Positions 1 through 64,000 of a DNA stretch of 64,000 nt are shown here, piece after piece. The stretch is from Acidimicrobiia bacterium (GTDB taxonomy: Bacteria; Actinomycetota; Acidimicrobiia; Spongiisociales; UBA11373). Position numbers and translations under genes: made by a program. Position 1 is the first letter of the stretch, and each line of letters opens with the position of its first letter. The stretch lies in the NCBI GenBank assembly GCA_041572755.1, contig JBFFRY010000010.1:2269-66268 (forward strand), written 5' to 3'. The notes beneath the pieces are model-generated. The model was not told the origin of the DNA, did not search any database, and worked only from the letters and a program-made list of their open reading frames with translations.

Positions 1-622
1 CCGCCTTCACTCCGTAGGCGTTGTTCCCGAAGAAGACCGAGTTGAGATAGAACTCGAGGATCTGCTCCTTGGTGTAGCGGCGCTCCAGCTCGATGGCGAT
101 GATCGCTTCGGCGACCTTGCGTTCCAACGTCGCCTCGGTGCCGATGAAGTTCTGCTTCACGACCTGCTGGGTGATCGTCGATCCGCCCTGGCTGGTGGCC
201 CCACCGCGGATGTTGGAGACGAGCGCCCGGGCGATCGCTTCGGTGTCGACACCGTTGTGTTCCATGAACTCGGCGTCCTCCGCTGAGAGCACCGCACCGA
301 CAACGAGGTTGGGGATCTCCTCGAGGGGGAGGGGCTGGCTGTTGCGTTCCGTCAGGAGCCCCAGCAGCACGCCGTCGGACGTGTAGACCTCGGAGAGCCG
401 GCCGATGTCGGGGAGATCGAGGGTCAAGGACTCCACGTTGGGGATCCACTCCTCCCGTAGATCCTCGATGGTGCCCCAGGCGCTGTTGCTGCCCAGAAAG
501 GCGAGCAGGCCGAACCAGCTGGCCCCGATGATGACCACCGCCCCCAGGACTGCCGCCGCGATGAAGCGGCGGCCCCGCCGGTCGAGCCGTTCGGCCTGGT
601 GGATCGATCCGTCCATCGTCAT
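1..622 (-). CDS. Class A penicillin-binding protein, N-terminal transglycosylase domain (runs off the window edge)
   Basis: Manual minus-strand translation from ATG 622 gives a TM helix, then GT51 motifs AEDAEFMEHNGVD, GGSTITQQVVK, RKVAE, YTKEQILEFYLN and FGNNAYGVKA. Confidence 0.9.
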   Translation of the reverse strand, partial: MTMDGSIHQAERLDRRGRRFIAAAVLGAVVIIGASWFGLLAFLGSNSAWGTIEDLREEWIPNVESLTLDLPDIGRLSEVYTSDGVLLGLLTERNSQPLPLEEIPNLVVGAVLSAEDAEFMEHNGVDTEAIARALVSNIRGGATSQGGSTITQQVVKQNFIGTEATLERKVAEAIIAIELERRYTKEQILEFYLNSVFFGNNAYGVKA

Positions 623-683
623 GTCTTCAGACGACCTCTGGGGCGGGATGGTTCCCCGGTAGGATTGCGCCCCCAGGGTACCG

Positions 684-2270
684 ATGAACGCCAATTCCGA
701 GGACCACCGGCGCACCACGAGCGGCACCGAGATTTCGGTGTCGTACGGCCCCTCGCCGGGCTGGGATCACGATCGCGATCTCGGCGAACCAGGTTCCTTC
801 CCCTTCACCCGTGGCCCCTATCCGACCATGTACCGGGGCCGGCTGTGGACGATGCGCCAATACGCCGGTTTCGGCACTGCGGAGGCCACCAATGAGCGTT
901 TCCGGGCATTGCTCGAAGCCGGGCAGACCGGGCTTTCGGTCGCTTTCGACCTGCCCACCCAGATGGGCCTCGACTCCGACGATCCGACGGCGGCGGGGGA
1001 GGTCGGCAAGGTGGGCGTGGCGGTCGACACCATCGACGACGTTCGGAGGCTCTTCGAGGGAATCCCGCTCGGCGAAGTCTCCACCTCGATGACCATCAAC
1101 GCCACCGCGGCCGTGCTCCTGCTCCTCTACCAGCTGGTCGCCGAAGAGCAGGGAGTCCCGGCGGCTTCGCTGCGGGGCACCGTGCAGAACGACATCCTCA
1201 AGGAGTACGCCGCCCGGGGCACCTACATCTACCCGCCCCGCCCTTCGATGCGGCTGGTCACCGATCTCTTCGCCTACTGCCGGGAGGAACTCCCCGCCTG
1301 GAACACCATCTCGATCAGCGGGTATCACGTTCGGGAGGCCGGTTCCACCGCCGCCGAGGAGGTGGCGATCACCATCAGCAACGGACTCGCCTATGTGACC
1401 GCCGCCACCGAGGCCGGGCTCGATGTCGACCAGTTCGGGCCCCGGCTCTCCTTCTTCTGGAACGCCCACAGCAACCTGCTGGAAGAGGTGGCCAAGTTCC
1501 GGGCGGCCCGACGGCTGTGGGCCCGGCTCATGCGAGACCGGATGGGGGCGGCATCCCCGGAGGCCCAGAAGATGCGGTTCCACAGCCAGACGGCGGGAAG
1601 CACACTCACCGCCCAGCAGCCGGAGAACAACCTGGTGCGGACGGCGCTTCAGGCGCTGGCGGCGGTGCTCGGCGGGACCCAGTCGCTGCACACCAACGCC
1701 TTCGACGAGGCACTCGGACTCCCCACCGAACACTCGGCGATGCTGGCGCTGCGGACCCAGCAGCTCATCGCCCACGAGACCGGGGTCGCCGACACCGTGG
1801 ACCCACTGGCCGGCGCGTACTACGTGGAGTCGCTCACCGACGCCGTTGAAGAGGCCGCTCTCAGGATCATCGAAGAGATCGATGCCGCCGGGGGGGCGGT
1901 GGCCGCCATCGAAGCCGGGCTGGTGCAACGGATGATCGCCGACTCGGCGTACCGGGAGGCGCAACGGATCGAATCGGGAGAGTCGGTCGTGGTCGGCGTC
2001 AACCGTTACTTGGGCGATGAAACGCAGGACATCCCGACCACCGAGATCGATCCCGAGGTGGAGCGCAGCCAGGTCGCGACCCTCGCCGCAGTGCGATCCC
2101 GGCGCGACTCGGCGGCGGTGGCCGCCGCCCTCGACGAGGTGCGCCGCGTCGCCGAGGGCGAGGGGAACCTGCTGTATCCGATGAAGATGGCGCTGCAGCG
2201 CCAAGCGACCCTTGGTGAGGTGTCGGGGGTCCTCGCCGACGTCTTCGGCCGCTACCGGCCCGGCGGCTGA
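684..2270 (+). CDS. Methylmalonyl-CoA mutase, substrate-binding large subunit (split type, no B12-binding domain)
   Basis: Motifs [39 protein letters not shown] and [12 protein letters not shown]. The Tyr and Arg specificity residues are of MCM type. Confidence 0.9.
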
Positions 2271-2288
2271 GCGGGTCGGCCTCCCTCG

Positions 2289-3134
2289 ATGGCCATCCTG
2301 CTCGCCGTCCTCTCGTCCGTTGCCTTCGGCGGCGCCGACTTCCTCGGCGGACTCACCTCGCGCCGGGCGCCGGCCGTCACCGTGGTGTTCACCGCGCACC
2401 TCGCCGGGTTGGCGGTCATGGCGGTGGCCACCCCGCTGTGGGGCGCCGAAGGCCCGCTCGGGGCGGCGGTGCTGTGGGGGGCCGGCGCCGGTGCCTCCGG
2501 GGCGATCGGGCTGGTGGCGCTGTACCACGCCCTGGCCACCACCCGGTTCTCGATCGCCGCGCCGGCGGCGGCACTGTTCGGGGCGATCCTGCCGGTGGGC
2601 TACGGGTTGATGATCGGCGACCGCCCGACGCTCCTCGCCTGGTTGGGGGTGGCCGTGGCGATTCCCTCGCTGCTCCTGATCACCGCGACCCGACGCGGCG
2701 AAGGAAGCGCCGTGCGCACCGATGCGAGGCGCGCCGTGTTCTGGGGGGCGCTGGCCGGGCTCGGTTTTGCCCTGTTCGGGATCTTCATCTCCCGTTCCAG
2801 CGTCGACGCCGGCCTGTGGCCGCTGGTGGGGGCCCGGGCCGCCTCGATCCCGGTGGTCGCCGCCCTGGCGCTCGGTCTGAGGCGGCCCCTCCTCGCCACC
2901 CCACCGGCGCTGGGTCTCGCCCTGGTAGTGGGGGCGGCCGACATGGGGGCCAACATCCTCTACCTGGCGGCATTGCACCGCGGGCTCATCTCCCTGGTGG
3001 TGGTGGTCGGTTCGCTGTATCCGGCCTTCACCGTGATGCTGGCGAGGATCGTGCTGAACGAGCGCCTCAGTCGCCGCCAGGGGCTCGGCCTGATGCTCGC
3101 CGGGGCCGGGATCGTGCTAATCGCCGTCGCATAG
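2289..3134 (+). CDS. DMT/EamA family transporter
   Basis: About 10 hydrophobic segments, N-terminal FGGADFLGG and C-terminal SLYPAFTVMLARIVLNERL. Confidence 0.85.
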   Translation: MAILLAVLSSVAFGGADFLGGLTSRRAPAVTVVFTAHLAGLAVMAVATPLWGAEGPLGAAVLWGAGAGASGAIGLVALYHALATTRFSIAAPAAALFGAILPVGYGLMIGDRPTLLAWLGVAVAIPSLLLITATRRGEGSAVRTDARRAVFWGALAGLGFALFGIFISRSSVDAGLWPLVGARAASIPVVAALALGLRRPLLATPPALGLALVVGAADMGANILYLAALHRGLISLVVVVGSLYPAFTVMLARIVLNERLSRRQGLGLMLAGAGIVLIAVA

Positions 3135-3178
3135 GGGGCGCCGATAGCATGACCGCACCCTCTCGGATGGAGGCCCGC

Positions 3179-5134
3179 ATGCACGGCTACACCGGCAAGG
3201 TGCTCCACGTCGACCTCAGCGCCGGCTCCCTCGAGGTGGAAGAGCCGCCCGAGGAGTTCTACCGCACCTACGTCGGCGGCAGCGCCATGGGGCTCTACTA
3301 CCTGTTGAAGCACACCTCGGCGGGCGCCGACCCGCTCGGCCCGGAGAACACCCTCACACTCGCCCTGTCGGCCACCACCGGCGCCCCGATCGCCGGGCAG
3401 AGCCGCTGCACCGCCGTGGCCAAGTCGCCGCTGACCGGAGGCGTCGGGGATGCCCAGGCCGGGGGCTTCTGGCCGGCCGAGCTCAAGTTCGCCGGGTACG
3501 ACGCCATCGTGATCCGCGGCGAGTCCCCGAAGCCCGTGTACCTGTGGATCCACCGGGGCGGATACGAGCTCCGCGATGCCGGCCACCTGTGGGGCATGAC
3601 CACCAAGGAGGTCGACGCCGCCCTCGCCTCCGAACTCGGCGACGACCGCATCCACGTGGCCCAGGTCGGTCCCGCCGGTGAGAAGCTGGTCCGCTTCGCC
3701 GCCATCATGAACATGGCCAATCGGGCCCACGGCCGCACCGGCCTCGGCGCCGTGATGGGCTCCAAGAAGCTCAAAGCGATCGTCGTGCGGGGCGGCAAGA
3801 AGAAGCTCGACATGGCCGATCCCGAGGGACTGCGGGCCCTCATGCAGGCCTCGCTGCAGCCGATCCGGAAGGACCGCAGCGTCACCGGTCTGGCGATGTA
3901 CGGGACGATCGACATCCTGGAGAGCCAGGACGCAGTCGGCGGGCTGCCCACCCGCAACTACACGAGCGGGACGATGCAGGGCCGGGCTCCCCAAATCGGG
4001 GGCGAGGCCCTCTTCAACGATTGGCTGCGCGGCGCCGCCCAAGGAACTCAGGCCAAGCGGGGTCGGGACACTTGCTACTCGTGTGCGGTGCGCTGCAAGC
4101 GGGTGGTGGAAGCCGAGTGGCAGGACAAGATGCTCGATCCCCGCTCGGGTGGGCCGGAGTACGAGACGGCTTCGGTCTTCGGGTCGTATTGCGACATCGA
4201 CGACCTGGGCGCCGTCGCCTACGCCAACCAGCTGTGCAATCAGTACGGCGTCGACACCATCTCGGCGGGGGCCACGATGGCCTTCGCCATCGAGTGCTAC
4301 GAGAAGGGCCTCATCGACGCCTCCGACACCGGGGGCATCGAGCTCGGCTGGGGCAAGGCCGAGGCCATGATCGCCATGCTGGAAGCCACGCTGCGCCGGG
4401 AAGGCCTTGGTGATCTGCTCGCCGAGGGGTCGGCTCGGGCCGCCGAGCAGATCGGCGGCGGGGCCGCCGATCTGGTGGTCACCGTCAAGTCGCAAGAGCT
4501 CCCGGCCCACATGCCGCAGGTGAAGCGGTCGCTGGGGCTCATCTATGCGGTGAACCCCTTCGGGGCCGATCATCAGTCCAGCGAGCACGATCCCAGCTAC
4601 GAACCGGAGACCATCGAGGCTTCTCCCCACAAGTACGGCAAGAGGATGCGCAGCCTGGGGTTGACCGACCCGCAGGAGGCGATGGTGCTCAACGCCGAGA
4701 AGGTCCGTTTCGCCCTGCGGACCCAGTACGCCTATTCGGCGCTCGACACCCTCGACATCTGCCAGTTCGTGTTCGGGCCCGCCTGGCAGCCCATGAGCAT
4801 GGAGCAGCTTGCCGAGGCGTACACCGCGGTCACCGGCTGGCACGTCACTCTCGACGATCTCCTGATGATCGGCGCCCGCCGTCTCAACTTGCTGCGGGCG
4901 TTCAACGCCCGCGAAGGCATCACCAGGGATCACGACACCCTCCCCAAGCGGCTCTTCGACGAGCCTCTGCAGGGCGGAATGAGCGACGGAGTGACCGTGG
5001 ATCGCGCCGAGTTCGAGGCGGCTCTCGACATGTACTACGACGAGGCCGGGTGGGACCCGGCAACCGGCAACCCACCTCGCGAGCGGCTCGAGGCTCTCGA
5101 AATCGGTTGGGTGGCGGACGCCATCGGAGTGTGA
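3179..5134 (+). CDS. aor: Tungsten-dependent aldehyde:ferredoxin oxidoreductase family protein (AOR 1)
   Basis: MHGYTGKVLHVDLS, KSPLTGG, AGGFWPAELKFAGYD, GRTGLGAVMGSKKLKAI; Fe-S Cys in CYSCAVRC and DICQF; GPEYET. GGAGG precedes ATG 3179. Confidence 0.92.
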   Translation: MHGYTGKVLHVDLSAGSLEVEEPPEEFYRTYVGGSAMGLYYLLKHTSAGADPLGPENTLTLALSATTGAPIAGQSRCTAVAKSPLTGGVGDAQAGGFWPAELKFAGYDAIVIRGESPKPVYLWIHRGGYELRDAGHLWGMTTKEVDAALASELGDDRIHVAQVGPAGEKLVRFAAIMNMANRAHGRTGLGAVMGSKKLKAIVVRGGKKKLDMADPEGLRALMQASLQPIRKDRSVTGLAMYGTIDILESQDAVGGLPTRNYTSGTMQGRAPQIGGEALFNDWLRGAAQGTQAKRGRDTCYSCAVRCKRVVEAEWQDKMLDPRSGGPEYETASVFGSYCDIDDLGAVAYANQLCNQYGVDTISAGATMAFAIECYEKGLIDASDTGGIELGWGKAEAMIAMLEATLRREGLGDLLAEGSARAAEQIGGGAADLVVTVKSQELPAHMPQVKRSLGLIYAVNPFGADHQSSEHDPSYEPETIEASPHKYGKRMRSLGLTDPQEAMVLNAEKVRFALRTQYAYSALDTLDICQFVFGPAWQPMSMEQLAEAYTAVTGWHVTLDDLLMIGARRLNLLRAFNAREGITRDHDTLPKRLFDEPLQGGMSDGVTVDRAEFEAALDMYYDEAGWDPATGNPPRERLEALEIGWVADAIGV

Positions 5135-5136
5135 GG

Positions 5137-5613
5137 ATGCGGAGATCGACCCTCGTCGTGGCGGCGCTGGCGCTGGCGGTAGCGGCCTGCGGTGACGACG
5201 GCGGGGGCACGGGCGGCGGGGGCACGGGCGGCGGCGGATCGGGTGGCGGCGAACGTCCGAGCGACGGTGTGATCCTCACCGTCTACGTCGCCGATGAGGT
5301 GGTCGCCACCTGGACCCTCGCCCAACTGGAGGGGGCGGTCCCCTTCGTCGAGGCCGACATCGACGGCGAAGCCCAGCGGGGGCCGGGCCTCCTCGGCGTG
5401 CTGGATGCGTCGGGGGTCACCGACTGGGAGCGGGCCGAGGTGCTCGGCAAGGGTGAAGGGCGCTCCTTCGACATCGGGATCGACATCGAGGCCTCCGAGG
5501 TGGACGAAGGCTGGATCCTCGACGTGACCAATCGGGGGACCCTCAAGCTGGCCGCCGAGGAGCTTCCCCGAGAGCAGTGGGTCCGGGACGCCAGTGAGAT
5601 CCGTATCCCCTGA
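5137..5613 (+). CDS. Lipoprotein with Gly-rich linker and probable molybdopterin-oxidoreductase (sulfite oxidase-like) Moco-binding fold
   Basis: Lipobox VAAC after a hydrophobic signal; (GGGTG)n linker; pattern WTLAQL...GPGLLGVLDASG...ILD...GTLKLA...WVRDASEIRI resembles the Oxidored_molyb-like fold (inference). Confidence 0.65.
   Translation: MRRSTLVVAALALAVAACGDDGGGTGGGGTGGGGSGGGERPSDGVILTVYVADEVVATWTLAQLEGAVPFVEADIDGEAQRGPGLLGVLDASGVTDWERAEVLGKGEGRSFDIGIDIEASEVDEGWILDVTNRGTLKLAAEELPREQWVRDASEIRIP
5200..5237 (+). repeat. 15-nt tandem repeat GGCGGGGGCACGGGC (2 full copies plus a partial) encoding the Gly/Thr linker
   Basis: Seen directly at 5200-5214 and 5215-5229. Confidence 0.8.
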
Positions 5614-6313
5614 TCTGATCGTCGCCATCGACGACACCGACATGCCGGGGACCCGGGGGACCGGGCGTCTGGCCCGCCTGATCGCCGAGGAGCTCTCCCC
5701 GGTGGGCCGGTCCCTCGGGGTCACCCGACATCAGCTGTTCGAAGGTCCCGGGGTTCCCAAGACCCACCGCAACTCCGCGGCCGCCATCGGAATCGCCACC
5801 AGTGCCTCTCCCCAGGCGATCCTGGAGGATGCGGCCGCCATCGTGTCTCGAGAGCACGCCCCCGGTTCGGATCCGGGGGTGGCGGTCCTCAGCGGTTCGC
5901 CGGCTCCGGAACTGGTGACGTTCGGGAGACGGACCCAGGAGGGCTTGGTCGATCGGGACGAAGCCCTGCGGGTCGCCGCCGCGAGTGGGATGCTCGTGCG
6001 GGGATTGGCCGGCACCGGGGACGGGATCATCGGGTCGGTGGCGGCGGCGGCGCTGCGGGCCGACGGCAGCGACGGTCGCTACGTCGGTCTCCGCGGGATT
6101 CGCAGCCTGACGGGCACGATGACCGCGGCCGAGATCCTGAGCCGCTCCGACATCACCGCCGTGGTCGATCTCGCCACCGGTGAGTCGGTGCCGGGCGACG
6201 GTAGGCTCGACACCGGCGACTGGATCCGCCCCCGCCTCGTCGGGGGCCGTCCGGTCCTGATGGCCCGCCGCGACCGAGGAGCTTGGGTGAATGCGGACGC
6301 TCGCCCCAGCTAG
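5594..6313 (+). CDS. TiaS N-terminal (Thr-Cyt kinase)-like protein, COG1571/DUF1743-like, without tRNA-binding domains
   Basis: Motifs AIDDTD..GTRGTG, TRHQL...VPKTHRNSA and GDGIIGSVAA parallel TiaS GIDDTD, KTRGNGA and GRGIIGALAA. Only 239 aa. Confidence 0.7.
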   Translation: MRSVSPDLIVAIDDTDMPGTRGTGRLARLIAEELSPVGRSLGVTRHQLFEGPGVPKTHRNSAAAIGIATSASPQAILEDAAAIVSREHAPGSDPGVAVLSGSPAPELVTFGRRTQEGLVDRDEALRVAAASGMLVRGLAGTGDGIIGSVAAAALRADGSDGRYVGLRGIRSLTGTMTAAEILSRSDITAVVDLATGESVPGDGRLDTGDWIRPRLVGGRPVLMARRDRGAWVNADARPS

Positions 6314-6857
6314 AGACACGGCAAAGACGACCCGGCCGCTTCCGGTCGACCTGGCCCTGGCGGTACTGGTCGGCCTGGTGGCGGCGCTCGCCAAGCGCCA
6401 CCTCGACTTCCACCTCGGCGTGCCCGGTCATGCCGGGGTCGGTTGGATCGCCGCGCTGGTGGCCGGTGTCCTCGTCAACCCCCGGCGGGGAATGGCGGTC
6501 ATCGCCGGGCTGTCGATGGCGATGTGGGGGGTGCCGGTCGGGCTGGGGCACACCCTCGGCTACAACGCCGTCCTCTACGGGACCGCCGCCGGTGTGCTGG
6601 AACTCTCGGCCCTGCTCCGGCTCCCGCTGACCCGATGGTGGGGAGCGATGGCCGCCGGGGCGGCGGTCCACATCGCCAAGTACGCCTTCGTGTTCGGGCG
6701 AGCCTGGGTGTCGGGGATCATCCGCAACTTCGAGATCTACGGGATTGCCGCCGCCCTTCGCAACCATCTGATCTTCGGGTTGGCCGGGGGCCTGGCCGGC
6801 TGGGCCCTGTACCGGGGCGGCGCGGCCCTCATCGCCTTCCGCCGCGGCCGCACCTGA
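6291..6857 (+). CDS. Integral membrane protein resembling an ECF transporter S component
   Basis: About 5-6 TM helices in 188 aa, with HLGVPGHAGVGW motif and C-terminal HLIFGLAGGLAGW. Confidence 0.6.
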   Translation: MRTLAPARDTAKTTRPLPVDLALAVLVGLVAALAKRHLDFHLGVPGHAGVGWIAALVAGVLVNPRRGMAVIAGLSMAMWGVPVGLGHTLGYNAVLYGTAAGVLELSALLRLPLTRWWGAMAAGAAVHIAKYAFVFGRAWVSGIIRNFEIYGIAAALRNHLIFGLAGGLAGWALYRGGAALIAFRRGRT

Positions 6858-6867
6858 GGGGATCGCA

Positions 6868-8361
6868 GTGGTGACGGTCCGACTCCCCGACATGCTCCGC
6901 AAGTACGCCGGCGGCGCCGAATCGATCGACGTGGTTGGGAGCACCGTCGCCGAGGCCCTCCGGACGCTGGTCGAGGCGCATCCCGATCTCGGTGAGCGCC
7001 TGTTCGACGACCGGGGCATGGTGCGGGGCCACCTGTCGGTCTTCGCCGACGACCGGTTGGTTCCCCGGGAAGCAGCCGAGGAGGAGGCGGCGGCCGATCT
7101 CATCCGCATCCTGGTGGCGGTGGCCGGGGGGTCCGACATCCGCATGCGGGGCTTTCGGGACCGGGCCACGGTGGACGAGGCCCGGTCGGCGGCGCTCGAG
7201 GGGGTGGCGCCGCTCCCCGCCGAGCCGGTCCCGGTCACCGAATGCGTCGGTCGGGTGCTCGCCGCCGACGTGGTGAGCGAAGTCGATGTTCCGCCGTTCC
7301 GGCGGGCCACGATGGACGGGTACGCGGTCCGGGCCGCCGACACCTTCGGGGCGACGGCGTACCACCCGCTTCCTCTGGCCGTGATCGGAGAGTCGATGCC
7401 CGGTCAAGCAGCGGAGGCCCGAGTCGAGGCGGGGCAGGCGGTGAGGATCATGACCGGGGCTCCCCTCCCCGGCGGCGCCGATGCGGTGCTGCGGGCCGAA
7501 GACGCCGACTCGGGGGAGGGGACCATTGGGGCTCGTGCCCCCGTGCCGGAGGGGCGCAACGTGGGTCGGGTCGGCGAGGACGTCGCCGCCGGCACCGTCG
7601 TGCTGGAAGCCGGTCGCCACCTGCTGCCGCAGGATGCCGGGTTGCTGGCCAGCATCGGCCACGAGCCGGTCGGCGTCCATCGCCGGCCCCGCGTGCGGGT
7701 GATCGTGTCCGGCAACGAGCTGCTCCCACCCGGGGAGCGGCCGCGGGGCTCGCGGATCGTCGACAGCAACTCCCCGATGCTGGCGGCGCTGGTGGAACGG
7801 GACGGCGGGACGGTGGAGAGCGTGCGGCGTCTCCCCGACGGCCGGGAGCCGATGCGGGAGGCCCTCGCCGAAGGGGGCGCCGAGGTGATCATCACCGCCG
7901 GGGCGGTCTCGGTGGGCCGGGAGGACTACACCCCGCTCCTCGTGGCCGAGCTCGGGGAACTCCTCATCCACGGGGTGACGATGCGGCCCTCGTCGCCGAC
8001 CGGGGTGGGCCGGATTGGGGACACCCCGGTGCTGCTGCTGCCCGGCAACCCGGTGTCGTGCCTGGTGGCCTACGACTTCTTCGCCGGTCCGGTGATCCGG
8101 GTGCTCGGCGGTCTCCCCGCCGGTTGGCCCTATCGAACGCAGATGCTGCCGCTCGCCACGCGACTCGTGTCCCAGATCGGGCGCACCGACTACGCCCGGG
8201 TGGTGGTGGAGGGCGAGACGATCCGGCCCCTGGCGGTCACCGGGGCCTCGGTGCTGTCGTCGGTGACCCGGGCCGACGGTTTCGTGGTGGTGCCGGCCGG
8301 GCTGGAGGGATACCCCGAAGGTGCCGTCGTCGAGGTCCATCTCTACGGAGCGCGGCCGTGA
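6868..8361 (+). CDS. moeA: MoaD/ThiS sulfur carrier fused in frame to molybdopterin molybdo/tungstotransferase MoeA
   Basis: First ~88 aa are ubiquitin-like (VTVRLP..LRKYAGG...TVAEAL...VAVAGG). MoeA motifs follow: PPFRRATMDGYAV, IMTGAPLP, SGNEL, DSNSPML, LPGNPVS. Confidence 0.88.
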   Translation: MVTVRLPDMLRKYAGGAESIDVVGSTVAEALRTLVEAHPDLGERLFDDRGMVRGHLSVFADDRLVPREAAEEEAAADLIRILVAVAGGSDIRMRGFRDRATVDEARSAALEGVAPLPAEPVPVTECVGRVLAADVVSEVDVPPFRRATMDGYAVRAADTFGATAYHPLPLAVIGESMPGQAAEARVEAGQAVRIMTGAPLPGGADAVLRAEDADSGEGTIGARAPVPEGRNVGRVGEDVAAGTVVLEAGRHLLPQDAGLLASIGHEPVGVHRRPRVRVIVSGNELLPPGERPRGSRIVDSNSPMLAALVERDGGTVESVRRLPDGREPMREALAEGGAEVIITAGAVSVGREDYTPLLVAELGELLIHGVTMRPSSPTGVGRIGDTPVLLLPGNPVSCLVAYDFFAGPVIRVLGGLPAGWPYRTQMLPLATRLVSQIGRTDYARVVVEGETIRPLAVTGASVLSSVTRADGFVVVPAGLEGYPEGAVVEVHLYGARP

Positions 8362-10289
8362 AGCAGCGCCAGTTCCTCGAAGTGGTCGACGAGGCTGTTG
8401 CCCGCCGGCGCTTCGCGGCGGCATGCGCCCACCTGGAACCCCGGGTCGAGATGGCCTCGCTGGAAGCCGGTCTCGGGCGGGTCCTCGCCGGGGATGTGGT
8501 TGCTTCCGTCGATGTGACGCCGTTCGATCGGAGCAACGTCGACGGCTTTGCGGTGCGGGCCGCCGACACCTTTGGGGCCGAGGAGCTCAATCCGGTCACG
8601 CTGCATGTCGCCGACTGGTCGCTGGCCGCCGGGGACGCTCCCCCCGAGGGGCGGGACGTGAGTGCCGGCGAGGCGGTCGCCATCGCCACCGGGGCGGTGG
8701 TGCCGCGAGGGGCGGATGCCGTGGTGATGGTGGAGCACACCGAGTTGCAGGCCGAGGGTCTCCGGGTGCTGCGCCCGGTGGTGCCGGGGGACAACGTCAC
8801 GTTCGCCGGATCCGACATCGGCCGCGGAGAGGTGGTGGTGCGCCGCGGCGTCCGGCTCACCTCCCGGGAGACCGGGGTGCTGGCGGCAGTCGGGGCCTCG
8901 GAGGTCGGGGTGTATGCCCGTCCCCGGGTGGCGGTGGTGTCGACCGGCGACGAGATCGTCGCTCCGGGCCGGCCGCTCGAAATGGGTCACATCTACGACA
9001 GCAACCAGCGGATCCTGCTCGATGCGGTGGCCGAATTGGGATGCCAGCCGGTCGCCAAGGGGATCGTCCCCGACGACGAGCGGTTGCTCGAAGCCACCAT
9101 CGGCCCGCTGGTGGAGGGTCCCGACGCCGTCGACGTGGTGCTGTTGTCGGGGGGGACCTCGAAGGGCGAGGGTGATCTCAACGCCACCGTGGTGCACCGC
9201 CTCGCCGAACGTCATCCCGACTCCCCGGGGGTGGTGGTGCACGGGGTGGCCCTCAAGCCGGGCAAGCCGATCATGCTGGCGGTGGTGGCCGGGACCCCGT
9301 TGGTGGTGCTCCCCGGCTTCCCCACTTCGGCGATCTTCACGTTCTGGGAGTTCGTGGCACCGCTGCTGCGGCGCCTCTCGGGAGTGAGCGGCCGGGAGGC
9401 GGCCACGGTGAAGGCGGTGGCGCCGCTCCGGATCGCCTCGGTGCCGGGCCGTACCGAGTACTCACTGGTCGACCTCGTCGAGGGCCCGGAGGGCCTCGCC
9501 GCCTATCCGCTCGGAGCCGGCTCGGGAAGCGTGACCGCCCTGGGTCGGGCCGACGGTTTCGTACGCATTCCGGCCTCGGTCGAGTACCTCGAGACGGGCA
9601 CGACGGTCGAGGTGCGGCTCCTCAACCCGTCCGTCGAGCCGGCCGACCTGGTGGCCATCGGTAGCCACTGCATCGGGCTCGACCACCTGTTGGGGCTCCT
9701 CGCCGACCGGGGATACCGGGTCAAGATGATCCCGGTGGGCTCCACCGCCGGGCTGGCGGCGCTGGCCCGGGGCGAGGGCGACGTCGCCGGGGTTCACCTG
9801 CTCGATCCGGGGTCGGGGGAGTACAACACGCCGTTCCTCCCCGAAGGGGTGGCGATCATCGGTGGCTACGGGCGGCGTCAAGTGATCGCCCACCGGGCCG
9901 AGCACACCGGGCTCGGGGACACCCCGGAGGCGTTCCTCGAGGCGGCGAGCGAAAGGGATCTGCGGATGGTGAACCGCAACCCCGGCAGCGGCACCAGGGT
10001 GCTGATCGACGGGCTCCTCGGCGAGCACCGGCCCGACGGGTATCTGCACCAGGCCAAGACCCACCACGCGGTGGCCGCCGTCGTCGCCCAGGGCCGGGCC
10101 GACTGGGGGATCACTCTCGACACCGTGGCGGCCGGTGTCGACCTGCAGGCCATTCCGGTCGCCGATGAGCGCTACGACCTGGCGGTGGCCGAAACCCGGC
10201 GAGAGCGCCCGGCGGTGGCGGCGCTGGCGGAGCTGCTGGCCGATGCTGCGGTGCGGGAGGCGCTGGCCGGTCTCGGGTTCGTCTCCTAG
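8358..10289 (+). CDS. moeA: MoeA fused to a C-terminal periplasmic-binding-protein (LysR substrate-binding-like) domain
   Basis: GTG overlaps the upstream TGA. Motifs PFDRSNVDGFAV, STGDEI, SGGTSKG, LPGFPTSA, then PBP motifs GSHCIGLD, GSTAGL, AGVHLLD and NRNPGSGTR. Confidence 0.9.
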   Translation: MKQRQFLEVVDEAVARRRFAAACAHLEPRVEMASLEAGLGRVLAGDVVASVDVTPFDRSNVDGFAVRAADTFGAEELNPVTLHVADWSLAAGDAPPEGRDVSAGEAVAIATGAVVPRGADAVVMVEHTELQAEGLRVLRPVVPGDNVTFAGSDIGRGEVVVRRGVRLTSRETGVLAAVGASEVGVYARPRVAVVSTGDEIVAPGRPLEMGHIYDSNQRILLDAVAELGCQPVAKGIVPDDERLLEATIGPLVEGPDAVDVVLLSGGTSKGEGDLNATVVHRLAERHPDSPGVVVHGVALKPGKPIMLAVVAGTPLVVLPGFPTSAIFTFWEFVAPLLRRLSGVSGREAATVKAVAPLRIASVPGRTEYSLVDLVEGPEGLAAYPLGAGSGSVTALGRADGFVRIPASVEYLETGTTVEVRLLNPSVEPADLVAIGSHCIGLDHLLGLLADRGYRVKMIPVGSTAGLAALARGEGDVAGVHLLDPGSGEYNTPFLPEGVAIIGGYGRRQVIAHRAEHTGLGDTPEAFLEAASERDLRMVNRNPGSGTRVLIDGLLGEHRPDGYLHQAKTHHAVAAVVAQGRADWGITLDTVAAGVDLQAIPVADERYDLAVAETRRERPAVAALAELLADAAVREALAGLGFVS

Positions 10290-12103
10290 AGGAACCCCGC
10301 CGTCCGGGCCCGCTCATCGAGCGCGGCCATCACCTTCTCCCGCATCTCGATGAAGAACTCCGCCGAGGTGAGGTAGGGGAGGTCGATGTTGGGGTTGGGC
10401 TCGTAGGCGAGGGCGGGCAGAACGTAGTCGGCCTCGGTGAACCCCCGACGGCGCTCCACGGCGTAGCCGCGTAGGAAGGTGCGGGCCACGGTGTCCCGGA
10501 GCTGCTCGGTGGTGATGTCCAACTCGGTGGCGGTGCGCACGGCCCGGGCCGCCCATTGGTCGTCGATGTTGGCGAACTTGCACAGACCCAACAGGTCGTC
10601 GCGCAAGTAGAGCGGTCCCCGATTGGTGGTGGCATCGACCCAGTAGTCGATGCCCGTCTCCCGTTCGATCACCAGCAGGAAGAAGGTGCGCATCGACATG
10701 TGACCCCCGGCCAGTGCCCACGGATAGGCCGGATTGGTCTGCGGCAGGTAGGCGGGGTACTCGAGGCCCTTGCCGTGCATGGCGTAGGCGTCGTCGCCGG
10801 TCTGATCCGCCAGCCGCATCACCCCCCGGCCCACCTCGGGCAGCCGGCCTCGAGCCACCGTCTCGATCGCCGCTGTGGTGGCGGCGACATCTCCGAAGGC
10901 GAGCCCGTCGACGATCGGGTCGTCGGGGTGGCGGCGGTTGTGGTCCATCACGTAACCGAGGGTGACGCCCAGCGAGATCGAGTCCATGCCCAGCTCATCG
11001 GTCAGCTCGATGAGGTCCAGGGCGGCATCGATGTCGAAGATCCCCAGGTTGGAGGACAGCAGCGTGATCGGCTCGTAGTCCACTTTGGCCCGGAACGGCC
11101 CGGCCTGCCCGTCGACCTCGCTGTGGACGTTCTTGTGGCATTTGATGCCGCACAGGTGGCAACCCTCGGCCTTGACGACGTAGGGCCCTTCCTCCACGGC
11201 CGGGCGGAGCAGGGGCACGGAGACCTCGGTGCCGGTGGGGGCGAAGTTGAACTCGGGGAGGCTTCCCGCCTCCCGCATCATCTTCATGGTGCGCCACGTC
11301 CCACCCCGATCGTGGGGGAGGTCGCGGTAGCGGGCGCTCCCCTCCCCGAGGTTGATCTCCTTGTTGACCTCCTTGAGGCCTCGGGCCCGCACGGCCGGGT
11401 CGGGGCCGTCGGCGGCGATGGCCCACAGGTTCTTGGAGCCCATGACGCCGCCGTAGCCGCCCCGCCCGCAGAAGCGGGACTTGGGATCGCCGCTCTCCAG
11501 CTGGTTGTCGGTCGACAGCGCGATGGCGGCGTACCGAACGGCCTCCCAGTGCTCACCGGCCGGGCCGATCACCGCGAAGTGGGCCCCGGGATACCGGGCG
11601 TGGAGATCCTGGATCCGGTCGTTGACGCGGCGGCCCTCCAAGTCGCCGGCGTCGAGGAAGTCGAAGGCGGCGGGCCCCCCGGGGCCTTCCGGGTCGCCGG
11701 CCGGGGTGAGATGCAGCAGGGTGGGGCGGGGGGCCCTTCCGGTGAAGACGACGTCGTCGATGCCGAGGGCCCGCAGCTTGGTGCCGAAGTGGCCGCTGCC
11801 GCTGGACCACATCAGCCCCGGTGCTCCCGACCGGGAGGTCTTGAGGGGCGAGTAACCGTGGAAGAAGACCCGCAGGCCGGTCATCACCCGGGTCCCCGAC
11901 AGCATCCCCAGGTTCATCATCAGCGGCGACTCGGGAGCGTAGGGATCGGCGACATCGAACTCGGCGAGGTACTTGGTGGCTCGGGCGATGCCGCCGAGGA
12001 CGTCCTCGAAGTCACGGCAGGGCAGGCGCTCGAAACGGACGGCGCCCCTGGCCAGATCGACGTGGTAGCGGTTGAAGCTGAAGTCGGTGGCCGGCCGTGT
12101 CAT
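10286..12103 (-). CDS. Second, divergent aldehyde:ferredoxin oxidoreductase family protein (AOR 2)
   Basis: YSPLK, GRGGYGGVMGSKNL, CHLCGIKC, DYEP, DELGMDSISLG, GLCKF. ATG 12103 lies 6 nt after CATAAT. Confidence 0.88.
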   Translation of the reverse strand: MTRPATDFSFNRYHVDLARGAVRFERLPCRDFEDVLGGIARATKYLAEFDVADPYAPESPLMMNLGMLSGTRVMTGLRVFFHGYSPLKTSRSGAPGLMWSSGSGHFGTKLRALGIDDVVFTGRAPRPTLLHLTPAGDPEGPGGPAAFDFLDAGDLEGRRVNDRIQDLHARYPGAHFAVIGPAGEHWEAVRYAAIALSTDNQLESGDPKSRFCGRGGYGGVMGSKNLWAIAADGPDPAVRARGLKEVNKEINLGEGSARYRDLPHDRGGTWRTMKMMREAGSLPEFNFAPTGTEVSVPLLRPAVEEGPYVVKAEGCHLCGIKCHKNVHSEVDGQAGPFRAKVDYEPITLLSSNLGIFDIDAALDLIELTDELGMDSISLGVTLGYVMDHNRRHPDDPIVDGLAFGDVAATTAAIETVARGRLPEVGRGVMRLADQTGDDAYAMHGKGLEYPAYLPQTNPAYPWALAGGHMSMRTFFLLVIERETGIDYWVDATTNRGPLYLRDDLLGLCKFANIDDQWAARAVRTATELDITTEQLRDTVARTFLRGYAVERRRGFTEADYVLPALAYEPNPNIDLPYLTSAEFFIEMREKVMAALDERARTAGFL

Positions 12104-12173
12104 GGCCCGATTATGGCCGTCGGCCGGCGGCGCCCGAAGCGGCGTCGCGGGGGGCGTTACAGTCGAGCCATCC

Positions 12174-13292
12174 ATGAGCGTCATCGAGCGGGTCGAGGCG
12201 AGAGCGGTGCGGGTGCCCGTGGAGCGCCCGGTCTCGATGGCGAACCGCACCTTCTCGGGTCGGGACTTCCTTCTGGTGCGGGTCCACGCCTCGGGGGCCG
12301 CCGGGCTCGGATTCGCCTACATCGGTCACGCCGGGGCCCGGCTCGCCGCCGCCGCCGTGCGGGAACTGTTGGCCCCCCTGGTGGTGAGCGCCGACCGCGG
12401 GGACGGCGAGGGGATCTGGGATCGCATGTTCCGGGCCACGTTGCTGCACGGTCGGGCCGGGGTGGTGATGCGGGCCCTCAGTGCCGTCGACATCGCACTG
12501 TGGGAACTCAACGCCCGGATCGAGGGAGTTCCGCTCTCCGAGGCCTTGGGCGGCCGCAAGGCGGAGACGGTGCCCTGCTACGCCTCCGGGGGCTACTACG
12601 CCGCCGGCAGGACCCTCGACGATCTGGCGGCCGAGGTGTCCGGGTACCTCGAGGCCGGCTATCGGGCGGTCAAGATCAAGGTGGGGCGTCTCTCGCCGAG
12701 TGAAGACGGGGCTCGCATTGCCGCCTGTCGGGAGGCGATCGGGCCCGACGTCCCGCTGTTGTTGGATGCCAACAACGCCTGGGAGTCGGTGTCGCAGGCC
12801 GTGGAACACCTGCGGGCCTGGGAGCGTCACGATCCCTATTGGATCGAGGAACCGTTCCTCCCCGACGACCTGGCGTCGCTCATCCCGCTGGCCCGATCCA
12901 CGCCGATCCCGATCGCCACCGGCGAGATCGGCTCGACCCGATGGCATTTCCGGGATCTGATGGAGACCGGGGCGGTCTCGTTCGTCAACCCCGACGCTCC
13001 GGTGCTTGGGGGACTCACCGAGTACCGCCGAGTCGACGAGATGGCGGCGTCGTACGGGGTCACCGTGTGCCCCCACTGGTTCGACACCCTTCACGTCCAC
13101 ACCGTGGCGGCCTCGGCGGCGGCCCACATGGTGGAGGTGTTCCCCGACGACGAGGTCTTCAACTTCCGGCGCCTCGTGGATGCCGGGCCGGAACTGCTCG
13201 ACGGGGAGCTGAAGGTACCGGCCGGACCGGGGCTCGGAGTCGACCTCGACCTCGAGGCCGTGGAGCGGTACGCCCTGGAACGTTGGGCATGA
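12174..13292 (+). CDS. Mandelate racemase/muconate lactonizing enzyme family protein
   Basis: SAVDIALW, YASGGYY, KIKVG, LDANNAW, WIEEP, ATGE, PHW, PGLG. Confidence 0.9.
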   Translation: MSVIERVEARAVRVPVERPVSMANRTFSGRDFLLVRVHASGAAGLGFAYIGHAGARLAAAAVRELLAPLVVSADRGDGEGIWDRMFRATLLHGRAGVVMRALSAVDIALWELNARIEGVPLSEALGGRKAETVPCYASGGYYAAGRTLDDLAAEVSGYLEAGYRAVKIKVGRLSPSEDGARIAACREAIGPDVPLLLDANNAWESVSQAVEHLRAWERHDPYWIEEPFLPDDLASLIPLARSTPIPIATGEIGSTRWHFRDLMETGAVSFVNPDAPVLGGLTEYRRVDEMAASYGVTVCPHWFDTLHVHTVAASAAAHMVEVFPDDEVFNFRRLVDAGPELLDGELKVPAGPGLGVDLDLEAVERYALERWA

Positions 13293-14491
13293 CGCAGCGG
13301 GTCGACGTGGTGGTGGTCGGCGGGGGCATCGTCGGCCTGGCCACCGCCCGGGCGCTGCTGGGCAACCGCAACACCCCTTCGATCGTGGTGGTCGAGAAGG
13401 AGACCGAACTGGGGACTCACCAGACGGGCCGCAACAGCGGGGTCCTCCATTCGGGCCTGTACTACCGACCCGGGTCGCTCAAGGCCCGGCTCTGTGTGGA
13501 GGGGCGGCGGCGCATGGCCGATTTCTGCCGGACCGAGGGGCTTCCCTATCGGGAGAGCGGCAAGGTGGTGGTGGCTGCCACCGAGGCCCAGCTCCCGGCG
13601 CTCGAGGAACTGGCCCAACGGGGCGAGGCCAACGGCCTGCAGGGCATCGAACGGCTCGGTCGCGCCGGCATCCGAGATCACGAGCCGCACGCCTCCGGTG
13701 TCGGTGGCCTCTTCGTGCCGGAAACCGGGTACGTCGACTTCGGAGCGGTGGCGGCCCGTTTCGCCCACCATCTGAAGTCGGGCGGCGTCCCGGTGGCGAC
13801 CGGCTCTCCGGTTTCGTCCGTCGAGATCACCGGAACCGGCTGCGTGGTGCACGGTGCCGATGAGCGGATCGAGGCGCGGTTGCTGATCAACTGCGCCGGA
13901 CTCCATGCCGACACGCTGGCCCGGATGACCGGGCACACGCCCCCGGTGCGGATCATCCCGTTTCGGGGCGAGTACTTTCATCTCCGGCGACCGGAGCTGG
14001 TGGCTTCGGCGATCTACCCGGTCCCCGATCCCCGCTTCCCCTTTCTCGGAGTTCACTTCACTCGGCGGGTCGACGGCACCGTGGAAGTGGGGCCCAACGC
14101 GGTGCTCGCCTGGGGCCGGGAGCACTATCGGGGAGCCCGTCCCCGGCCCCGTGAGGCGTGGTGGACCCTGCGCTACCCGGGGTTCTGGCGCATGGCGGCC
14201 CGCTACTGGCGAACCGGCCTCACCGAACTGGCCGGGTCGTGGAGTCCGGCCCGCTATGCCCGGCGGGCCCGGGCGCTCGTGCCCGGCATCCGTCGCCAGG
14301 ACCTCGTACGGGGCGGCTCGGGTGTGCGAGCCCAGGCGGTGCGGCCCGACGGCACCCTCGCCGACGATTTCGTGATCCTCGAGAACGGGCCCTTCCTCCA
14401 CGTGCTCAACGCACCCTCACCGGCGGCCACCGCCGCTCTCGAGATCGGGGATCACCTGGCCGGGTTGGCCGTCGACCGGCTCGGCGGCTGA
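13289..14491 (+). CDS. lhgO: L-2-hydroxyglutarate oxidase (FAD-dependent)
   Basis: VVGGGIVGLATA, HQTGRNSGVLHSGLYYRPGSLKA, PFRGEY, PVPDPRFPFLGVHFT, GVRAQA, NAPSPAATA. Confidence 0.9.
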   Translation: MTQRVDVVVVGGGIVGLATARALLGNRNTPSIVVVEKETELGTHQTGRNSGVLHSGLYYRPGSLKARLCVEGRRRMADFCRTEGLPYRESGKVVVAATEAQLPALEELAQRGEANGLQGIERLGRAGIRDHEPHASGVGGLFVPETGYVDFGAVAARFAHHLKSGGVPVATGSPVSSVEITGTGCVVHGADERIEARLLINCAGLHADTLARMTGHTPPVRIIPFRGEYFHLRRPELVASAIYPVPDPRFPFLGVHFTRRVDGTVEVGPNAVLAWGREHYRGARPRPREAWWTLRYPGFWRMAARYWRTGLTELAGSWSPARYARRARALVPGIRRQDLVRGGSGVRAQAVRPDGTLADDFVILENGPFLHVLNAPSPAATAALEIGDHLAGLAVDRLGG

Positions 14492-14535
14492 TCCCGGGCC
14501 TAACATCGACCAAACCCGCGGGCCCGGAGGCTGCA

Positions 14536-15825
14536 GTGACCACCAATCGCAAACTGCTCGATCGGCGGAGGCGCGTGTCGCCGTCGTGGATGATCTCCTA
14601 CCACGAGGACCCGATCGCCATCGAGCGCGGCGAGGGGCGCCACGTGTGGGATGTCGAGGGAAACCGCTACCTGGACTTCTTCGGGGGGATCCTCACCACC
14701 ATGGTCGGGTACGGGATTCCCGAGATCACCGAGGCGATCCAGCGGCAAGCCGCCAAGGTGGTCCACACCTCGACCCTGTACCTCAACGAACCGGCGATCG
14801 ACCTGGCCGAAAAGGTCGCCGAGGTCTCGGGTATCCCCGACGCCAGAGTCTTCTTCACGACATCGGGCACCGAGGCCACCGATGCGGCACTGCTGCTGGC
14901 CACCAGCTACCGCCGCTCCAACCAGGTGCTGGCGATGCGCAACTCCTATCACGGGCGTTCCTTCACTGCGGTGGCGGTGACGAGCCACCGCTCCTGGTCG
15001 CCCACGTCGTACACCGGGATCAACGTGAACTACGTCCACGGCGCCTACCCGCTGCGCAGCCCGTTCCACGGCCTGGATCCCGACGCCTACGTCGAAGCGT
15101 CGCTGGAGGACCTGCGGCAGGTGATCGACATGATGACGTCGGGCGACGTCGCCTGCCTGCTGGCCGAGCCGATCCAGGGTGTCGGCGGCTGCTCGCTGCC
15201 GCCCGACGGCCTGTACGGGGCGATGGAGAAGATCCTCGACGACTACGGGATCCTCTTCATCTCCGATGAGGTGCAGACCGGGTGGGGGAGGACCGGCGAG
15301 AACTTCTGGGGCTACGAGGCGCACGGCGTGACGCCCGACATCATGACGTTCGCCAAGGGTGTCGGGAACGGGGTGAGCATGGGTGGGGTGGTGGCCCGGG
15401 CCGAGATCATGGACTCGCTCGGGGCCAACTCCATCTCGACGTTCGGTGGGAATCCACTGTCGGCGGCGGCCGCCGTCGCCACCCTCGACTACGTGCTGGA
15501 GCACGATCTGCAGGGCAACGCGTTGCGCATGGGGCGGCGGTTCCAAGAGGGCCTGGGGCCGGTGGTGGAAGCGGCCCCGTGGATCGCCGAGATGCGGGGC
15601 AAGGGCCTGATGCTGGCCCTGGAGACCACCCAGCCCGGATCCCTGGACCCGTCGCCGGAACGGACTGCCCGGCTCCACGAGGGCTGCAAGAAGGCCGGGC
15701 TGCTCACCGGCAAGGGCGGTCTCTACGGCAACGTGCTGCGGATCACCCCGCCCCTCACGGTCACCGCCGCCGAGATCGACGAGGCGGTGGCGGTGATGAG
15801 CGAGGTGATCGAGGGGATCGAGTAG
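14536..15825 (+). CDS. Class III PLP aminotransferase (AGXT2/beta-alanine-type)
   Basis: YLDFFGGILT, SGTEATD, SYHGRS, DEVQTGWGRTG, FAKG, STFGGNP. GGAGG RBS precedes the GTG. Confidence 0.88.
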   Translation: MTTNRKLLDRRRRVSPSWMISYHEDPIAIERGEGRHVWDVEGNRYLDFFGGILTTMVGYGIPEITEAIQRQAAKVVHTSTLYLNEPAIDLAEKVAEVSGIPDARVFFTTSGTEATDAALLLATSYRRSNQVLAMRNSYHGRSFTAVAVTSHRSWSPTSYTGINVNYVHGAYPLRSPFHGLDPDAYVEASLEDLRQVIDMMTSGDVACLLAEPIQGVGGCSLPPDGLYGAMEKILDDYGILFISDEVQTGWGRTGENFWGYEAHGVTPDIMTFAKGVGNGVSMGGVVARAEIMDSLGANSISTFGGNPLSAAAAVATLDYVLEHDLQGNALRMGRRFQEGLGPVVEAAPWIAEMRGKGLMLALETTQPGSLDPSPERTARLHEGCKKAGLLTGKGGLYGNVLRITPPLTVTAAEIDEAVAVMSEVIEGIE

Positions 15826-15833
15826 CAGGGCAG

Positions 15834-15870
15834 CCCGGCCCGAGTTCCCCCTCCCCGGCCCGAGTACGAT
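15834..15870 (+). promoter_or_regulatory. Direct repeat CCCGGCCCGAGT x2 (20-bp period) abutting a TACGAT -10 element upstream of mmsA
   Basis: Copies at 15834-15845 and 15854-15865; TACGAT at 15865-15870. Confidence 0.45.
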
Positions 15871-15914
15871 GCCGAAAACCTCTCGACCTGCGCAAAACGC
15901 GAGGAGGAACAGTC

Positions 15915-17429
15915 ATGGTGACGAGGCTCAAGCCGTTCATCGGCGGCGAGTGGCGGGAGTCCGCCACCGACACCTACATGCCGGTGACCAACAGCAGCAC
16001 CGGGGAGGTGATGGCCGAGGCGCCCCAGTGCACCATCGATGAGGTGAACGGCGCCGTCGAGGCGGCCGCGGCGGCCTTCCCGGCATGGCGGGACACCCCG
16101 GTGACCCAGCGGGTTCAGGTGATGTTCCGCCTCAAAGCGCTTCTCGAAGACCAGGTTCACGACCTGGCCGTGCTGCTCTCCACCGAGATGGGCAAGTCGT
16201 ACTCCGAGGCCCGGGGTGACGTGCTGAAGGCGATCGAGGTCGTCGAGCTGGCCTGTGCGGTACCGGTCACGATGATGGGCGACTCGCTCATGAACGTCTC
16301 CGACGGCTTCGACACCGTCACCTACCGGGAGCCCCTCGGGGTGTTCGCCGGGATCGCACCGTGGAACTTCCCGGCGATGATCCCCATGGGCTGGATGGCC
16401 CCTCTGGCGATCACCACCGGCAACACGTTCGTCCTCAAGGCGGCCAGCTTCGTGCCGCAGACCGCCATGCGGATCGCCGAGTTGTGGGAGGAGGCGGGGG
16501 TCCCGCCGGGGGTCCTCAACGTGGTGACCGCCTCCCGTCACGAGGCCGAGATCCTGCTGGAGCACCCCGATGTGAGGGGCGTCTCCTTCGTCGGCTCCGA
16601 GAAGGTCGGGCGCCACGTCTATGCCACTGCGGCTTCGCACGGCAAGCGGGTCCAGGCGCTCACCGAAGCCAAGAACCATGCCCTCATCATGCGGGATGCT
16701 CCGATCATCGCCACCGCCCAGCGGGTCATCAACTCGGCCTTCGGCTGCGCCGGGGAGCGGTGCATGGCGCTGCCGGCGATCGCCGTGGAGGAGCAGATCG
16801 CCGACGATCTCGTCGAGGCGATCGTCGAGCTGTCCGACCAGCGCAAGATGGGCCCCGCCTGGGAGGAGAGCACCGAGTTGGGTCCGCTGGTCAACGAGGA
16901 GCACCTCAACTTCGTCAGCGATTGGGTGGAGCGTTCGATGGCCGAAGGTGCCGTCATGGCTCGCGACGGCCGCAAGCCGGACGTCCCCGGCTACGAGAAC
17001 GGCTACTTCATGGGCCCGACGGTGTTCGACCACGTCACGCCCGACATGCGCTGCGGCTGGGAGGAGGTCTTCGGTCCCGTCCTGTATGTGAAGCGGGTCA
17101 AGTCTTTCGAGGAGGGCATCGAGACGATCAACAACAGCCGCTATGCCAACGGGGCGTCGATCTTCACCGAGAGCGGGCACTACGCCCGCGAGTTCGCCCG
17201 GCGGATCGATGCCGGCATGGTCGGCGTCAACGTGGGGATCCCGGTGCCGATCTCGGTGTTCCCCTTCTCGGGCCACAAGAACAGCTTCTTCGGCGACCTG
17301 CACGTCATGGGGCGCGACGGGGTGGCCTTCTTCACCGAGACCAAGGCGGTCACCTCCTACTGGTACAGCGAGGCCGACAAGGCCGGCGAGAAGGTGGGCA
17401 CCTGGGAGGGAACCATCACCCGGACGTGA
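15915..17429 (+). CDS. mmsA: CoA-acylating (methyl)malonate-semialdehyde dehydrogenase
   Basis: PWNFPAMIP, SFVGS, AKNH, SAFGCAGERCMA, EEVFGP, GVNVGIPVP, FFGDLH. Strong GAGGAGG RBS. Confidence 0.92.
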   Translation: MVTRLKPFIGGEWRESATDTYMPVTNSSTGEVMAEAPQCTIDEVNGAVEAAAAAFPAWRDTPVTQRVQVMFRLKALLEDQVHDLAVLLSTEMGKSYSEARGDVLKAIEVVELACAVPVTMMGDSLMNVSDGFDTVTYREPLGVFAGIAPWNFPAMIPMGWMAPLAITTGNTFVLKAASFVPQTAMRIAELWEEAGVPPGVLNVVTASRHEAEILLEHPDVRGVSFVGSEKVGRHVYATAASHGKRVQALTEAKNHALIMRDAPIIATAQRVINSAFGCAGERCMALPAIAVEEQIADDLVEAIVELSDQRKMGPAWEESTELGPLVNEEHLNFVSDWVERSMAEGAVMARDGRKPDVPGYENGYFMGPTVFDHVTPDMRCGWEEVFGPVLYVKRVKSFEEGIETINNSRYANGASIFTESGHYAREFARRIDAGMVGVNVGIPVPISVFPFSGHKNSFFGDLHVMGRDGVAFFTETKAVTSYWYSEADKAGEKVGTWEGTITRT

Positions 17430-18102
17430 GGAACATCTCCTGGGTGACGGTGGTCCCCGGGGGAACGACGAGGAGATCGGGGTCGTCGCCGTCGGCGGCG
17501 GCCCCGACGAGTTTCTCCAGGAGCGTCGGATCGCCGAGGTACTCGTCGTACGCCATGCCCCACCGGTCGCGGCAGAACTGCGCCACCGGTGCGGCCAACG
17601 CCCGCGACCGCTCCATCTCCTCCTCCGAGAATGCGATGACTCGAAGCCTGCGATAGGAGCCGTAGACCTTGTCGATGAGACGCTCGGCCCGGGTCGTTCC
17701 GTACTCCTCCTCGTAGCGGTGGAAGGTGGTCAGGGGATCGTCCCCGCTCTCCAGCCAGCCCCGGGTGAGGTAGTAGGTTCCCGGTTCGGCGTAGAACTCC
17801 TCCTCGTAACGTTGCTGGGAACCCAGCATCATCCCGATGCAGTCGTGGGTCCGGGGGAAGATCAGCGTGTGCGGTCCCGACTCCACGCCGACCACCCCGT
17901 TGCCGCACAGCCCGTAGCCGACCACGACCTGGGAGGGCGCCGGGAGCGCATCGAGATGCCGTTGCAGCGCCGGAGCCATCTCGACGGGCCGAGTGTGGAG
18001 GCCGTAGTCGAGGTAGGTCGCCTCGGTATCGTCGGGGAGGAGCGGCCCGAGGAGATCTCGGAGAACCCGACAGGAGAGCACGGCGGTGCTCGGCGCCGTC
18101 AT
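17416..18102 (-). CDS. DUF1638 domain protein
   Basis: LSCRVL, LDYGLH..P..M, GYGLCGNG, HDCIGMMLGS, PGTYYLTRGW. Confidence 0.8.
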   Translation of the reverse strand: MTAPSTAVLSCRVLRDLLGPLLPDDTEATYLDYGLHTRPVEMAPALQRHLDALPAPSQVVVGYGLCGNGVVGVESGPHTLIFPRTHDCIGMMLGSQQRYEEEFYAEPGTYYLTRGWLESGDDPLTTFHRYEEEYGTTRAERLIDKVYGSYRRLRVIAFSEEEMERSRALAAPVAQFCRDRWGMAYDEYLGDPTLLEKLVGAAADGDDPDLLVVPPGTTVTQEMFLTSG

Positions 18103-18722
18103 TCGGCGGTGAGCCGGGCGGCCAGGTCGACGGCCTGCTTGGCGTTGTCGGCGTAGCCATCCGCTCCGAACCGCTCGCCTGCGCCGGGGGTGACGGCGGC
18201 GCCACCGACCATCACCGGTGGGGCCGGGTCGAGTTCCTTGAGCATTGCGATCGTCTCTTCCATGCGGGCCAGGGCTGTGGTGAGCAGGGCCCCGAGCCCG
18301 ACCACGTCGGGAGCGTGGTCCCGAACCGCCTCGAGGAACCGTGCCGCCGGCACGTCGACGCCCAGGTCGATGACCCGGAACCCGGCTCCCTCGAGCATGG
18401 TGATCACCAGGTTCTTGCCGATGTCGTGGAGGTCGCCCTGCACGGTGCCGATCACCACCGTCCCGCTTCCGGGTCCGGCATCGGCGGCGAGCAGCGGCTT
18501 GAGGACCTCCATCGCCTGCTCCATGGCATCGGCGGCGATGAGCATCTCGGGGATGAAGTACTCGCCTCGATCGAAGCGCTCGCCGACCTCCCGCAGCCCG
18601 GCGGTGAGCGCCTCGTCGGTGATCAACTGGGGATCGACACCGGCCGCCAGGGCATCCTCGACGAGCGCCACCGTTTGCTGCCCGTCACCGATGATGAGCG
18701 CTCGGCGAATCTCCTCCAGCAT
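18099..18722 (-). CDS. Corrinoid (B12-binding) protein of a methyltransferase system (MtbC/MtaC-like)
   Basis: Cap domain (VGERFDRGEYFIPEML) plus GTVQGDLHDIGKNLV, DLGVDVP and VMVGGA. Alternative TTG start at 18731. Confidence 0.9.
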   Translation of the reverse strand: MLEEIRRALIIGDGQQTVALVEDALAAGVDPQLITDEALTAGLREVGERFDRGEYFIPEMLIAADAMEQAMEVLKPLLAADAGPGSGTVVIGTVQGDLHDIGKNLVITMLEGAGFRVIDLGVDVPAARFLEAVRDHAPDVVGLGALLTTALARMEETIAMLKELDPAPPVMVGGAAVTPGAGERFGADGYADNAKQAVDLAARLTAE

Positions 18723-18732
18723 GAACGGCAAC

Positions 18733-19776
18733 TTAGCGTCGCCGATCCGCGGCTTCCACGAGCGCGTCGAGGTTCTCCACCGGTGTGTCGACCGGCACCT
18801 CGCATCCGGTCCCGAGGATGTAGCGGCCGCCCTCGGCTGCCGCCTCGAGCCGTTCGCCGGCGGCCGCAGCCACGTCGGCGGGCGTCCCGTACCGCATCGT
18901 GGTGACGGGATCGAGGTTGCCGATGAGGCACACCCGCTCTCCGATTGCCCGCTTCGCCGTCTCGAGATCGACGAGGTGATCGACCGCGATGATGTCGGCT
19001 CCCGTGTCGGCCTGGAGCCCCAGGACCCGGGTGTTGTCGCCGCAGATGTGGAGGGCGGTGACGGCGCCGGCCTCCTTCCAGGCGGCGAACACCCGTTGAT
19101 GGAGGGGCAGCACCCAGCGCTCGTACATCGCCGGCGAGATGACGCTGCTCGAAGCCAGCGAGTCGCCGCATTGCACGATGTCGGCCCCGGCCTCGATCTC
19201 GGCCATGCCGAACGCGATCAGGCTCTGAGTGGTGAGCTCCAGCATGTGGTCCAGCGCCGGACGTAGGTCGTCGTCGTGGCCGTGGTGGACGCGGGCCACC
19301 ATCTTGAGGAACTCGTCGATCCCCACCAGGTAGGAGGCCAGGGCGAACGGCCCGGTTCCGGGGGCCCGGATGGCGACATTCGGCCCCAGCGCCTCGCGCA
19401 GCAGAGCGATCGCCTCCAGTACCACCGGCATCCGGCCGTCTCGCCGGGGATCCGGAGGCTCCAGGTCGAAGACCGCCTCGATCGAGGAGACCGCCGGCCG
19501 CTGCAGCGAAGCGATGTCGTCTTCGGGGATCACGGTCCGGCACCCGAACCCCTCGGCGAGGTAGTAGTTGTCGCAGTCGGGGAAGACCACGTCGTAGCCG
19601 ACTCGCTCGTAGGCCTCGATGTGGGCCCGGGCCATGGCGGTGCCGTCCCGGCAGTAGGTTCCCAGCGGCCTTCCCGACCAGCGAGCCGCCCAGTTGGCGA
19701 CGTACGGACCGACCGGGACCCGGTCGGTGGGTCGGGCGGCGATGGCGTTGCGGACTCTCTCGATGGGTTTCACCAC
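18733..19776 (-). CDS. Uroporphyrinogen decarboxylase-fold methyltransferase (MtaA/CmuA family)
   Basis: DRVPV, GPFALAS, GDSLAS..ISP, Zn motif LHICG...TGCEVP, GNLDP, TPVENL. Confidence 0.85.
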   Translation of the reverse strand: MVKPIERVRNAIAARPTDRVPVGPYVANWAARWSGRPLGTYCRDGTAMARAHIEAYERVGYDVVFPDCDNYYLAEGFGCRTVIPEDDIASLQRPAVSSIEAVFDLEPPDPRRDGRMPVVLEAIALLREALGPNVAIRAPGTGPFALASYLVGIDEFLKMVARVHHGHDDDLRPALDHMLELTTQSLIAFGMAEIEAGADIVQCGDSLASSSVISPAMYERWVLPLHQRVFAAWKEAGAVTALHICGDNTRVLGLQADTGADIIAVDHLVDLETAKRAIGERVCLIGNLDPVTTMRYGTPADVAAAAGERLEAAAEGGRYILGTGCEVPVDTPVENLDALVEAADRRR

Positions 19777-19781
19777 CCGAC

Positions 19782-19793
19782 ACGCTATATGCT
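19782..19793. promoter_or_regulatory. Back-to-back -10 elements for divergent, near-leaderless genes (TAGCGT on -, TATGCT on +)
   Basis: Only 26 bp separate the starts at 19776 (-) and 19803 (+). A TANNNT hexamer lies 5-9 nt before each start and there is no SD. Confidence 0.55.
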
Positions 19794-19802
19794 GCGCCGG
19801 CC

Positions 19803-20666
19803 ATGAGGCTGCGTCATCGCCGCACCCTTTCTTCCCATGAGCGCTCTGCGGTCGCCCGCCTGCTGGCCGATCCGCTCCTGGAGCTGATCCCGCTCCAAGG
19901 GGTCGCCCGTCAGATCGACCATCTTCCCGCCGGGGGCCTGATCTCGATCACCGCTTCCCCCGCCGCCGGTACCCCCGCCACGTTGGAACTCGCCGAAGAG
20001 CTGCAGCGACGCGGCCATCGCACCGTGCCTCACCTGTCAGCCCGGATGATCCGGGATCGTGCCGAGCTGGAGGGGATCTTGGGGAGAATCGCCGATCTCG
20101 GGATCACCCGGGTCTTTGTGATCGGCGGTGACGCCGATCCGACCGGGGAGTTCACCGATGCGCTCGGTTTGCTCGAGGCGATGGAGGAGATCGGTCATCC
20201 CTTCACCGAGATCGGTGTGGGCTGTTATCCGGACGGGCATGCCGTGATCCCCGACGACGTGCTCTTGCGGGCCCTGCGCAACAAGAGCTGGATCGCCACG
20301 TCGATGACGAGCCAGGTGTGCTTCGCCCCGCGGACGATCGTGGATTGGCTGGTGGCCCGCCGTCGCGAGGGGATCAAGCTTCCGATCCGGATCGGCAGTC
20401 CCGGTGCCACCCACCTCGCCAAGCTGATGCGGATCTCAGCCCGGATCGGAGTCGGACGGTCGCTGAGGTTCATCACCAAGAACACGTCGTTGGCCGGCCG
20501 GCTGGGCCGGCCTGGGGGGTATGCCCCCGACGCCCTGGTGGGCGACCTGGCAGAGGTGATCGTCGACCCGGTCTGCGGTGTCGACGGTTTCCACGTCTTC
20601 ACCTTCAATCAGGTCGAGGAGACCGAGGCCTGGCGGGCCTCGTTCCTGGAGTACCTGAACGGTTGA
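19803..20666 (+). CDS. metF: Methylenetetrahydrofolate reductase (MetF-like)
   Basis: ITASP, VPHLSAR, FVIGGD, GCYPDGH, TSQVCF, RIGVG.S, FHVFTFNQ. Confidence 0.82.
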   Translation: MRLRHRRTLSSHERSAVARLLADPLLELIPLQGVARQIDHLPAGGLISITASPAAGTPATLELAEELQRRGHRTVPHLSARMIRDRAELEGILGRIADLGITRVFVIGGDADPTGEFTDALGLLEAMEEIGHPFTEIGVGCYPDGHAVIPDDVLLRALRNKSWIATSMTSQVCFAPRTIVDWLVARRREGIKLPIRIGSPGATHLAKLMRISARIGVGRSLRFITKNTSLAGRLGRPGGYAPDALVGDLAEVIVDPVCGVDGFHVFTFNQVEETEAWRASFLEYLNG

Positions 20667-20782
20667 GGCGCTGCATCCGGCGCACCCCCGGATCGTGCCC
20701 TCGGCCGGCCGCCCTCGTGGGGAGAGCCCGGTCCGTAGGACGACCCTGATCCCTTCGTAACGGAGGTTGCGGACCGCTCGTC

Positions 20783-22123
20783 TCAGTCCAAGGCGTGCCC
20801 GGCGGCGAACTCGGTCAGCACCTCGGCCAGGTCGGGCTTGCCGATCTCCTCGAGGTCGTACGTGACCCGGGTGTGCGGCTTGGCGATCGTGGCGATGCGG
20901 CCCAGATCGATGGGGGTGCCGATCACCACGGCGTCGCAGTCCGTGGCGTTGATGGTGGCCTCGAGGTCCTTGATCTGCTCCTCGCCGTATCCCATGGCGG
21001 GGAGCACCGAGCCGATGTCGGGGTAGGTCTCGAAGGTCTCGTTCAGCGTGCCGACCAGGAAGGGCCGGGGGTCGACGATCTCGGCGGCGCCGTGGCGCCG
21101 GGCGGCCACCACCCCGGCGCCGATCCTCATCCCGCCGTGAGTGAGGGTGGGGCCGTCCTCCACCACCAGCACCCGCTTGCCTTCGACGATCGACGGGTCG
21201 GCGATGGTCAGCGCCGAGTTGGCCTCGATCACCGTCGCCGTCGGGTTGACTGCGGCGATGTTGGCCTTGACGGCATCGATGCCCTCCCGGGGGGCGGAGT
21301 CCATCTTGTTGATCACCAGCACCTCGGCTCGGCGGAAGTTCACCTCGCCCGGGTAGTAGCCCAGTTCGTGGCCGGGCCGGTGTGGATCGACGACCACGAT
21401 CTGCAGGTCGCTGCGGTAGAAGGGGAAGTCGTTGTTGCCGCCGTCCCAGACGATCACGTCACAGCCGTTCTGGTCCTGCTCGGCGGCCCGGACTATGGCC
21501 TCGTAGTCGACGCCGGCGTAGATCACGTTCCCCCGAGTGATGTGAGGCTCGTACTCCTCCATCTCCTCGATCGTGCAGTCGTGCTCCACCAGGTCTTCGA
21601 GGTCGGCGAATCGCTGCACCTTCTGTCGCGACAGGTCCCCGTAGGGCATGGGGTGGCGGATCGCCACTACGGCGAGGCCCATCCCCATGAGGGTCTCGAC
21701 GACCTTGCGTGAGGTCTGGCTCTTGCCGGCCCCGGTCCGCACCGCACACACCGACACCAGCGGCTTGCTGCTCTCGATCTGGGAGTCCTTGGGTCCGATC
21801 AACGTGAAAGCGGCTCCGGCGGCCTGCACGATCGCCGACACCCCCATCACGTGGGCGTAGGAGACGTCGCTGTAGGAGAAGGCGCACTCGTCGACGTCGA
21901 GCTCGTCGATGAGCCGGGGGAGGTCCTCCTCAGCGTGGATCGGGATTCCGTTCGGGTACAGCGGGCCGGCCAATTCCGGCGGATAGGTCCGGTCTTCGAT
22001 GCCGGGGATCTGTTCGGCCGTGAAGGCCACCACCTCCGTCGACTCATCGGCGCGATAGCGAGTGTTGAAATTGTGGAAGTCGCGGCCGGCGGCCCCGATG
22101 ATGATCACCTTGCGCCTTGTCAT
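20783..22123 (-). CDS. P-loop NTPase of the COG2403 family (cyclic 2,3-diphosphoglycerate synthetase-like / arginine synthetase ArcE-like)
   Basis: IIGAAGRDFHNFN, AVRTGAGKSQTSR, RHPMPYGDL, TIEEMEEYEPH, WDGGNNDFPF, VEDGPTLTHGGM, PAMGYG. Confidence 0.85.
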   Translation of the reverse strand: MTRRKVIIIGAAGRDFHNFNTRYRADESTEVVAFTAEQIPGIEDRTYPPELAGPLYPNGIPIHAEEDLPRLIDELDVDECAFSYSDVSYAHVMGVSAIVQAAGAAFTLIGPKDSQIESSKPLVSVCAVRTGAGKSQTSRKVVETLMGMGLAVVAIRHPMPYGDLSRQKVQRFADLEDLVEHDCTIEEMEEYEPHITRGNVIYAGVDYEAIVRAAEQDQNGCDVIVWDGGNNDFPFYRSDLQIVVVDPHRPGHELGYYPGEVNFRRAEVLVINKMDSAPREGIDAVKANIAAVNPTATVIEANSALTIADPSIVEGKRVLVVEDGPTLTHGGMRIGAGVVAARRHGAAEIVDPRPFLVGTLNETFETYPDIGSVLPAMGYGEEQIKDLEATINATDCDAVVIGTPIDLGRIATIAKPHTRVTYDLEEIGKPDLAEVLTEFAAGHALD

Positions 22124-22281
22124 CCTTCGTCTCCTCATCGTCGGATGCTGTGGAGTCGCTCTGCCGCGTGCCCTCGGGTGCCCGGAAGCTCGACGTTGGA
22201 GTTGGATCTGGTCGTCGGGACCGGATCGGCGGTTTACGCTCGAGGGAACGGCCGCACATCGTGACACCCTAGGAGGCTTGC

Positions 22282-23496
22282 GTGCCCACCTCATTCCTTC
22301 ATCCCTTCACCCCGCCCCGCAAGGACGAGTTCGTCACGATCGTCGGGGGCAAGGGCGCCGTCGTCTGGGACGATCGGGGCAAGGAGTACATCGACGGCAT
22401 GGCGTCGCTGTGGTACATGAACATCGGCCACGGACGTGAAGAGATGGCAGAAGCCATTGCGGCGCAGGTAAGGGAACTCGCGGCGTATCACACGTTCGAT
22501 CCCTACACGAACCCCCCCGCCGAGCAGGCCGCCGCCCGGATCGCGGCGCTGTCTCCATTCGAAGGTGCCCGCGTCTTCTTCGGCACGTCGGGATCAGAGG
22601 CCGTCGACACCGCCATGAAGATCGCCCGAATCGCCCAGCGCGAGGCGGGAAATCCTCACAAGACCATCGTGGTGAGCCGGGAGCGCGGCTACCACGGCAC
22701 CAACTACGGGGGGACTTCGCTGCAGGGAATCCCGCCGAATCGGGAGGGATTCGGGCCTTTGGTGCCGGGTGTCGTCAACGTGGCGGCCGATGACGATGAG
22801 GCCATGAAGCGGGTCTTCGCCGAGCACGGTGAGGAGATCGCGGCGGTCATCACGGAACCGGTGCAAGGCGCCTCCGGGGTGTGGCCCCCGCCGCCCGGAT
22901 ACCTGTCGCATCTCCGCGATCTCTGCGACGAGTACGGCGCCTACCTGATCCATGACGAGGTGATCACCGGGTTCGGGCGCTTGGGCGAGTGGTTCGGAAG
23001 CCGCTTCTTCGGGGTCACCCCCGACATCATCACGTTCGCCAAGGCGGTCACCTCCGGGTACGTGCCCCTCTCAGGGGTCATCGTCGGCCCCGGGGTCAGG
23101 GCGGCGCTGGAGGCAAACGAGGGATTCTTGCTGAGGACCGGCTACACCTACTCGGGGCACCCGGTGTCCTGCGCGGCGGCCCTCGAGGCGATGGACATCC
23201 AGGAACGGGAATCCCTGCCGGCCCGGGCCCCACAGATCGGGGCCCAGCTCGAGCCCGGGCTGCGATCCCTGATGGATCAGGGACTCCTCAGCGACGTGCG
23301 GGGCGAGGGGGCGGTCTGGGCGGTTTCGGTTCCGGAAGGCATCGAGGCTGCGGCGGTGCGAGATCGGATGCTGGAAGGTGGCGTCATCGTTCGTCCCATT
23401 CCGCCGAACCACCTGGCGATGTGTCCCCCGCTGGTGACGAGCAGCGAGCAGGTCGAACGTATCGTCGAGTCGATGGGTGAAGCGCTGCGGGCCTGA
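22282..23496 (+). CDS. Class III aminotransferase (omega-amine/putrescine:pyruvate type)
   Basis: YIDGMASLW, SGSEAVDTA, GYHGT, DEVITGFGR, FAKAVTSGYVPL, GYTYSGHP. AGGAGG RBS. Confidence 0.88.
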   Translation: MPTSFLHPFTPPRKDEFVTIVGGKGAVVWDDRGKEYIDGMASLWYMNIGHGREEMAEAIAAQVRELAAYHTFDPYTNPPAEQAAARIAALSPFEGARVFFGTSGSEAVDTAMKIARIAQREAGNPHKTIVVSRERGYHGTNYGGTSLQGIPPNREGFGPLVPGVVNVAADDDEAMKRVFAEHGEEIAAVITEPVQGASGVWPPPPGYLSHLRDLCDEYGAYLIHDEVITGFGRLGEWFGSRFFGVTPDIITFAKAVTSGYVPLSGVIVGPGVRAALEANEGFLLRTGYTYSGHPVSCAAALEAMDIQERESLPARAPQIGAQLEPGLRSLMDQGLLSDVRGEGAVWAVSVPEGIEAAAVRDRMLEGGVIVRPIPPNHLAMCPPLVTSSEQVERIVESMGEALRA

Positions 23497-23522
23497 GACC
23501 CGAGGGCGAGGGAGGTTCGGAG

Positions 23523-24734
23523 ATGTTCAAGACCCTGCGTTCCGTGCTGCGGTTCCGCCGTTTCGAGTTCTCGAAGACCAAGCGGCGTCTGGCGCGGGCC
23601 GCCAACGTCGGCGATCTGCGGACGATCGCCCGCAAGCGGCTTCCCGGTGGGGTGTTCGACTACATCGACGGCGGTGCCGAGGACGAGTCGGCGCTGTTTC
23701 GCAACAGCGATGCCTACCGAAGGATCGAGTTCCGACCTCGGGTGCTGCGAGACGTGAGCAACGTCGACCCTTCGACCACCCTGCTGGGCCAGCGGCTGGC
23801 CTTCCCGCTGGTGCTGGCGCCGACCGGCTTCAACCGGATCGCCGACCCGCAAGGCGAGTTGGCGGTGGCCCGCGCCGCCGCCCGGGCCGGCATCCCCTAC
23901 ACCCTGTCGATGGCACTCGGGACCCGCTCCCTGGAGGAGATCGCCGAGGTGAGCGATGGACCCAAGTGGTTCCAGGTGTATGTGTGGCGGGACCGGGGTC
24001 TCGTGGCCGAGATGATCCGGAGGGCCGCCGCAGCCGGATTCGAGACGCTGGTGCTCACCGTCGACACCGCCGTATTCGGCCGCCGTGAGCGGGACGTGCG
24101 CCGTGGCTACACCCTGCCGCCCAAGCTGGGTCTGGACACGATCATCGACGGGATCCGGCACCCCGGCTGGACCTGGCGCTTCATTCGCAATGAGCCGATC
24201 ATCTTCTCCAACATCGAGGGCCGGGAGGTCGGCGACGGCAGCGACGCGGTGGTGCTGGCCGACTACGTGAACAGCCAGTTCGACCCCAGCCTGTCGTGGA
24301 AGGACATCGAGTGGCTCCGTTCCGTCTGGAGCGGCCCGATCGTGCTCAAGGGCATTCAGACCGTCGAGGACGCCCGGCTGGCCGTGGACCAGGGTGTCGA
24401 AGCGATCGTCCTCTCCAATCACGGGGGACGCCAGCTCGACTCGGCACCGGCGACGGTCGAACTGCTTCCCGAGGTCGCCGATGCGGTCGGAGGTCGCATC
24501 GAGATCATCTGCGACGGGGGCGTGCGGCGGGGAGCCGACATCGTCAAGGCGGTGGCGCTCGGGGCGACCGCCGCGATGGCGGGGCGCCCCTACCTGTACG
24601 GACTGGGCGCCGCCGGAGAAGCGGGCGTCGACCACGTGCTGGGCCTGCTGGAGGGCGGGGTCACCCGGACCATGTCGCTGATCGGATGCCGCACGACGAC
24701 CGATCTCAACCCCGACTACGTGCGGGCCCGTTAG
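23523..24734 (+). CDS. lldD: FMN-dependent alpha-hydroxy acid dehydrogenase (L-lactate dehydrogenase-like)
   Basis: FDYIDGGAEDE, RPRVLRDV, WFQVY, TVDT, GRRERD, LSNHGGRQLD, DGGVRRGAD. Confidence 0.85.
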   Translation: MFKTLRSVLRFRRFEFSKTKRRLARAANVGDLRTIARKRLPGGVFDYIDGGAEDESALFRNSDAYRRIEFRPRVLRDVSNVDPSTTLLGQRLAFPLVLAPTGFNRIADPQGELAVARAAARAGIPYTLSMALGTRSLEEIAEVSDGPKWFQVYVWRDRGLVAEMIRRAAAAGFETLVLTVDTAVFGRRERDVRRGYTLPPKLGLDTIIDGIRHPGWTWRFIRNEPIIFSNIEGREVGDGSDAVVLADYVNSQFDPSLSWKDIEWLRSVWSGPIVLKGIQTVEDARLAVDQGVEAIVLSNHGGRQLDSAPATVELLPEVADAVGGRIEIICDGGVRRGADIVKAVALGATAAMAGRPYLYGLGAAGEAGVDHVLGLLEGGVTRTMSLIGCRTTTDLNPDYVRAR

Positions 24735-25735
24735 CGCTCTGCCTCCACGATCGTCGAGATGAAGTGGGCCAGCACCCATGCGGCGACGCGCGCCGAGCCG
24801 ACTCCTCCATCCAGATCGGTCATCTCGACGAGGTCGAAGCCGCGCACGCGGCCCTTCCCGGCCACTTCGGCGAGCGCCGTGCGCAGGGTGCGATAGTCGA
24901 TCCCGAACGGCTCGGGCAGGGTGGTCCCGGGCACCAGCGCTCCATCCAGCACGTCGCTGTCGATCGACACGTACAGGTTCTCCGACGGGGGCACGGTCCT
25001 GCGTATCACCTCGGCCGGGTCGCCGGTGACGAGGTCCTTGGAGGTGACGATCTCGATGCCTCGCTCACGGGCTTCGTCGTACACCTCCTTGGCGCAGTTG
25101 CGGATGCCGACCATCGAGATGTTGCGAACGAAGGGGAGTTCGGAGAGGCGCCGCAGGTTGGACCCGTGGGTGTAGCGGGACCCGCCGATCACATCGGTGA
25201 AGTCGGGGTGGGCGTCGAAGTGGACGATGTCGATCTGCTCGTAGCGGCTCATCCCTCTGCCCACCGGGAAGCTGATCGAGTGGTCGCCGCCCACGGCGGC
25301 CACCACCGCGTCGGTGGCGGCCAGTGTCTCGGCGGCGGCCGTGATCCGGTCGAGATTGAGATGGGTGTCGCCGCCGGTGATCGGTACGTCGCCGACGTCA
25401 CCCAGGTGAGCGCCTTCCAAGTAGACCCGGCGCTCCTCCACGTCGAACCATCCGGCGCAGGCTTCGCCCGGCTCCCCGGGACCGTCGTAGCGACCACCCC
25501 GGTAGGCGAACACCGCCTGGTCCCGAACGGCGTCCGGTCCCCGGCTGGTGCCGGATCGGATGAAGGCGGTCATGGCGCCGGCGTCGTAGGGGACACCCAT
25601 CAGGGCCACGTCGAGGCGGTGGGCGCCGAGTTCGAAGACCGGCGGGCACTGGAAGAAGGTTCGGACCGGGGGGAGGAAGGGCGGGGTGGGGGGCGTCACG
25701 AAGGCCTCGGGATCGGGGGCTTCACGATAGAGCAC
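24731..25735 (-). CDS. Arginase/agmatinase family ureohydrolase
   Basis: GVPYD, GP.AVR, GGDHSIS, HFDAHPD, THGS, SIDSDVLD, PGTTLPEPFG. Confidence 0.88.
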   Translation of the reverse strand: MLYREAPDPEAFVTPPTPPFLPPVRTFFQCPPVFELGAHRLDVALMGVPYDAGAMTAFIRSGTSRGPDAVRDQAVFAYRGGRYDGPGEPGEACAGWFDVEERRVYLEGAHLGDVGDVPITGGDTHLNLDRITAAAETLAATDAVVAAVGGDHSISFPVGRGMSRYEQIDIVHFDAHPDFTDVIGGSRYTHGSNLRRLSELPFVRNISMVGIRNCAKEVYDEARERGIEIVTSKDLVTGDPAEVIRRTVPPSENLYVSIDSDVLDGALVPGTTLPEPFGIDYRTLRTALAEVAGKGRVRGFDLVEMTDLDGGVGSARVAAWVLAHFISTIVEAER

Positions 25736-25767
25736 CGTTCCCTCCCGGCGCACCCGCAGTGATCGCT

Positions 25768-27519
25768 CTAGCGAACGACCGCCAACACCTGTCCGGCGGT
25801 CACCTTGTCGCCCGGCTGGACCCGGAGATCGATGATCTCCCCGTTGGCCGGCGCCCGGATCTCGTTCTCCATCTTCATCGCCTCGAGGATGAAGAGCGGA
25901 TCGTTGACGCCGACGGCTTCACCGGCCTTGCGGTGCACCTTGACGATGGTGCCCTGCATGGGGGCGGTGACGACCCCCTCCTCCTCGGAGGTGGGCAGCG
26001 GTTTCGACAGTTTCGGCGGCCGTCGTGACGGGGCGGCACGTCGGCCGGTGCCCGAAGCCGCTCCGGGGACTTCCGGAGCCCACAGGCGAACCACATAGCG
26101 GCGGCCGCCCACCTCGACGGTCATGGCCCGCTCGCTCAGGGCCTCCTCCTCGGGCAGCACCGGAGCCGCCGGTTGGGTGAGGTCGCTGAGATCCATCTCC
26201 TCCTCGACCGTGCGGGTGTGGTGGGTGCCCCGACAGAACGCCTCCGTCCTGATGGCCCGGCAGTGGAAGGGGATGGTGGTCGAGACGCCGGTGATCTTGA
26301 ACTCGCCCAGGGCCCGCTGCGCCCGCTCGACCGCCTCGTTGCGGTCCCGGCCCCACACCACCAGCTTGGCGATCAGGTTGTCGTAGTACTGGCTGATCGC
26401 CGAACCGGCCCGAACGCCGCTGTCGACCCGGATCCCGAACCCCCCCGGCTCGCGGTACTCGATGATCTGGCCCGGGTTGGGCAGGAAGTTGCGAGCGGGG
26501 TCCTCGGCGTTGATCCGGAACTCGATGGCATGCCCCCTCGCCTCGACGCCGTCGAAGGAGAGAGGTTCGCCCATGGCGACCCGCAGCTGCTCTCGGGCCA
26601 GGTCGATCCCGGTCACCATCTCGGTGATGGTGTGCTCGACCTGGAGGCGGGTGTTCATCTCGAGGAAGTAGAAGTGACCGTCGGCGTCCATGAGGAACTC
26701 GACGGTGCCGGCGTTGACGTACCCGGCGGCTTCGGCGACCGCCAGGGCCGCTTTCCCGAGCGCCTTGCGCTGCTTGTCGTCGATCGCCGGCGACGGGGTC
26801 TCCTCGATGAGCTTCTGATGGCGGCGCTGCAGCGAGCAATCCCGCTCTCCGAGGAACACGGCGTTGCCGTGGGTGTCCACGATGATCTGAGCCTCGATGT
26901 GGCGGGGATCCACCAGGAACCGCTCGACGTACACCTCGGGGTTGGCGAAATAGGTGTCGGCCTCCCGCCGGGCCCCCTCGAAGGCCTTCTCTACTTCTCC
27001 CTCCTCGTGCACGATGCGGAGGCCCTTGCCGCCTCCTCCGTGGGCCGCCTTGATGGCGATCGGGTAGCCGAACTCGGCTGCGGCCGCCCGAACCTCCTCG
27101 ACCGTCTCGAGCGGGTCGAGGGTTCCGGGAACCCCCGACACCCCGGCCTGCTCCACCGCCCGGCGCGACGAGATCTTGTCGCCCATCATGGCGATCGCCT
27201 CCGCCGGCGGGCCGACCCAGGTGAGGCCGGCTTCGATGACTCGGCGGGCGAAGTCGGCGTTCTCCGCCAGGAACCCGTAGCCCGGGTGCACCGCGTGGGC
27301 GCCGGCCTCGGCCGCCACCCGGAGGATGGCGTCGATGTTGAGGTAGGACTCGGCGGCGGGGGCGGGTCCTATGTTCCACGCCTCATCGGCCACCTCGACG
27401 TGGAGGGCGTCGCGGTCGAGCTCGGAGTAGACCGCGATCGTGCGCAGGCCCATCTCCTTGGCGGCCCGGATGACCCGGACCGCGATCTCCCCGCGATTGG
27501 CGACGAGCACCGATTCCAT
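25768..27519 (-). CDS. bccA: Acyl-CoA carboxylase alpha subunit (biotin carboxylase plus BCCP)
   Basis: VLVANRGEIA, HPGYGFLAEN, HGGGGKG, ERDCSLQRRHQK, EMNTRLQVEH and biotinyl motif EAMKM. Confidence 0.93.
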   Translation of the reverse strand: MESVLVANRGEIAVRVIRAAKEMGLRTIAVYSELDRDALHVEVADEAWNIGPAPAAESYLNIDAILRVAAEAGAHAVHPGYGFLAENADFARRVIEAGLTWVGPPAEAIAMMGDKISSRRAVEQAGVSGVPGTLDPLETVEEVRAAAAEFGYPIAIKAAHGGGGKGLRIVHEEGEVEKAFEGARREADTYFANPEVYVERFLVDPRHIEAQIIVDTHGNAVFLGERDCSLQRRHQKLIEETPSPAIDDKQRKALGKAALAVAEAAGYVNAGTVEFLMDADGHFYFLEMNTRLQVEHTITEMVTGIDLAREQLRVAMGEPLSFDGVEARGHAIEFRINAEDPARNFLPNPGQIIEYREPGGFGIRVDSGVRAGSAISQYYDNLIAKLVVWGRDRNEAVERAQRALGEFKITGVSTTIPFHCRAIRTEAFCRGTHHTRTVEEEMDLSDLTQPAAPVLPEEEALSERAMTVEVGGRRYVVRLWAPEVPGAASGTGRRAAPSRRPPKLSKPLPTSEEEGVVTAPMQGTIVKVHRKAGEAVGVNDPLFILEAMKMENEIRAPANGEIIDLRVQPGDKVTAGQVLAVVR

Positions 27520-27563
27520 AGGCGGCATGCTAGAGAGGCGGCGCCGCGCTCACCTCTCCGACG

Positions 27564-29651
27564 CTAGGGCAACTCGCAGTTGCTGACCGTCTCGCCTTCC
27601 TCGCAATAGTCGCCGCTTCCGGCGCCGCCGTTGAGGATGTCCGTGCCATTGCCGCCGTCGAGCGTGTCGTCGTCGGCACCGCCGTTGAGCCGGTCGTTGC
27701 CGTCACCTCCGACGAGGCTGTCGGCACCGGCCAGTCCGGAGAGCGAGTTGTTCAGGTTGTCGCCGATTATCTGGTCGTCGAAGCGAGTGCCCACGACCGA
27801 CTCGATCGTGGTGGCCCGCTCCATGAGCCCGCCGCCGATGAAGAACGAGTCCGTGGCGGCCAAGTCGACGAGGGCGCCTGCCGGGTTCTTCCTGAGGTTG
27901 AGGAGGTCGCTGCCGGGCCCCCCGTCGTGCTCGTCGATGCCGGGTCCGTCGATGTGCTTGTCCCTGCCCCGGCCGCCTCGGGTGACGTCGTCGCCGTCGC
28001 CGTCGATCAGCTTGTCCTTGCCGGCGCCGCCGTCGAGGGAGTCGTTGCCGTCCTGACCCTTGATGGTGTCGTTGCCTCTCCCTCCGAAGACGATGTCGTT
28101 GCCGGACCCCGCCTTGACTCTGTCGTTCCCATCGCCGGCGCACACGACGTCGTCACCGTCCCCGGAGTTGATCTTGTTGTTGAGGTCGTTGCCGAGGATG
28201 ACGTCGTTGCCGGCGGTCCCGTTGATGATCACGTCGGTCGGACCGGCCACGATGGTGGCCGGCAGGCCGTTGCACAGCTGGGCGATCAGCTCGTATGCCC
28301 CCGAATCGCAGGGCAGATTGCGGGTGCGGTCCCGCTGATCCCGGGTGACGTTGGCGTCGACCACCCCATCGCCGTCGGTGTCGGCCTTGCAGTTGCCCAG
28401 GGGGATGTTGTTCACCGCCGGGCTGCCGGCGGTCAGTGCGTGGGTCTCGGTGCCGCCCCCGTTGTCGGCCAATGGCTGCAGACTCACGACGGCCGAGGGC
28501 TGGTCGTTGGCCCCGCTCAGACCGCAGGTGTTGTCCGAGTCGAGGTTGTAGTCCCCTGAGGTGATCGCGAAGCCGGCACAGTCGCTGCCCGACGCCTGGT
28601 CGGCGACGATCGAGTTGCGCATCGTGATCGCCCCTCCGGTGCCGAACGCGGTCCCTTCGTTGTAGATCCCGGCCCCGGCCAGAGTCGACTCGTTGTCCGA
28701 GATGGTCACGTTGTTGAGGGTGATGGATCCCAGCCGGGAGTTGAAGACGGCGCCCCCACCGAAGAAGGGAGGTGCGTCGAGCGTGAAGGCCACGTTCCCG
28801 GAGAACGTCGAATTGGTGATCACCGTGTCGCCGACGTTGACGAGGCCCCCGCCGTATCCGTCGGATTGGTTGGCGCTGATGGTGGAGTTCGTGATGGTGA
28901 GGTCGCCGGTCAGTTGGTTGGCGATGCCGGCCCCGGCGGGACCGAGCCCGGCGAAGGCCAGCGGGGTGTAGTTGTCGTGGATGGTGGTGCCGTGGATCGT
29001 GGTGGTGCCCTGGTTGTGGATGCCACCACCGGCCCGGGCCCCGTTGTTCTCGAAACGGGAGTCGACGATCGTCACGTTGGCGCCCGCCGCCACATAGAGG
29101 CCACCGCCGGCACCATCTGGGGCGAGCACCGTGTCGGCGCCGTTGCTCAGCACATCGACGCGACGCATCCTCAGGGTCCCGCTGGTCCAGATCCCCCCGC
29201 CGTTGTCGAGCGAGAAGTTCTGGGACACCTCGACGTCCTGAAGGTTGAGGGTCCCTTCGTTGTGGATGCCGCCCCCTTGGGTGGCGTTGATACCCCCCGT
29301 GATCTTGAGATCGAGGATCGATGCGGTGACCCCGGCCTGGACCGTCACCACGGTGGTTCCTCCCTGAACGAGGGTGGTGGCGGTCTTCCCGGACCCCCGC
29401 AGCGTCAGATTCCGGTCCACGGTCACCTGCCCGGCGTAGGTACCGGCCGAGATGTTGATGGTGTCCCCAGCCGATGACCCATTGATGGCGTCCTGAACGG
29501 TGCAATAGACCGGGCCGGTCGCATTGCACGCCGGGTTGGCCTGGTCGACCGTCAGGGTGGCGGCGCGTGCCGGAGCCGCCACGAAGGCGACCAGCAGGCC
29601 GGCTATGAGCGTGTTGGTGAGCAGGAATGAGAGGGGCTTGGTGATCCGCAT
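27564..29651 (-). CDS. Secreted beta-helix / choice-of-anchor-Q protein with C-terminal RTX-like Ca-binding repeats (adhesin or S-layer-like)
   Basis: Signal peptide ending PARA-A; GGGI.N.GTL repeats; LADNGGGTETHAL..GSPA; DQR..R...CDSGAYE; many GGxGxD nonapeptides. Confidence 0.8.
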   Translation of the reverse strand: MRITKPLSFLLTNTLIAGLLVAFVAAPARAATLTVDQANPACNATGPVYCTVQDAINGSSAGDTINISAGTYAGQVTVDRNLTLRGSGKTATTLVQGGTTVVTVQAGVTASILDLKITGGINATQGGGIHNEGTLNLQDVEVSQNFSLDNGGGIWTSGTLRMRRVDVLSNGADTVLAPDGAGGGLYVAAGANVTIVDSRFENNGARAGGGIHNQGTTTIHGTTIHDNYTPLAFAGLGPAGAGIANQLTGDLTITNSTISANQSDGYGGGLVNVGDTVITNSTFSGNVAFTLDAPPFFGGGAVFNSRLGSITLNNVTISDNESTLAGAGIYNEGTAFGTGGAITMRNSIVADQASGSDCAGFAITSGDYNLDSDNTCGLSGANDQPSAVVSLQPLADNGGGTETHALTAGSPAVNNIPLGNCKADTDGDGVVDANVTRDQRDRTRNLPCDSGAYELIAQLCNGLPATIVAGPTDVIINGTAGNDVILGNDLNNKINSGDGDDVVCAGDGNDRVKAGSGNDIVFGGRGNDTIKGQDGNDSLDGGAGKDKLIDGDGDDVTRGGRGRDKHIDGPGIDEHDGGPGSDLLNLRKNPAGALVDLAATDSFFIGGGLMERATTIESVVGTRFDDQIIGDNLNNSLSGLAGADSLVGGDGNDRLNGGADDDTLDGGNGTDILNGGAGSGDYCEEGETVSNCELP

Positions 29652-29726
29652 CGGCCGGAGGGTAATCATGCGCCTTTCGATAGGCATGCCCTCTGTTTCA
29701 CAAGCAGGAGGCGAAGCGGGGTCTCG

Positions 29727-31277
29727 CTACAGCGGGATGTTGCCGTGCTTCTTGGGGGGCAACTGGGTGCGCTTGGTGCGCAGCATGTCGAGGGCCTGGA
29801 TGAGGAGCGGCCGGGTCTCCCGTGGCTCGATCACCTCGTCGATGAGGCCTCGCTCGGCGGCGATGTAGGGGTTGGAGAAGGTGTCCTCGTACTCCTGGAT
29901 CAGTTCGCTGCGGCGGGCATTGCCGTCCTCGGCTTCGGCGATGGTGCGGCGATGGATGATGTTGACCGCCCCCTGGGCCCCCATCACCGCGATCTGGGCG
30001 GTGGGCCAGGCAAAGGAGATGTCGGCCCCCACGGAGCGGGAGTTCATCACGACGTAGGCGCCTCCGTAGGCCTTGCGGGTGATCACCGTGATGCGGGGCA
30101 CGGTGGCCTCGCAGTAGGCGTAGAGGAGTTTGGCGCCGTGGCGGATGATTCCGCCATGCTCCTGGTCGACCCCGGGCAGGAAGCCGGGGACGTCGACGAA
30201 GGTCACGATCGGGATGTTGAAGGCGTCGCAGAACCTGACGAAGCGGGCTCCTTTGGTCGATGCGTCGATGTCGAGCGTGCCGGCGAGCACCGCCGGTTGG
30301 TTGCCGACCACGCCGACCGTGTAGCCGTCGAGACGGGCGAACCCCACCACGATGTTGCGGGCGAAGTGCTGGTGCACCTCGTAGAACTCCCCGTCGTCGA
30401 CCACCAACTCGATCAGCTCCACCATGTCGTAGGGCTGGTTGGGGGAGTCGGGGATGATCTCGGTGAGGCCCTCCTCCATGCGGTCGGGATCGTCGGTCGG
30501 CGTGAAGAACGGCGGCGCCTCCATGTTGTTCTGCGGCAGGAAGGACAGCAGGTAGCGCACCTCTTCGAGAGCGTGCCGCCCATCGCTCGACATGAAGTGG
30601 GTGACACCGGACACGGTCCCGTGCGGTTTGGCCCCTCCGAGCTCCTCGAAGGAGACCTCCTCACCGGTGACCTCGCGGATCACGTCGGGTCCGGTGATGA
30701 ACAGGTGGCTGGTTCCCGACACCTGGTACACGAAATCGGTCATCGCCGGTGAGTACACCGCCCCGCCGGCGCACGGCCCCATGATCACCGACACCTGGGG
30801 GATCACCCCGGACGCCTTCACGTTGCGGGCGAAGATGTGCCCGTAGGCGTCGAGTGAGAGCACCCCTTCCTGGATGCGGGCGCCGCCGGAGTCCTTGAGA
30901 CCGATCAGCGGCGCTCCGGTGTTCATCGCCAGATCCATCACCTTGACGATCTTGTCGCCGACCACCTCGCCGAGGCTGCCCCCGAAGACCGTGAAGTCCT
31001 CGGCGAAGACGAACACGGTGCGGCCGTCGACCGTGCCCCAGCCCGTCACCACCGCGTCCCCGGCGGGACGGCGGTCCTCGATCCCGAAACCCTGGGCCCG
31101 GTGGCGGGCGAACATGTCGAGCTCGACGAAGGATCCCTTGTCGAGGAGGGCCTCGATGCGTTCCCGGGCCGTCATCTTCCCGGCCTCGTGCTGCTTGTCG
31201 ACGGCGCGTTGGCTGCCGGCGTGCTCCGCCTCATCACGCAGCTGCCGGAGACGCTCGATCTGCTCCTCGGTGCTCAC
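29727..31277 (-). CDS. pccB: Acyl-CoA (propionyl-CoA) carboxylase beta subunit
   Basis: [65 protein letters not shown]. Confidence 0.93.
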
Positions 31278-31324
31278 GGATTCCTCATTAGTGTCGGTAA
31301 TCGTTCGACTCGCGAAGGGAGCCG

Positions 31325-31987
31325 ATGGCTACACCTTACGTGGTGATCGACCTGGCCTCCGCGGCGTCCACTCAGGACGAAGCCGCATCTCGCTTCGAGG
31401 GTGAACCCTTGCTGGTGGTTGCTCGGGTCCAGCGGTCCGGACGGGGCCGTTCGGGCCGGGAGTGGGTCCATGCCCCCCGGGCTCTCGCTGCGTCGGTGGC
31501 CCTCCAACCCGGTTGGGCTCCGGAGCGGTGGGGCCCCTTGCCGCTCGTCGCCGGGCTTGCCGCTCGCGACGCCCTCGGGTCGGATGTCTCGCTCAAGTGG
31601 CCCAACGACCTGCTGATCGGCCCCGCCAAGGTGGGCGGCATCCTCACCGAGGCATCGGGAAGCGTGGCGATCATCGGGCTCGGCGTGAACCTGTGGTGGC
31701 CGGAGCCGATCGAAGGGGCCGGAGCGCTGTCTTCCGAGGATCCCGGAGCGGAGGCCGCTCCCTTGATGGCTCACACGTGGGCTGCACGACTCTTGGATCG
31801 CATCGGCGCCGGCCCCGATGCCTGGGGCCGAGAAGAATACGCATCATGCTGCAGCACGGTCGGGGAGGAGATCACCTGGGAGCCCGGGGGTCGCGGGAAG
31901 GCCACGGGGATCGGGCCCGATGGGGAGCTGGTCGTCGACGGTGGGCGGATCGAGCTGCGCTCCGGCGAGGTCCGCTCGGTGCGGTGA
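31325..31987 (+). CDS. birA: Biotin-protein ligase (no HTH domain)
   Basis: [37 protein letters not shown]. Divergent from pccB. Confidence 0.88.
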
Positions 31988-32012
31988 AGGGTCGCTACCC
32001 TTCCGCGTCGTC

Positions 32013-32675
32013 ATGAGCGTGCTCAAAGGCGAAGGCCGCAACGTCATTCTCTACGGCTCGACGGCCGTGCCGACGGTCCGTCCCCTGCCTCTCTACTCGG
32101 CCCGGCCGGACGTCGGCGGACGCCACCGGGTTGTGGCGGTGGCCCGCGAGTCCATCACCCCCTCGACCAAAGCGTTGTGTCGGCGTCTGGCCCGGCATGG
32201 GGTCGGGGTCGTGTGCCCCGACCTCTCCGGCGGCGGAACCGGCGAGGACCCGGCGGCGGAGCGGGTTGCCGCCGGTCTCGAGACGGCGTTCGACTTCGCC
32301 GTCGGATCCGGCTGGGGAGCGAGCACGGGAGGGGCCATGCTCGGGATCGGCGCGGCCGGGGCGGCTGCCCTGAGACGGGTTCCCGACTTCGTGGAGCGAA
32401 TCGCAGTGCTGGCCGTCCCGCTCGGGTCGGCCGACGACAACGAGGCGCCGGCGGCGAGTCTCGCCGGCCTGGCCCGGCCGTTGCTCGGCCTCTACGGATC
32501 CGACGACGAGCAGGCTCCGGCCGACGACGTCAGGGCGCTCGGGTCGGTGACCGGGGAGTGGATCATCTACCCCGGCGCCGGCGCAGGGTTCTTCGACGAG
32601 GGCGCCGATTCGTATCTCCCGGAGGCGGCGGAAGACGCCTTCGACCGGGTTCTGAGGTTCCTCGGTGCCGGCTGA
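32013..32675 (+). CDS. Dienelactone hydrolase-fold protein with degenerate catalytic residues
   Basis: RRLARHG.GVVCPDL, PLLGLYGSDD, YPGAGAGFFD, Y.PEAAEDAFDRVLRFL. The nucleophile elbow reads GIGAAG. Confidence 0.75.
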   Translation: MSVLKGEGRNVILYGSTAVPTVRPLPLYSARPDVGGRHRVVAVARESITPSTKALCRRLARHGVGVVCPDLSGGGTGEDPAAERVAAGLETAFDFAVGSGWGASTGGAMLGIGAAGAAALRRVPDFVERIAVLAVPLGSADDNEAPAASLAGLARPLLGLYGSDDEQAPADDVRALGSVTGEWIIYPGAGAGFFDEGADSYLPEAAEDAFDRVLRFLGAG

Positions 32676-32714
32676 CCACAAATCGCCGATCCTCGCCTAC
32701 AATCCGCCCGGTTC

Positions 32715-34013
32715 ATGACGGCTCCTCCCCCCGCTCCTCCTCCCGCGCCCCAGCAGCGGTCCCGACCGTGGGTCCGTCGCGTGCTGATCGGGTTCCTCAT
32801 CGTCGCCAACGTGGGCATCTTTGGAGGCTTGGCGGCGGTGTGGCTGGCCGCCCGTCAGGTAACCGGGGCCATCTCCACGGTCCCGGCCGATGAGCTCGAT
32901 CTGGCCGACACGCCGAGCGACCTGGACGAACCGCGCACCTTCCTGCTGATCGGCAGCGACAGCCGTGAGGGCATCCCCGAGGACTTCACCAACCTCGGGA
33001 ACTTCCCGGGGCAGCGGGCGGATGTGATCATCCTCCTCCAGATCAACCCCGGGGAGAATCGGGTCCAGATGATCAGCCTGCCCCGCGACCTGCGAATCGT
33101 GGTCGACGATCGGGCCATGCGGATCAACGCAACGTTCAACGAGGGAGCCGGGGACATCCTCGACGCCGTCACAGAGTTCGCCGGTCTCCCCATTCACCAC
33201 TACCTGCAGGTCAATTTCGAAGGCTTTGCCCGCATCGTCGATGAGCTCGGCGGCATCGAGATGACCTTCCCCCACGCGGCCCGGGACCGGAAGTCGGGCT
33301 TCGAGGTCGAGGCGGGAAAGCAGACGATCGACGGGAAGCAGGCCTTGGCTCTGGCCCGTTCGAGGTCCTACCAGGAGTTCATCGACGGACGTTGGGTCTA
33401 CATCGACGCCAGCGACATCGGGCGCACCGGCCGCCAGCGGGATCTGCTCATGGCGATGTTCACCCAGCTCGAAGTGCCCACGTCGCTGGGTGGCTTCGGC
33501 AGCCTTGTGGAGGCGATCGGCCAGTTCGTCATCACCGATGAGGCCTTCGACGAGGACGACATCATCCAACTGGGCTGGGAGTTGCGGAACATCACCACGC
33601 GGGACATCGACTCGTTGACGCTGCCGGTGCAGATCTTCGAGGAGGGCGGGGTCTCCTACGTGATTCCCGTCGAGCCCGAGGCGACGCAGGCGCTCGCTGC
33701 TTTCCGCGACGGGGAGCCGTTCAGCGATACCGTGGTCGGCACTGCATCCGTCCAGGTGGAGAACGGCAACGGTCGGGAAGGAGCCGCCACCTCGATGGCG
33801 GCGATCCTCGAAGGAGCGGGGTACGTGATCGCCGGGACCACCAACTCGGGCCGCGAGGACTATGCGATCACCCAGGCGGTGGCCCGTCCTTCGAGGCTTT
33901 CCTTCGCCGAGGCGATCGTGGACTACCTCGGGTACGGGGAGGCGGTGGTCGGCAGTACCCCCTCCGGGGTCGATGTCGTCGTTATCGTCGGTCTCGATGC
34001 CCCCGCCTCCTGA
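32715..34013 (+). CDS. LCP (LytR-CpsA-Psr) glycopolymer transferase with LytR C-terminal domain
   Basis: N-terminal TM, LLIGSDSR, RADVI, SLPRDL, ALALARSR, DIGRTGRQ; C-terminal VENGNGREGAA and DVVVIVGLD. Confidence 0.9.
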   Translation: MTAPPPAPPPAPQQRSRPWVRRVLIGFLIVANVGIFGGLAAVWLAARQVTGAISTVPADELDLADTPSDLDEPRTFLLIGSDSREGIPEDFTNLGNFPGQRADVIILLQINPGENRVQMISLPRDLRIVVDDRAMRINATFNEGAGDILDAVTEFAGLPIHHYLQVNFEGFARIVDELGGIEMTFPHAARDRKSGFEVEAGKQTIDGKQALALARSRSYQEFIDGRWVYIDASDIGRTGRQRDLLMAMFTQLEVPTSLGGFGSLVEAIGQFVITDEAFDEDDIIQLGWELRNITTRDIDSLTLPVQIFEEGGVSYVIPVEPEATQALAAFRDGEPFSDTVVGTASVQVENGNGREGAATSMAAILEGAGYVIAGTTNSGREDYAITQAVARPSRLSFAEAIVDYLGYGEAVVGSTPSGVDVVVIVGLDAPAS

Positions 34014-35292
34014 GGCCGCCGCGAGACCCATTGCCGTCATCGGTGCCGGCCACGTCGGGCTCGTCACCGCAGTCGGTTTTGCCCATCACGGCCGTTCGGT
34101 TCGTCTCGGTGAGGCCGATGCCGAGCGGCTGGCCCTCCTCGAGTCGGGTCGGGTGCCGTTCAGTGAGCCGGGGCTCGCCGAGATCGTCGCCGCCGCGCTG
34201 AACGACGGCACGCTGACCGTTCACGGCGACAACGCCGATGCGGCGGCGGGCGCTGCCGCAGTGTTCATCGCGGTGCCCACACCTCCGGGAGGGGCGGGTG
34301 CCGCCGACCTGTCGATGGTGGATGCCGCGATTCGATCGATCGTCCCCGTGGTCGCTCCTCCGACCCCGATCGTGGTGAAGTCCTCGGTACCGCCGGGCTC
34401 CTGGGAGGGAATCACCCGAATACTCGTGGAGGCCGGCTGTGAGTGCCCTCTGGTGATCAACCCCGAGTTCCTCCAGGAGGGTCGGGCGGTCGCCGACGTG
34501 CTCGAGCCGGCGAGGGTGGTGGTGGGCGGCACCGACCCGGCTGCCGTCGAGTTGGTGGCTGAGCTGCATCGGCCGTTCGATGCTCCGGTGGTTCGGACCG
34601 ACCCGGCTTCGGCCGAGCTGGCCAAGTACGCCGCCAATGCCTACCTGGCCACCCGGATCTCCTTTGCCAACAGCGTGGCTCGGCTGGCCGCGACCTTCGG
34701 GGCCGATGTCGAGGACGTGCTGGAGGCCGTCGGCCTCGATCCGCGTATCGGCCGCCATTACTTCAAGCCGGGTCCGGGATACGGGGGTTCGTGCTTCCCC
34801 AAGGACCTCCCGGCGCTGGTCGCCGCCGCCGCCGATCGGGGGCTCGATCTCGGCCTCATCCGTGCCGTGGTCGACGCCAACGAGGTCCAGGCCGACTGGG
34901 TGATGACGATGATCACCGATGCCCTTCCCGAGGTGGCCGGCGCAGTCGTCGGTCAGCTCGGTCTCGCCTTCAAGGCGGGAACCGACGACGTGCGCACATC
35001 CCCGGCCGTCGGTCTCGCCGGCCGTCTCGTGGAGGCGGGGGCCGTGGTGCGGGCCTACGACCCCGAGGCCCGGGTGGCGATGGAGGGTGTGGAACAGGTT
35101 TCGGATGCGCTCGAGGCCGCCCGGGGCGCGGATCTCCTGCTGGTGGTCACCGAGTGGGAGGAGTTCGCCGACCTCGACCCCACCGATCTCGCCGAGGCGA
35201 TGCGGGGCACGATGGTGATCGATGCCCGCAACCTCCTCGATCCGGCGGCGGTGCGCAACGCCGGGCTCGAGTACCGGGGTCTGGGCCGATGA
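33997..35292 (+). CDS. ugd: UDP-glucose/GDP-mannose 6-dehydrogenase
   Basis: IGAGHVG, AVPTP, NPEFLQEG, AELAKYAAN, GPGYGGSCFPKD, GLAFKAGTDDVR. Confidence 0.9.
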   Translation: MPPPPEAAARPIAVIGAGHVGLVTAVGFAHHGRSVRLGEADAERLALLESGRVPFSEPGLAEIVAAALNDGTLTVHGDNADAAAGAAAVFIAVPTPPGGAGAADLSMVDAAIRSIVPVVAPPTPIVVKSSVPPGSWEGITRILVEAGCECPLVINPEFLQEGRAVADVLEPARVVVGGTDPAAVELVAELHRPFDAPVVRTDPASAELAKYAANAYLATRISFANSVARLAATFGADVEDVLEAVGLDPRIGRHYFKPGPGYGGSCFPKDLPALVAAAADRGLDLGLIRAVVDANEVQADWVMTMITDALPEVAGAVVGQLGLAFKAGTDDVRTSPAVGLAGRLVEAGAVVRAYDPEARVAMEGVEQVSDALEAARGADLLLVVTEWEEFADLDPTDLAEAMRGTMVIDARNLLDPAAVRNAGLEYRGLGR

Positions 35293-36323
35293 GGCAGGCG
35301 GTGCTTCTCGTGGGGGGCCGGGCCACCCGGGTGTGGCCCCTCAGCCACCGGATCCCCAAAGGCTTGCTGCCCGTGGCCGGGGTTCCCTTCATCGAGTACC
35401 AGCTGCGTCTGGTGGCCGGAGTCGGGGTGTCCGAGGTGGTGCTGGCGGTCGGACACCACCATCTCTCTGCCTGGGAGGATTACGTGGCCCGGTGGGACGG
35501 CACACCGTCGCTGAGCCTGTCCGTGGAGGAGGAGCCGCTCGACACCGGGGGACCGGTCGTCGAGACCCTCGATCGCCTCGACGACGAGTTCCTGGTGCTG
35601 AACGGCGATGTCGTCCTCGACGTCGACCTCGGGGTCCTGATCGAAGGAGCCCCCAAGGGGGCGGCGGCCACGATCGCGCTGGTCCGCGTCGAGGATCCCA
35701 GCGCCTACGGGGTGGTGGTCACCGGTGCCGACGGGCTGGTGGAGCGTTTCGTCGAGAAGCCCCCATCGGGGACCGCACCGGCCGACACGGTGAACGCCGG
35801 CATCTACGTGATGACTCGGGAAGCACTCGCCGACTACCCCCGGGGCCCCTTGTCCTTCGAGCGAGTGGTGTTCCCCGATCTCGCCGCAGGGCAGCGCTTG
35901 GGGGGTGTGGTCGTCGAAGGGACGTGGCTCGACATCGGCACTCCCGACCTGCTGCTGGAGACCAACGGGTTTGTGCTTCGGGGCGGCTCGACCCTCCACC
36001 GTCCCGAGTCTCCCCACGGCGGGACCGGCGGGATGCGAGATGGTGGCTGGAGTTGGGTGGCCCCCGGAGCAGAAGTCGCCGCCGATGCCGTGGTCGCCGA
36101 GTCGCTGGTGCTGGAGGGCGCCGTGGTCGAAGCGGGGGCGCAGATCCGGCGTGGCATCGTCGGATGGGAGGCAACGGTCGGCGCCGGCACCACGGTGACC
36201 GGCTCGGCGGTGGTCGGGCCGGGTGCGGTGATCGGCGCCGGGTGCGAATTCGACGCCGGTGTCCGGGTCGGCCCCGGCGCCCGGGTGTCGGACGGTTCGA
36301 TCACCTTCAACCCGCCCGACTGA
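35289..36323 (+). CDS. NDP-sugar pyrophosphorylase (mannose-1-phosphate guanylyltransferase-like) with hexapeptide C-terminus
   Basis: AVLLVGG.ATR..PL...PK, EPLDTGG, VLNGD, FVEKP, NAGIY, SFERVVFP, WLDIGTP. Confidence 0.87.
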   Translation: MRQAVLLVGGRATRVWPLSHRIPKGLLPVAGVPFIEYQLRLVAGVGVSEVVLAVGHHHLSAWEDYVARWDGTPSLSLSVEEEPLDTGGPVVETLDRLDDEFLVLNGDVVLDVDLGVLIEGAPKGAAATIALVRVEDPSAYGVVVTGADGLVERFVEKPPSGTAPADTVNAGIYVMTREALADYPRGPLSFERVVFPDLAAGQRLGGVVVEGTWLDIGTPDLLLETNGFVLRGGSTLHRPESPHGGTGGMRDGGWSWVAPGAEVAADAVVAESLVLEGAVVEAGAQIRRGIVGWEATVGAGTTVTGSAVVGPGAVIGAGCEFDAGVRVGPGARVSDGSITFNPPD

Positions 36324-36333
36324 GGAGAGATCG

Positions 36334-37272
36334 ATGGCCAAGGCAATGGTGACCGGTGGGGCCGGCTTCCTCGGAAGCCACGTGGTGGATCTCCTCGTCG
36401 ATGAGGGCTGGGAGGTGCTGGTGGTCGACGACCTCAGCAGCGGTGCCCTCGACGGGCTGGCCGGGGCGCGACGCCGCGGCAAGGTCTCGGTGCACGTCAC
36501 CGACATCAGGGCGGAGGAGCTCTCCGACGTGGCGACTCGGTTCGGGCCGAGTGTCGTCTTCCACCTGGCGGCCCAGATCAAGGTCCCCGCCTCGGTGGCC
36601 GACCCGATCGGGGACGCCGACATCAACATCCTCGGCACCCTCAACGTGCTCCAGGCGGCTCGCCGCTCCGGGGCCCGCCGGGTGGTGTTCGCCTCGTCGG
36701 GCGGGGCGGTGTACGGGCCCCGGGTGCGTATGCCGGCAACCGAACGATCGACCCGGGTGCCGCCGACGCCCTACGGGATCTCCAAGAAGGCCGTCGAGGA
36801 GTACTTCCGCTGGTTCGCCGACACCTACGGAATCGAGTACGTGCTCCTGGCGCCGTCGAACATCTACGGTCCCCGGCAGACCGCCGGCACCGAAGGCGGG
36901 GTGGTGGCGGTGTTCATCGAGAGGATGCTCGCCGGTGAGCGACCCACCATCTACGGCGACGGCAATCAGACCCGCGACTTCGTCTACGTGGCCGACGTGG
37001 CCGACGCCTTCGTGCGGGCCGCCCACGCCGGCGACGGGGTCTTCCTCAACATCTCCAGCGGCCTCGAGACGACCATCGTGGGCTTGTGTGACCGTATCGC
37101 CGAGCTCACGGGTTCCGGGCTCCGCCCCCAGTTCGAGGCTCCGCGCACCGGCGATGTGACCCGCTCGGTTCTCGATCCCTCCAAAGCCAATTCGGTGCTC
37201 GGCTGGGAACCGTGGACCTCGCTGGAGCGGGGTCTCACCGAGACCATCGCCTGGTTCCAGGCAAGGATCTAG
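36334..37272 (+). CDS. NAD-dependent epimerase/dehydratase (UDP-glucose 4-epimerase-like)
   Basis: VTGGAGFLGSH, HLAAQ, ASSGGAVYG, YGISK, NIYGPRQ, GDGNQTRDFVYV. Confidence 0.88.
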   Translation: MAKAMVTGGAGFLGSHVVDLLVDEGWEVLVVDDLSSGALDGLAGARRRGKVSVHVTDIRAEELSDVATRFGPSVVFHLAAQIKVPASVADPIGDADINILGTLNVLQAARRSGARRVVFASSGGAVYGPRVRMPATERSTRVPPTPYGISKKAVEEYFRWFADTYGIEYVLLAPSNIYGPRQTAGTEGGVVAVFIERMLAGERPTIYGDGNQTRDFVYVADVADAFVRAAHAGDGVFLNISSGLETTIVGLCDRIAELTGSGLRPQFEAPRTGDVTRSVLDPSKANSVLGWEPWTSLERGLTETIAWFQARI

Positions 37273-38162
37273 CCCTCGACCTCCAGCTCGTCGAGGCTGC
37301 GGGGCCAGTCGTCCTTGAGGATCCGGCTCAAGGCTCGGTCGGCGAGGATCCGGCCCTCGGTCTGGCATCCCGGGCAGTAGTTGGTCTCGTTGTCGGCGTA
37401 GCGGATCCGTTGGACGGGCGACGAGCACACCGGGCACGCCTCTCCGAATTTCCCGTGCACCGCCATCTCCTCTCGAAACGCAGTCACCTTCTCCGGGAAA
37501 CCGTCGCCGACCTCCGTCCGGAGGCGGTCGGTCCACTCGGTGAGGACGGCGACGGTCGCCTGACGCAGCCGGTCCAGCTCGTCGGCTTCCAGCGTGTCGC
37601 TGCGGGCCAGCGGGCTGAGGCGGGCCCGGTGCATGATCTCGTCGGCGTAGGCGCCGCCGATCCCCGAGATGAGGCGGGGGTCGGTGAGCGCCCGCTTCAA
37701 GGTGTGGCGTTCCGCCGTGACGGCGCCCTCGAAGTCTTCGGCTGCGACTTCGAGCGGCTCGATTCCTCCACGGTGGTGCGCCCGTGCCTCGTCGAGGCCC
37801 CGGGCCAGGTGGATGGAGGCTCTCTTCTTGGTGCCCTCCTCGGTCATCAGCACTGAGGCCGGACTGAAGTCGAAGGCCGCCAAGCCTCGCTTGCGGGGAA
37901 CGGCGCTGCCTCTGTCGCGCCACCGCAGCCGTCCGGCCACCATCAGATGGATGATCACGAACAGGTCGCCGTCGAGCTCCATCACGATCCGCTTCCCGAG
38001 CCGGCGGAAGCCGACCACCGTCCTGCCGCTCAGGGCGGCGGGCGAGGGGTCGACGGTTCGCAGCACCCAGGGGCTGCCGATCCTCAGCCCTTCGAGCCTG
38101 GTGCCGGCGATCAGCGCCTCGAGGCGCTCCACGTAGATCGCCACGTCGGGGAGCTCGGGCAT
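37269..38162 (-). CDS. Fpg/Nei family DNA glycosylase
   Basis: N-terminal MPELPD, GKR, HLMVAGR, H2TH GIGGAYADEI, Zn finger CPVC...YCPGCQ. Confidence 0.9.
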   Translation of the reverse strand: MPELPDVAIYVERLEALIAGTRLEGLRIGSPWVLRTVDPSPAALSGRTVVGFRRLGKRIVMELDGDLFVIIHLMVAGRLRWRDRGSAVPRKRGLAAFDFSPASVLMTEEGTKKRASIHLARGLDEARAHHRGGIEPLEVAAEDFEGAVTAERHTLKRALTDPRLISGIGGAYADEIMHRARLSPLARSDTLEADELDRLRQATVAVLTEWTDRLRTEVGDGFPEKVTAFREEMAVHGKFGEACPVCSSPVQRIRYADNETNYCPGCQTEGRILADRALSRILKDDWPRSLDELEVEG

Positions 38163-38863
38163 CAGCGGAACAGGTCCTCCCCAGGGGCGCGGACGAGGTC
38201 GGCACCTCGGCCCGCACCCGGCGGGAGCTCGAGTCCCCTGACCAGAGCGGCCGGTATCCCGGCCGACTTGCCCATCACCAGGTCGGCTGCGGCGGCGATC
38301 TCGTCGGCGATGGCGATCTCGGTGACGGCGAGGATTCGCCCCCCGCCGTCGACCGTTCCTCGGAGATCGAGGATGGGGGTCAGGCCGGAGACCCCGATGG
38401 CCACATCGCTGAGCCCGCGCCTCCAGGCCCGGCCGAAGGTGTCGCTGATGATGACCGCCGCATCGATACCGGTTTCCCGCAGGAGGCCCATGCGCAGGCG
38501 GTGAGCCGAACGGTCGGGGTCCTGGGGGAGGAGCACAGCCGTCCCCGGCTCGGTGTTGGAGCGGTCGACGCCGGCATTGGCACACACGAAGCCGTGGCGG
38601 GTCTTGGCGATGACGAGGTCGCCGCGACGGCGAAGCACCTCGACGGCTTGGCGTTCCACCAACGCGCGATAGGCGGACTCTTCGTCACCGTCGAGAGCGA
38701 CGACCGCCCCTTCGGCCTTGGAGACCACCTTGTGGGTCACCACCACCACGTCGCCTCCCCTGAGAGTGAGACCGATGCCGGTGAGGGCCTCGGCGAGGAT
38801 TCGGGTGAGGTCGTCGCCGGGCCGCACCTCACCGACGCCGGTGATCGGGTGGATCTCGATCAC
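38162..38863 (-). CDS. cofE: Coenzyme F420-0:L-glutamate ligase (short form, no nitroreductase domain)
   Basis: GEVRPGDDL, THKVVSKAEG, CANAGVDRSN, DPDRSA, SDTFGRAWRRG, ADEIAAAADLVMGK. Confidence 0.92.
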   Translation of the reverse strand: MIEIHPITGVGEVRPGDDLTRILAEALTGIGLTLRGGDVVVVTHKVVSKAEGAVVALDGDEESAYRALVERQAVEVLRRRGDLVIAKTRHGFVCANAGVDRSNTEPGTAVLLPQDPDRSAHRLRMGLLRETGIDAAVIISDTFGRAWRRGLSDVAIGVSGLTPILDLRGTVDGGGRILAVTEIAIADEIAAAADLVMGKSAGIPAALVRGLELPPGAGRGADLVRAPGEDLFR

Positions 38864-39801
38864 GCCGCCGCCTCCAGCAGTTTCTCGGCGAACGATGCGG
38901 CGGCCGCCGGTTCGGCGATCCTGGTGTCGAGCACCGAGATCGCCGCACCGGATGCCGCCAGGCCGTCCGCTTCGGCGGCGTCGCCGCGATCGATCACGAG
39001 GCGGTCGACGAGGCCCTCGTAGGCGGCGAGCACCCCGGTGTTGCCCGGAGGCAAGCCGAGGCTCGCCATGACGCGATCCGCCGGCCCCTTGAGGGCCTTG
39101 CCGCCGAACAACGGACTGACGACCACCGTGGCGGCTCGGGCCACGGCCTTCCGCACCCCCGGCACCGCCAGGATGGGCCACACCGACAAGGGCGGGTTGG
39201 AGGGGGCGACGACCACCAGATCGGCCCGGTCGATGGCTTCGAGCACCCCGGGAGCGGCGGCCGCCTCATCGGCGCCGGCGTACACGACCTCGGCCACCTC
39301 GTCGCTATGGGCCCTCATGACGAAGTACTCCTGGAACGACAGCCACTCGCCTTCCATGGTCCGGATTCGGGTTCGGAGAGGATCGTCGGTGACGGGGACG
39401 ACCCGGTGGGCGATGCCCATCGATGCGGCCAGCTTGTCGACGATCTCGGTCAGTGAGGAACCGGATTCGAGGGCCAGGGTGCGGAACACGTTGGTGACCA
39501 GGTCCTCGTCGCCGAGGCGGAACGTCGTGTCGATGCCGAGCCCGGCGAGCCGTTCCATCATGTCGAAGCTGTCGCCGGCGATACCCCAGCCGTGGGGGCC
39601 TTCGCGGCCCGCCAGCGTGTAGAGCACGGTGTCGAGATCGGGGGAGACGTGGAGCCCGTAGACCTCCTCGTCGTCGCCGACGTTGACGATCACCGTGAGG
39701 TGTTCGGGCGGGAGCACGGCGGCCAGACCCCGGGCGAGGCGGGCGCCGCCGACACCGCCCGAGAGCAGTGTGATCGTGGATGGTGATTGTGCTTGCGTCA
39801 C
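38860..39801 (-). CDS. cofD: 2-phospho-L-lactate transferase
   Basis: LSGGVGGARL, VNVGDD, SPDLDTVLYTLAG, FRLGDED, FQEYFV, APSNP, ALKGPA. Confidence 0.92.
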   Translation of the reverse strand: MTQAQSPSTITLLSGGVGGARLARGLAAVLPPEHLTVIVNVGDDEEVYGLHVSPDLDTVLYTLAGREGPHGWGIAGDSFDMMERLAGLGIDTTFRLGDEDLVTNVFRTLALESGSSLTEIVDKLAASMGIAHRVVPVTDDPLRTRIRTMEGEWLSFQEYFVMRAHSDEVAEVVYAGADEAAAAPGVLEAIDRADLVVVAPSNPPLSVWPILAVPGVRKAVARAATVVVSPLFGGKALKGPADRVMASLGLPPGNTGVLAAYEGLVDRLVIDRGDAAEADGLAASGAAISVLDTRIAEPAAAASFAEKLLEAAA

Positions 39802-39823
39802 CGGACCATAAGATTGGCGGGCC

Positions 39824-42616
39824 GTGACCTCTGATTCTGCCGAACGCCCCGCGCCCGCACCTGCAGTGGCGGCCGTCGTCATCGCCGACGATGCGACGAA
39901 GCTCGACGCGTGCCTGGCCGCCGTCGAGCGGCAAGTGTACGCCCCGGCGCTGATCTTCGTCGTGGGTGGAGACGATGACGTGCGGCGAATCGCCGGGGAG
40001 CGCGAGGCCGTGTGGCGTCGCGACGTCCGGACCTTGGCCGCCGATCTCGACCCGACGATCACCTATGTGTGGTTTGTTCGCGGTGGCGCCCGTCCCCGCG
40101 TCGATGCCCTGAGGGCCCTGATCACGGACGGCATGCGGGTCGACGCTTCGGTCGCCGGATCGAAGATCCTCGACGCGGAGCGGCCCGAGGTCCTGGTTTC
40201 GGTGGGGTACGCCACCGATGTGTTCGACGCTCCCTACTCGGGACTCCAGGAGGACGAGGTCGATCAGGAGCAATACGACGTCGTGCGCGACGTCTCGTCG
40301 GTTGCCGGGATCTCGATGCTGGTCCGCCGGGACCTGTTCTCCGGTCTGCGGGGCGTCGACCCGATCATGGCTCCCACCGCCGCCGCCATCGACTTCTGCC
40401 AGCGGGCCCGGCTGCGCGGGGGGCGCATCGTGGTGGTCCCCTCGTCCGAGGTTCTCTACGAGGCGCCCGATCGAGCCCCCGACTGGAGGGAGCGCGCCGG
40501 GGAGATCCGGGCGATGCTGAAGGTGTACAGCCCGGTCACGCTGCTCTGGGCGATACCTCTCGCCTTTGTGGTCGGTTTGGTGGAGAGCGCCGTGGCTCCT
40601 TTCCTGGGGCGGTGGCCGATCTTCGGGTTCCTGGCGGCCTGGGGCTGGAACCTGGCGCGTTTCCCTTCGGCCCTGAGGAGCCGCTTCGAGGCCCGACACG
40701 GCCGGACCGTCGGGGACGAGGAACTGTTCCGCTATCAGGTCGGGGGCTCGGCTCGGCTCCGCAGCCTCTACGACGATGCGCTCGAGACGATCCGGAGTCG
40801 CTTCCCGGAGGGGATCCTCTCCGGGTTCGGCGACGCTCTCGAGGCGAGCCAGGAGCGGGTGCGCCGGCCTTCCTTCCTCGTCGGCGCCGGGGCCGTCATC
40901 TTTGCGTTCACCGCCACCCGGGTCGTCTGGGGGGAACGGCTGCCGGTGGCGGGATTCTCTCTGCCGGCCCCCAACTCGGCGCTGGATGCCTTGAGTGCCT
41001 ACGCCGGTGGATGGAATCCGGCCGGTTTCGGGTCACCCGAGGTCTTGCATCCGAGTGTCGGGGCCACCGCTGTGGTCCAGCTGGCAGCCTTCGGACGCAG
41101 CGGCCTGGCCGTGGCGCTGTTGACGCTCGGGGCCTTTCTGGCGGGTGTGTTCGGCACGGCCCGAATGTTGCACCGGTGGGGTATCGGCTCGGTCGGCGGG
41201 TACCTGGCCGGAGTGGTGTTGATGGGGGGGCCGGCCACCCACGCCGTCGCCGAGGCCGGGAACTGGGCTCCGCTGGTCGGCCTGGCGGCGGTGCCCTGGG
41301 CGATCTCGGCGGCCCTCGCTCCCTGGCCGGCACACTGGATCGATCGGATAGTTCGGGTGGCATCGGTGATCCTGCCCACCGGCATCGTGGCGTTGTTCGC
41401 TCCCCAGGCGCTGCTGCTGCCGGCGGCGGTGGCCGCCGTGTGGGCGGTGGCCGGGCACGGGGACGACCGGGTGGCGCCTCTGATGCTCACTTTGGGCGGT
41501 GCCCTCGGCTCTCTGCCGCTTCTCATGCCCTGGATCCTCTACGTCGATCTCGGCGATTACCTGGGTCACGGTGCCGCGGCGTTCTGGGCACCTTCCTGGC
41601 CGGTGGTAGGAGCCGCCGCACTGGCCTTGATGGGGGCGCTGGTCGCCGGCGATCGGGCTACCGCCTCGGTGGCCGGCTGGGGCGCCATCATCGTCGGGAT
41701 CGGTGCGGTGGTGGCCCGGAGTGGGGACATCGGCTCGGGGCGGGAGGTCGAGACGGCCGGGCTCATGGCGGTCGCCCTCGGTCTGGCGGTGATCGCCGGT
41801 TCCGCCGTGGAGGTGGGGTTCCGGCGCGACCTTCTCGGTGGTGGGCGGCTGGCCTTGGGCTTGCTGGGTGTGGTGGCCGGCGTTGCCCTGGTGGCATCGA
41901 CTGTGGCGGTGGCTACGCCGGGACGGGCCGGACTCCCCGAGGACCGGCTCACCGGCACGTTCGACTTCGCCGCCGGCCCCGAGATCGAGGCGAGGGCCCG
42001 GGTGCTGGCGTTCGGTTCTGAGGAGTCCTTGCCGGGCACGTCCCGTGATCTGGAGGGCCTCGGCTATCGGGTGTTCCTGCCGCCGGTACCGAGCACGTGG
42101 GATGCCTATCTCAACGAGGCCCGCCTGGGGGACGAGGCACTCCACGACTTCCTGCTCCAGATGCTGGATGGAGACGTGCGGCGAGCCGGGGAGGCGCTGT
42201 CTTCCTTCGGTATCGGGTGGGTGGCCTTCCTGGAGCCGAGCCCTCTCTCCGACCTGTTCGAAGCACAGCTCGACATGGTCGGGCTGCGCTCCTTCGACCT
42301 CCCGGTGTTCCGCAACGAGGTGGCTGCTGCTCCCGCCGTTGCTGATGACGGGAGCCGATGGGTTCGCTCCGGCACCGGCTACCGGGCCCCCGAGGGCTCC
42401 GCGGCGGGGTGGGTGAGGGTCGCCGAGAACGCCGACTATCGCTGGGGCCCGGGGGAGTGGGCTCAGGATGACTGGGCCAATGTGATCGCCGAGCCCCAGG
42501 CCGAGGTCGCCTTTGCCGCCCACGGCCCGCGCCGCCTCGCGGCGATGGGTTCCGCCGGCTGGCTGATCGTCATCTTGGGGACCACGCTCGCCGGACGGTG
42601 GAGGCGACGGAGATGA
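39824..42616 (+). CDS. Large membrane protein with N-terminal GT2-like domain (actinobacterial, DUF5719-associated)
   Basis: GSK, EVDQEQYDVVRDV, MLVRRDLF..L.G.D, DFCQRAR..G.R.VVVP, followed by many TM helices. TAAGAT lies 9 nt upstream of the GTG. Confidence 0.8.
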   Translation: MTSDSAERPAPAPAVAAVVIADDATKLDACLAAVERQVYAPALIFVVGGDDDVRRIAGEREAVWRRDVRTLAADLDPTITYVWFVRGGARPRVDALRALITDGMRVDASVAGSKILDAERPEVLVSVGYATDVFDAPYSGLQEDEVDQEQYDVVRDVSSVAGISMLVRRDLFSGLRGVDPIMAPTAAAIDFCQRARLRGGRIVVVPSSEVLYEAPDRAPDWRERAGEIRAMLKVYSPVTLLWAIPLAFVVGLVESAVAPFLGRWPIFGFLAAWGWNLARFPSALRSRFEARHGRTVGDEELFRYQVGGSARLRSLYDDALETIRSRFPEGILSGFGDALEASQERVRRPSFLVGAGAVIFAFTATRVVWGERLPVAGFSLPAPNSALDALSAYAGGWNPAGFGSPEVLHPSVGATAVVQLAAFGRSGLAVALLTLGAFLAGVFGTARMLHRWGIGSVGGYLAGVVLMGGPATHAVAEAGNWAPLVGLAAVPWAISAALAPWPAHWIDRIVRVASVILPTGIVALFAPQALLLPAAVAAVWAVAGHGDDRVAPLMLTLGGALGSLPLLMPWILYVDLGDYLGHGAAAFWAPSWPVVGAAALALMGALVAGDRATASVAGWGAIIVGIGAVVARSGDIGSGREVETAGLMAVALGLAVIAGSAVEVGFRRDLLGGGRLALGLLGVVAGVALVASTVAVATPGRAGLPEDRLTGTFDFAAGPEIEARARVLAFGSEESLPGTSRDLEGLGYRVFLPPVPSTWDAYLNEARLGDEALHDFLLQMLDGDVRRAGEALSSFGIGWVAFLEPSPLSDLFEAQLDMVGLRSFDLPVFRNEVAAAPAVADDGSRWVRSGTGYRAPEGSAAGWVRVAENADYRWGPGEWAQDDWANVIAEPQAEVAFAAHGPRRLAAMGSAGWLIVILGTTLAGRWRRRR

Positions 42617-43944
42617 AGCGACTCATCGTGCTGGCGGTTGCCGGGCTGATCATTGCCGGGGCGGCGCTGTTGCCCGAGCCGGCTCCGCCGCCCGATCCTT
42701 TGGCCGGCCTGGTCATCGACCGGCCGGGTCTCGAGTCACCACTCGATGCCTCCATCTGGTATTGCCCCTGGGCTCAGGCGAACGCCAGCCGAGACTCGAT
42801 CCTGGCGGTGGTGTCGATGGATTCCGCCACGGCATTCCTGACCCTGCCGGTGGCGATTCCGGGTGAGGACCCGGATCAGGCCACGCTGCAGACCCTGGGA
42901 CCGGGGGCGGCGGCGGTGGCGCTGTCCGAGATCGCCCAGCGGGGCGACTCGCCCGGCTTCTTCGAGTTCGATGCCGGCCCGGCGGCCGCCTCGGTCACGG
43001 TGACCGGAGAGGAGCTGCTGGCGGCGGACGCCTGCATCGCTTCCGGTCCGGACGTGTGGTATTTCGCCGGCGGATCGACGATGGCCGGCGAGACGCTCAA
43101 GTTGCGACTGTTCAACCCCTTCCCCGAGACCGCCAAGATCTCGGTGGGCGCCGTGAGCGAGATCGGCACCGAGGCGATCGGCGAGTTGCGCAGTGTGTCG
43201 GTGAATCCCCGCTCGTGGCGCGACGTCACGTTCGAGGAGCTGCTTCGCCAGCGTCAGAACCTCGTGGTCACCGTCACCACCGACGAAGGCCTGATCGTGC
43301 CGGCGATGGCGATGACCAACGCCGACGGGGAAGCGTGGTGGCCGGGAACCGGGATCAGCCAGCGATGGGAGTTCCCGGTGGTGAGGTTCGGTGAGCTCGA
43401 GGATGCGGCGCTGGTGCTTTCCAATCCCGGCTTGACGGCCGCCAACGTGACCGTCGACGTGCTCACGCCGACCGGTCCCCGGCCGGCGGCCTTCACGCTG
43501 CAGATCGAGGCCGATTCCCCGGGCCGGGTTTCGTTCGCTGCGATCACGGACGAGGTGATCGGGGCGCGAGTGATCGCCGACGTGCCGGTGACGGCCGCCG
43601 TGTTCGCTTCCGGTCCTGCCGGGCTGGCCGTCACCCCCGGTGTCCCCGCGCCGGCCAGGGTGTGGCTGCTCCCGGGGCTCCAGTCGATCGGGCTCCAGGA
43701 GGGTTCGCTGTGGCTGCTCAATGGGGGCGAGGAGGTGGCCTCGGTCACGATCACCGCGATCGGCTCCGAGGGCGTGGTCGCCGAGAATCTCATGATCGAG
43801 GCCGGCACCCAGCTGCAGGTCGCGGCGCTGCCCGACGCCATCGGCTACCTGGCGACGTCCAGCCAGCCCTTCAGTGCGGCGTGGAGCGTCATCGGCCCCG
43901 GCGGAGTCGCTTTCGCCTCCGGGTCGGCCGTCTCCGATGAGTGA
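42613..43944 (+). CDS. Secreted DUF5719-family protein
   Basis: Signal peptide; WYCP, AADAC...WYFAGGST, LRLFNPFPE.A, LVLSNPG; coupled to the GT2 gene via ATGA overlap. Confidence 0.75.
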   Translation: MKRLIVLAVAGLIIAGAALLPEPAPPPDPLAGLVIDRPGLESPLDASIWYCPWAQANASRDSILAVVSMDSATAFLTLPVAIPGEDPDQATLQTLGPGAAAVALSEIAQRGDSPGFFEFDAGPAAASVTVTGEELLAADACIASGPDVWYFAGGSTMAGETLKLRLFNPFPETAKISVGAVSEIGTEAIGELRSVSVNPRSWRDVTFEELLRQRQNLVVTVTTDEGLIVPAMAMTNADGEAWWPGTGISQRWEFPVVRFGELEDAALVLSNPGLTAANVTVDVLTPTGPRPAAFTLQIEADSPGRVSFAAITDEVIGARVIADVPVTAAVFASGPAGLAVTPGVPAPARVWLLPGLQSIGLQEGSLWLLNGGEEVASVTITAIGSEGVVAENLMIEAGTQLQVAALPDAIGYLATSSQPFSAAWSVIGPGGVAFASGSAVSDE

Positions 43945-44329
43945 GCCGGCGGTTCGGCTCTTCGTCGTCGGGGGCGTCACCGTGCTGGCGGCCCTCGTGG
44001 CCGGGTTCGCCCATCTCCGGGCTCGTAGGCGCCGGGTTCCCGAGATCGATGCGGAGGGTTTCGAGGGCAGGATCATCTTCTTCACCGAGCGGTCGTGTCC
44101 TTCGTGTGACACGGTCCGCGAGCTCCTGGCGCCGTTCGAGGTGGCGGAGTACCGCTACGAGGATGATCCCGAGCGCCTCTCCGGGGCCGGTGTCGACGCC
44201 GTCCCGGTGGTCGTGATCCGGGACGAAGCGGGCTTGGTGGTCGACCGGATCGCCGGGGTGCCGTCGATTCGCCGTCTGGCTGCAGGGATGCGGCGGGCCG
44301 GAATCACAAAATCGTCTTACCCGCGCTGA
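43937..44329 (+). CDS. Membrane-anchored thioredoxin-like protein
   Basis: N-terminal TM, FFTERSCPSC, V.AVP cis-Pro loop. Confidence 0.72.
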   Translation: MSEPAVRLFVVGGVTVLAALVAGFAHLRARRRRVPEIDAEGFEGRIIFFTERSCPSCDTVRELLAPFEVAEYRYEDDPERLSGAGVDAVPVVVIRDEAGLVVDRIAGVPSIRRLAAGMRRAGITKSSYPR

Positions 44330-44344
44330 TGGCGCGTAAGAATG

Positions 44345-44374
44345 ACGACCCTGGAATCACGACCCTGGAATCAC
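44345..44374. repeat. 14-bp tandem duplication ACGACCCTGGAATC x2 (+AC)
   Basis: Seen at 44345-44358 and 44359-44372. Confidence 0.85.
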
Positions 44375-44396
44375 AGCGGTGTGGTTCGCCGCTAGC

Positions 44397-44633
44397 ATGA
44401 CGGTTGTGATCGAGCGTTGTGCCCGCTGCGGAGCGCCTTCGGGGATTGTGATGTCGTTCGACTACGACGGCATGACCGTCTGGCTCGACGACATCACCGA
44501 CCCGGTGCCGCCGGGTGCCGGCTATCCGCTGTGTGAGGTGCACGCCGAGCGGATGAGCCCCCCGGTGGGGTGGACGCTGGTCGATCGGCGAGCCCCGGTG
44601 CGGCCGCTGTTCGTGTCGCTCGAGGTGGCGTGA
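44397..44633 (+). CDS. DUF3499-like small Zn-binding protein
   Basis: RCARCG.P....MSFDY...TVWLDD, YPLCEVHAERMSPPVGWTL. Start may be GTG 44406. Confidence 0.75.
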   Translation: MTVVIERCARCGAPSGIVMSFDYDGMTVWLDDITDPVPPGAGYPLCEVHAERMSPPVGWTLVDRRAPVRPLFVSLEVA

Positions 44634-44651
44634 TCTTCCGGGGGGTTCCGG

Positions 44652-44948
44652 TTGTTGGATCGTGACGTCATCGATGCGGTGCGCTCCATGGACGAGCACG
44701 ACCTGCGTCGGCTCCTGATGCTCGCCAAGGCCCGGCTGGAGGCGCAGGGCACGGAGTTCGGCGAGGCCGCCCCCCGGGTGCGGCTTCGCCGCCAGATGGT
44801 GCGGTGCGGCAAGGACGCCTGCACCCGCTGCCCCCACGGCCCCTACTGGTACGCCTATTGGCGGGAGGGTGGGAAGCGGCGCTCCCGCTACGTCGGGAAA
44901 CTCGACGAGGAAACGATCAACCAGGGACCCGGATCAACCGAAGGGTGA
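44652..44948 (+). CDS. DUF6788-like small Zn-binding protein
   Basis: RCGKDACTRCPHGPYWYAYWREGGKRRSRYVGK. Confidence 0.7.
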   Translation: MLDRDVIDAVRSMDEHDLRRLLMLAKARLEAQGTEFGEAAPRVRLRRQMVRCGKDACTRCPHGPYWYAYWREGGKRRSRYVGKLDEETINQGPGSTEG

Positions 44949-44956
44949 CTAGTCAC
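44945..44956. promoter_or_regulatory. Perfect 12-bp palindrome GTGACTAGTCAC (copy 1)
   Basis: Seen directly; an identical copy lies at 53692-53703. Confidence 0.5.
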
Positions 44957-44973
44957 TTCTCAGGAGGAAGGTC

Positions 44974-45174
44974 ATGCCGAGGACACCCCGGCGGGGAACC
45001 GATATCACGTGCGCCAGCTGCAGCGCCGCCGATGCCATCCAGATCGAGTTGACGCTCCCGGATGGCACCGACGTCTTCTTCAACTCCTGTCACCGGTGTG
45101 AGCACCGCTGGTGGCACGCCGACGGCGAGGTCCTCGATCTGACCGCGATCCTCGAGAAGTCGCGACGTACCTAA
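44974..45174 (+). CDS. Small Zn-ribbon hypothetical protein
   Basis: CASC...SCHRCEHRWW. Strong AGGAGG RBS. Confidence 0.72.
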   Translation: MPRTPRRGTDITCASCSAADAIQIELTLPDGTDVFFNSCHRCEHRWWHADGEVLDLTAILEKSRRT

Positions 45175-45205
45175 TACCCTGCGCTCGCGGTAGCCTGCGG
45201 GCTCT

Positions 45206-47395
45206 GTGACCGCCATCACCGCCACCACCGGTCGGCGCCGCGAGTTCAGGCTCGTGGGCTGGGTCGTGCTCATTGGTGCGGCTGCCGTTGCCCTCTTGGT
45301 GATGCGTCCCGACCAGATCTTCCGGGCCAACACCCCGACCGGGGGCGACATGGGGGCGCACGTCCTCATCCCGGCCTATCTGCGGGACACGTTGCTGGCC
45401 GACGGCCGGATCATGGGGTGGAGCAACGACTGGTATGCCGGGTTCCCGATCCTCTACTTCTACTTCCCTATCCCGGCACTGACCATCGTGCTGTTCGATC
45501 TGGTGCTCCCCTACGGAGTGGCCTTCAAGATCGTCACCGTCGCCGGGCTGGTGGGCCTTCCCTTCGCCTCCTACTACTTCGCACGGTCGATGGGCTTCGC
45601 CCGGCCGGTGTCGCTGGTCGGCGGTGTGGCCGGGGCCACCTTCGTGTTCATGGAGAGCCGGTTCCCCGATACCGGGCAGATCTACAGCATCTTCGGGGGC
45701 AACACCCTGTCCACGCTGGCGGGGGAGTACTCCTTCTCGTGGTCCTTTGCGCTCTCCCTCGTCTACCTGGGGATGGTGATCCGCAACACCCGCCAGGGCC
45801 GGGGGTTCACCGTGGGGGCCGGGGTGGTCCTGGCGCTGGCCGCCCTCAGCCACGTGATCACGACCCTGGTGGTCGTGGTCGCCTCCCTCCCGTTGTTGTT
45901 CCGGCGCAAGGGCACCGCGGCCGTCACCGGGGCCTGGGCGCTGGGGTTCGGGCTGGCCGCCTTCTGGGCGGTGCCGCTGCTGATGCGGGTCCAGGACTAC
46001 ACCACCGACATGGGGTGGAACCCGGTGCAGGGGCATTGGAAGGTCTTCCCGGGCGATCTGTGGCCGATGCTGCTGTTGGGGGCCGTGGGACTGCTGTGGG
46101 CCGCCGCCCGCAAGGCCACGATCGGGCCGGCCCTGGTGCTCATGGTCTTCCCGATCATCGGGTACTACGGCCTGGAGTACCTCGACTGGACCAAGCTCTA
46201 CAACGCCCGGCTGTTGCCCTACTGGTACTACGTGATCTACCTGTTTGCCGGTATCGCAGTGGGTCTGGCAGTGGTGGCGATCGTGCGAAGGGGGCCCTCC
46301 CGAGGCCTGGCCGTCTGGCTGGCCACCGGGGTGGCCTCCGCCTTCTTCCTGGTGGTCGGGGGCGTCGGGGTCTCCAGGGCTCCGGCCTGGGCGAACTGGA
46401 ACTACAGCGGCTACGAGGCCAAGGAGGGGTGGCAGGAGTACGAGGCCCTCATCGCCGAGATCGACCGCTTGCCGCCCGGCCGGGTCATGTGGGAGGCCTA
46501 CAGCGAGTTCTACAACCGGTACGGGACGCCCATGGCGCTCATGCTGACCGGCTATTGGAGCGAGGGCCACCCGTCCATGGAGGGCCTGCTGTTCGAGTCG
46601 TCGATCACGACGCCTTTCCACTTCCTGAATGCCGCCGAGGTGAGCGAGAACCCCTCGAATCCGATCGGTGGGCTTCGCTACCACCGGCTCGACTTCGAGC
46701 GGGCGGTACCCCATCTGATGCTCTACGACGTCGCCTACTACGTGGCGACGACCGATGCCGCCAACGAGAAGGCGGCCGAGGCGGGCCTCGAGGTGCTCGC
46801 CGAGGTCGACCCTTTCACCGTCTACGCCCTCCCCGAGGCGGATCTCGTCGAGGTGGGGTCCTGGGAGCCGGCGGTCTGGGGTGAGGATGGCGGCTTCGTC
46901 GACGCCGCCTTGGAGTGGTACGACGACATCGAGCTCCTGGATCGATGGTTGGTGGCCGAAGGGCCGGACGATTGGCGCCGGATCGATGAAGCCACAGACC
47001 CGGGTCGGCGCTCGGTGCGCATCGAGGGTGCGGTGGACGACGTGGTGCTGGAGGACCACCGCATCTCGTTCCGGACCACGGCGGTCGGTGCCCCCCACCT
47101 CGTGAAGGTGTCGCATTTCCCCAATTGGCAGGCCACCGGCGCCGAGGGCCCCTATCGGGCGGCTCCCTCATTGATGGTCGTCGTGCCGACGCAGGAAGAG
47201 GTGACGATCGAGTTCCGCAACACCGCCGCGGAGAACGGCGGCATGCTGCTCACCGTGATCACCCTCTTGGGCTTGGCCGCCTGGGGGGTGGTGCGGTGGC
47301 GGCGGCGCCAAACCGCGCTAGCGCTCCCGCCACAGGTGGAGGCGGATGCGCAGCAGGCCGACGATGGTGCGGGGGACTCGTCGCAGGAGGCCTGA
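45206..47395 (+). CDS. GT-C-like polytopic membrane protein (PTPS-related/YfhO-like)
   Basis: TGGDMGAH, GWSNDWYAGFP..YFYFP, GGN..STLAGEYSFS, about 11 TMs, GRVMWE, VKVSHFPNW. Confidence 0.78.
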   Translation: MTAITATTGRRREFRLVGWVVLIGAAAVALLVMRPDQIFRANTPTGGDMGAHVLIPAYLRDTLLADGRIMGWSNDWYAGFPILYFYFPIPALTIVLFDLVLPYGVAFKIVTVAGLVGLPFASYYFARSMGFARPVSLVGGVAGATFVFMESRFPDTGQIYSIFGGNTLSTLAGEYSFSWSFALSLVYLGMVIRNTRQGRGFTVGAGVVLALAALSHVITTLVVVVASLPLLFRRKGTAAVTGAWALGFGLAAFWAVPLLMRVQDYTTDMGWNPVQGHWKVFPGDLWPMLLLGAVGLLWAAARKATIGPALVLMVFPIIGYYGLEYLDWTKLYNARLLPYWYYVIYLFAGIAVGLAVVAIVRRGPSRGLAVWLATGVASAFFLVVGGVGVSRAPAWANWNYSGYEAKEGWQEYEALIAEIDRLPPGRVMWEAYSEFYNRYGTPMALMLTGYWSEGHPSMEGLLFESSITTPFHFLNAAEVSENPSNPIGGLRYHRLDFERAVPHLMLYDVAYYVATTDAANEKAAEAGLEVLAEVDPFTVYALPEADLVEVGSWEPAVWGEDGGFVDAALEWYDDIELLDRWLVAEGPDDWRRIDEATDPGRRSVRIEGAVDDVVLEDHRISFRTTAVGAPHLVKVSHFPNWQATGAEGPYRAAPSLMVVVPTQEEVTIEFRNTAAENGGMLLTVITLLGLAAWGVVRWRRRQTALALPPQVEADAQQADDGAGDSSQEA

Positions 47396-48016
47396 GCGGG
47401 CCGGCCGCTCCTCGATGACCGTGACCGGTAGTTCGATGATGCGGTAGCCATCGCGTTCCGCCCTGATCACGAGTTCGGTGTCGAACAGATCGAGGGTGGA
47501 GTTCACGAAGGGGACGACGCTCTCGATCACCGTGCGTCGGACGAGCTTCATGCCGTGGGTGTCGCTCACCCGGGAACCGAACAGCCAGCGCAGCAGGCGG
47601 TTGAAGACGAAGGTTCCAAGCCGGCGAAGGCTGCTGCGCCGGTCGTCGGAGGCCGGGTCCCTCTTGGATGCGAGCACGATGTCGGCCCGGTCGGCCGACG
47701 CCAGCCCGTCGGCGAGGAAGGCCCCGGAGAAGTAGTCGATGTCGAAGTTGGCCACCCACTCCGTGCTGGCGGCCCGGAAGCCGGCTCGCATGGCGGCGCC
47801 GTAGTTCGCCTCGGGGATCCGGATGACCTCGATGCGGTCGTTGCGGGCGGCGAGATCGAGGGCGATCCCTGCGGTGCCGTCGACCGAACCGTTCTCGGCG
47901 AGTATCACGGTGGTCTCGGCGGGCACGTCGTCGAGCTCGGCGAGGAGGCGAGGCAAGGCATCGGCCAGGTAGGCGGCCTCGTTGTGGATGGGGACGACGA
48001 TGCTGATGGTGGTCAC
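47318..48016 (-). CDS. GT2 glycosyltransferase (polyprenol-phosphate sugar synthase-like)
   Basis: SIVVPIHNEA, ENGSVDGT, YGAAMRAG, FDID, SDTHGMK, FDTEL, ELPV. Confidence 0.85.
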   Translation of the reverse strand: MTTISIVVPIHNEAAYLADALPRLLAELDDVPAETTVILAENGSVDGTAGIALDLAARNDRIEVIRIPEANYGAAMRAGFRAASTEWVANFDIDYFSGAFLADGLASADRADIVLASKRDPASDDRRSSLRRLGTFVFNRLLRWLFGSRVSDTHGMKLVRRTVIESVVPFVNSTLDLFDTELVIRAERDGYRIIELPVTVIEERPARSGLLRRVPRTIVGLLRIRLHLWRER

Positions 48017-48024
48017 GGGGGGCG

Positions 48025-48063
48025 ATTCTATTGGCGGGGCGGCGACCCCGGGGCCCGTAGAAT
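48025..48063. promoter_or_regulatory. Divergent promoter pair with TAGAAT on both strands
   Basis: ATTCTA 48025-48030 (minus-strand TAGAAT, 8 nt before GTG 48016); TAGAAT 48058-48063 (10 nt before ATG 48074). Confidence 0.55.
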
Positions 48064-48073
48064 GCGGCGTTGC

Positions 48074-49423
48074 ATGGACCTCGATGCGATCTTCAAGGCC
48101 TACGACGTGCGCGGCCTGGTCCCCGAACAGCTCGACGATGAGGCGGCGATGCGGATCGGGGCCGCCTTTGCCCGGTTCGCCGAATCCGATCGCATTGCGG
48201 TCGGTCGCGACTGCCGGGAGTCGTCCCCGGGCCTGGCGGATGCCCTCAAGGGCGGCATCACCTCGCAGGGCGTCGACGTCGACGACCTCGGGATGATCAC
48301 CACCGACATGGTCTACTACGCCGCCGGGGCGCTGGACCGGCCGGGGGCCATGATCACCGCTTCGCACAACCCCAAGGGCTACAACGGGATCAAGTTGTGT
48401 CTGGCCGGCGCCGCCCCCGTCGGGATCGAGAGCGGGCTCGTCGAGGTGAAGCGGATGGCCGCCGGGGAGCTCGTGGCGGCACCGGAGGCGGGGCGGGTGG
48501 AGCCTCGGGGCGTGCTCGGCGACTATCTGGAGCACATGGCGTCCATCATCGACGTCGATTCGGTGGCTCCCCTCAGGGTGGCGGTGGACGGGGGGAACGG
48601 GGTGGCCGGGGTGGCGCTTCCCGGGGTGTTCGATCGCCTCCCGGCGGAGCTCATCGGCTTGTACCTGGAGCCGGACGGCACCTTCCCCAACCACCATCCC
48701 GATCCCCTTCGGCCCGAGAATCTCGCCGACCTGGAAGCGTTGATGAGGAGCGAGAGGCCCGATCTGGGGGTGGCGTTCGACGGCGACGCCGATAGAGCGT
48801 TCTTCATCGACGACCGGTTGCACCCTCTCCCGGGCAGCACGATCACGGGGATGATCGCCTCGTGGTTCCTGGAGCGGGAGCCGGGCTCGACGATCGTGCA
48901 CAACCTCATCTGCAGCCGGGCGGTGCCCGACCTGGTGACGGCCGCCGGCGGCACCCCGGTGCGCACCCGGGTGGGTCACTCGTTCATCAAGGGCGTGATG
49001 AAGGACACCGGAGCGGTGTTCGGTGGGGAGCACTCCGGCCACTACTACTTTCGGGACAACTTCAGGGCCGACTCGGGGATCCTGGCGATGCTGGTGCTTC
49101 TCCAACTGCTCTCGGAGGAGGGCCGGCCGCTCTCGGAGGTGCGGACTCGCTTCGAGCCGTTCGCCCAGTCGGGCGAGATCAACTTCTCGGTCGAGAATCA
49201 GCAGGCGGCGACCGCCGCGGTGGCAGCCGCGTTCGGCGACGGTGAGCAGGATCGGTTGGACGGTCTCACCGTCTCCTGGGAGGACCGGTGGTTCAACCTG
49301 CGCCCCTCGAACACGGAGCCGGTGCTGAGGCTCAATGTGGAGGCTCCCGATCCGGAGGGGGTCGGCGGTCTGGTCGCCGCGGTCGAGGACGTCATCGAGG
49401 AGGCCAACCGTGCCGGTGCCTGA
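48074..49423 (+). CDS. manB: Phosphomannomutase/phosphoglucomutase
   Basis: IFKAYDVRG, TASHNP, FDGDADR, GGEHSGHYYF, RPSNTEP. Confidence 0.93.
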   Translation: MDLDAIFKAYDVRGLVPEQLDDEAAMRIGAAFARFAESDRIAVGRDCRESSPGLADALKGGITSQGVDVDDLGMITTDMVYYAAGALDRPGAMITASHNPKGYNGIKLCLAGAAPVGIESGLVEVKRMAAGELVAAPEAGRVEPRGVLGDYLEHMASIIDVDSVAPLRVAVDGGNGVAGVALPGVFDRLPAELIGLYLEPDGTFPNHHPDPLRPENLADLEALMRSERPDLGVAFDGDADRAFFIDDRLHPLPGSTITGMIASWFLEREPGSTIVHNLICSRAVPDLVTAAGGTPVRTRVGHSFIKGVMKDTGAVFGGEHSGHYYFRDNFRADSGILAMLVLLQLLSEEGRPLSEVRTRFEPFAQSGEINFSVENQQAATAAVAAAFGDGEQDRLDGLTVSWEDRWFNLRPSNTEPVLRLNVEAPDPEGVGGLVAAVEDVIEEANRAGA

Positions 49424-49586
49424 TGAGCTCCTCGAGATCATGATCTGTCCCGAGTGCGGTGGCGGCCTCGACGACCGGGGCGAGGCCCTGGTGTGCCGCG
49501 AGTGTGGTCTCCACTACCCGGTTCGCGATGGGATCCCGGTCATGCTGCCCGAAGAGGCCTACCGTCCCGGCGAGGAGGCACCGTGA
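49410..49586 (+). CDS. Trm112 family protein
   Basis: LLEIMICPEC...LVCRECGLHYPVRDGIPVML. GAGGAGG RBS. Confidence 0.87.
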   Translation: MPVPDELLEIMICPECGGGLDDRGEALVCRECGLHYPVRDGIPVMLPEEAYRPGEEAP

Positions 49587-50581
49587 GGAACCTGATCGCC
49601 GAACTCCCGGCCCAGCTGCGCTGGGCCGCCGAAGTGAGCCTCATCGATGGGATCGAGGCCGAGGAGGCTCTGGTGGCGGGGATGGGGGGTTCCGGTATCG
49701 CCGGGGACATCGCCGCCGTGGTCGCCGAGGAGCGGGGCCGGCGTTCCTCGGTGCACAAGTCCTACGGGTTGCCGGGATGGGCGAAGCGGACGGATCCGCT
49801 GGTCGTGCTCGTCAGCCACAGTGGTGACACCGAGGAGACCCTGTCGGCGGCGGCTGCGGCGCTGAGCGCCGGAATCCGGCCGGCGGCGGTGACCACCGGG
49901 GGCCGGCTCGGTGACATGGCGGCCGAGAAGGGCTGGCCGCTGGTGATGGCGCCTCCGGGACCGCAACCTCGGGCCGCGGTCGGCTATCTGGCGGGAGGGG
50001 TGCTCCGCCTCCTGGAGAGCGCCGGGATGCTCCAGGGCACCGCCGATGATCTTCGCGAGGCCGCCGCCGTCGTGGAACGCCTTCTCGGTGGTGGGGATGG
50101 CCCGGCGGTGGCTCTCGCCGCCGATCTGGCGGAGGCACTCGAGGGCCGGGTGGCCGTCATCTACGGCGAGCACGGTCTGGCGGCGGTGGCTGCCAACCGC
50201 TGGAAGACTCAGCTCAATGAGAACGGGAAGGCGCCGGCCTACTGGTCGGTGCTCCCCGAACTGAACCACAACGAGATCGTCGGCTGGGACGCCTTCCCCG
50301 AGCTCGGCCGGGATCGGGTCGGCGTGGTGACGCTGTGCGATCGCGAGGCCCACCCCAGGGTGGCCTTGCGGGCCCGACTGACCACCGAGTCGATCGAGGG
50401 CAGGGTCGCCGTCGCCGGTGAGGTGGAGGCACAGGGCGAGAGCGCGCTGGCCCGGTTGTTCAGCTTGTTCGTGATCGGCGATCTGGTGTCGGTCTCGGTC
50501 GCCGAGCGAGCCGGAGTCGATCCGATGACGGTGGAGCCGATCGCAGCCCTGAAACGCCGTCTCGCCGAGGAGGAAGGATGA
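49583..50581 (+). CDS. Bifunctional phosphoglucose/phosphomannose isomerase (SIS domain)
   Basis: GMGGSGIAGD, SHSGDTEET, TTGG, QPRAA, RWKTQLNENGK, PELNHNEIVG. Confidence 0.9.
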   Translation: MRNLIAELPAQLRWAAEVSLIDGIEAEEALVAGMGGSGIAGDIAAVVAEERGRRSSVHKSYGLPGWAKRTDPLVVLVSHSGDTEETLSAAAAALSAGIRPAAVTTGGRLGDMAAEKGWPLVMAPPGPQPRAAVGYLAGGVLRLLESAGMLQGTADDLREAAAVVERLLGGGDGPAVALAADLAEALEGRVAVIYGEHGLAAVAANRWKTQLNENGKAPAYWSVLPELNHNEIVGWDAFPELGRDRVGVVTLCDREAHPRVALRARLTTESIEGRVAVAGEVEAQGESALARLFSLFVIGDLVSVSVAERAGVDPMTVEPIAALKRRLAEEEG

Positions 50582-51825
50582 ACCACGACATCGCCGACGG
50601 AAGCCTGGCTCCCGAGGGTGCGCTTCGCATCGAGTGGGCTGCCGGGCGGATGCCGGTGCTGGCGGCGCTGCGGGAGCGTTTCGCCGCCGAGCGCCCCCTG
50701 GATGGGGCCAGGATCGGGGCCTGCCTCCACGTGACGGCAGAGACGGCCAACCTCATGGGGGTTCTGCGCGCCGGGGGAGCCGAGGTGGCGCTGTGCGCCT
50801 CCAACCCGCTGAGCACTCAGGACGACGTGGCCGCCGCCCTGGTCGCCGACGGTGTGGATGTGTTCGCCGTGCGGGGTGAGGACTCTGCCCGCTACTACGA
50901 CCACATCAGGGCGGTGCTCGATCGTGAGCCGCATATCACGATGGATGACGGGGCGGACCTGGTCACCACCTTGCTGCGGGAGCGGCCCGGCCAGGATCCC
51001 GTCGGATCGACCGAGGAGACGACCACCGGGGTGATCCGTCTCCGGGCCATGGACGCCGACGGGGTGCTCCGTTTCCCGGTGGTTGCCGTCAACGACTCCG
51101 ACACCAAGCACCTCTTCGACAACCGCCACGGGACCGGGCAGTCGGCCCTCGACGGGATCATGCGGGCCACCAACCTGTTGTTCGCCGGCAAGACCGTGGT
51201 GGTCGTCGGGTTCGGCGATTGCGGCGTCGGCGTGGCAGCTCGGGCCGCCGGCCTGGGGGCTGCGGTGGTGGTGGTGGAGGTCGATCCGGTCCGGGCGCTG
51301 TCGGCGGCCATGGAGGGGTATCGGGTGATGACGGCCGCCGACGCCGCGGCGGTGGGCGACGTGTTTGTGACGGTCACCGGCAACCTCCACGTGCTGCGAA
51401 GCGAGCACTTTGCTGTGATGAAGGACGGTGCGGTGCTGGCGAACGCCGGGCACTTCGACGTCGAGTTGGACCTCTCGGCCCTCGAAGGAGAGGCGACCGG
51501 GAGACGGCGGATCCGTCACGAGCTGGATGAGTGGACCATGCCCGACGGCCGCAGGGTGCTGGTGGTCGCCGAGGGGCGGCTGGTGAATCTGGGAGCCGCC
51601 GAGGGCCACCCGGCCGAGGTGATGGACATGTCGTTCGGGAATCAGGCTCTGGCCGCCGAGTGGCTGCTGCAGAACGGCGCCGACCTGGAGCCCCGGGTCT
51701 ATCGCCTTCCGAAGCACCTGGACGCTGAGGTGGCCTCGATCGCCCTCGAGCGTCTTGGGGGAGGACTGGAGCAACTCACCCCGGAACAGGAGCGGTACCT
51801 GTCCTCCTGGGAGGAAGGGACCTAG
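50578..51825 (+). CDS. ahcY: Adenosylhomocysteinase
   Basis: CLHVTAETANL, SNPLSTQD, EETTTG, KHLFDNRHGTGQS, NAGHFDVE, GRLVNL, GHPAEVMDMSF. Confidence 0.95.
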   Translation: MNHDIADGSLAPEGALRIEWAAGRMPVLAALRERFAAERPLDGARIGACLHVTAETANLMGVLRAGGAEVALCASNPLSTQDDVAAALVADGVDVFAVRGEDSARYYDHIRAVLDREPHITMDDGADLVTTLLRERPGQDPVGSTEETTTGVIRLRAMDADGVLRFPVVAVNDSDTKHLFDNRHGTGQSALDGIMRATNLLFAGKTVVVVGFGDCGVGVAARAAGLGAAVVVVEVDPVRALSAAMEGYRVMTAADAAAVGDVFVTVTGNLHVLRSEHFAVMKDGAVLANAGHFDVELDLSALEGEATGRRRIRHELDEWTMPDGRRVLVVAEGRLVNLGAAEGHPAEVMDMSFGNQALAAEWLLQNGADLEPRVYRLPKHLDAEVASIALERLGGGLEQLTPEQERYLSSWEEGT

Positions 51826-51834
51826 CGGCCGGCC

Positions 51835-53601
51835 TCAGCCCACCGGCTCCCGAAGGTCGAGCACGGCGCGATCGGCCGACTCGATGACGTCGATGATCTC
51901 CCGGTCGACCAGCTCATCACGTTCCAGCAGCCCATCGCGGAGCGCTTCGATGAGATGGCGGTTGGCGCCGAGGAGGGTGGTGACCGCCCGCTTCTGTTCG
52001 TCGAGGAGCTCTTCGAGGGCGGTGCGGGCCCGGTCGTCGGCGAGCACGATCGACACCAGGTCGCCACCGAATGGACCCCCGTCGGCGGCCCGGAAGGAGG
52101 CGAGCGATCCGCCGAGGCCGAGACCGCCGACCATCTCGGCGGCGATCCGGGTCGCCGCGGCCAAGTCCCCCCCGGGTCCGGTGCCCGACTCGCCGTAGAA
52201 CAGTTCCTCGGCCACCATCCCGCCGAGTGAGATCTGGATCATGGCCAGCGCTTCGGAGCGGCGCTGGGTGTAGCGCTCCTCCTTCTGGCTGTGGGCCAGC
52301 AGACCGAGCGCGTCCTTGCGCTTGACGATCGACAGCACGTCGAGCTTGCGGGTCTTGCCGACCAAGTAGGCGACCACGGCATGTCCCGATTCGTGGGTGG
52401 CGATCGTTTCCCGTTCCTCGGGTGTGTACTCGGCCGGTTCGGCGAGGCCGATCTCCACGTCGAGGCGGGCCCGGCGCAGGTCGCTCACCCCGAGCTCTGC
52501 CCGGTCGTCGCGGAGGGCGAAGAGGAGTGCTTCATCGAAGAGACGTTCGAGGGATGCCGGCGAGTAGCCGATCGTCGAGGCGGCCAGGTCGTCTCGGGCG
52601 GTGTCGTCGACCGTCTCGTCGTGTGCCTTGCGGGCCAGGAAGTAGTCGATGAGCTCGCGACGCTCTTTGCGGGCCGGGAGCGGGAAGTGGAAGGTGCGGT
52701 CGAACCGGCCCGGGCGCAGCAGGGCGGGGTCGAGTGAGTCGGCCCGGTTGGTGGCACCGATGAGCAGGATGTTGGCGAATGGGGCCACCCGGGTGCGGAT
52801 CTGACGATGCTGGGGCAGGAACTTGTTGAACGCTCGGATGATGGCGTTGCGGAACTTCATGCTGCGAGGGGGTTCGTCGAAGCTCTGCATCTGCACCAGG
52901 AGTTCGTTGACGACCCCGCCGACACCTTCGGAGATGGCGGAACGCTCGACGGTGCGGCCGTCCATGCGGCTCATGCCGCCCCGCTTGACGCCGATGGCGT
53001 CGAATTCCTCGATGAACCCGATGGCGCCGCCTTCGGCGCGGGCCACCTTGCGGAGGCGGCGGAAGTAGGAGCGGATCTTGCGGGCGGTCGCCCCGTACCA
53101 CATGCTCTGGAATGCGGTGGAGGAGACGAAGAGGAACGGGACGCCTGCCTCGCGGGCCATCGCCTTGGCGGTGTGCGTCTTGCCCGTGCCGGGGGGGCCT
53201 TCGAAGAGGACGCCGCGGCGTGGCTGGCCGCCCATCTGGTCGCGGAAGTGGCGGTGGTTGAGGAACACGTCGAGGGTGTGGCGGACTTCGCCGAGCACCG
53301 GTCCGAGTCCCTTGACGTCGTCGAACCCGACCTCGATCTGTTCGGGGAGGTAGATGGTCTCCGGGGAGCGTCCGCTGCCGAGCATCGGGCCCACCAGCAC
53401 GACTCCGATGAGGAGGATGATCAGGATGCCGGGCAGCCAGATGATCGCTTCCGGTGGGAGATTGGGCCAGCCGGGGGAGACCGGGTTGCCGTCGAGGATG
53501 CGCAGCCACATCCAGAGAACCAGCGGCGAGAGGATCCAGGCGACCTTGCGGAGCCTGCGGCGCCGTTGGCGTTCCCTGGTGACCTGTACGTCGACCGCCA
53601 T
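51835..53601 (-). CDS. FtsH-like membrane AAA+ zinc metalloprotease
   Basis: Two N-terminal TMs, GPPGTGKT, FIEEFD, ATNRADSLDPALLRPGRFDR, HESGH, LGGMVAEEL. Confidence 0.88.
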   Translation of the reverse strand: MAVDVQVTRERQRRRRLRKVAWILSPLVLWMWLRILDGNPVSPGWPNLPPEAIIWLPGILIILLIGVVLVGPMLGSGRSPETIYLPEQIEVGFDDVKGLGPVLGEVRHTLDVFLNHRHFRDQMGGQPRRGVLFEGPPGTGKTHTAKAMAREAGVPFLFVSSTAFQSMWYGATARKIRSYFRRLRKVARAEGGAIGFIEEFDAIGVKRGGMSRMDGRTVERSAISEGVGGVVNELLVQMQSFDEPPRSMKFRNAIIRAFNKFLPQHRQIRTRVAPFANILLIGATNRADSLDPALLRPGRFDRTFHFPLPARKERRELIDYFLARKAHDETVDDTARDDLAASTIGYSPASLERLFDEALLFALRDDRAELGVSDLRRARLDVEIGLAEPAEYTPEERETIATHESGHAVVAYLVGKTRKLDVLSIVKRKDALGLLAHSQKEERYTQRRSEALAMIQISLGGMVAEELFYGESGTGPGGDLAAATRIAAEMVGGLGLGGSLASFRAADGGPFGGDLVSIVLADDRARTALEELLDEQKRAVTTLLGANRHLIEALRDGLLERDELVDREIIDVIESADRAVLDLREPVG

Positions 53602-53637
53602 CTCGGCCCCGCTTCCTGCTCGTAGAGTGTCAGCGTA

Positions 53638-53703
53638 ACTACTCTGAGTAGTGATAGCGAGGTGATGTGATGGTCATTCTCCGGCCGGGGAGTGACTAGT
53701 CAC
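53638..53703. promoter_or_regulatory. AT-rich divergent control region with palindromes ACTACTC-T-GAGTAGT and GTGACTAGTCAC
   Basis: Palindromes at 53638-53652 and 53692-53703. Confidence 0.5.
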
Positions 53704-53725
53704 AGCCGGGTGTCACCGTGAGGGC

Positions 53726-54271
53726 ATGGGCGACCTTCGCAGCGTCGGCAGGCCGGCACCGGCCCGGCTGGAACCGGTCGGCAGCCGCCGCCTTCCCGGC
53801 GGCACGGTGGTGCGGTCGGCGGGGCGGCACGCCGGGGAGGCCCGGCGGCTGGTCCATCTCCTCAAGTACCGGGGGCACGTGGGGGTGGCCCGGGTGCTGG
53901 CCGGGGCGATGGCCGATCTCATGGACCCTCGAGCGCGGGTCCTGGTGCCGGTGCCCCGCACGCTGGTGAGGCTGTGGCACTACGGCATCGACCCGGCAGC
54001 CGAGCTCGCCGAGGCCCTCGGCGCGTTGACCGAGCTCCCGGTGATGCGTGCCCTGTGGCGGCCGCTGTGGTGGCCACCGCGGGCCGGGCCCGCCCCGCAG
54101 CTGCGGGGAGAGCCCCGATTCCGGTTGCGCCGACCCGTGGTCGGCGCGGTGCTCATCGATGATGTGGTCACCACCGGCCGCACCCTCGGAGCCGCCGCCG
54201 AGGCACTGGGGGGAGCCGTCTCCGCGGTCACCGCCACCTCCGCCTCCCCGACTGGTGCGCCCTCGGTATAG
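53726..54271 (+). CDS. comF: ComF-family phosphoribosyltransferase-like protein (no N-terminal Zn ribbon)
   Basis: ARRLVHLLKYRG, LVPVP, G.DPA.ELA, VLIDDVVTTGRTL. Syntenic with hpf. Confidence 0.8.
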   Translation: MGDLRSVGRPAPARLEPVGSRRLPGGTVVRSAGRHAGEARRLVHLLKYRGHVGVARVLAGAMADLMDPRARVLVPVPRTLVRLWHYGIDPAAELAEALGALTELPVMRALWRPLWWPPRAGPAPQLRGEPRFRLRRPVVGAVLIDDVVTTGRTLGAAAEALGGAVSAVTATSASPTGAPSV

Positions 54272-54282
54272 TGAGTGCACGG

Positions 54283-54392
54283 CCCTTCAGGGCGAACCGA
54301 GCGTTGGAGCGTGCGTGTCGCAGCGACCGCATCGTCGATCAATCCGATGCTCTCCACCGCGGTCCCGGGAGGGATTCGGCGCGCCCTGAGGA
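54283..54392 (+). ncRNA. Candidate structured RNA leader of hpf/raiA
   Basis: Nested complementarity: TCAGGGCG/CGCCCTGA, CCGA/TCGG, TGGAG/CTCCA, GTCG/CGAC, GCATCG/CGATGC and TCCC-GGGA-GGGA. TATAGT at 54267-54272. Confidence 0.55.
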
Positions 54393-54403
54393 AAGGAGAT
54401 CCT

Positions 54404-54952
54404 GTGGAGGTTCGAGTCCACGGAAACCACACCACCATCGCTCCCGATCTTCGGGACCTCGCCGCGGACAAGGTGGCTCACGCCGCCCGGGTCTTCGACG
54501 ACGTGCTCTTCGCCGACGTCGAGTTCAGCGAGGAACAGAACCCCCGAATCGCCGACGGACGCTATCGCGTCGAGATCACCTCGACGGCGGCGGGTCAGGT
54601 GGTGCGGGTCGAGGCGGCGGCTTTCGACGAACGGGCCGCACTCGACACGGCAGTGGACAAGTACGAGCGGCAGTTGCGCCGGCTGAAGGAGCGTCTCATC
54701 ACCCGAGGTCGTCGTAGCAAACGGCTCAATGCGGCCCCCGAGGGCGTCGAAGAAGAGGGGGACATGATCGACGCGCACCGAATCGATCGGGTGAAGCGCT
54801 TCGACGTGAAGCCAATGACGCCTGAGGAGGCAGCCCTCCAAATGGACCTGCTGGAACACAACTTCTTTTTCTTCCTCAACGGGGAGACTGAGCGCTACGG
54901 CGTGCTGTACCGGCGACGGAACGGGTCCTTGGGGCTGATCGAGCCCCAGTGA
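54404..54952 (+). CDS. hpf: Ribosome hibernation promoting factor, long form
   Basis: EEQNPRIAD, RVEIT, ALDTAVDKYERQLRRLKER, RVKRF.VKPMTPEEAALQMDLLEHNFFFF, VLYRR. AAGGAG RBS. Confidence 0.92.
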   Translation: MEVRVHGNHTTIAPDLRDLAADKVAHAARVFDDVLFADVEFSEEQNPRIADGRYRVEITSTAAGQVVRVEAAAFDERAALDTAVDKYERQLRRLKERLITRGRRSKRLNAAPEGVEEEGDMIDAHRIDRVKRFDVKPMTPEEAALQMDLLEHNFFFFLNGETERYGVLYRRRNGSLGLIEPQ

Positions 54953-55596
54953 CCAGGGTCCTCGTCGTCGATGACGTCGAGCTGTTTCGACGAGGCCTCG
55001 GCTCGTCGCTGACCGCAGCCGGATTCGAGGTCTGCGGCGAGGCCAGCGACGGTGAAGGAGCGGTCTCGGCCGCCGAGCAGCTGCAGCCCGACATCGTGGT
55101 GCTCGACATCCTCATGCCGGGGCTGTCGGGTCTCGAGGTCGTCGAGAAGATCCTCGCCGTGAGTCCGGAGGCCACCATCCTGCTCCTCACCGCCAGCGAG
55201 TCGCAGGAGGACCTGATCGAAGGGATCCGGGCCGGGGTCCGCGGCTACATCATCAAGGACGCCCCCTTCGAGGAGCTGGTGAAGGCGATCGAGGACGTGA
55301 ATGCCGGTGGGGCCGTCGTGTCACCGAAGATGGCCGGCAAGCTCTTCGACGCACTCGCCCCGATGCTGCGCCACCACGACTTCACGGCCCCCCACAAACC
55401 GACGCTGACCGGGCGGGAGATCGAGGTCCTCGGCTACGTGGCCCAGGGAATGACCTCGAAACAGATCGGGCGCACCTTGTTCATCTCCGAGAACACGGTC
55501 AAGAACCACGTCCGCAACATCCTGGACAAGCTTGGCCTCCACTCCCGGAACGAGGCGGTGCTCTACGCCGTTCGCGAGAACCTGATCGAGTTGTGA
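54949..55596 (+). CDS. NarL/LuxR-family response regulator (orphan)
   Basis: VLVVDD, PDIVVLDILMP, GYIIK, LTGREIEVL, ISENTVKNHVRNILDKL. Confidence 0.92.
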   Translation: MTRVLVVDDVELFRRGLGSSLTAAGFEVCGEASDGEGAVSAAEQLQPDIVVLDILMPGLSGLEVVEKILAVSPEATILLLTASESQEDLIEGIRAGVRGYIIKDAPFEELVKAIEDVNAGGAVVSPKMAGKLFDALAPMLRHHDFTAPHKPTLTGREIEVLGYVAQGMTSKQIGRTLFISENTVKNHVRNILDKLGLHSRNEAVLYAVRENLIEL

Positions 55597-56612
55597 TCAT
55601 GGCGGGGCCTGGTGAACTCGCCGCCGAATCGTGGGACGGGGCCGGTGTCGTCCTCGAAACCCGTCTCGACGACCTTCCCCCGGAGTTGATCGCTCGCATC
55701 CGCGCCGAGGCCGTCTCCGATCCCGGCATGGCCGGTGTCGCAACCCTGCGGGACCTGCTCCGCATCGAGACCCGCGAAGCCCGCTTCAAGCGGGTGTTGC
55801 GGGTGTGGGAGGGGAAGGTCGTGGCCGCCCTTCGGGCTCGAGATCTCGCCGCCGCGGAAGCCTGGTTCAAGTCGGTGACGGTGCATCCCACCTTTCCCGG
55901 CGAGTTCGTGGCGCACGTGCAGCGGGCCTTTCAAGCCTTGGCCCGGCCGGCGGTCATCGATGATCTCCTGGAGTGGCTGGTCGCCGAGGAGAAGATCGAG
56001 GAGGGCGCCGCCCTCCTGGCGGCCTGGGGCGAACCGGTCGTCAACCGCATCGTGGAGTTGATGGCCATGGAAGAGCCGCCGATCAGCCGCCGGCACCAGG
56101 TGGATCTGCTGGCGGTGGTCGGTCGCTCGGACACCCGGCTGCTCATCATGCATCTCAACGATCGGCGTTGGTTCATCGCTCGCAACATGGCGATCGCCAT
56201 CGGTCGCACCGGGCGACTGCAGGGTGTGGGGCCGTTGCGGAGCCTGCTCAGTCATCCCGACCCCCGGGTGCGAGTCGAGGCTCTGCGGGGCGTGGCGGCG
56301 CTGGATTCGGACTTGGGATTGCCCGACATCGTCAAAGGCTTCCGGGACGACAACCCTCGGGTCCGCCAGGCCGCGGTGACCCTCCTCAGGGCTTCGCCGA
56401 ATCCGCAGGTGATTCCGGTGCTGGCCGGCCTCGTGGAGCGGGGCGGTTTGAGCGGCGCCGACAGCGAGCGCCTGGTCGAGGTGATCGCCGAGCGCAAGGG
56501 CCCGGAAGCGGAGGCTGCGCTGCGTCGCTTCGCCGAGCGCCGCTTCGCCCGGGGAGGGGCCCGAGCCGCCCGGGAGGCGGCTCGCAGGGCTCTGAAGGGG
56601 CGGACCTCATGA
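55593..56612 (+). CDS. HEAT repeat protein
   Basis: D.RWFIARN, HPDPRVRVEALRG, DDNPRVRQAAV. Confidence 0.8.
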   Translation: MIMAGPGELAAESWDGAGVVLETRLDDLPPELIARIRAEAVSDPGMAGVATLRDLLRIETREARFKRVLRVWEGKVVAALRARDLAAAEAWFKSVTVHPTFPGEFVAHVQRAFQALARPAVIDDLLEWLVAEEKIEEGAALLAAWGEPVVNRIVELMAMEEPPISRRHQVDLLAVVGRSDTRLLIMHLNDRRWFIARNMAIAIGRTGRLQGVGPLRSLLSHPDPRVRVEALRGVAALDSDLGLPDIVKGFRDDNPRVRQAAVTLLRASPNPQVIPVLAGLVERGGLSGADSERLVEVIAERKGPEAEAALRRFAERRFARGGARAAREAARRALKGRTS

Positions 56613-57898
56613 GCGAGTTGCTGGGACGGAACTTCCTTCGCGCCCTCCTCCAAGCCGGCCACCGGATCGAGGCCCATCCGGGGGGCCACCAATCAGTCGA
56701 TGATGCCCTCGTGGCCCTGGAGCGCGCCGTCGACGTGCTCACCTGCAACACGGAGGCCGTGACGTTGCGCATCACCGGGGACGCCTTCTCGCTCGACGGA
56801 CGAGTGCTGCCCCATGCCTCACTCGAGTTTCACGGCATGCTGCGCCACATGGAGGAGCGGGGAATCGGCGCCGTGACGGTGCATCGGGGCGCCCAGACGC
56901 GGGACCTGGCGGACCTCGCTGCGCTGGTGGGCGGCGTGTCGACCGATCTTCCCACCGGTGGCACCGTGGTGATCGATGAATTCGCCACACCCGAGCCCGG
57001 GGGTCCGCAGCCGCTCCAGGGTCTGAGACAGAGCTACGTCTCGTCTCTCGATGCGCTCGAAGCGTTCTCCCACGAAGGCGCCTTCAGCATGGCTTCGGTC
57101 ACGGAGATCGTCGACGGCTTCATCGAGGAGCGGGTGGGGCAGTCGCTCATGCTGGCAACGGTGCATTCCCTGGAACAGGCGACCCACTATCACTCGGTCA
57201 ACGTGTGTGTGCTCGCCCTGGCGCTGGGTCGCGCCATCGGTCTCGGGCGCGACGAGCTCACCAGGCTCGGCACCGGCGCCCTGCTGCACGACGTCGGCCG
57301 GGTCATCCTCGATGAGGCCGCCCTGACCAAGGCGGGCAGTCTGACTCGCGAGGAGTGGGCCCAGGTGCGCCTCCACCCCCAGGAGGGGGCGATGGCGGTT
57401 CTGGCGGCCGCTCGTCCGGGAGACGAGAGCGCGGCGCTGGTGGCGTTGGAGCACCACGCTCGGGTCGACGGCACCGGATACCCGGATCTCAAAGGCCGCA
57501 AGCTGCATCTCCACAGCAGGATCGTGGCGGTCGTCGACGCCTACGACGCCATCACGAGCCGCCGTCCTCACCGTCCGGCCCGGACCCCATCGGAGGCCCG
57601 CAACATCATCGTGGATGCAGCCGGCACCGCTTACGACCCCGACCTGGTGAGCGTCTTCGTGCACATGCTGGGTGAGTACCCGCCCGGCTCGCTGCTGCAG
57701 CTCGACACCGGCGAGGTGGTGATGGTGACGCCGGGGAAAGCCCGCGACCTGCACGGCGTGCTGGTCCGCGACATGGCCGGCGTCCTGGTCGAGGACCCCG
57801 AACCGGTTCGGCTGGCGGATCGCCGGGTGGTGGGCCAGCTGTTGGCCGAAGAGGCGGGTGTGGACCCCGCCGCGCTGCTCCACGTCGCCGACGGCTGA
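56609..57898 (+). CDS. HD-GYP domain cyclic-dinucleotide phosphodiesterase
   Basis: HSVNV, LLHDVG, HPQEG, EHHARVDGTGYP, VDAYDAITSRRPHR, G.YPPGS. Confidence 0.88.
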   Translation: MSELLGRNFLRALLQAGHRIEAHPGGHQSVDDALVALERAVDVLTCNTEAVTLRITGDAFSLDGRVLPHASLEFHGMLRHMEERGIGAVTVHRGAQTRDLADLAALVGGVSTDLPTGGTVVIDEFATPEPGGPQPLQGLRQSYVSSLDALEAFSHEGAFSMASVTEIVDGFIEERVGQSLMLATVHSLEQATHYHSVNVCVLALALGRAIGLGRDELTRLGTGALLHDVGRVILDEAALTKAGSLTREEWAQVRLHPQEGAMAVLAAARPGDESAALVALEHHARVDGTGYPDLKGRKLHLHSRIVAVVDAYDAITSRRPHRPARTPSEARNIIVDAAGTAYDPDLVSVFVHMLGEYPPGSLLQLDTGEVVMVTPGKARDLHGVLVRDMAGVLVEDPEPVRLADRRVVGQLLAEEAGVDPAALLHVADG

Positions 57899-58020
57899 CC
57901 TCGGACGCCGGACTCTCCCCGGCCCGTCACGCCGCCGTGCCGACCACCCGCACCGTGTCGCATCGACTCCAGCGCCCGTTCCCTTCGGGTCGTAAGGTGC
58001 GGCGGTCGAAGGGAGGCCGG

Positions 58021-58830
58021 TTGGAGCACCCGATCTGTGTGACCTGTGGCGTCCAGGCGCAGGAAGCAGCCGCCGTGTGCCGCATCTGCGCCGATGAACG
58101 CCAGTACGTCGGATGGGGGGGTCAGGCATGGACCACCCTGGCGGCGATGGGCGAAGCCGGTCATCGCAATCGGATCGAGGAGATCGAGCCGGGGCTGTGG
58201 GGCATCGGCACGGAGCCCCACTTCGCCATCGGGCAGCGCTCGTTGCTGGTGTGCACCCCGGTCGGCAATCTGCTGTGGGACGCCATCAGCTACCTCGACG
58301 ATGAGACCGTCGCGACCGTCGAGGAACTCGGCGGGATCGCCGCCGTGTCGGCCTCGCACCCGCACTTCTACGGCTCGATCGTGGAGTGGAGCAGGGCGTT
58401 CGGCGGGGCGCCCGTCTACTTGCCTGCGGCGGACCAGGAGTGGGTGGTGCGGCCCGATCCCGCCGTCGAGTTCTACGGCGACCGGGTGGAACCGATCGAG
58501 GGGCTCAGCCTGGTGCGCTGCGGCGGGCACTTCGAGGGCAGTGCGGTGGCCCACTGGCCCGATGGGGCCGAGGGGCGGGGTGTGCTGCTGGTGGGGGACA
58601 CGATCCAGGTGGTCTCCGATCGGCGCTACGTCAGCTTCATGCGCTCCTACCCGAACCTGATTCCGCTCGACGCGACCACCATCCGGGGGATCGTCGCCGC
58701 GGTGACGCCGCTGCCCTACGACCGCATCTATGGGGGATGGTGGGGGCGCAACGTTGCCGCGGGGGCACCCGCCGCAGTGGCAGAGTCGGCCCGGCGTTAC
58801 CTGGAGCGGATCGAAGGGCCCCCGGCCTGA
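58021..58830 (+). CDS. Metallo-beta-lactamase-fold protein with N-terminal Cys knuckle
   Basis: ICVTCGVQ...CRICADERQYV, FAIGQR, SHPHFY, GGHFEGS, SFMRSYPNLIPL. TTG start after GGGAGG. Confidence 0.83.
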   Translation: MEHPICVTCGVQAQEAAAVCRICADERQYVGWGGQAWTTLAAMGEAGHRNRIEEIEPGLWGIGTEPHFAIGQRSLLVCTPVGNLLWDAISYLDDETVATVEELGGIAAVSASHPHFYGSIVEWSRAFGGAPVYLPAADQEWVVRPDPAVEFYGDRVEPIEGLSLVRCGGHFEGSAVAHWPDGAEGRGVLLVGDTIQVVSDRRYVSFMRSYPNLIPLDATTIRGIVAAVTPLPYDRIYGGWWGRNVAAGAPAAVAESARRYLERIEGPPA

Positions 58831-58889
58831 GCGGTGCTCCGGTATTCGGGACGGCAGCGGTACGCTCGGGCAGCCGAACGGGAGCTGAT

Positions 58890-59507
58890 ATGCGACGGCT
58901 GGCAACGATCTTGGTCCTGACGACGTTGGTCGCAGCGTGCGGCGACGACGACGCGGCCGGGCCGGAGACGACGGCCACCGACGATGCGGCGATCACCACG
59001 GTGCCCACCACCCCACCGGCGCTTCCCGACGGCTGTGTGATGCCGCCCTTCGAGGTGGAGGTGCGGATCGCCGGGGAGGACCCGGCCGAGGTCCTCGAGG
59101 TGGTCGACGCAGCCGCGGTGCGCATCTCGGAGGGCAAGGCCTACACGGTCTACCTGGCGGATTTCGTGATGGACCGCGACGAGTCCATCTACGTATGGAG
59201 CCAGGAGCCGCCGCCGGGGGGAACGATCGTGCAGACCGGGCTCACGGTGTTCAACGCTGAGGACCCCGCCGCGGTGCCGGTCCTCCGGGGCGGTGAGACG
59301 GGCTTCGTCGATTGGCAGGCCGGCGAGTTGGCCGCATTCCTCACTGTGATCGCTGAGGGGGCCGCGGATTTCAGCGTCGAGATGACCGGGTCCGCAGAGC
59401 TGCTCCACGTCGACGATGCCCGGGTGTGCATCCGGGCCGATATCCGCAGCGAGCGCGGGTTCGAGTTCGCCGGCACCTATCTGGCCGAGATCGTCGACGA
59501 CTTCTGA
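58890..59507 (+). CDS. Hypothetical lipoprotein
   Basis: [17 protein letters not shown] lipobox followed by a Thr/Pro linker. Confidence 0.75.
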
Positions 59508-59565
59508 TCCGGGCCCGGGGTTCGAGACCTCTTTCGCAGTACCCCCGCATCGATATCATGGCGCC

Positions 59566-62199
<2,634 letters not shown>

Positions 62200-62211
62200 T
62201 CTCCCTCCGCC

Positions 62212-62832
62212 TCACCGCCGGGTGAGGAGAAACACTGCGGTCCGCCACTGCTCGTAGTGGGCGAACATCTCGACCGCCCAGTTCTCCTTGAAGAGGCCCT
62301 CGAGTTCACCGGGGGCGATGTGGCTCATCTTCGAGGTCCCCGAGAAGCTGAAGCGGGGAAGCTCCTCGGTGATGCCGAAGAAGCAGTACTCGAGGAAGAG
62401 CGATCCGGGTCGGGACAGCCTGGTGACGGTCGCCGCCATCGCTCGACGGGCGTCTCCCCTCAGGTCGTCGAGGGTGCCGAAGTCGATGATGAAGTCGAAT
62501 GGCCCTTCGATGCCGGTGATGTCGGGCGCGGTGAGGTCGCCGACGACGAAGGTCGGCTCGACGCCGGCTCTCGCCGCCCGGGCGCGGGCCTTGCCTATCG
62601 CCACCTCTGAGAAGTCGACACCGTGGGCGTCGAATCCCTGCTGCTGCAGATACACCACGTTGGCACCCGTGCCGCACCCAAGGTCGATGGCGCGCGGGTG
62701 GGTCGCCGGGGACGCGTGTTGCTGCTCGAGGACGGCGGCGAGGTCCTGGCGGACACCGACCTTGTCCCACGGCGCCCAGAGCCGGTACATCCAGTCGTAG
62801 GTGCGCTTTCCGACCACCAGGGGGTCGATCAT
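62212..62832 (-). CDS. Class I SAM-dependent methyltransferase
   Basis: APWD, AIDLGCGTG, GVDFS..AI, FVVGDL, FDFIID.G. Confidence 0.85.
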   Translation of the reverse strand: MIDPLVVGKRTYDWMYRLWAPWDKVGVRQDLAAVLEQQHASPATHPRAIDLGCGTGANVVYLQQQGFDAHGVDFSEVAIGKARARAARAGVEPTFVVGDLTAPDITGIEGPFDFIIDFGTLDDLRGDARRAMAATVTRLSRPGSLFLEYCFFGITEELPRFSFSGTSKMSHIAPGELEGLFKENWAVEMFAHYEQWRTAVFLLTRR

Positions 62833-62872
62833 ACGGCGCTGTGGCCTGACGACACCCCTATCCTCACCACCG

Positions 62873-63974
62873 ATGGATCAGGATCCCCGCTCGGTCATCA
62901 AGGCCCTCCGTTCCCGGCTCGGCGACGCCCGGAGGTTCCTTTGACGTCGAAGGCAAGCTGACCGAGCTCGAGGAGCTCCGCAAGCAGGCCTCGGCTCCCG
63001 ATCTGTGGGACGACCAGCAGCGGGCCCTGATGGTGACCCGCCGCCTGGCGGCCCATGAGTCGATCGTCGAGCGCATCCAACGGCTCACCTCATCGCTGGA
63101 CGACGCCGAGGTCCTGCTGGATCTCGCCGCCGAGGAGGGCGACGATTCGGTCGTCGCCGAAGGGTCGGCGGAGCTGGAGGTGATCGATCGGGATCTCGCC
63201 GACCTGGAGCGGGAGAGCCTGTTCTTCGGGGAGTACGACGATCAGCCTGCCATCGTCTCGATCCACGCCGGAGCGGGCGGCGTCGACGCCGCCGACTGGG
63301 CCGAGATGATGCTGCGGATGTACCTCCGCTATCTCGAACGGATCGGCTTCGAGGTGGAGGTCGACGAGGTCCTCCCCTCCGAGGAGGCCGGCATCCGCTC
63401 GGCGACCCTCACGGTGCGGGGGGAGCACGCCTACGGGATCCTCGAATCGGAGCGGGGGGTGCACCGGCTGGTGCGGATCAGCCCGTTCGACGCCGCATCT
63501 CGTCGCCACACCTCGTTCGCCGGCGTCGATGTGATCCCCGAGGTGGCGGAGGCCGCGGTGGCGATCGACCCCGACGATCTCCGCATCGAGACGTTCCGTT
63601 CCTCGGGCGCCGGCGGTCAGCACGTCAACGTCACCGATTCGGCGGTGCGGATCACCCACGTCCCCACCGGGGTGGTGGTGGCGTGCCAGGCGGAGCGTTC
63701 CCAGCTGCAGAACCGCAACCGGGCCATGGCCCTGCTGGCGTCCCGCCTCGCCGAACTGGCCCGCCAGGAGCGTCAGGCGGAGCTCGAGGAGATCCGCGGC
63801 GAGCAGAACGAGGCCGCCTGGGGGCGGCAGATCCGCTCCTACGTGCTCCAGCCCTATCAGATGGTGAAGGATCTCCGCACCGACGTGGAGGTGGGCAACG
63901 TCCAAGGGGTCCTCGACGGTGATCTCGAGGCGTTCTCCGAGGCCTATCTGCAGTGGCGGCGGTCCAATGCCTGA
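62873..63974 (+). CDS. prfB: Peptide chain release factor 2 with programmed +1 frameshift
   Basis: 23 codons MDQD...RRFL, then CTT TGA C (62939-62945) with GGAGG 3 nt upstream. The +1 frame gives DLWDD, HRLVRISPFD, GAGGQHVN and IRSYVLQPY. Confidence 0.95.
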
Positions 63975-64000
63975 ATGGCGCTGGGTACGCGGGGCCCACG

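Follow-up and report, generated by a model that had tools for sequence, protein, structure and literature searches.

Three tightly coupled genes between a tungsten-type aldehyde:ferredoxin oxidoreductase (AOR) gene and two moeA paralogues in a genome of the Acidimicrobiia are real and conserved, and together they look like a supply route for the tungsten cofactor that has not previously been described. We tentatively read the trio as an accessory, optional module for acquiring tungsten in which an ATP-dependent step in the cytoplasm is shared, a reading that we consider quite possible and somewhat short of probable. The preliminary description of this DNA knew of no pathway with this composition, and neither family-model scans nor literature searches found one. 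The window, the whole stretch of DNA analyzed, is 64,000 nucleotides long, and the genes of interest are arranged in it as follows.

2289-3134, plus strand: EamA gene, upstream of AOR1
about 3149..5134, plus strand: AOR1, W-type aldehyde:ferredoxin oxidoreductase family (Pfam AFOR_N 9.7e-74, AFOR_C 8.6e-116)
5137..5613, plus strand: lipoprotein, 158 aa (signal peptide, lipobox, SUOX/PruR-like domain)
5594..6313, plus strand: stand-alone TiaS-TCKD-like protein, 239 aa (profile matches to TiaS and 3u02)
6291..6857, plus strand: ECF S-component-like membrane protein, 188 aa (structure-model comparison)
6868..8361, plus strand: MoeA paralogue with an N-terminal MoaD/ThiS/SAMP1-like beta-grasp domain (Pfam, NCBIfam)
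8358..10289, plus strand: MoeA paralogue fused to a C-terminal PBP_like domain (NCBIfam PRK14498, Pfam PBP_like)
10286..12250, minus strand: AOR2, divergent AOR-family enzyme (Pfam AFOR_N 2e-36, AFOR_C 5.8e-40)

The successive junctions from AOR1 to the second moeA gene measure +2, -20, -23, +10, and -4 nt, confirming the overlaps and gaps of ≤10 nt noted earlier. AOR1, the presumed user of the W cofactor, is the first gene of the AOR/trio/MoeA cluster; its start is the ATG at 3149, placed from upstream sequence, while domain scans used a start at 3170. AOR2 is convergent with the operon and overlaps the PBP_like-fused moeA gene by 4 nt. Its true start probably lies near 12106, because tblastn relatives align only from residue about 46-52. 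The first MoeA paralogue matches Pfam MoeA_N (4.2e-46), MoCF_biosynth (6.1e-27), MoeA_C (1.9e-13), and ThiS (0.0017) and NCBIfam SAMP1 (9e-9), and its beta-grasp domain occupies residues 1-88 with GG at the end. The second matches PRK14498 (2e-204, above cut-off) and PBP_like (2.9e-41). GC3 is 0.84-0.89 in the TiaS-like and membrane-protein frames.

A SUOX-like binder, a TiaS-kinase-like enzyme, and an ECF S component had been predicted from the sequence, and structure and profile comparisons bore out all three. A signal peptide, a lipobox (VAAC), and a Gly-rich linker form the N-terminal part of the lipoprotein, whose single Cys is lipobox residue Cys18. A beta-rich, SUOX/PruR-like domain of 115 aa covers residues about 44-158 (pLDDT >90 over residues 45-158). 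In VIA-align, the model matched SoxC (2xts_C, Z 13.5), SorA (2blf_A, 12.7), and PruR (7rkb_A, 12.3; 7kp2_A, 12.2); SUOX-type matches continued down to 8s5s_A (Z 8.4), and the next unrelated row scored Z 5.1. The best Foldseek matches were likewise to PruR (1.5e-4 to 7.8e-4). The domain scan gave no Pfam match, PF00174 included, and the NCBIfam scan gave only two signal-peptide/lipobox matches under the cut-offs (E about 0.03). Among 7999 candidates scored, 126 were relatives at E <= 0.001, and the invariant residues include four Trp, an Arg, and a Glu. The Moco-binding-like pattern described earlier goes with a SUOX/PruR fold, and the protein model shows a predicted exported, lipid-anchored protein with a Cys-less ligand-binding fold. 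No Cys follows the lipobox, and the lipoprotein therefore has no Mo ligand. Since the fold is one that binds pterins, the predicted ligand may be a pterin or metal-pterin. We propose that the lipoprotein is an extracytoplasmic capture protein.

The membrane protein was modeled as six helices (pLDDT 93.5, pTM 0.88). Its top VIA-align match was 5edl_A (Z 17.2, rmsd 3.4 Å, 169 residues aligned), which we take to be the thiamine-related YkoE; ranks 1-15 of 48,161 chains were all ECF S components, and 5edl was also the top Foldseek match (E 0.041). No S-component model of Pfam or NCBIfam matches the protein. By comparison of models, then, the protein shows the ECF S-component fold, and we propose that it is the translocator. 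The loop joining helices 1 and 2 carries a conserved L-x-x-P-G-H motif, and His47 is the only nearly invariant polar residue. A search of this genome for a dedicated EcfA or EcfT found only a cobalt cbiM-cbiQ set.

The TiaS-like protein matched NCBIfam TiaS (2.4e-7), methanogenesis marker 11 (methan_mark_11, 8.8e-10), and Pfam TiaS_TCKD (0.005), all under curated cut-offs (29.7 versus 600 bits for TiaS and 38.2 versus 255.8 for marker 11). A family profile built from 27 sequences matched 3u02_A (1.8e-12) and the TiaS structures 3au7, 3amt, and 4rvz (5.5e-9 to 1.6e-8) over residues 6-156. The family invariants include D13 D14 T15 D16 and G22 T23 G24; in the alignment with TiaS, D13-D16 fall on its DDTD and T23 on the leading T of its CTT. 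In Atlas clusters, TiaS_TCKD was found in 13-44% of members and TiaS_FLD in 11%. Among 8000 candidates scored, 536 were relatives at E <= 0.001. At the sequence level, the protein keeps two motifs of the ATP-cleaving TiaS kinase domain, Asp-Asp-Thr-Asp and Thr, but lacks the tRNA-binding domains of TiaS; a TiaS-FLD-like region may make up its C-terminal third.

The trio is an optional cassette in the AOR/MoeA operon. It is absent from the AOR1-MoaD/MoeA-MoeA/PBP clusters of three related genomes (G066, G154, and G198), and in another (G130) it is present without a nearby AOR. In a sample of 301 genomes of the class, the TiaS-like gene occurred in 5 genomes, AOR in 9, and both in 4. A context survey covered 52 loci with at least 8 phylum-level labels; gene calls in these loci are heuristic, and the genomes are mostly MAGs in which close kin are counted though not independent. 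Across phyla, the TiaS-like gene adjoins either the S-like gene or tupABC. The S-like gene adjoins it in 42 of the 52 loci (41 by ORF and L010 by tblastn), and the lipoprotein gene does so in 24. In diderm phyla, TiaS-like and S-like genes are usually accompanied by genes for a TonB receptor, EcfAA′, and EcfT. A TonB receptor, EcfAA′, and EcfT/CbiQ share an operon in 12 of the 52 loci (L030, L033, L035, L037, L040, L041, L047, L048, L051, L053, L054, and L032, which is incomplete at a contig end), and such ECF-type S-like operons occur in Desulfobacterota, Myxococcota, Spirochaetota, Poribacteria, and others.

The expected link of trio homologs to Mo/W enzymes recurs across genomes, with AOR, MoeA, Tup, and FDH as neighbors. 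AOR and/or MoeA genes are present at 17 of the 52 loci, and 7 further loci have TupA, TupBC, HTH+PBP_like regulators, FdhD, or FDH; no W/Mo gene was recognized at 27, where some contigs are short. Tandem Moco/W riboswitches, scoring 58.9 and 50.4 bits against a gathering score of 36, stand first in L054 and are followed on one strand by genes for a TupA-family binding protein (8.9e-75), a TonB receptor, EcfAA′ (327 bits, exceeding the ECF_ATPase_1 [TIGR04520] cut-off of 315), EcfT, the TiaS-like protein, and S. The order in L044 is tupA, TiaS-like gene, tupB, tupC. In L013, a tupB-tupC-tupA-like set lies about 1.6 kb upstream of the AOR-trio cluster, so the two routes can coexist. Within the Desulfobacterota, 21 of 301 genomes had the TiaS-like gene. 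Eighteen further loci from this phylum included 8 with Tup genes nearby, 2 with AOR, 4 of ECF type (one with a TunR-like regulator), and 4 with no recognized marker; a W/Mo gene was not recognized in 7 of the 18, 3 of which are ECF-type operons. The name TunR reportedly comes from Kazakov et al. in 2013. Two Desulfobacterota loci (L100 and L101) have a contiguous tupA-tupA-tupB-tupC-TiaS-like array. In seven Dehalococcoidia loci, the TiaS-like gene lies in unrelated surroundings.

Among the 50 carrier genomes of the TiaS-like gene that were compared, S and TupA (strong matches, E <= 1e-50) are largely complementary, a pattern that partly follows phylogeny, as S-less carriers are mostly Dehalococcoidia. 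Strong TupA was found in all 10 carriers without S, in 2 of 24 with lipoprotein and S, in none of 4 with S only, and in 7 of 12 ECF-type carriers; all 50 had S or strong TupA. Within one genus, G066, which lacks the trio, has TupA (2e-60), whereas G291 and G297, which have the trio, gave matches of about 1e-29 only. In Desulfobacterota, TupA was present in 17 of 19 further carriers versus 167 of 301 genomes in the sample. An S profile gave no match in five genomes with the TiaS-like gene in or beside tupABC and without S, while it found S in five of five positive controls. The S-less tupABC occurrence and the S/TupA complementarity tie the kinase-like enzyme to tungsten supply; these data do not support the role first suggested for it, the re-activation of a pterin brought in from outside.

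Carriers make their own pterin. The window contains no moaA, moaC, moaE, moeB, mogA, or tup genes, as had been stated, which says little because the early genes sit elsewhere in the genome: moaA, moaC, and moaE are present, as are a mogA/moaB-like domain beside moaC, a third, canonical moeA, and modA-modB. MoaC was detected in 46 of the 50 carriers, and the idea that carriers might lack the early pathway did not hold.

For tungsten acquisition, the lipoprotein would capture, on the outside of the cell, a tungsten species in short supply and hand it over to the S-like protein, which would carry it across the membrane. In this genome, the S-like protein would work alone or borrow the cobalt CbiQ module, because CbiQ is the only EcfT present. 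The TiaS-like protein, which we propose is the cytoplasmic ATP-using partner of tungsten import, would carry out a step needed with either importer, S/ECF or TupABC. Taking the Mo/W storage protein MoSto, which depends on ATP, as a model, we guess that this step phosphorylates or adenylylates the oxyanion and so activates or traps it. The two MoeA paralogues would supply both AORs by loading W onto molybdopterin that the cell synthesizes de novo, with the MoaD/ThiS-MoeA as the proposed metal insertase taking the module's product. Tungstate is the simplest cargo; a tungsten- or molybdenum-loaded pterin, suggested by the modeled lipoprotein fold, would also fit. Several findings weigh against tungsten acquisition: the lipoprotein fold is that of pterin/Moco binders and not of TupA/ModA-type binding proteins, modA-modB is already present, a dedicated EcfT/EcfA for S is absent from this genome, ECF-type carriers have strong TupA too (7 of 12), the tup-like set of L013 coexists with the trio, the seven Dehalococcoidia loci place the TiaS-like gene elsewhere, no ECF S component is known to carry an oxyanion, and more than half of the loci (27 of 52) have no recognized W/Mo gene.

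We regard it as rather unlikely, while still giving it real weight, that the trio salvages a pyranopterin, as the preliminary description proposed. A Moco-pathway pterin free of metal (cPMP, molybdopterin, or a derivative that has been dephosphorylated or oxidized) would be bound outside the cell by the lipoprotein and imported by S, and the TiaS-like protein would re-phosphorylate or adenylylate it for tungsten loading by MoeA. Vitamins and cofactors are usually salvaged by ECF S components working with TonB receptors, and the lipoprotein shares its fold with SUOX Moco domains and PruR. In crystals, PruR has neopterin bound (PMC11194511). The four invariant Trp, the Arg, and the Glu would suit ring stacking, the trio directly precedes two moeA genes, a Moco/W riboswitch lies upstream in L054, and the tup-like set and trio of L013 together look complementary rather than redundant. 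Against this, the de novo route is complete in this genome, the mogA/moaB-like gene included, and nearly all carriers have MoaC, so there is no need for salvage, although it is often found together with synthesis. Molybdopterin and Moco in free form are also highly sensitive to oxygen. The TiaS-like gene also occurs inside tupABC operons where the S profile finds nothing, and the S/TupA complementarity points to a common metal cargo.

It is improbable that the trio imports an unrelated micronutrient (Co, Ni, Zn, or thiamine or another vitamin precursor) with a trapping kinase and lies near W/Mo genes by chance. The best structural match of S is a group I S component (5edl), the Atlas leads to ABC_cobalt and TrpP clusters, and a single nearly invariant polar residue, His47, resembles metal-binding S components. 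In four Dehalococcoidia loci (L031, L034, L039, and L046), the TiaS-like gene lies beside a Zincin_1 gene, and L034 also has ZnuA and a cation-efflux gene. However, AOR, MoeA, Tup, PBP_like regulators, FDH, FdhD, and the Moco/W riboswitch recur in several phyla, every carrier tested has S or TupA, and the lipoprotein fold is unlike that of a metal-cation or thiamine binder.

Pterin sensing of the PruR-DcpA kind, in which the lipoprotein would signal the presence of a pterin outside the cell to the membrane protein, which would control the kinase-like protein, regulating W-enzyme maturation and transporting nothing, is more improbable still. TiaS is said, in the title of a 2011 paper by Terasaka, to be a dual protein and RNA kinase, and PruR is among the best structural matches of the lipoprotein. 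Proteins of the PruR type, which are small, secreted, and Cys-less and have the SUOX fold, act by binding the periplasmic part of an adjacently encoded membrane partner (PMC11194511). Here, though, the membrane partner has a complete transporter S-component fold, and in other phyla its gene lies with those for EcfAA′, EcfT, and a TonB receptor; 18 loci have S without the lipoprotein, and Pfam/NCBIfam scans found no DNA-binding or second-messenger domain in the trio. That the TiaS-like protein modifies nucleic acids as TiaS does, functionally unrelated to its two neighbors, can be given almost no credence: despite the kinase-domain similarity and retained catalytic motifs, 239 aa with about 150 matched to TiaS leave no room for OB and zinc-ribbon domains, the family is bacterial, the gene overlaps its neighbors by 20 and 23 nt, and its conserved partners are transporters.

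Among the closest known systems is PruR, a protein that binds pterins in the periplasm of Agrobacterium and other Proteobacteria (PMC11194511). Like PruR, the lipoprotein is small, exported, Cys-less, and nearly all degenerate SUOX fold (Z 12.2-12.3; Foldseek 1.5e-4), and it is encoded beside a membrane partner. Unlike PruR, to which it has no detectable sequence similarity, it has a lipid anchor and a Gly-rich tether, it is paired with an S-component-like transporter and not with a DcpA-type cyclase/phosphodiesterase, and it occurs in Acidimicrobiia and Chloroflexota, adjoining AOR and MoeA. SUOX-family proteins (sulfite oxidase, SorA, SorT, SoxC, YedY/MsrP, and nitrate reductase) share the Moco-domain fold (Z 8.4-13.5, 113-120 residues aligned). 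The lipoprotein differs in its missing Mo-ligand Cys and PF00174 match and in its domain of only about 115 residues, with no dimerization or heme domain; it is no SUOX-family enzyme.

The membrane protein shares its six-helix fold with ECF S components (5edl, ThiT, RibU, FolT, BioY, NikM, and CbiM), 14 solved structures of which match at Z 17.2 to 9.2, and its diderm relatives are encoded with a duplicated EcfA ATPase and a CbiQ/EcfT gene, as in ECF transporters. It differs in always being paired with the cytoplasmic TiaS-like gene, in the SUOX-fold lipoprotein added in Acidimicrobiia and Chloroflexota, and in its tungsten/molybdenum genomic context. To our knowledge, no ECF system serves tungsten or molybdenum, and no ECF S component carries an oxyanion.

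The TiaS-like protein retains the DDTD motif and the first Thr of CTT of TiaS, aligned over about 150 residues. It differs in having neither the OB fold nor the zinc ribbon, in its transporter rather than tRNA-gene partners, and in belonging to a bacterial family. The best profile match, the unannotated 3u02 (252 aa), presumably from Pyrococcus and bearing a TFIIS-like name in its entry title, is also a short stand-alone form. Finally, TupABC, WtpABC, and ModABC with TunR-/ModE-type regulators have the same neighbors as the trio (AOR, FDH, MoeA, PBP_like regulators, and the Moco/W riboswitch), and their distribution is largely complementary to that of the S-like gene among TiaS-like carriers. 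The trio differs from these importers in belonging to another transporter class, in its binding-protein fold, and in its extra ATP-enzyme partner.

The genes studied here form a run on the forward strand of the window and meet a second AOR gene on the reverse strand:

2289-3134, forward strand: EamA-type permease
about 3149-5134, forward strand: AOR1
5137-5613, forward strand: lipoprotein, 158 aa
5594-6313, forward strand: TiaS-TCKD-like protein, 239 aa
6291-6857, forward strand: S-like membrane protein, 188 aa
6868-8361, forward strand: MoeA with an N-terminal MoaD/ThiS-like domain
8358-10289, forward strand: MoeA fused to a PBP_like domain
10286-12250, reverse strand: AOR2, a second, divergent AOR, convergent with the operon

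Gene order and tight coupling are as the preliminary description had them; the junctions from AOR1 through the second MoeA measure +2, -20, -23, +10, and -4 nt. The first MoeA carries an in-frame N-terminal fusion of 88 residues (window 6868-7131), a MoaD/ThiS/SAMP1-like beta-grasp domain with a Gly-Gly end (ThiS, 0.0017; SAMP1, 9e-9). The fusion is retained in related loci, and in two loci (L015 and L020) the MoaD-like part alone (q1-89) precedes AOR2. Inside the fusion, the GG tail could not be activated unless it were cleaved. The window has a G+C content of ~69%. Its remainder contains no Moco-pathway gene and no tungstate-transport gene. It does contain SecA as two adjacent forward-strand ORFs (59416-61194, with the DEAD, PP-bind, and P-loop part, and 61210-62199, with the P-loop end and the wing/scaffold domain), a split that could reflect a frameshift, an in-frame stop, or an assembly error. 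The reverse strand at 17416-19776 encodes a corrinoid methyltransferase set made up of DUF1638, a B12-binding protein, and a URO-D/MtaA-like methyltransferase; upstream of this set are enolase-superfamily, DAO, aminotransferase, and aldehyde dehydrogenase genes. RTX-type calcium-binding nonapeptide repeats mark the proteins encoded at 27564-29687 (reverse strand) and on contig C5 of genome G000 (L060, 9860-10843); these are probably surface proteins with no relation to the trio of lipoprotein, TiaS-like protein, and S-like protein.

The host genome (2.47 Mb, 99% complete; the window lies on its contig C10) encodes moaA on C13, moaE on C21, modA-modB on C8, and, on C5, moaC with a mogA/moaB-like domain and a canonical moeA. 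Since the MoCF_biosynth domain directly follows moaC, the TiaS-like enzyme is rejected as a MogA/MoaB substitute in this genome; modA-modB likewise rules out the trio as its sole oxyanion route. The PBP_like_2 match in this genome is PstS of a pst operon.

A profile of the TiaS-like family matched TiaS chains with E values of 5.5e-9 to 1.6e-8; the matches cover residues 6-156 and lie in the kinase domain (TCKD) alone. D13-D14-T15-D16 and T23 are invariant in the family. The first four residues align with TiaS DDTD, which we take to be the ATP/Mg site, and T23 aligns with the first Thr of the CTT motif, presumably the autophosphorylated Thr18. By sequence, the 239-aa protein is TiaS-kinase-like, as first proposed. 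Matches to TiaS stop at about residue 156 of the 239-aa protein and at about position 150 of 422 in the NCBIfam model, and tests for the FLD, OB-fold, and zinc ribbon gave no match in the protein; TiaS_FLD was seen just as an Atlas lead, in 11% of a single cluster. The protein scored 29.7 bits against the curated TiaS cut-off of 600, and 38.2 bits against the cut-off of 255.8 for methanogenesis marker 11 (TIGR03280; profile positions 135-283 of 292 matched). It is nearer to the C-terminal half of marker 11 and to the stand-alone protein in PDB 3u02 than to TiaS. The latter (252 aa) is the closest solved relative of the family and scores above TiaS itself; it is a structural-genomics entry with the title "putative transcription-associated protein TFIIS," presumably a Pyrococcus-type protein from a tungsten-using host.

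The membrane protein was modeled with six helices (pLDDT, 93.5). In an exhaustive structural comparison with 48,161 chains, ranks 1 to 15 were all ECF S components, and the best match was 5edl_A (Z, 17.2; rmsd, 3.4 Å; 169 of 188 residues aligned). The model confirms the S-component-like fold that had been suggested. Foldseek was weak on its own (5edl at E 0.041), no curated S-component family in Pfam or NCBIfam matched at E ≤ 0.1, and the Atlas gave leads only (31% of one cluster with ABC_cobalt, 20% of a second with TrpP). S-like relatives share an operon with EcfAA′ and CbiQ/EcfT in 12 of the 52 loci found via the TiaS-like protein, which independently argues for a true S component. The same arrangement is seen in 4 of the 18 further Desulfobacterota loci. 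The sole CbiQ match in the host genome is part of a cbiM-cbiQ cobalt set, on a different contig from the window. At one locus (L053, 8727-11498, forward strand), the S-like domain is the N terminus of a 923-aa open frame that continues with ABC_membrane and ABC_tran; either the ORF was called too long or an S component is fused here to an exporter-type ABC half-transporter.

The lipoprotein has a signal peptide and a lipobox, and its lone Cys is the lipobox Cys18; no conserved Cys column was found in a 25-sequence alignment of the family. It therefore cannot ligate Mo as SUOX enzymes do. The domain at residues about 45-158, modeled at pLDDT >90, has the Moco-domain fold (Z: SoxC, 13.5; SorA, 12.7; SorT, 11.4; NR, 11.1; chicken SO, 10.1; YedY, 9.2) and PruR (7rkb_A, 12.3; 7kp2_A, 12.2). 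SUOX and PruR matches together span Z 8.4 to 13.5, after which scores fall to 5.1, and PruR came out on top in Foldseek (1.5e-4 to 1.9e-3). The predicted structure thus agrees with the preliminary description of a SUOX-like fold with no Cys after the lipobox. No sequence bridge to SUOX or PruR was found among Pfam, PDB sequences, or relatives: there was no match to Oxidored_molyb (PF00174) or to any Pfam family at E ≤ 0.1, and a PDB sequence search returned nothing better than E 2.3. The family is small (126 relatives), with four Trp, two Arg, and one Glu invariant; none of the 120 relatives listed has a Pfam domain or functional name. In 24 of 24 loci, the lipoprotein's neighbors are the TiaS-like and S-like genes.

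The order lipoprotein, TiaS-like, S is retained in 24 of the 52 loci, all labeled Acidimicrobiia, Chloroflexota, or unclassified; those closest to the window's locus carry Acidimicrobiia labels. An association with aor and moeA had been anticipated, and both neighborhoods and co-occurrence speak for it. Seventeen of the 52 loci have MoaD-MoeA, MoeA-PBP, and/or AOR genes in the same DNA. Of 301 genomes sampled evenly across the class, 5 have the TiaS-like gene and 9 have AOR, with both in 4. Three clusters (L062-L064, in G066:C159, G154:C50, and G198:C2) have AOR1, MoaD/MoeA, and MoeA/PBP without the trio, the first two with AOR2 also present, and one genome (G130) has the trio without AOR nearby. 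These results indicate a strong link between the trio and the W-enzyme cluster, although the cluster does not require the trio. As the syntenic clusters without the three genes show, the trio behaves like a cassette that can be inserted. At L013 (5635-7592, forward strand), AOR1 reads as two overlapping ORFs, and TupA is interrupted by a TGA in one genome (G198:C4:456591-457293) and by a TAG in another (G335:C2:1016031-1016802); these may be pseudogenes or MAG sequencing errors.

Beyond the trio, an S-like gene adjoins the TiaS-like gene in 42 of the 52 loci (41 by ORF, plus L010 by tblastn). Under Desulfobacteraceae, Myxococcota, Spirochaetaceae, Poribacteria, Methylococcaceae, and Pseudomonadota labels, the pair shares its operons with genes for a TonB-dependent receptor, a duplicated ECF ATPase, and CbiQ/EcfT. 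The TonB receptors gave weak generic matches, nearest to a B12-receptor model and far below its cut-off. HTH_17+PBP_like regulators, which presumably resemble the tungstate-responsive TunR, stand beside the operons of L032, L037, and L038. FdhD is found in L041, FDH in L052, and TupA-family binding proteins in L032 and L054. In L054, from a Poribacteria MAG, tandem Moco/W riboswitch aptamers (1440-1565 and 1719-1843, forward strand; 50.4 and 58.9 bits) are followed on one strand by a 96-aa ORF, tupA, a 94-aa ORF, a TonB receptor gene, ecfAA′, ecfT, the TiaS-like gene, and S; its ATPase scores above the ECF_ATPase_1 cut-off. L054 was the one positive among 15 loci searched for this riboswitch, with none in the window or the 14 others. 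Gene calls in the loci follow a length and GC3 heuristic that missed some genes, e.g., modB.

TiaS-like genes also accompany Tup genes. One lies between tupA and tupB in L044, and L100 and L101 have a contiguous tupA-tupA-tupB-tupC-TiaS-like series. The TiaS-like gene was present in 21 of 301 sampled Desulfobacterota genomes. Eighteen further Desulfobacterota loci with flanks were searched locally with profiles against reference proteins from annotated loci; 4 were ECF-type, 8 had Tup genes nearby, 2 had AOR, and 4 had no recognized marker. These context labels, like those of the 52 loci, were assigned by similarity to a small number of reference proteins. The S profile found nothing in 5 of 5 Tup-type carriers (carriers being genomes with the TiaS-like gene) and, as a control, detected S in 5 of 5 ECF-type carriers. 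A search for TupB elsewhere in the genome gave 3 of 5 ECF-type carriers, which does not decide the matter. In four Dehalococcoidia loci (L031, L034, L039, and L046), a TiaS-like gene without an S-like neighbor follows a small Zincin_1 metallopeptidase-like gene, with ZnuA and a cation-efflux gene also close by in L034; Zincin_1 had no match in the other three S-less Dehalococcoidia loci (L042, L043, and L045).

Strong TupA (NF041772 at E ≤ 1e-50) was scored in 50 carrier genomes; the counts come from MAGs and related genomes, are shaped in part by phylogeny, and do not amount to a statistical test.

Strong TupA among carriers, by type of carrier
Carriers without S: 10/10
Lipoprotein + S carriers: 2/24 (6 more with weak matches, 1e-20 to 1e-30)
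S-only carriers: 0/4
ECF-type carriers: 7/12

Either S or strong TupA was present in 50 of 50 carriers. Within one Acidimicrobiia genus, trio-less G066 has TupA at 2e-60, and trio-bearing G291 and G297 have matches just near 1e-29. TupA was found in 17 of 19 further Desulfobacterota carriers versus 167 of 301 genomes in the sample.

TupABC carries tungstate. The TiaS-like enzyme always occurs with an importer, which is either TupABC or the S-like protein. On the simplest account, the S-like protein would, as Tup does, import a tungsten species, and the TiaS-like enzyme would use ATP in the cytoplasm to act on that species or on its transfer to MoeA. We give a little less than an even chance to a module that supplies tungsten via S, W- or Mo-loaded pterin cargo included. 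Plain tungstate as the cargo is countered by the pterin/Moco-type fold of the lipoprotein, by the TonB receptors, and by the coexistence of Tup and S routes in L013 and in 7 of 12 ECF-type carriers; we also know of no S component for an oxyanion. A W- or Mo-loaded pterin would reconcile the tungsten context with the pterin-type features. The import of a metal-free pterin, which the preliminary description had proposed, is less probable but plausible. It is weakened by Tup-type carriers that have no S, by MoaC in 46 of 50 carriers, and by the complete pathway in the host genome; on that MoaC count, and with moaA, moaC, moaE, and a mogA-like gene present in the host genome, the suspected cofactor auxotrophy of carriers is rejected. 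A PruR-like sensing role of the trio, an unrelated cargo for the importer, and an RNA-modifying role of the TiaS-like protein are less likely.

Within the tungsten-supply reading, we tentatively suggest that stand-alone TiaS-TCKD-like proteins might be a missing ATP-dependent step of tungsten-cofactor synthesis, activating or trapping imported metal for W-type MoeA, and might have been recruited by two unrelated importers, a new ECF-type system as well as TupABC. In the new system, the S component is paired with a SUOX-fold lipoprotein (monoderm-type) or a TonB receptor (diderms) and might then be the first of the ECF importers to carry a group-6 metal species or an intact metal-pterin cofactor. 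If so, the fact that the family is nearer to 3u02 and to marker 11 than to TiaS would hint at the same step in archaeal tungsten users.

To our knowledge, tungsten acquisition and its separation from molybdenum are known only for three ABC importers and MoeA paralogues, and neither an ATP-dependent step between W import and insertion nor an ECF-type route has been described. The module would offer a new extracellular use of the sulfite-oxidase fold, a kinase-like enzyme whose sole studied relative modifies tRNA, and an S component. Should the module supply tungsten or a ready-made cofactor, it could aid heterologous production of W enzymes (AOR and W-FDH), which is now limited by cofactor supply, and would change how W and Mo use is read from sediment and groundwater bacterial genomes.

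Among known systems, a literature search outside most subscription journals found no ECF or TiaS-like component in W/Mo supply, no bacterial Moco importer, and nothing on the trio module. W-selective MoeA paralogues have already been published, with a pathway that, as outlined there, includes no TiaS-like protein (PMC13197769). The 239-aa protein differs from TiaS in having no tRNA-binding domains and in scoring far below the cut-off. The lipoprotein shares the Moco-domain fold with SUOX enzymes but has neither the Mo-ligand Cys nor a PF00174 match. In design it matches PruR: both are small, exported SUOX-fold proteins without the Cys, the lipobox Cys of the lipoprotein aside. PruR is described as having a degenerate SUOX fold without Cys, a Pro-Trp motif in place of the Cys, and neopterin held in a conserved Tyr/Trp sandwich with an Asn hydrogen bond (PMC11194511). 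Unlike the PruR-DcpA pair, the lipoprotein is partnered by TiaS-like and S-like genes rather than by a GGDEF/EAL or kinase output. The S-like protein is a member of none of the curated S-component families. By analogy, the module would work like a group I/II ECF importer to which a surface binder and a cytoplasmic enzyme that traps or activates the cargo have been added.
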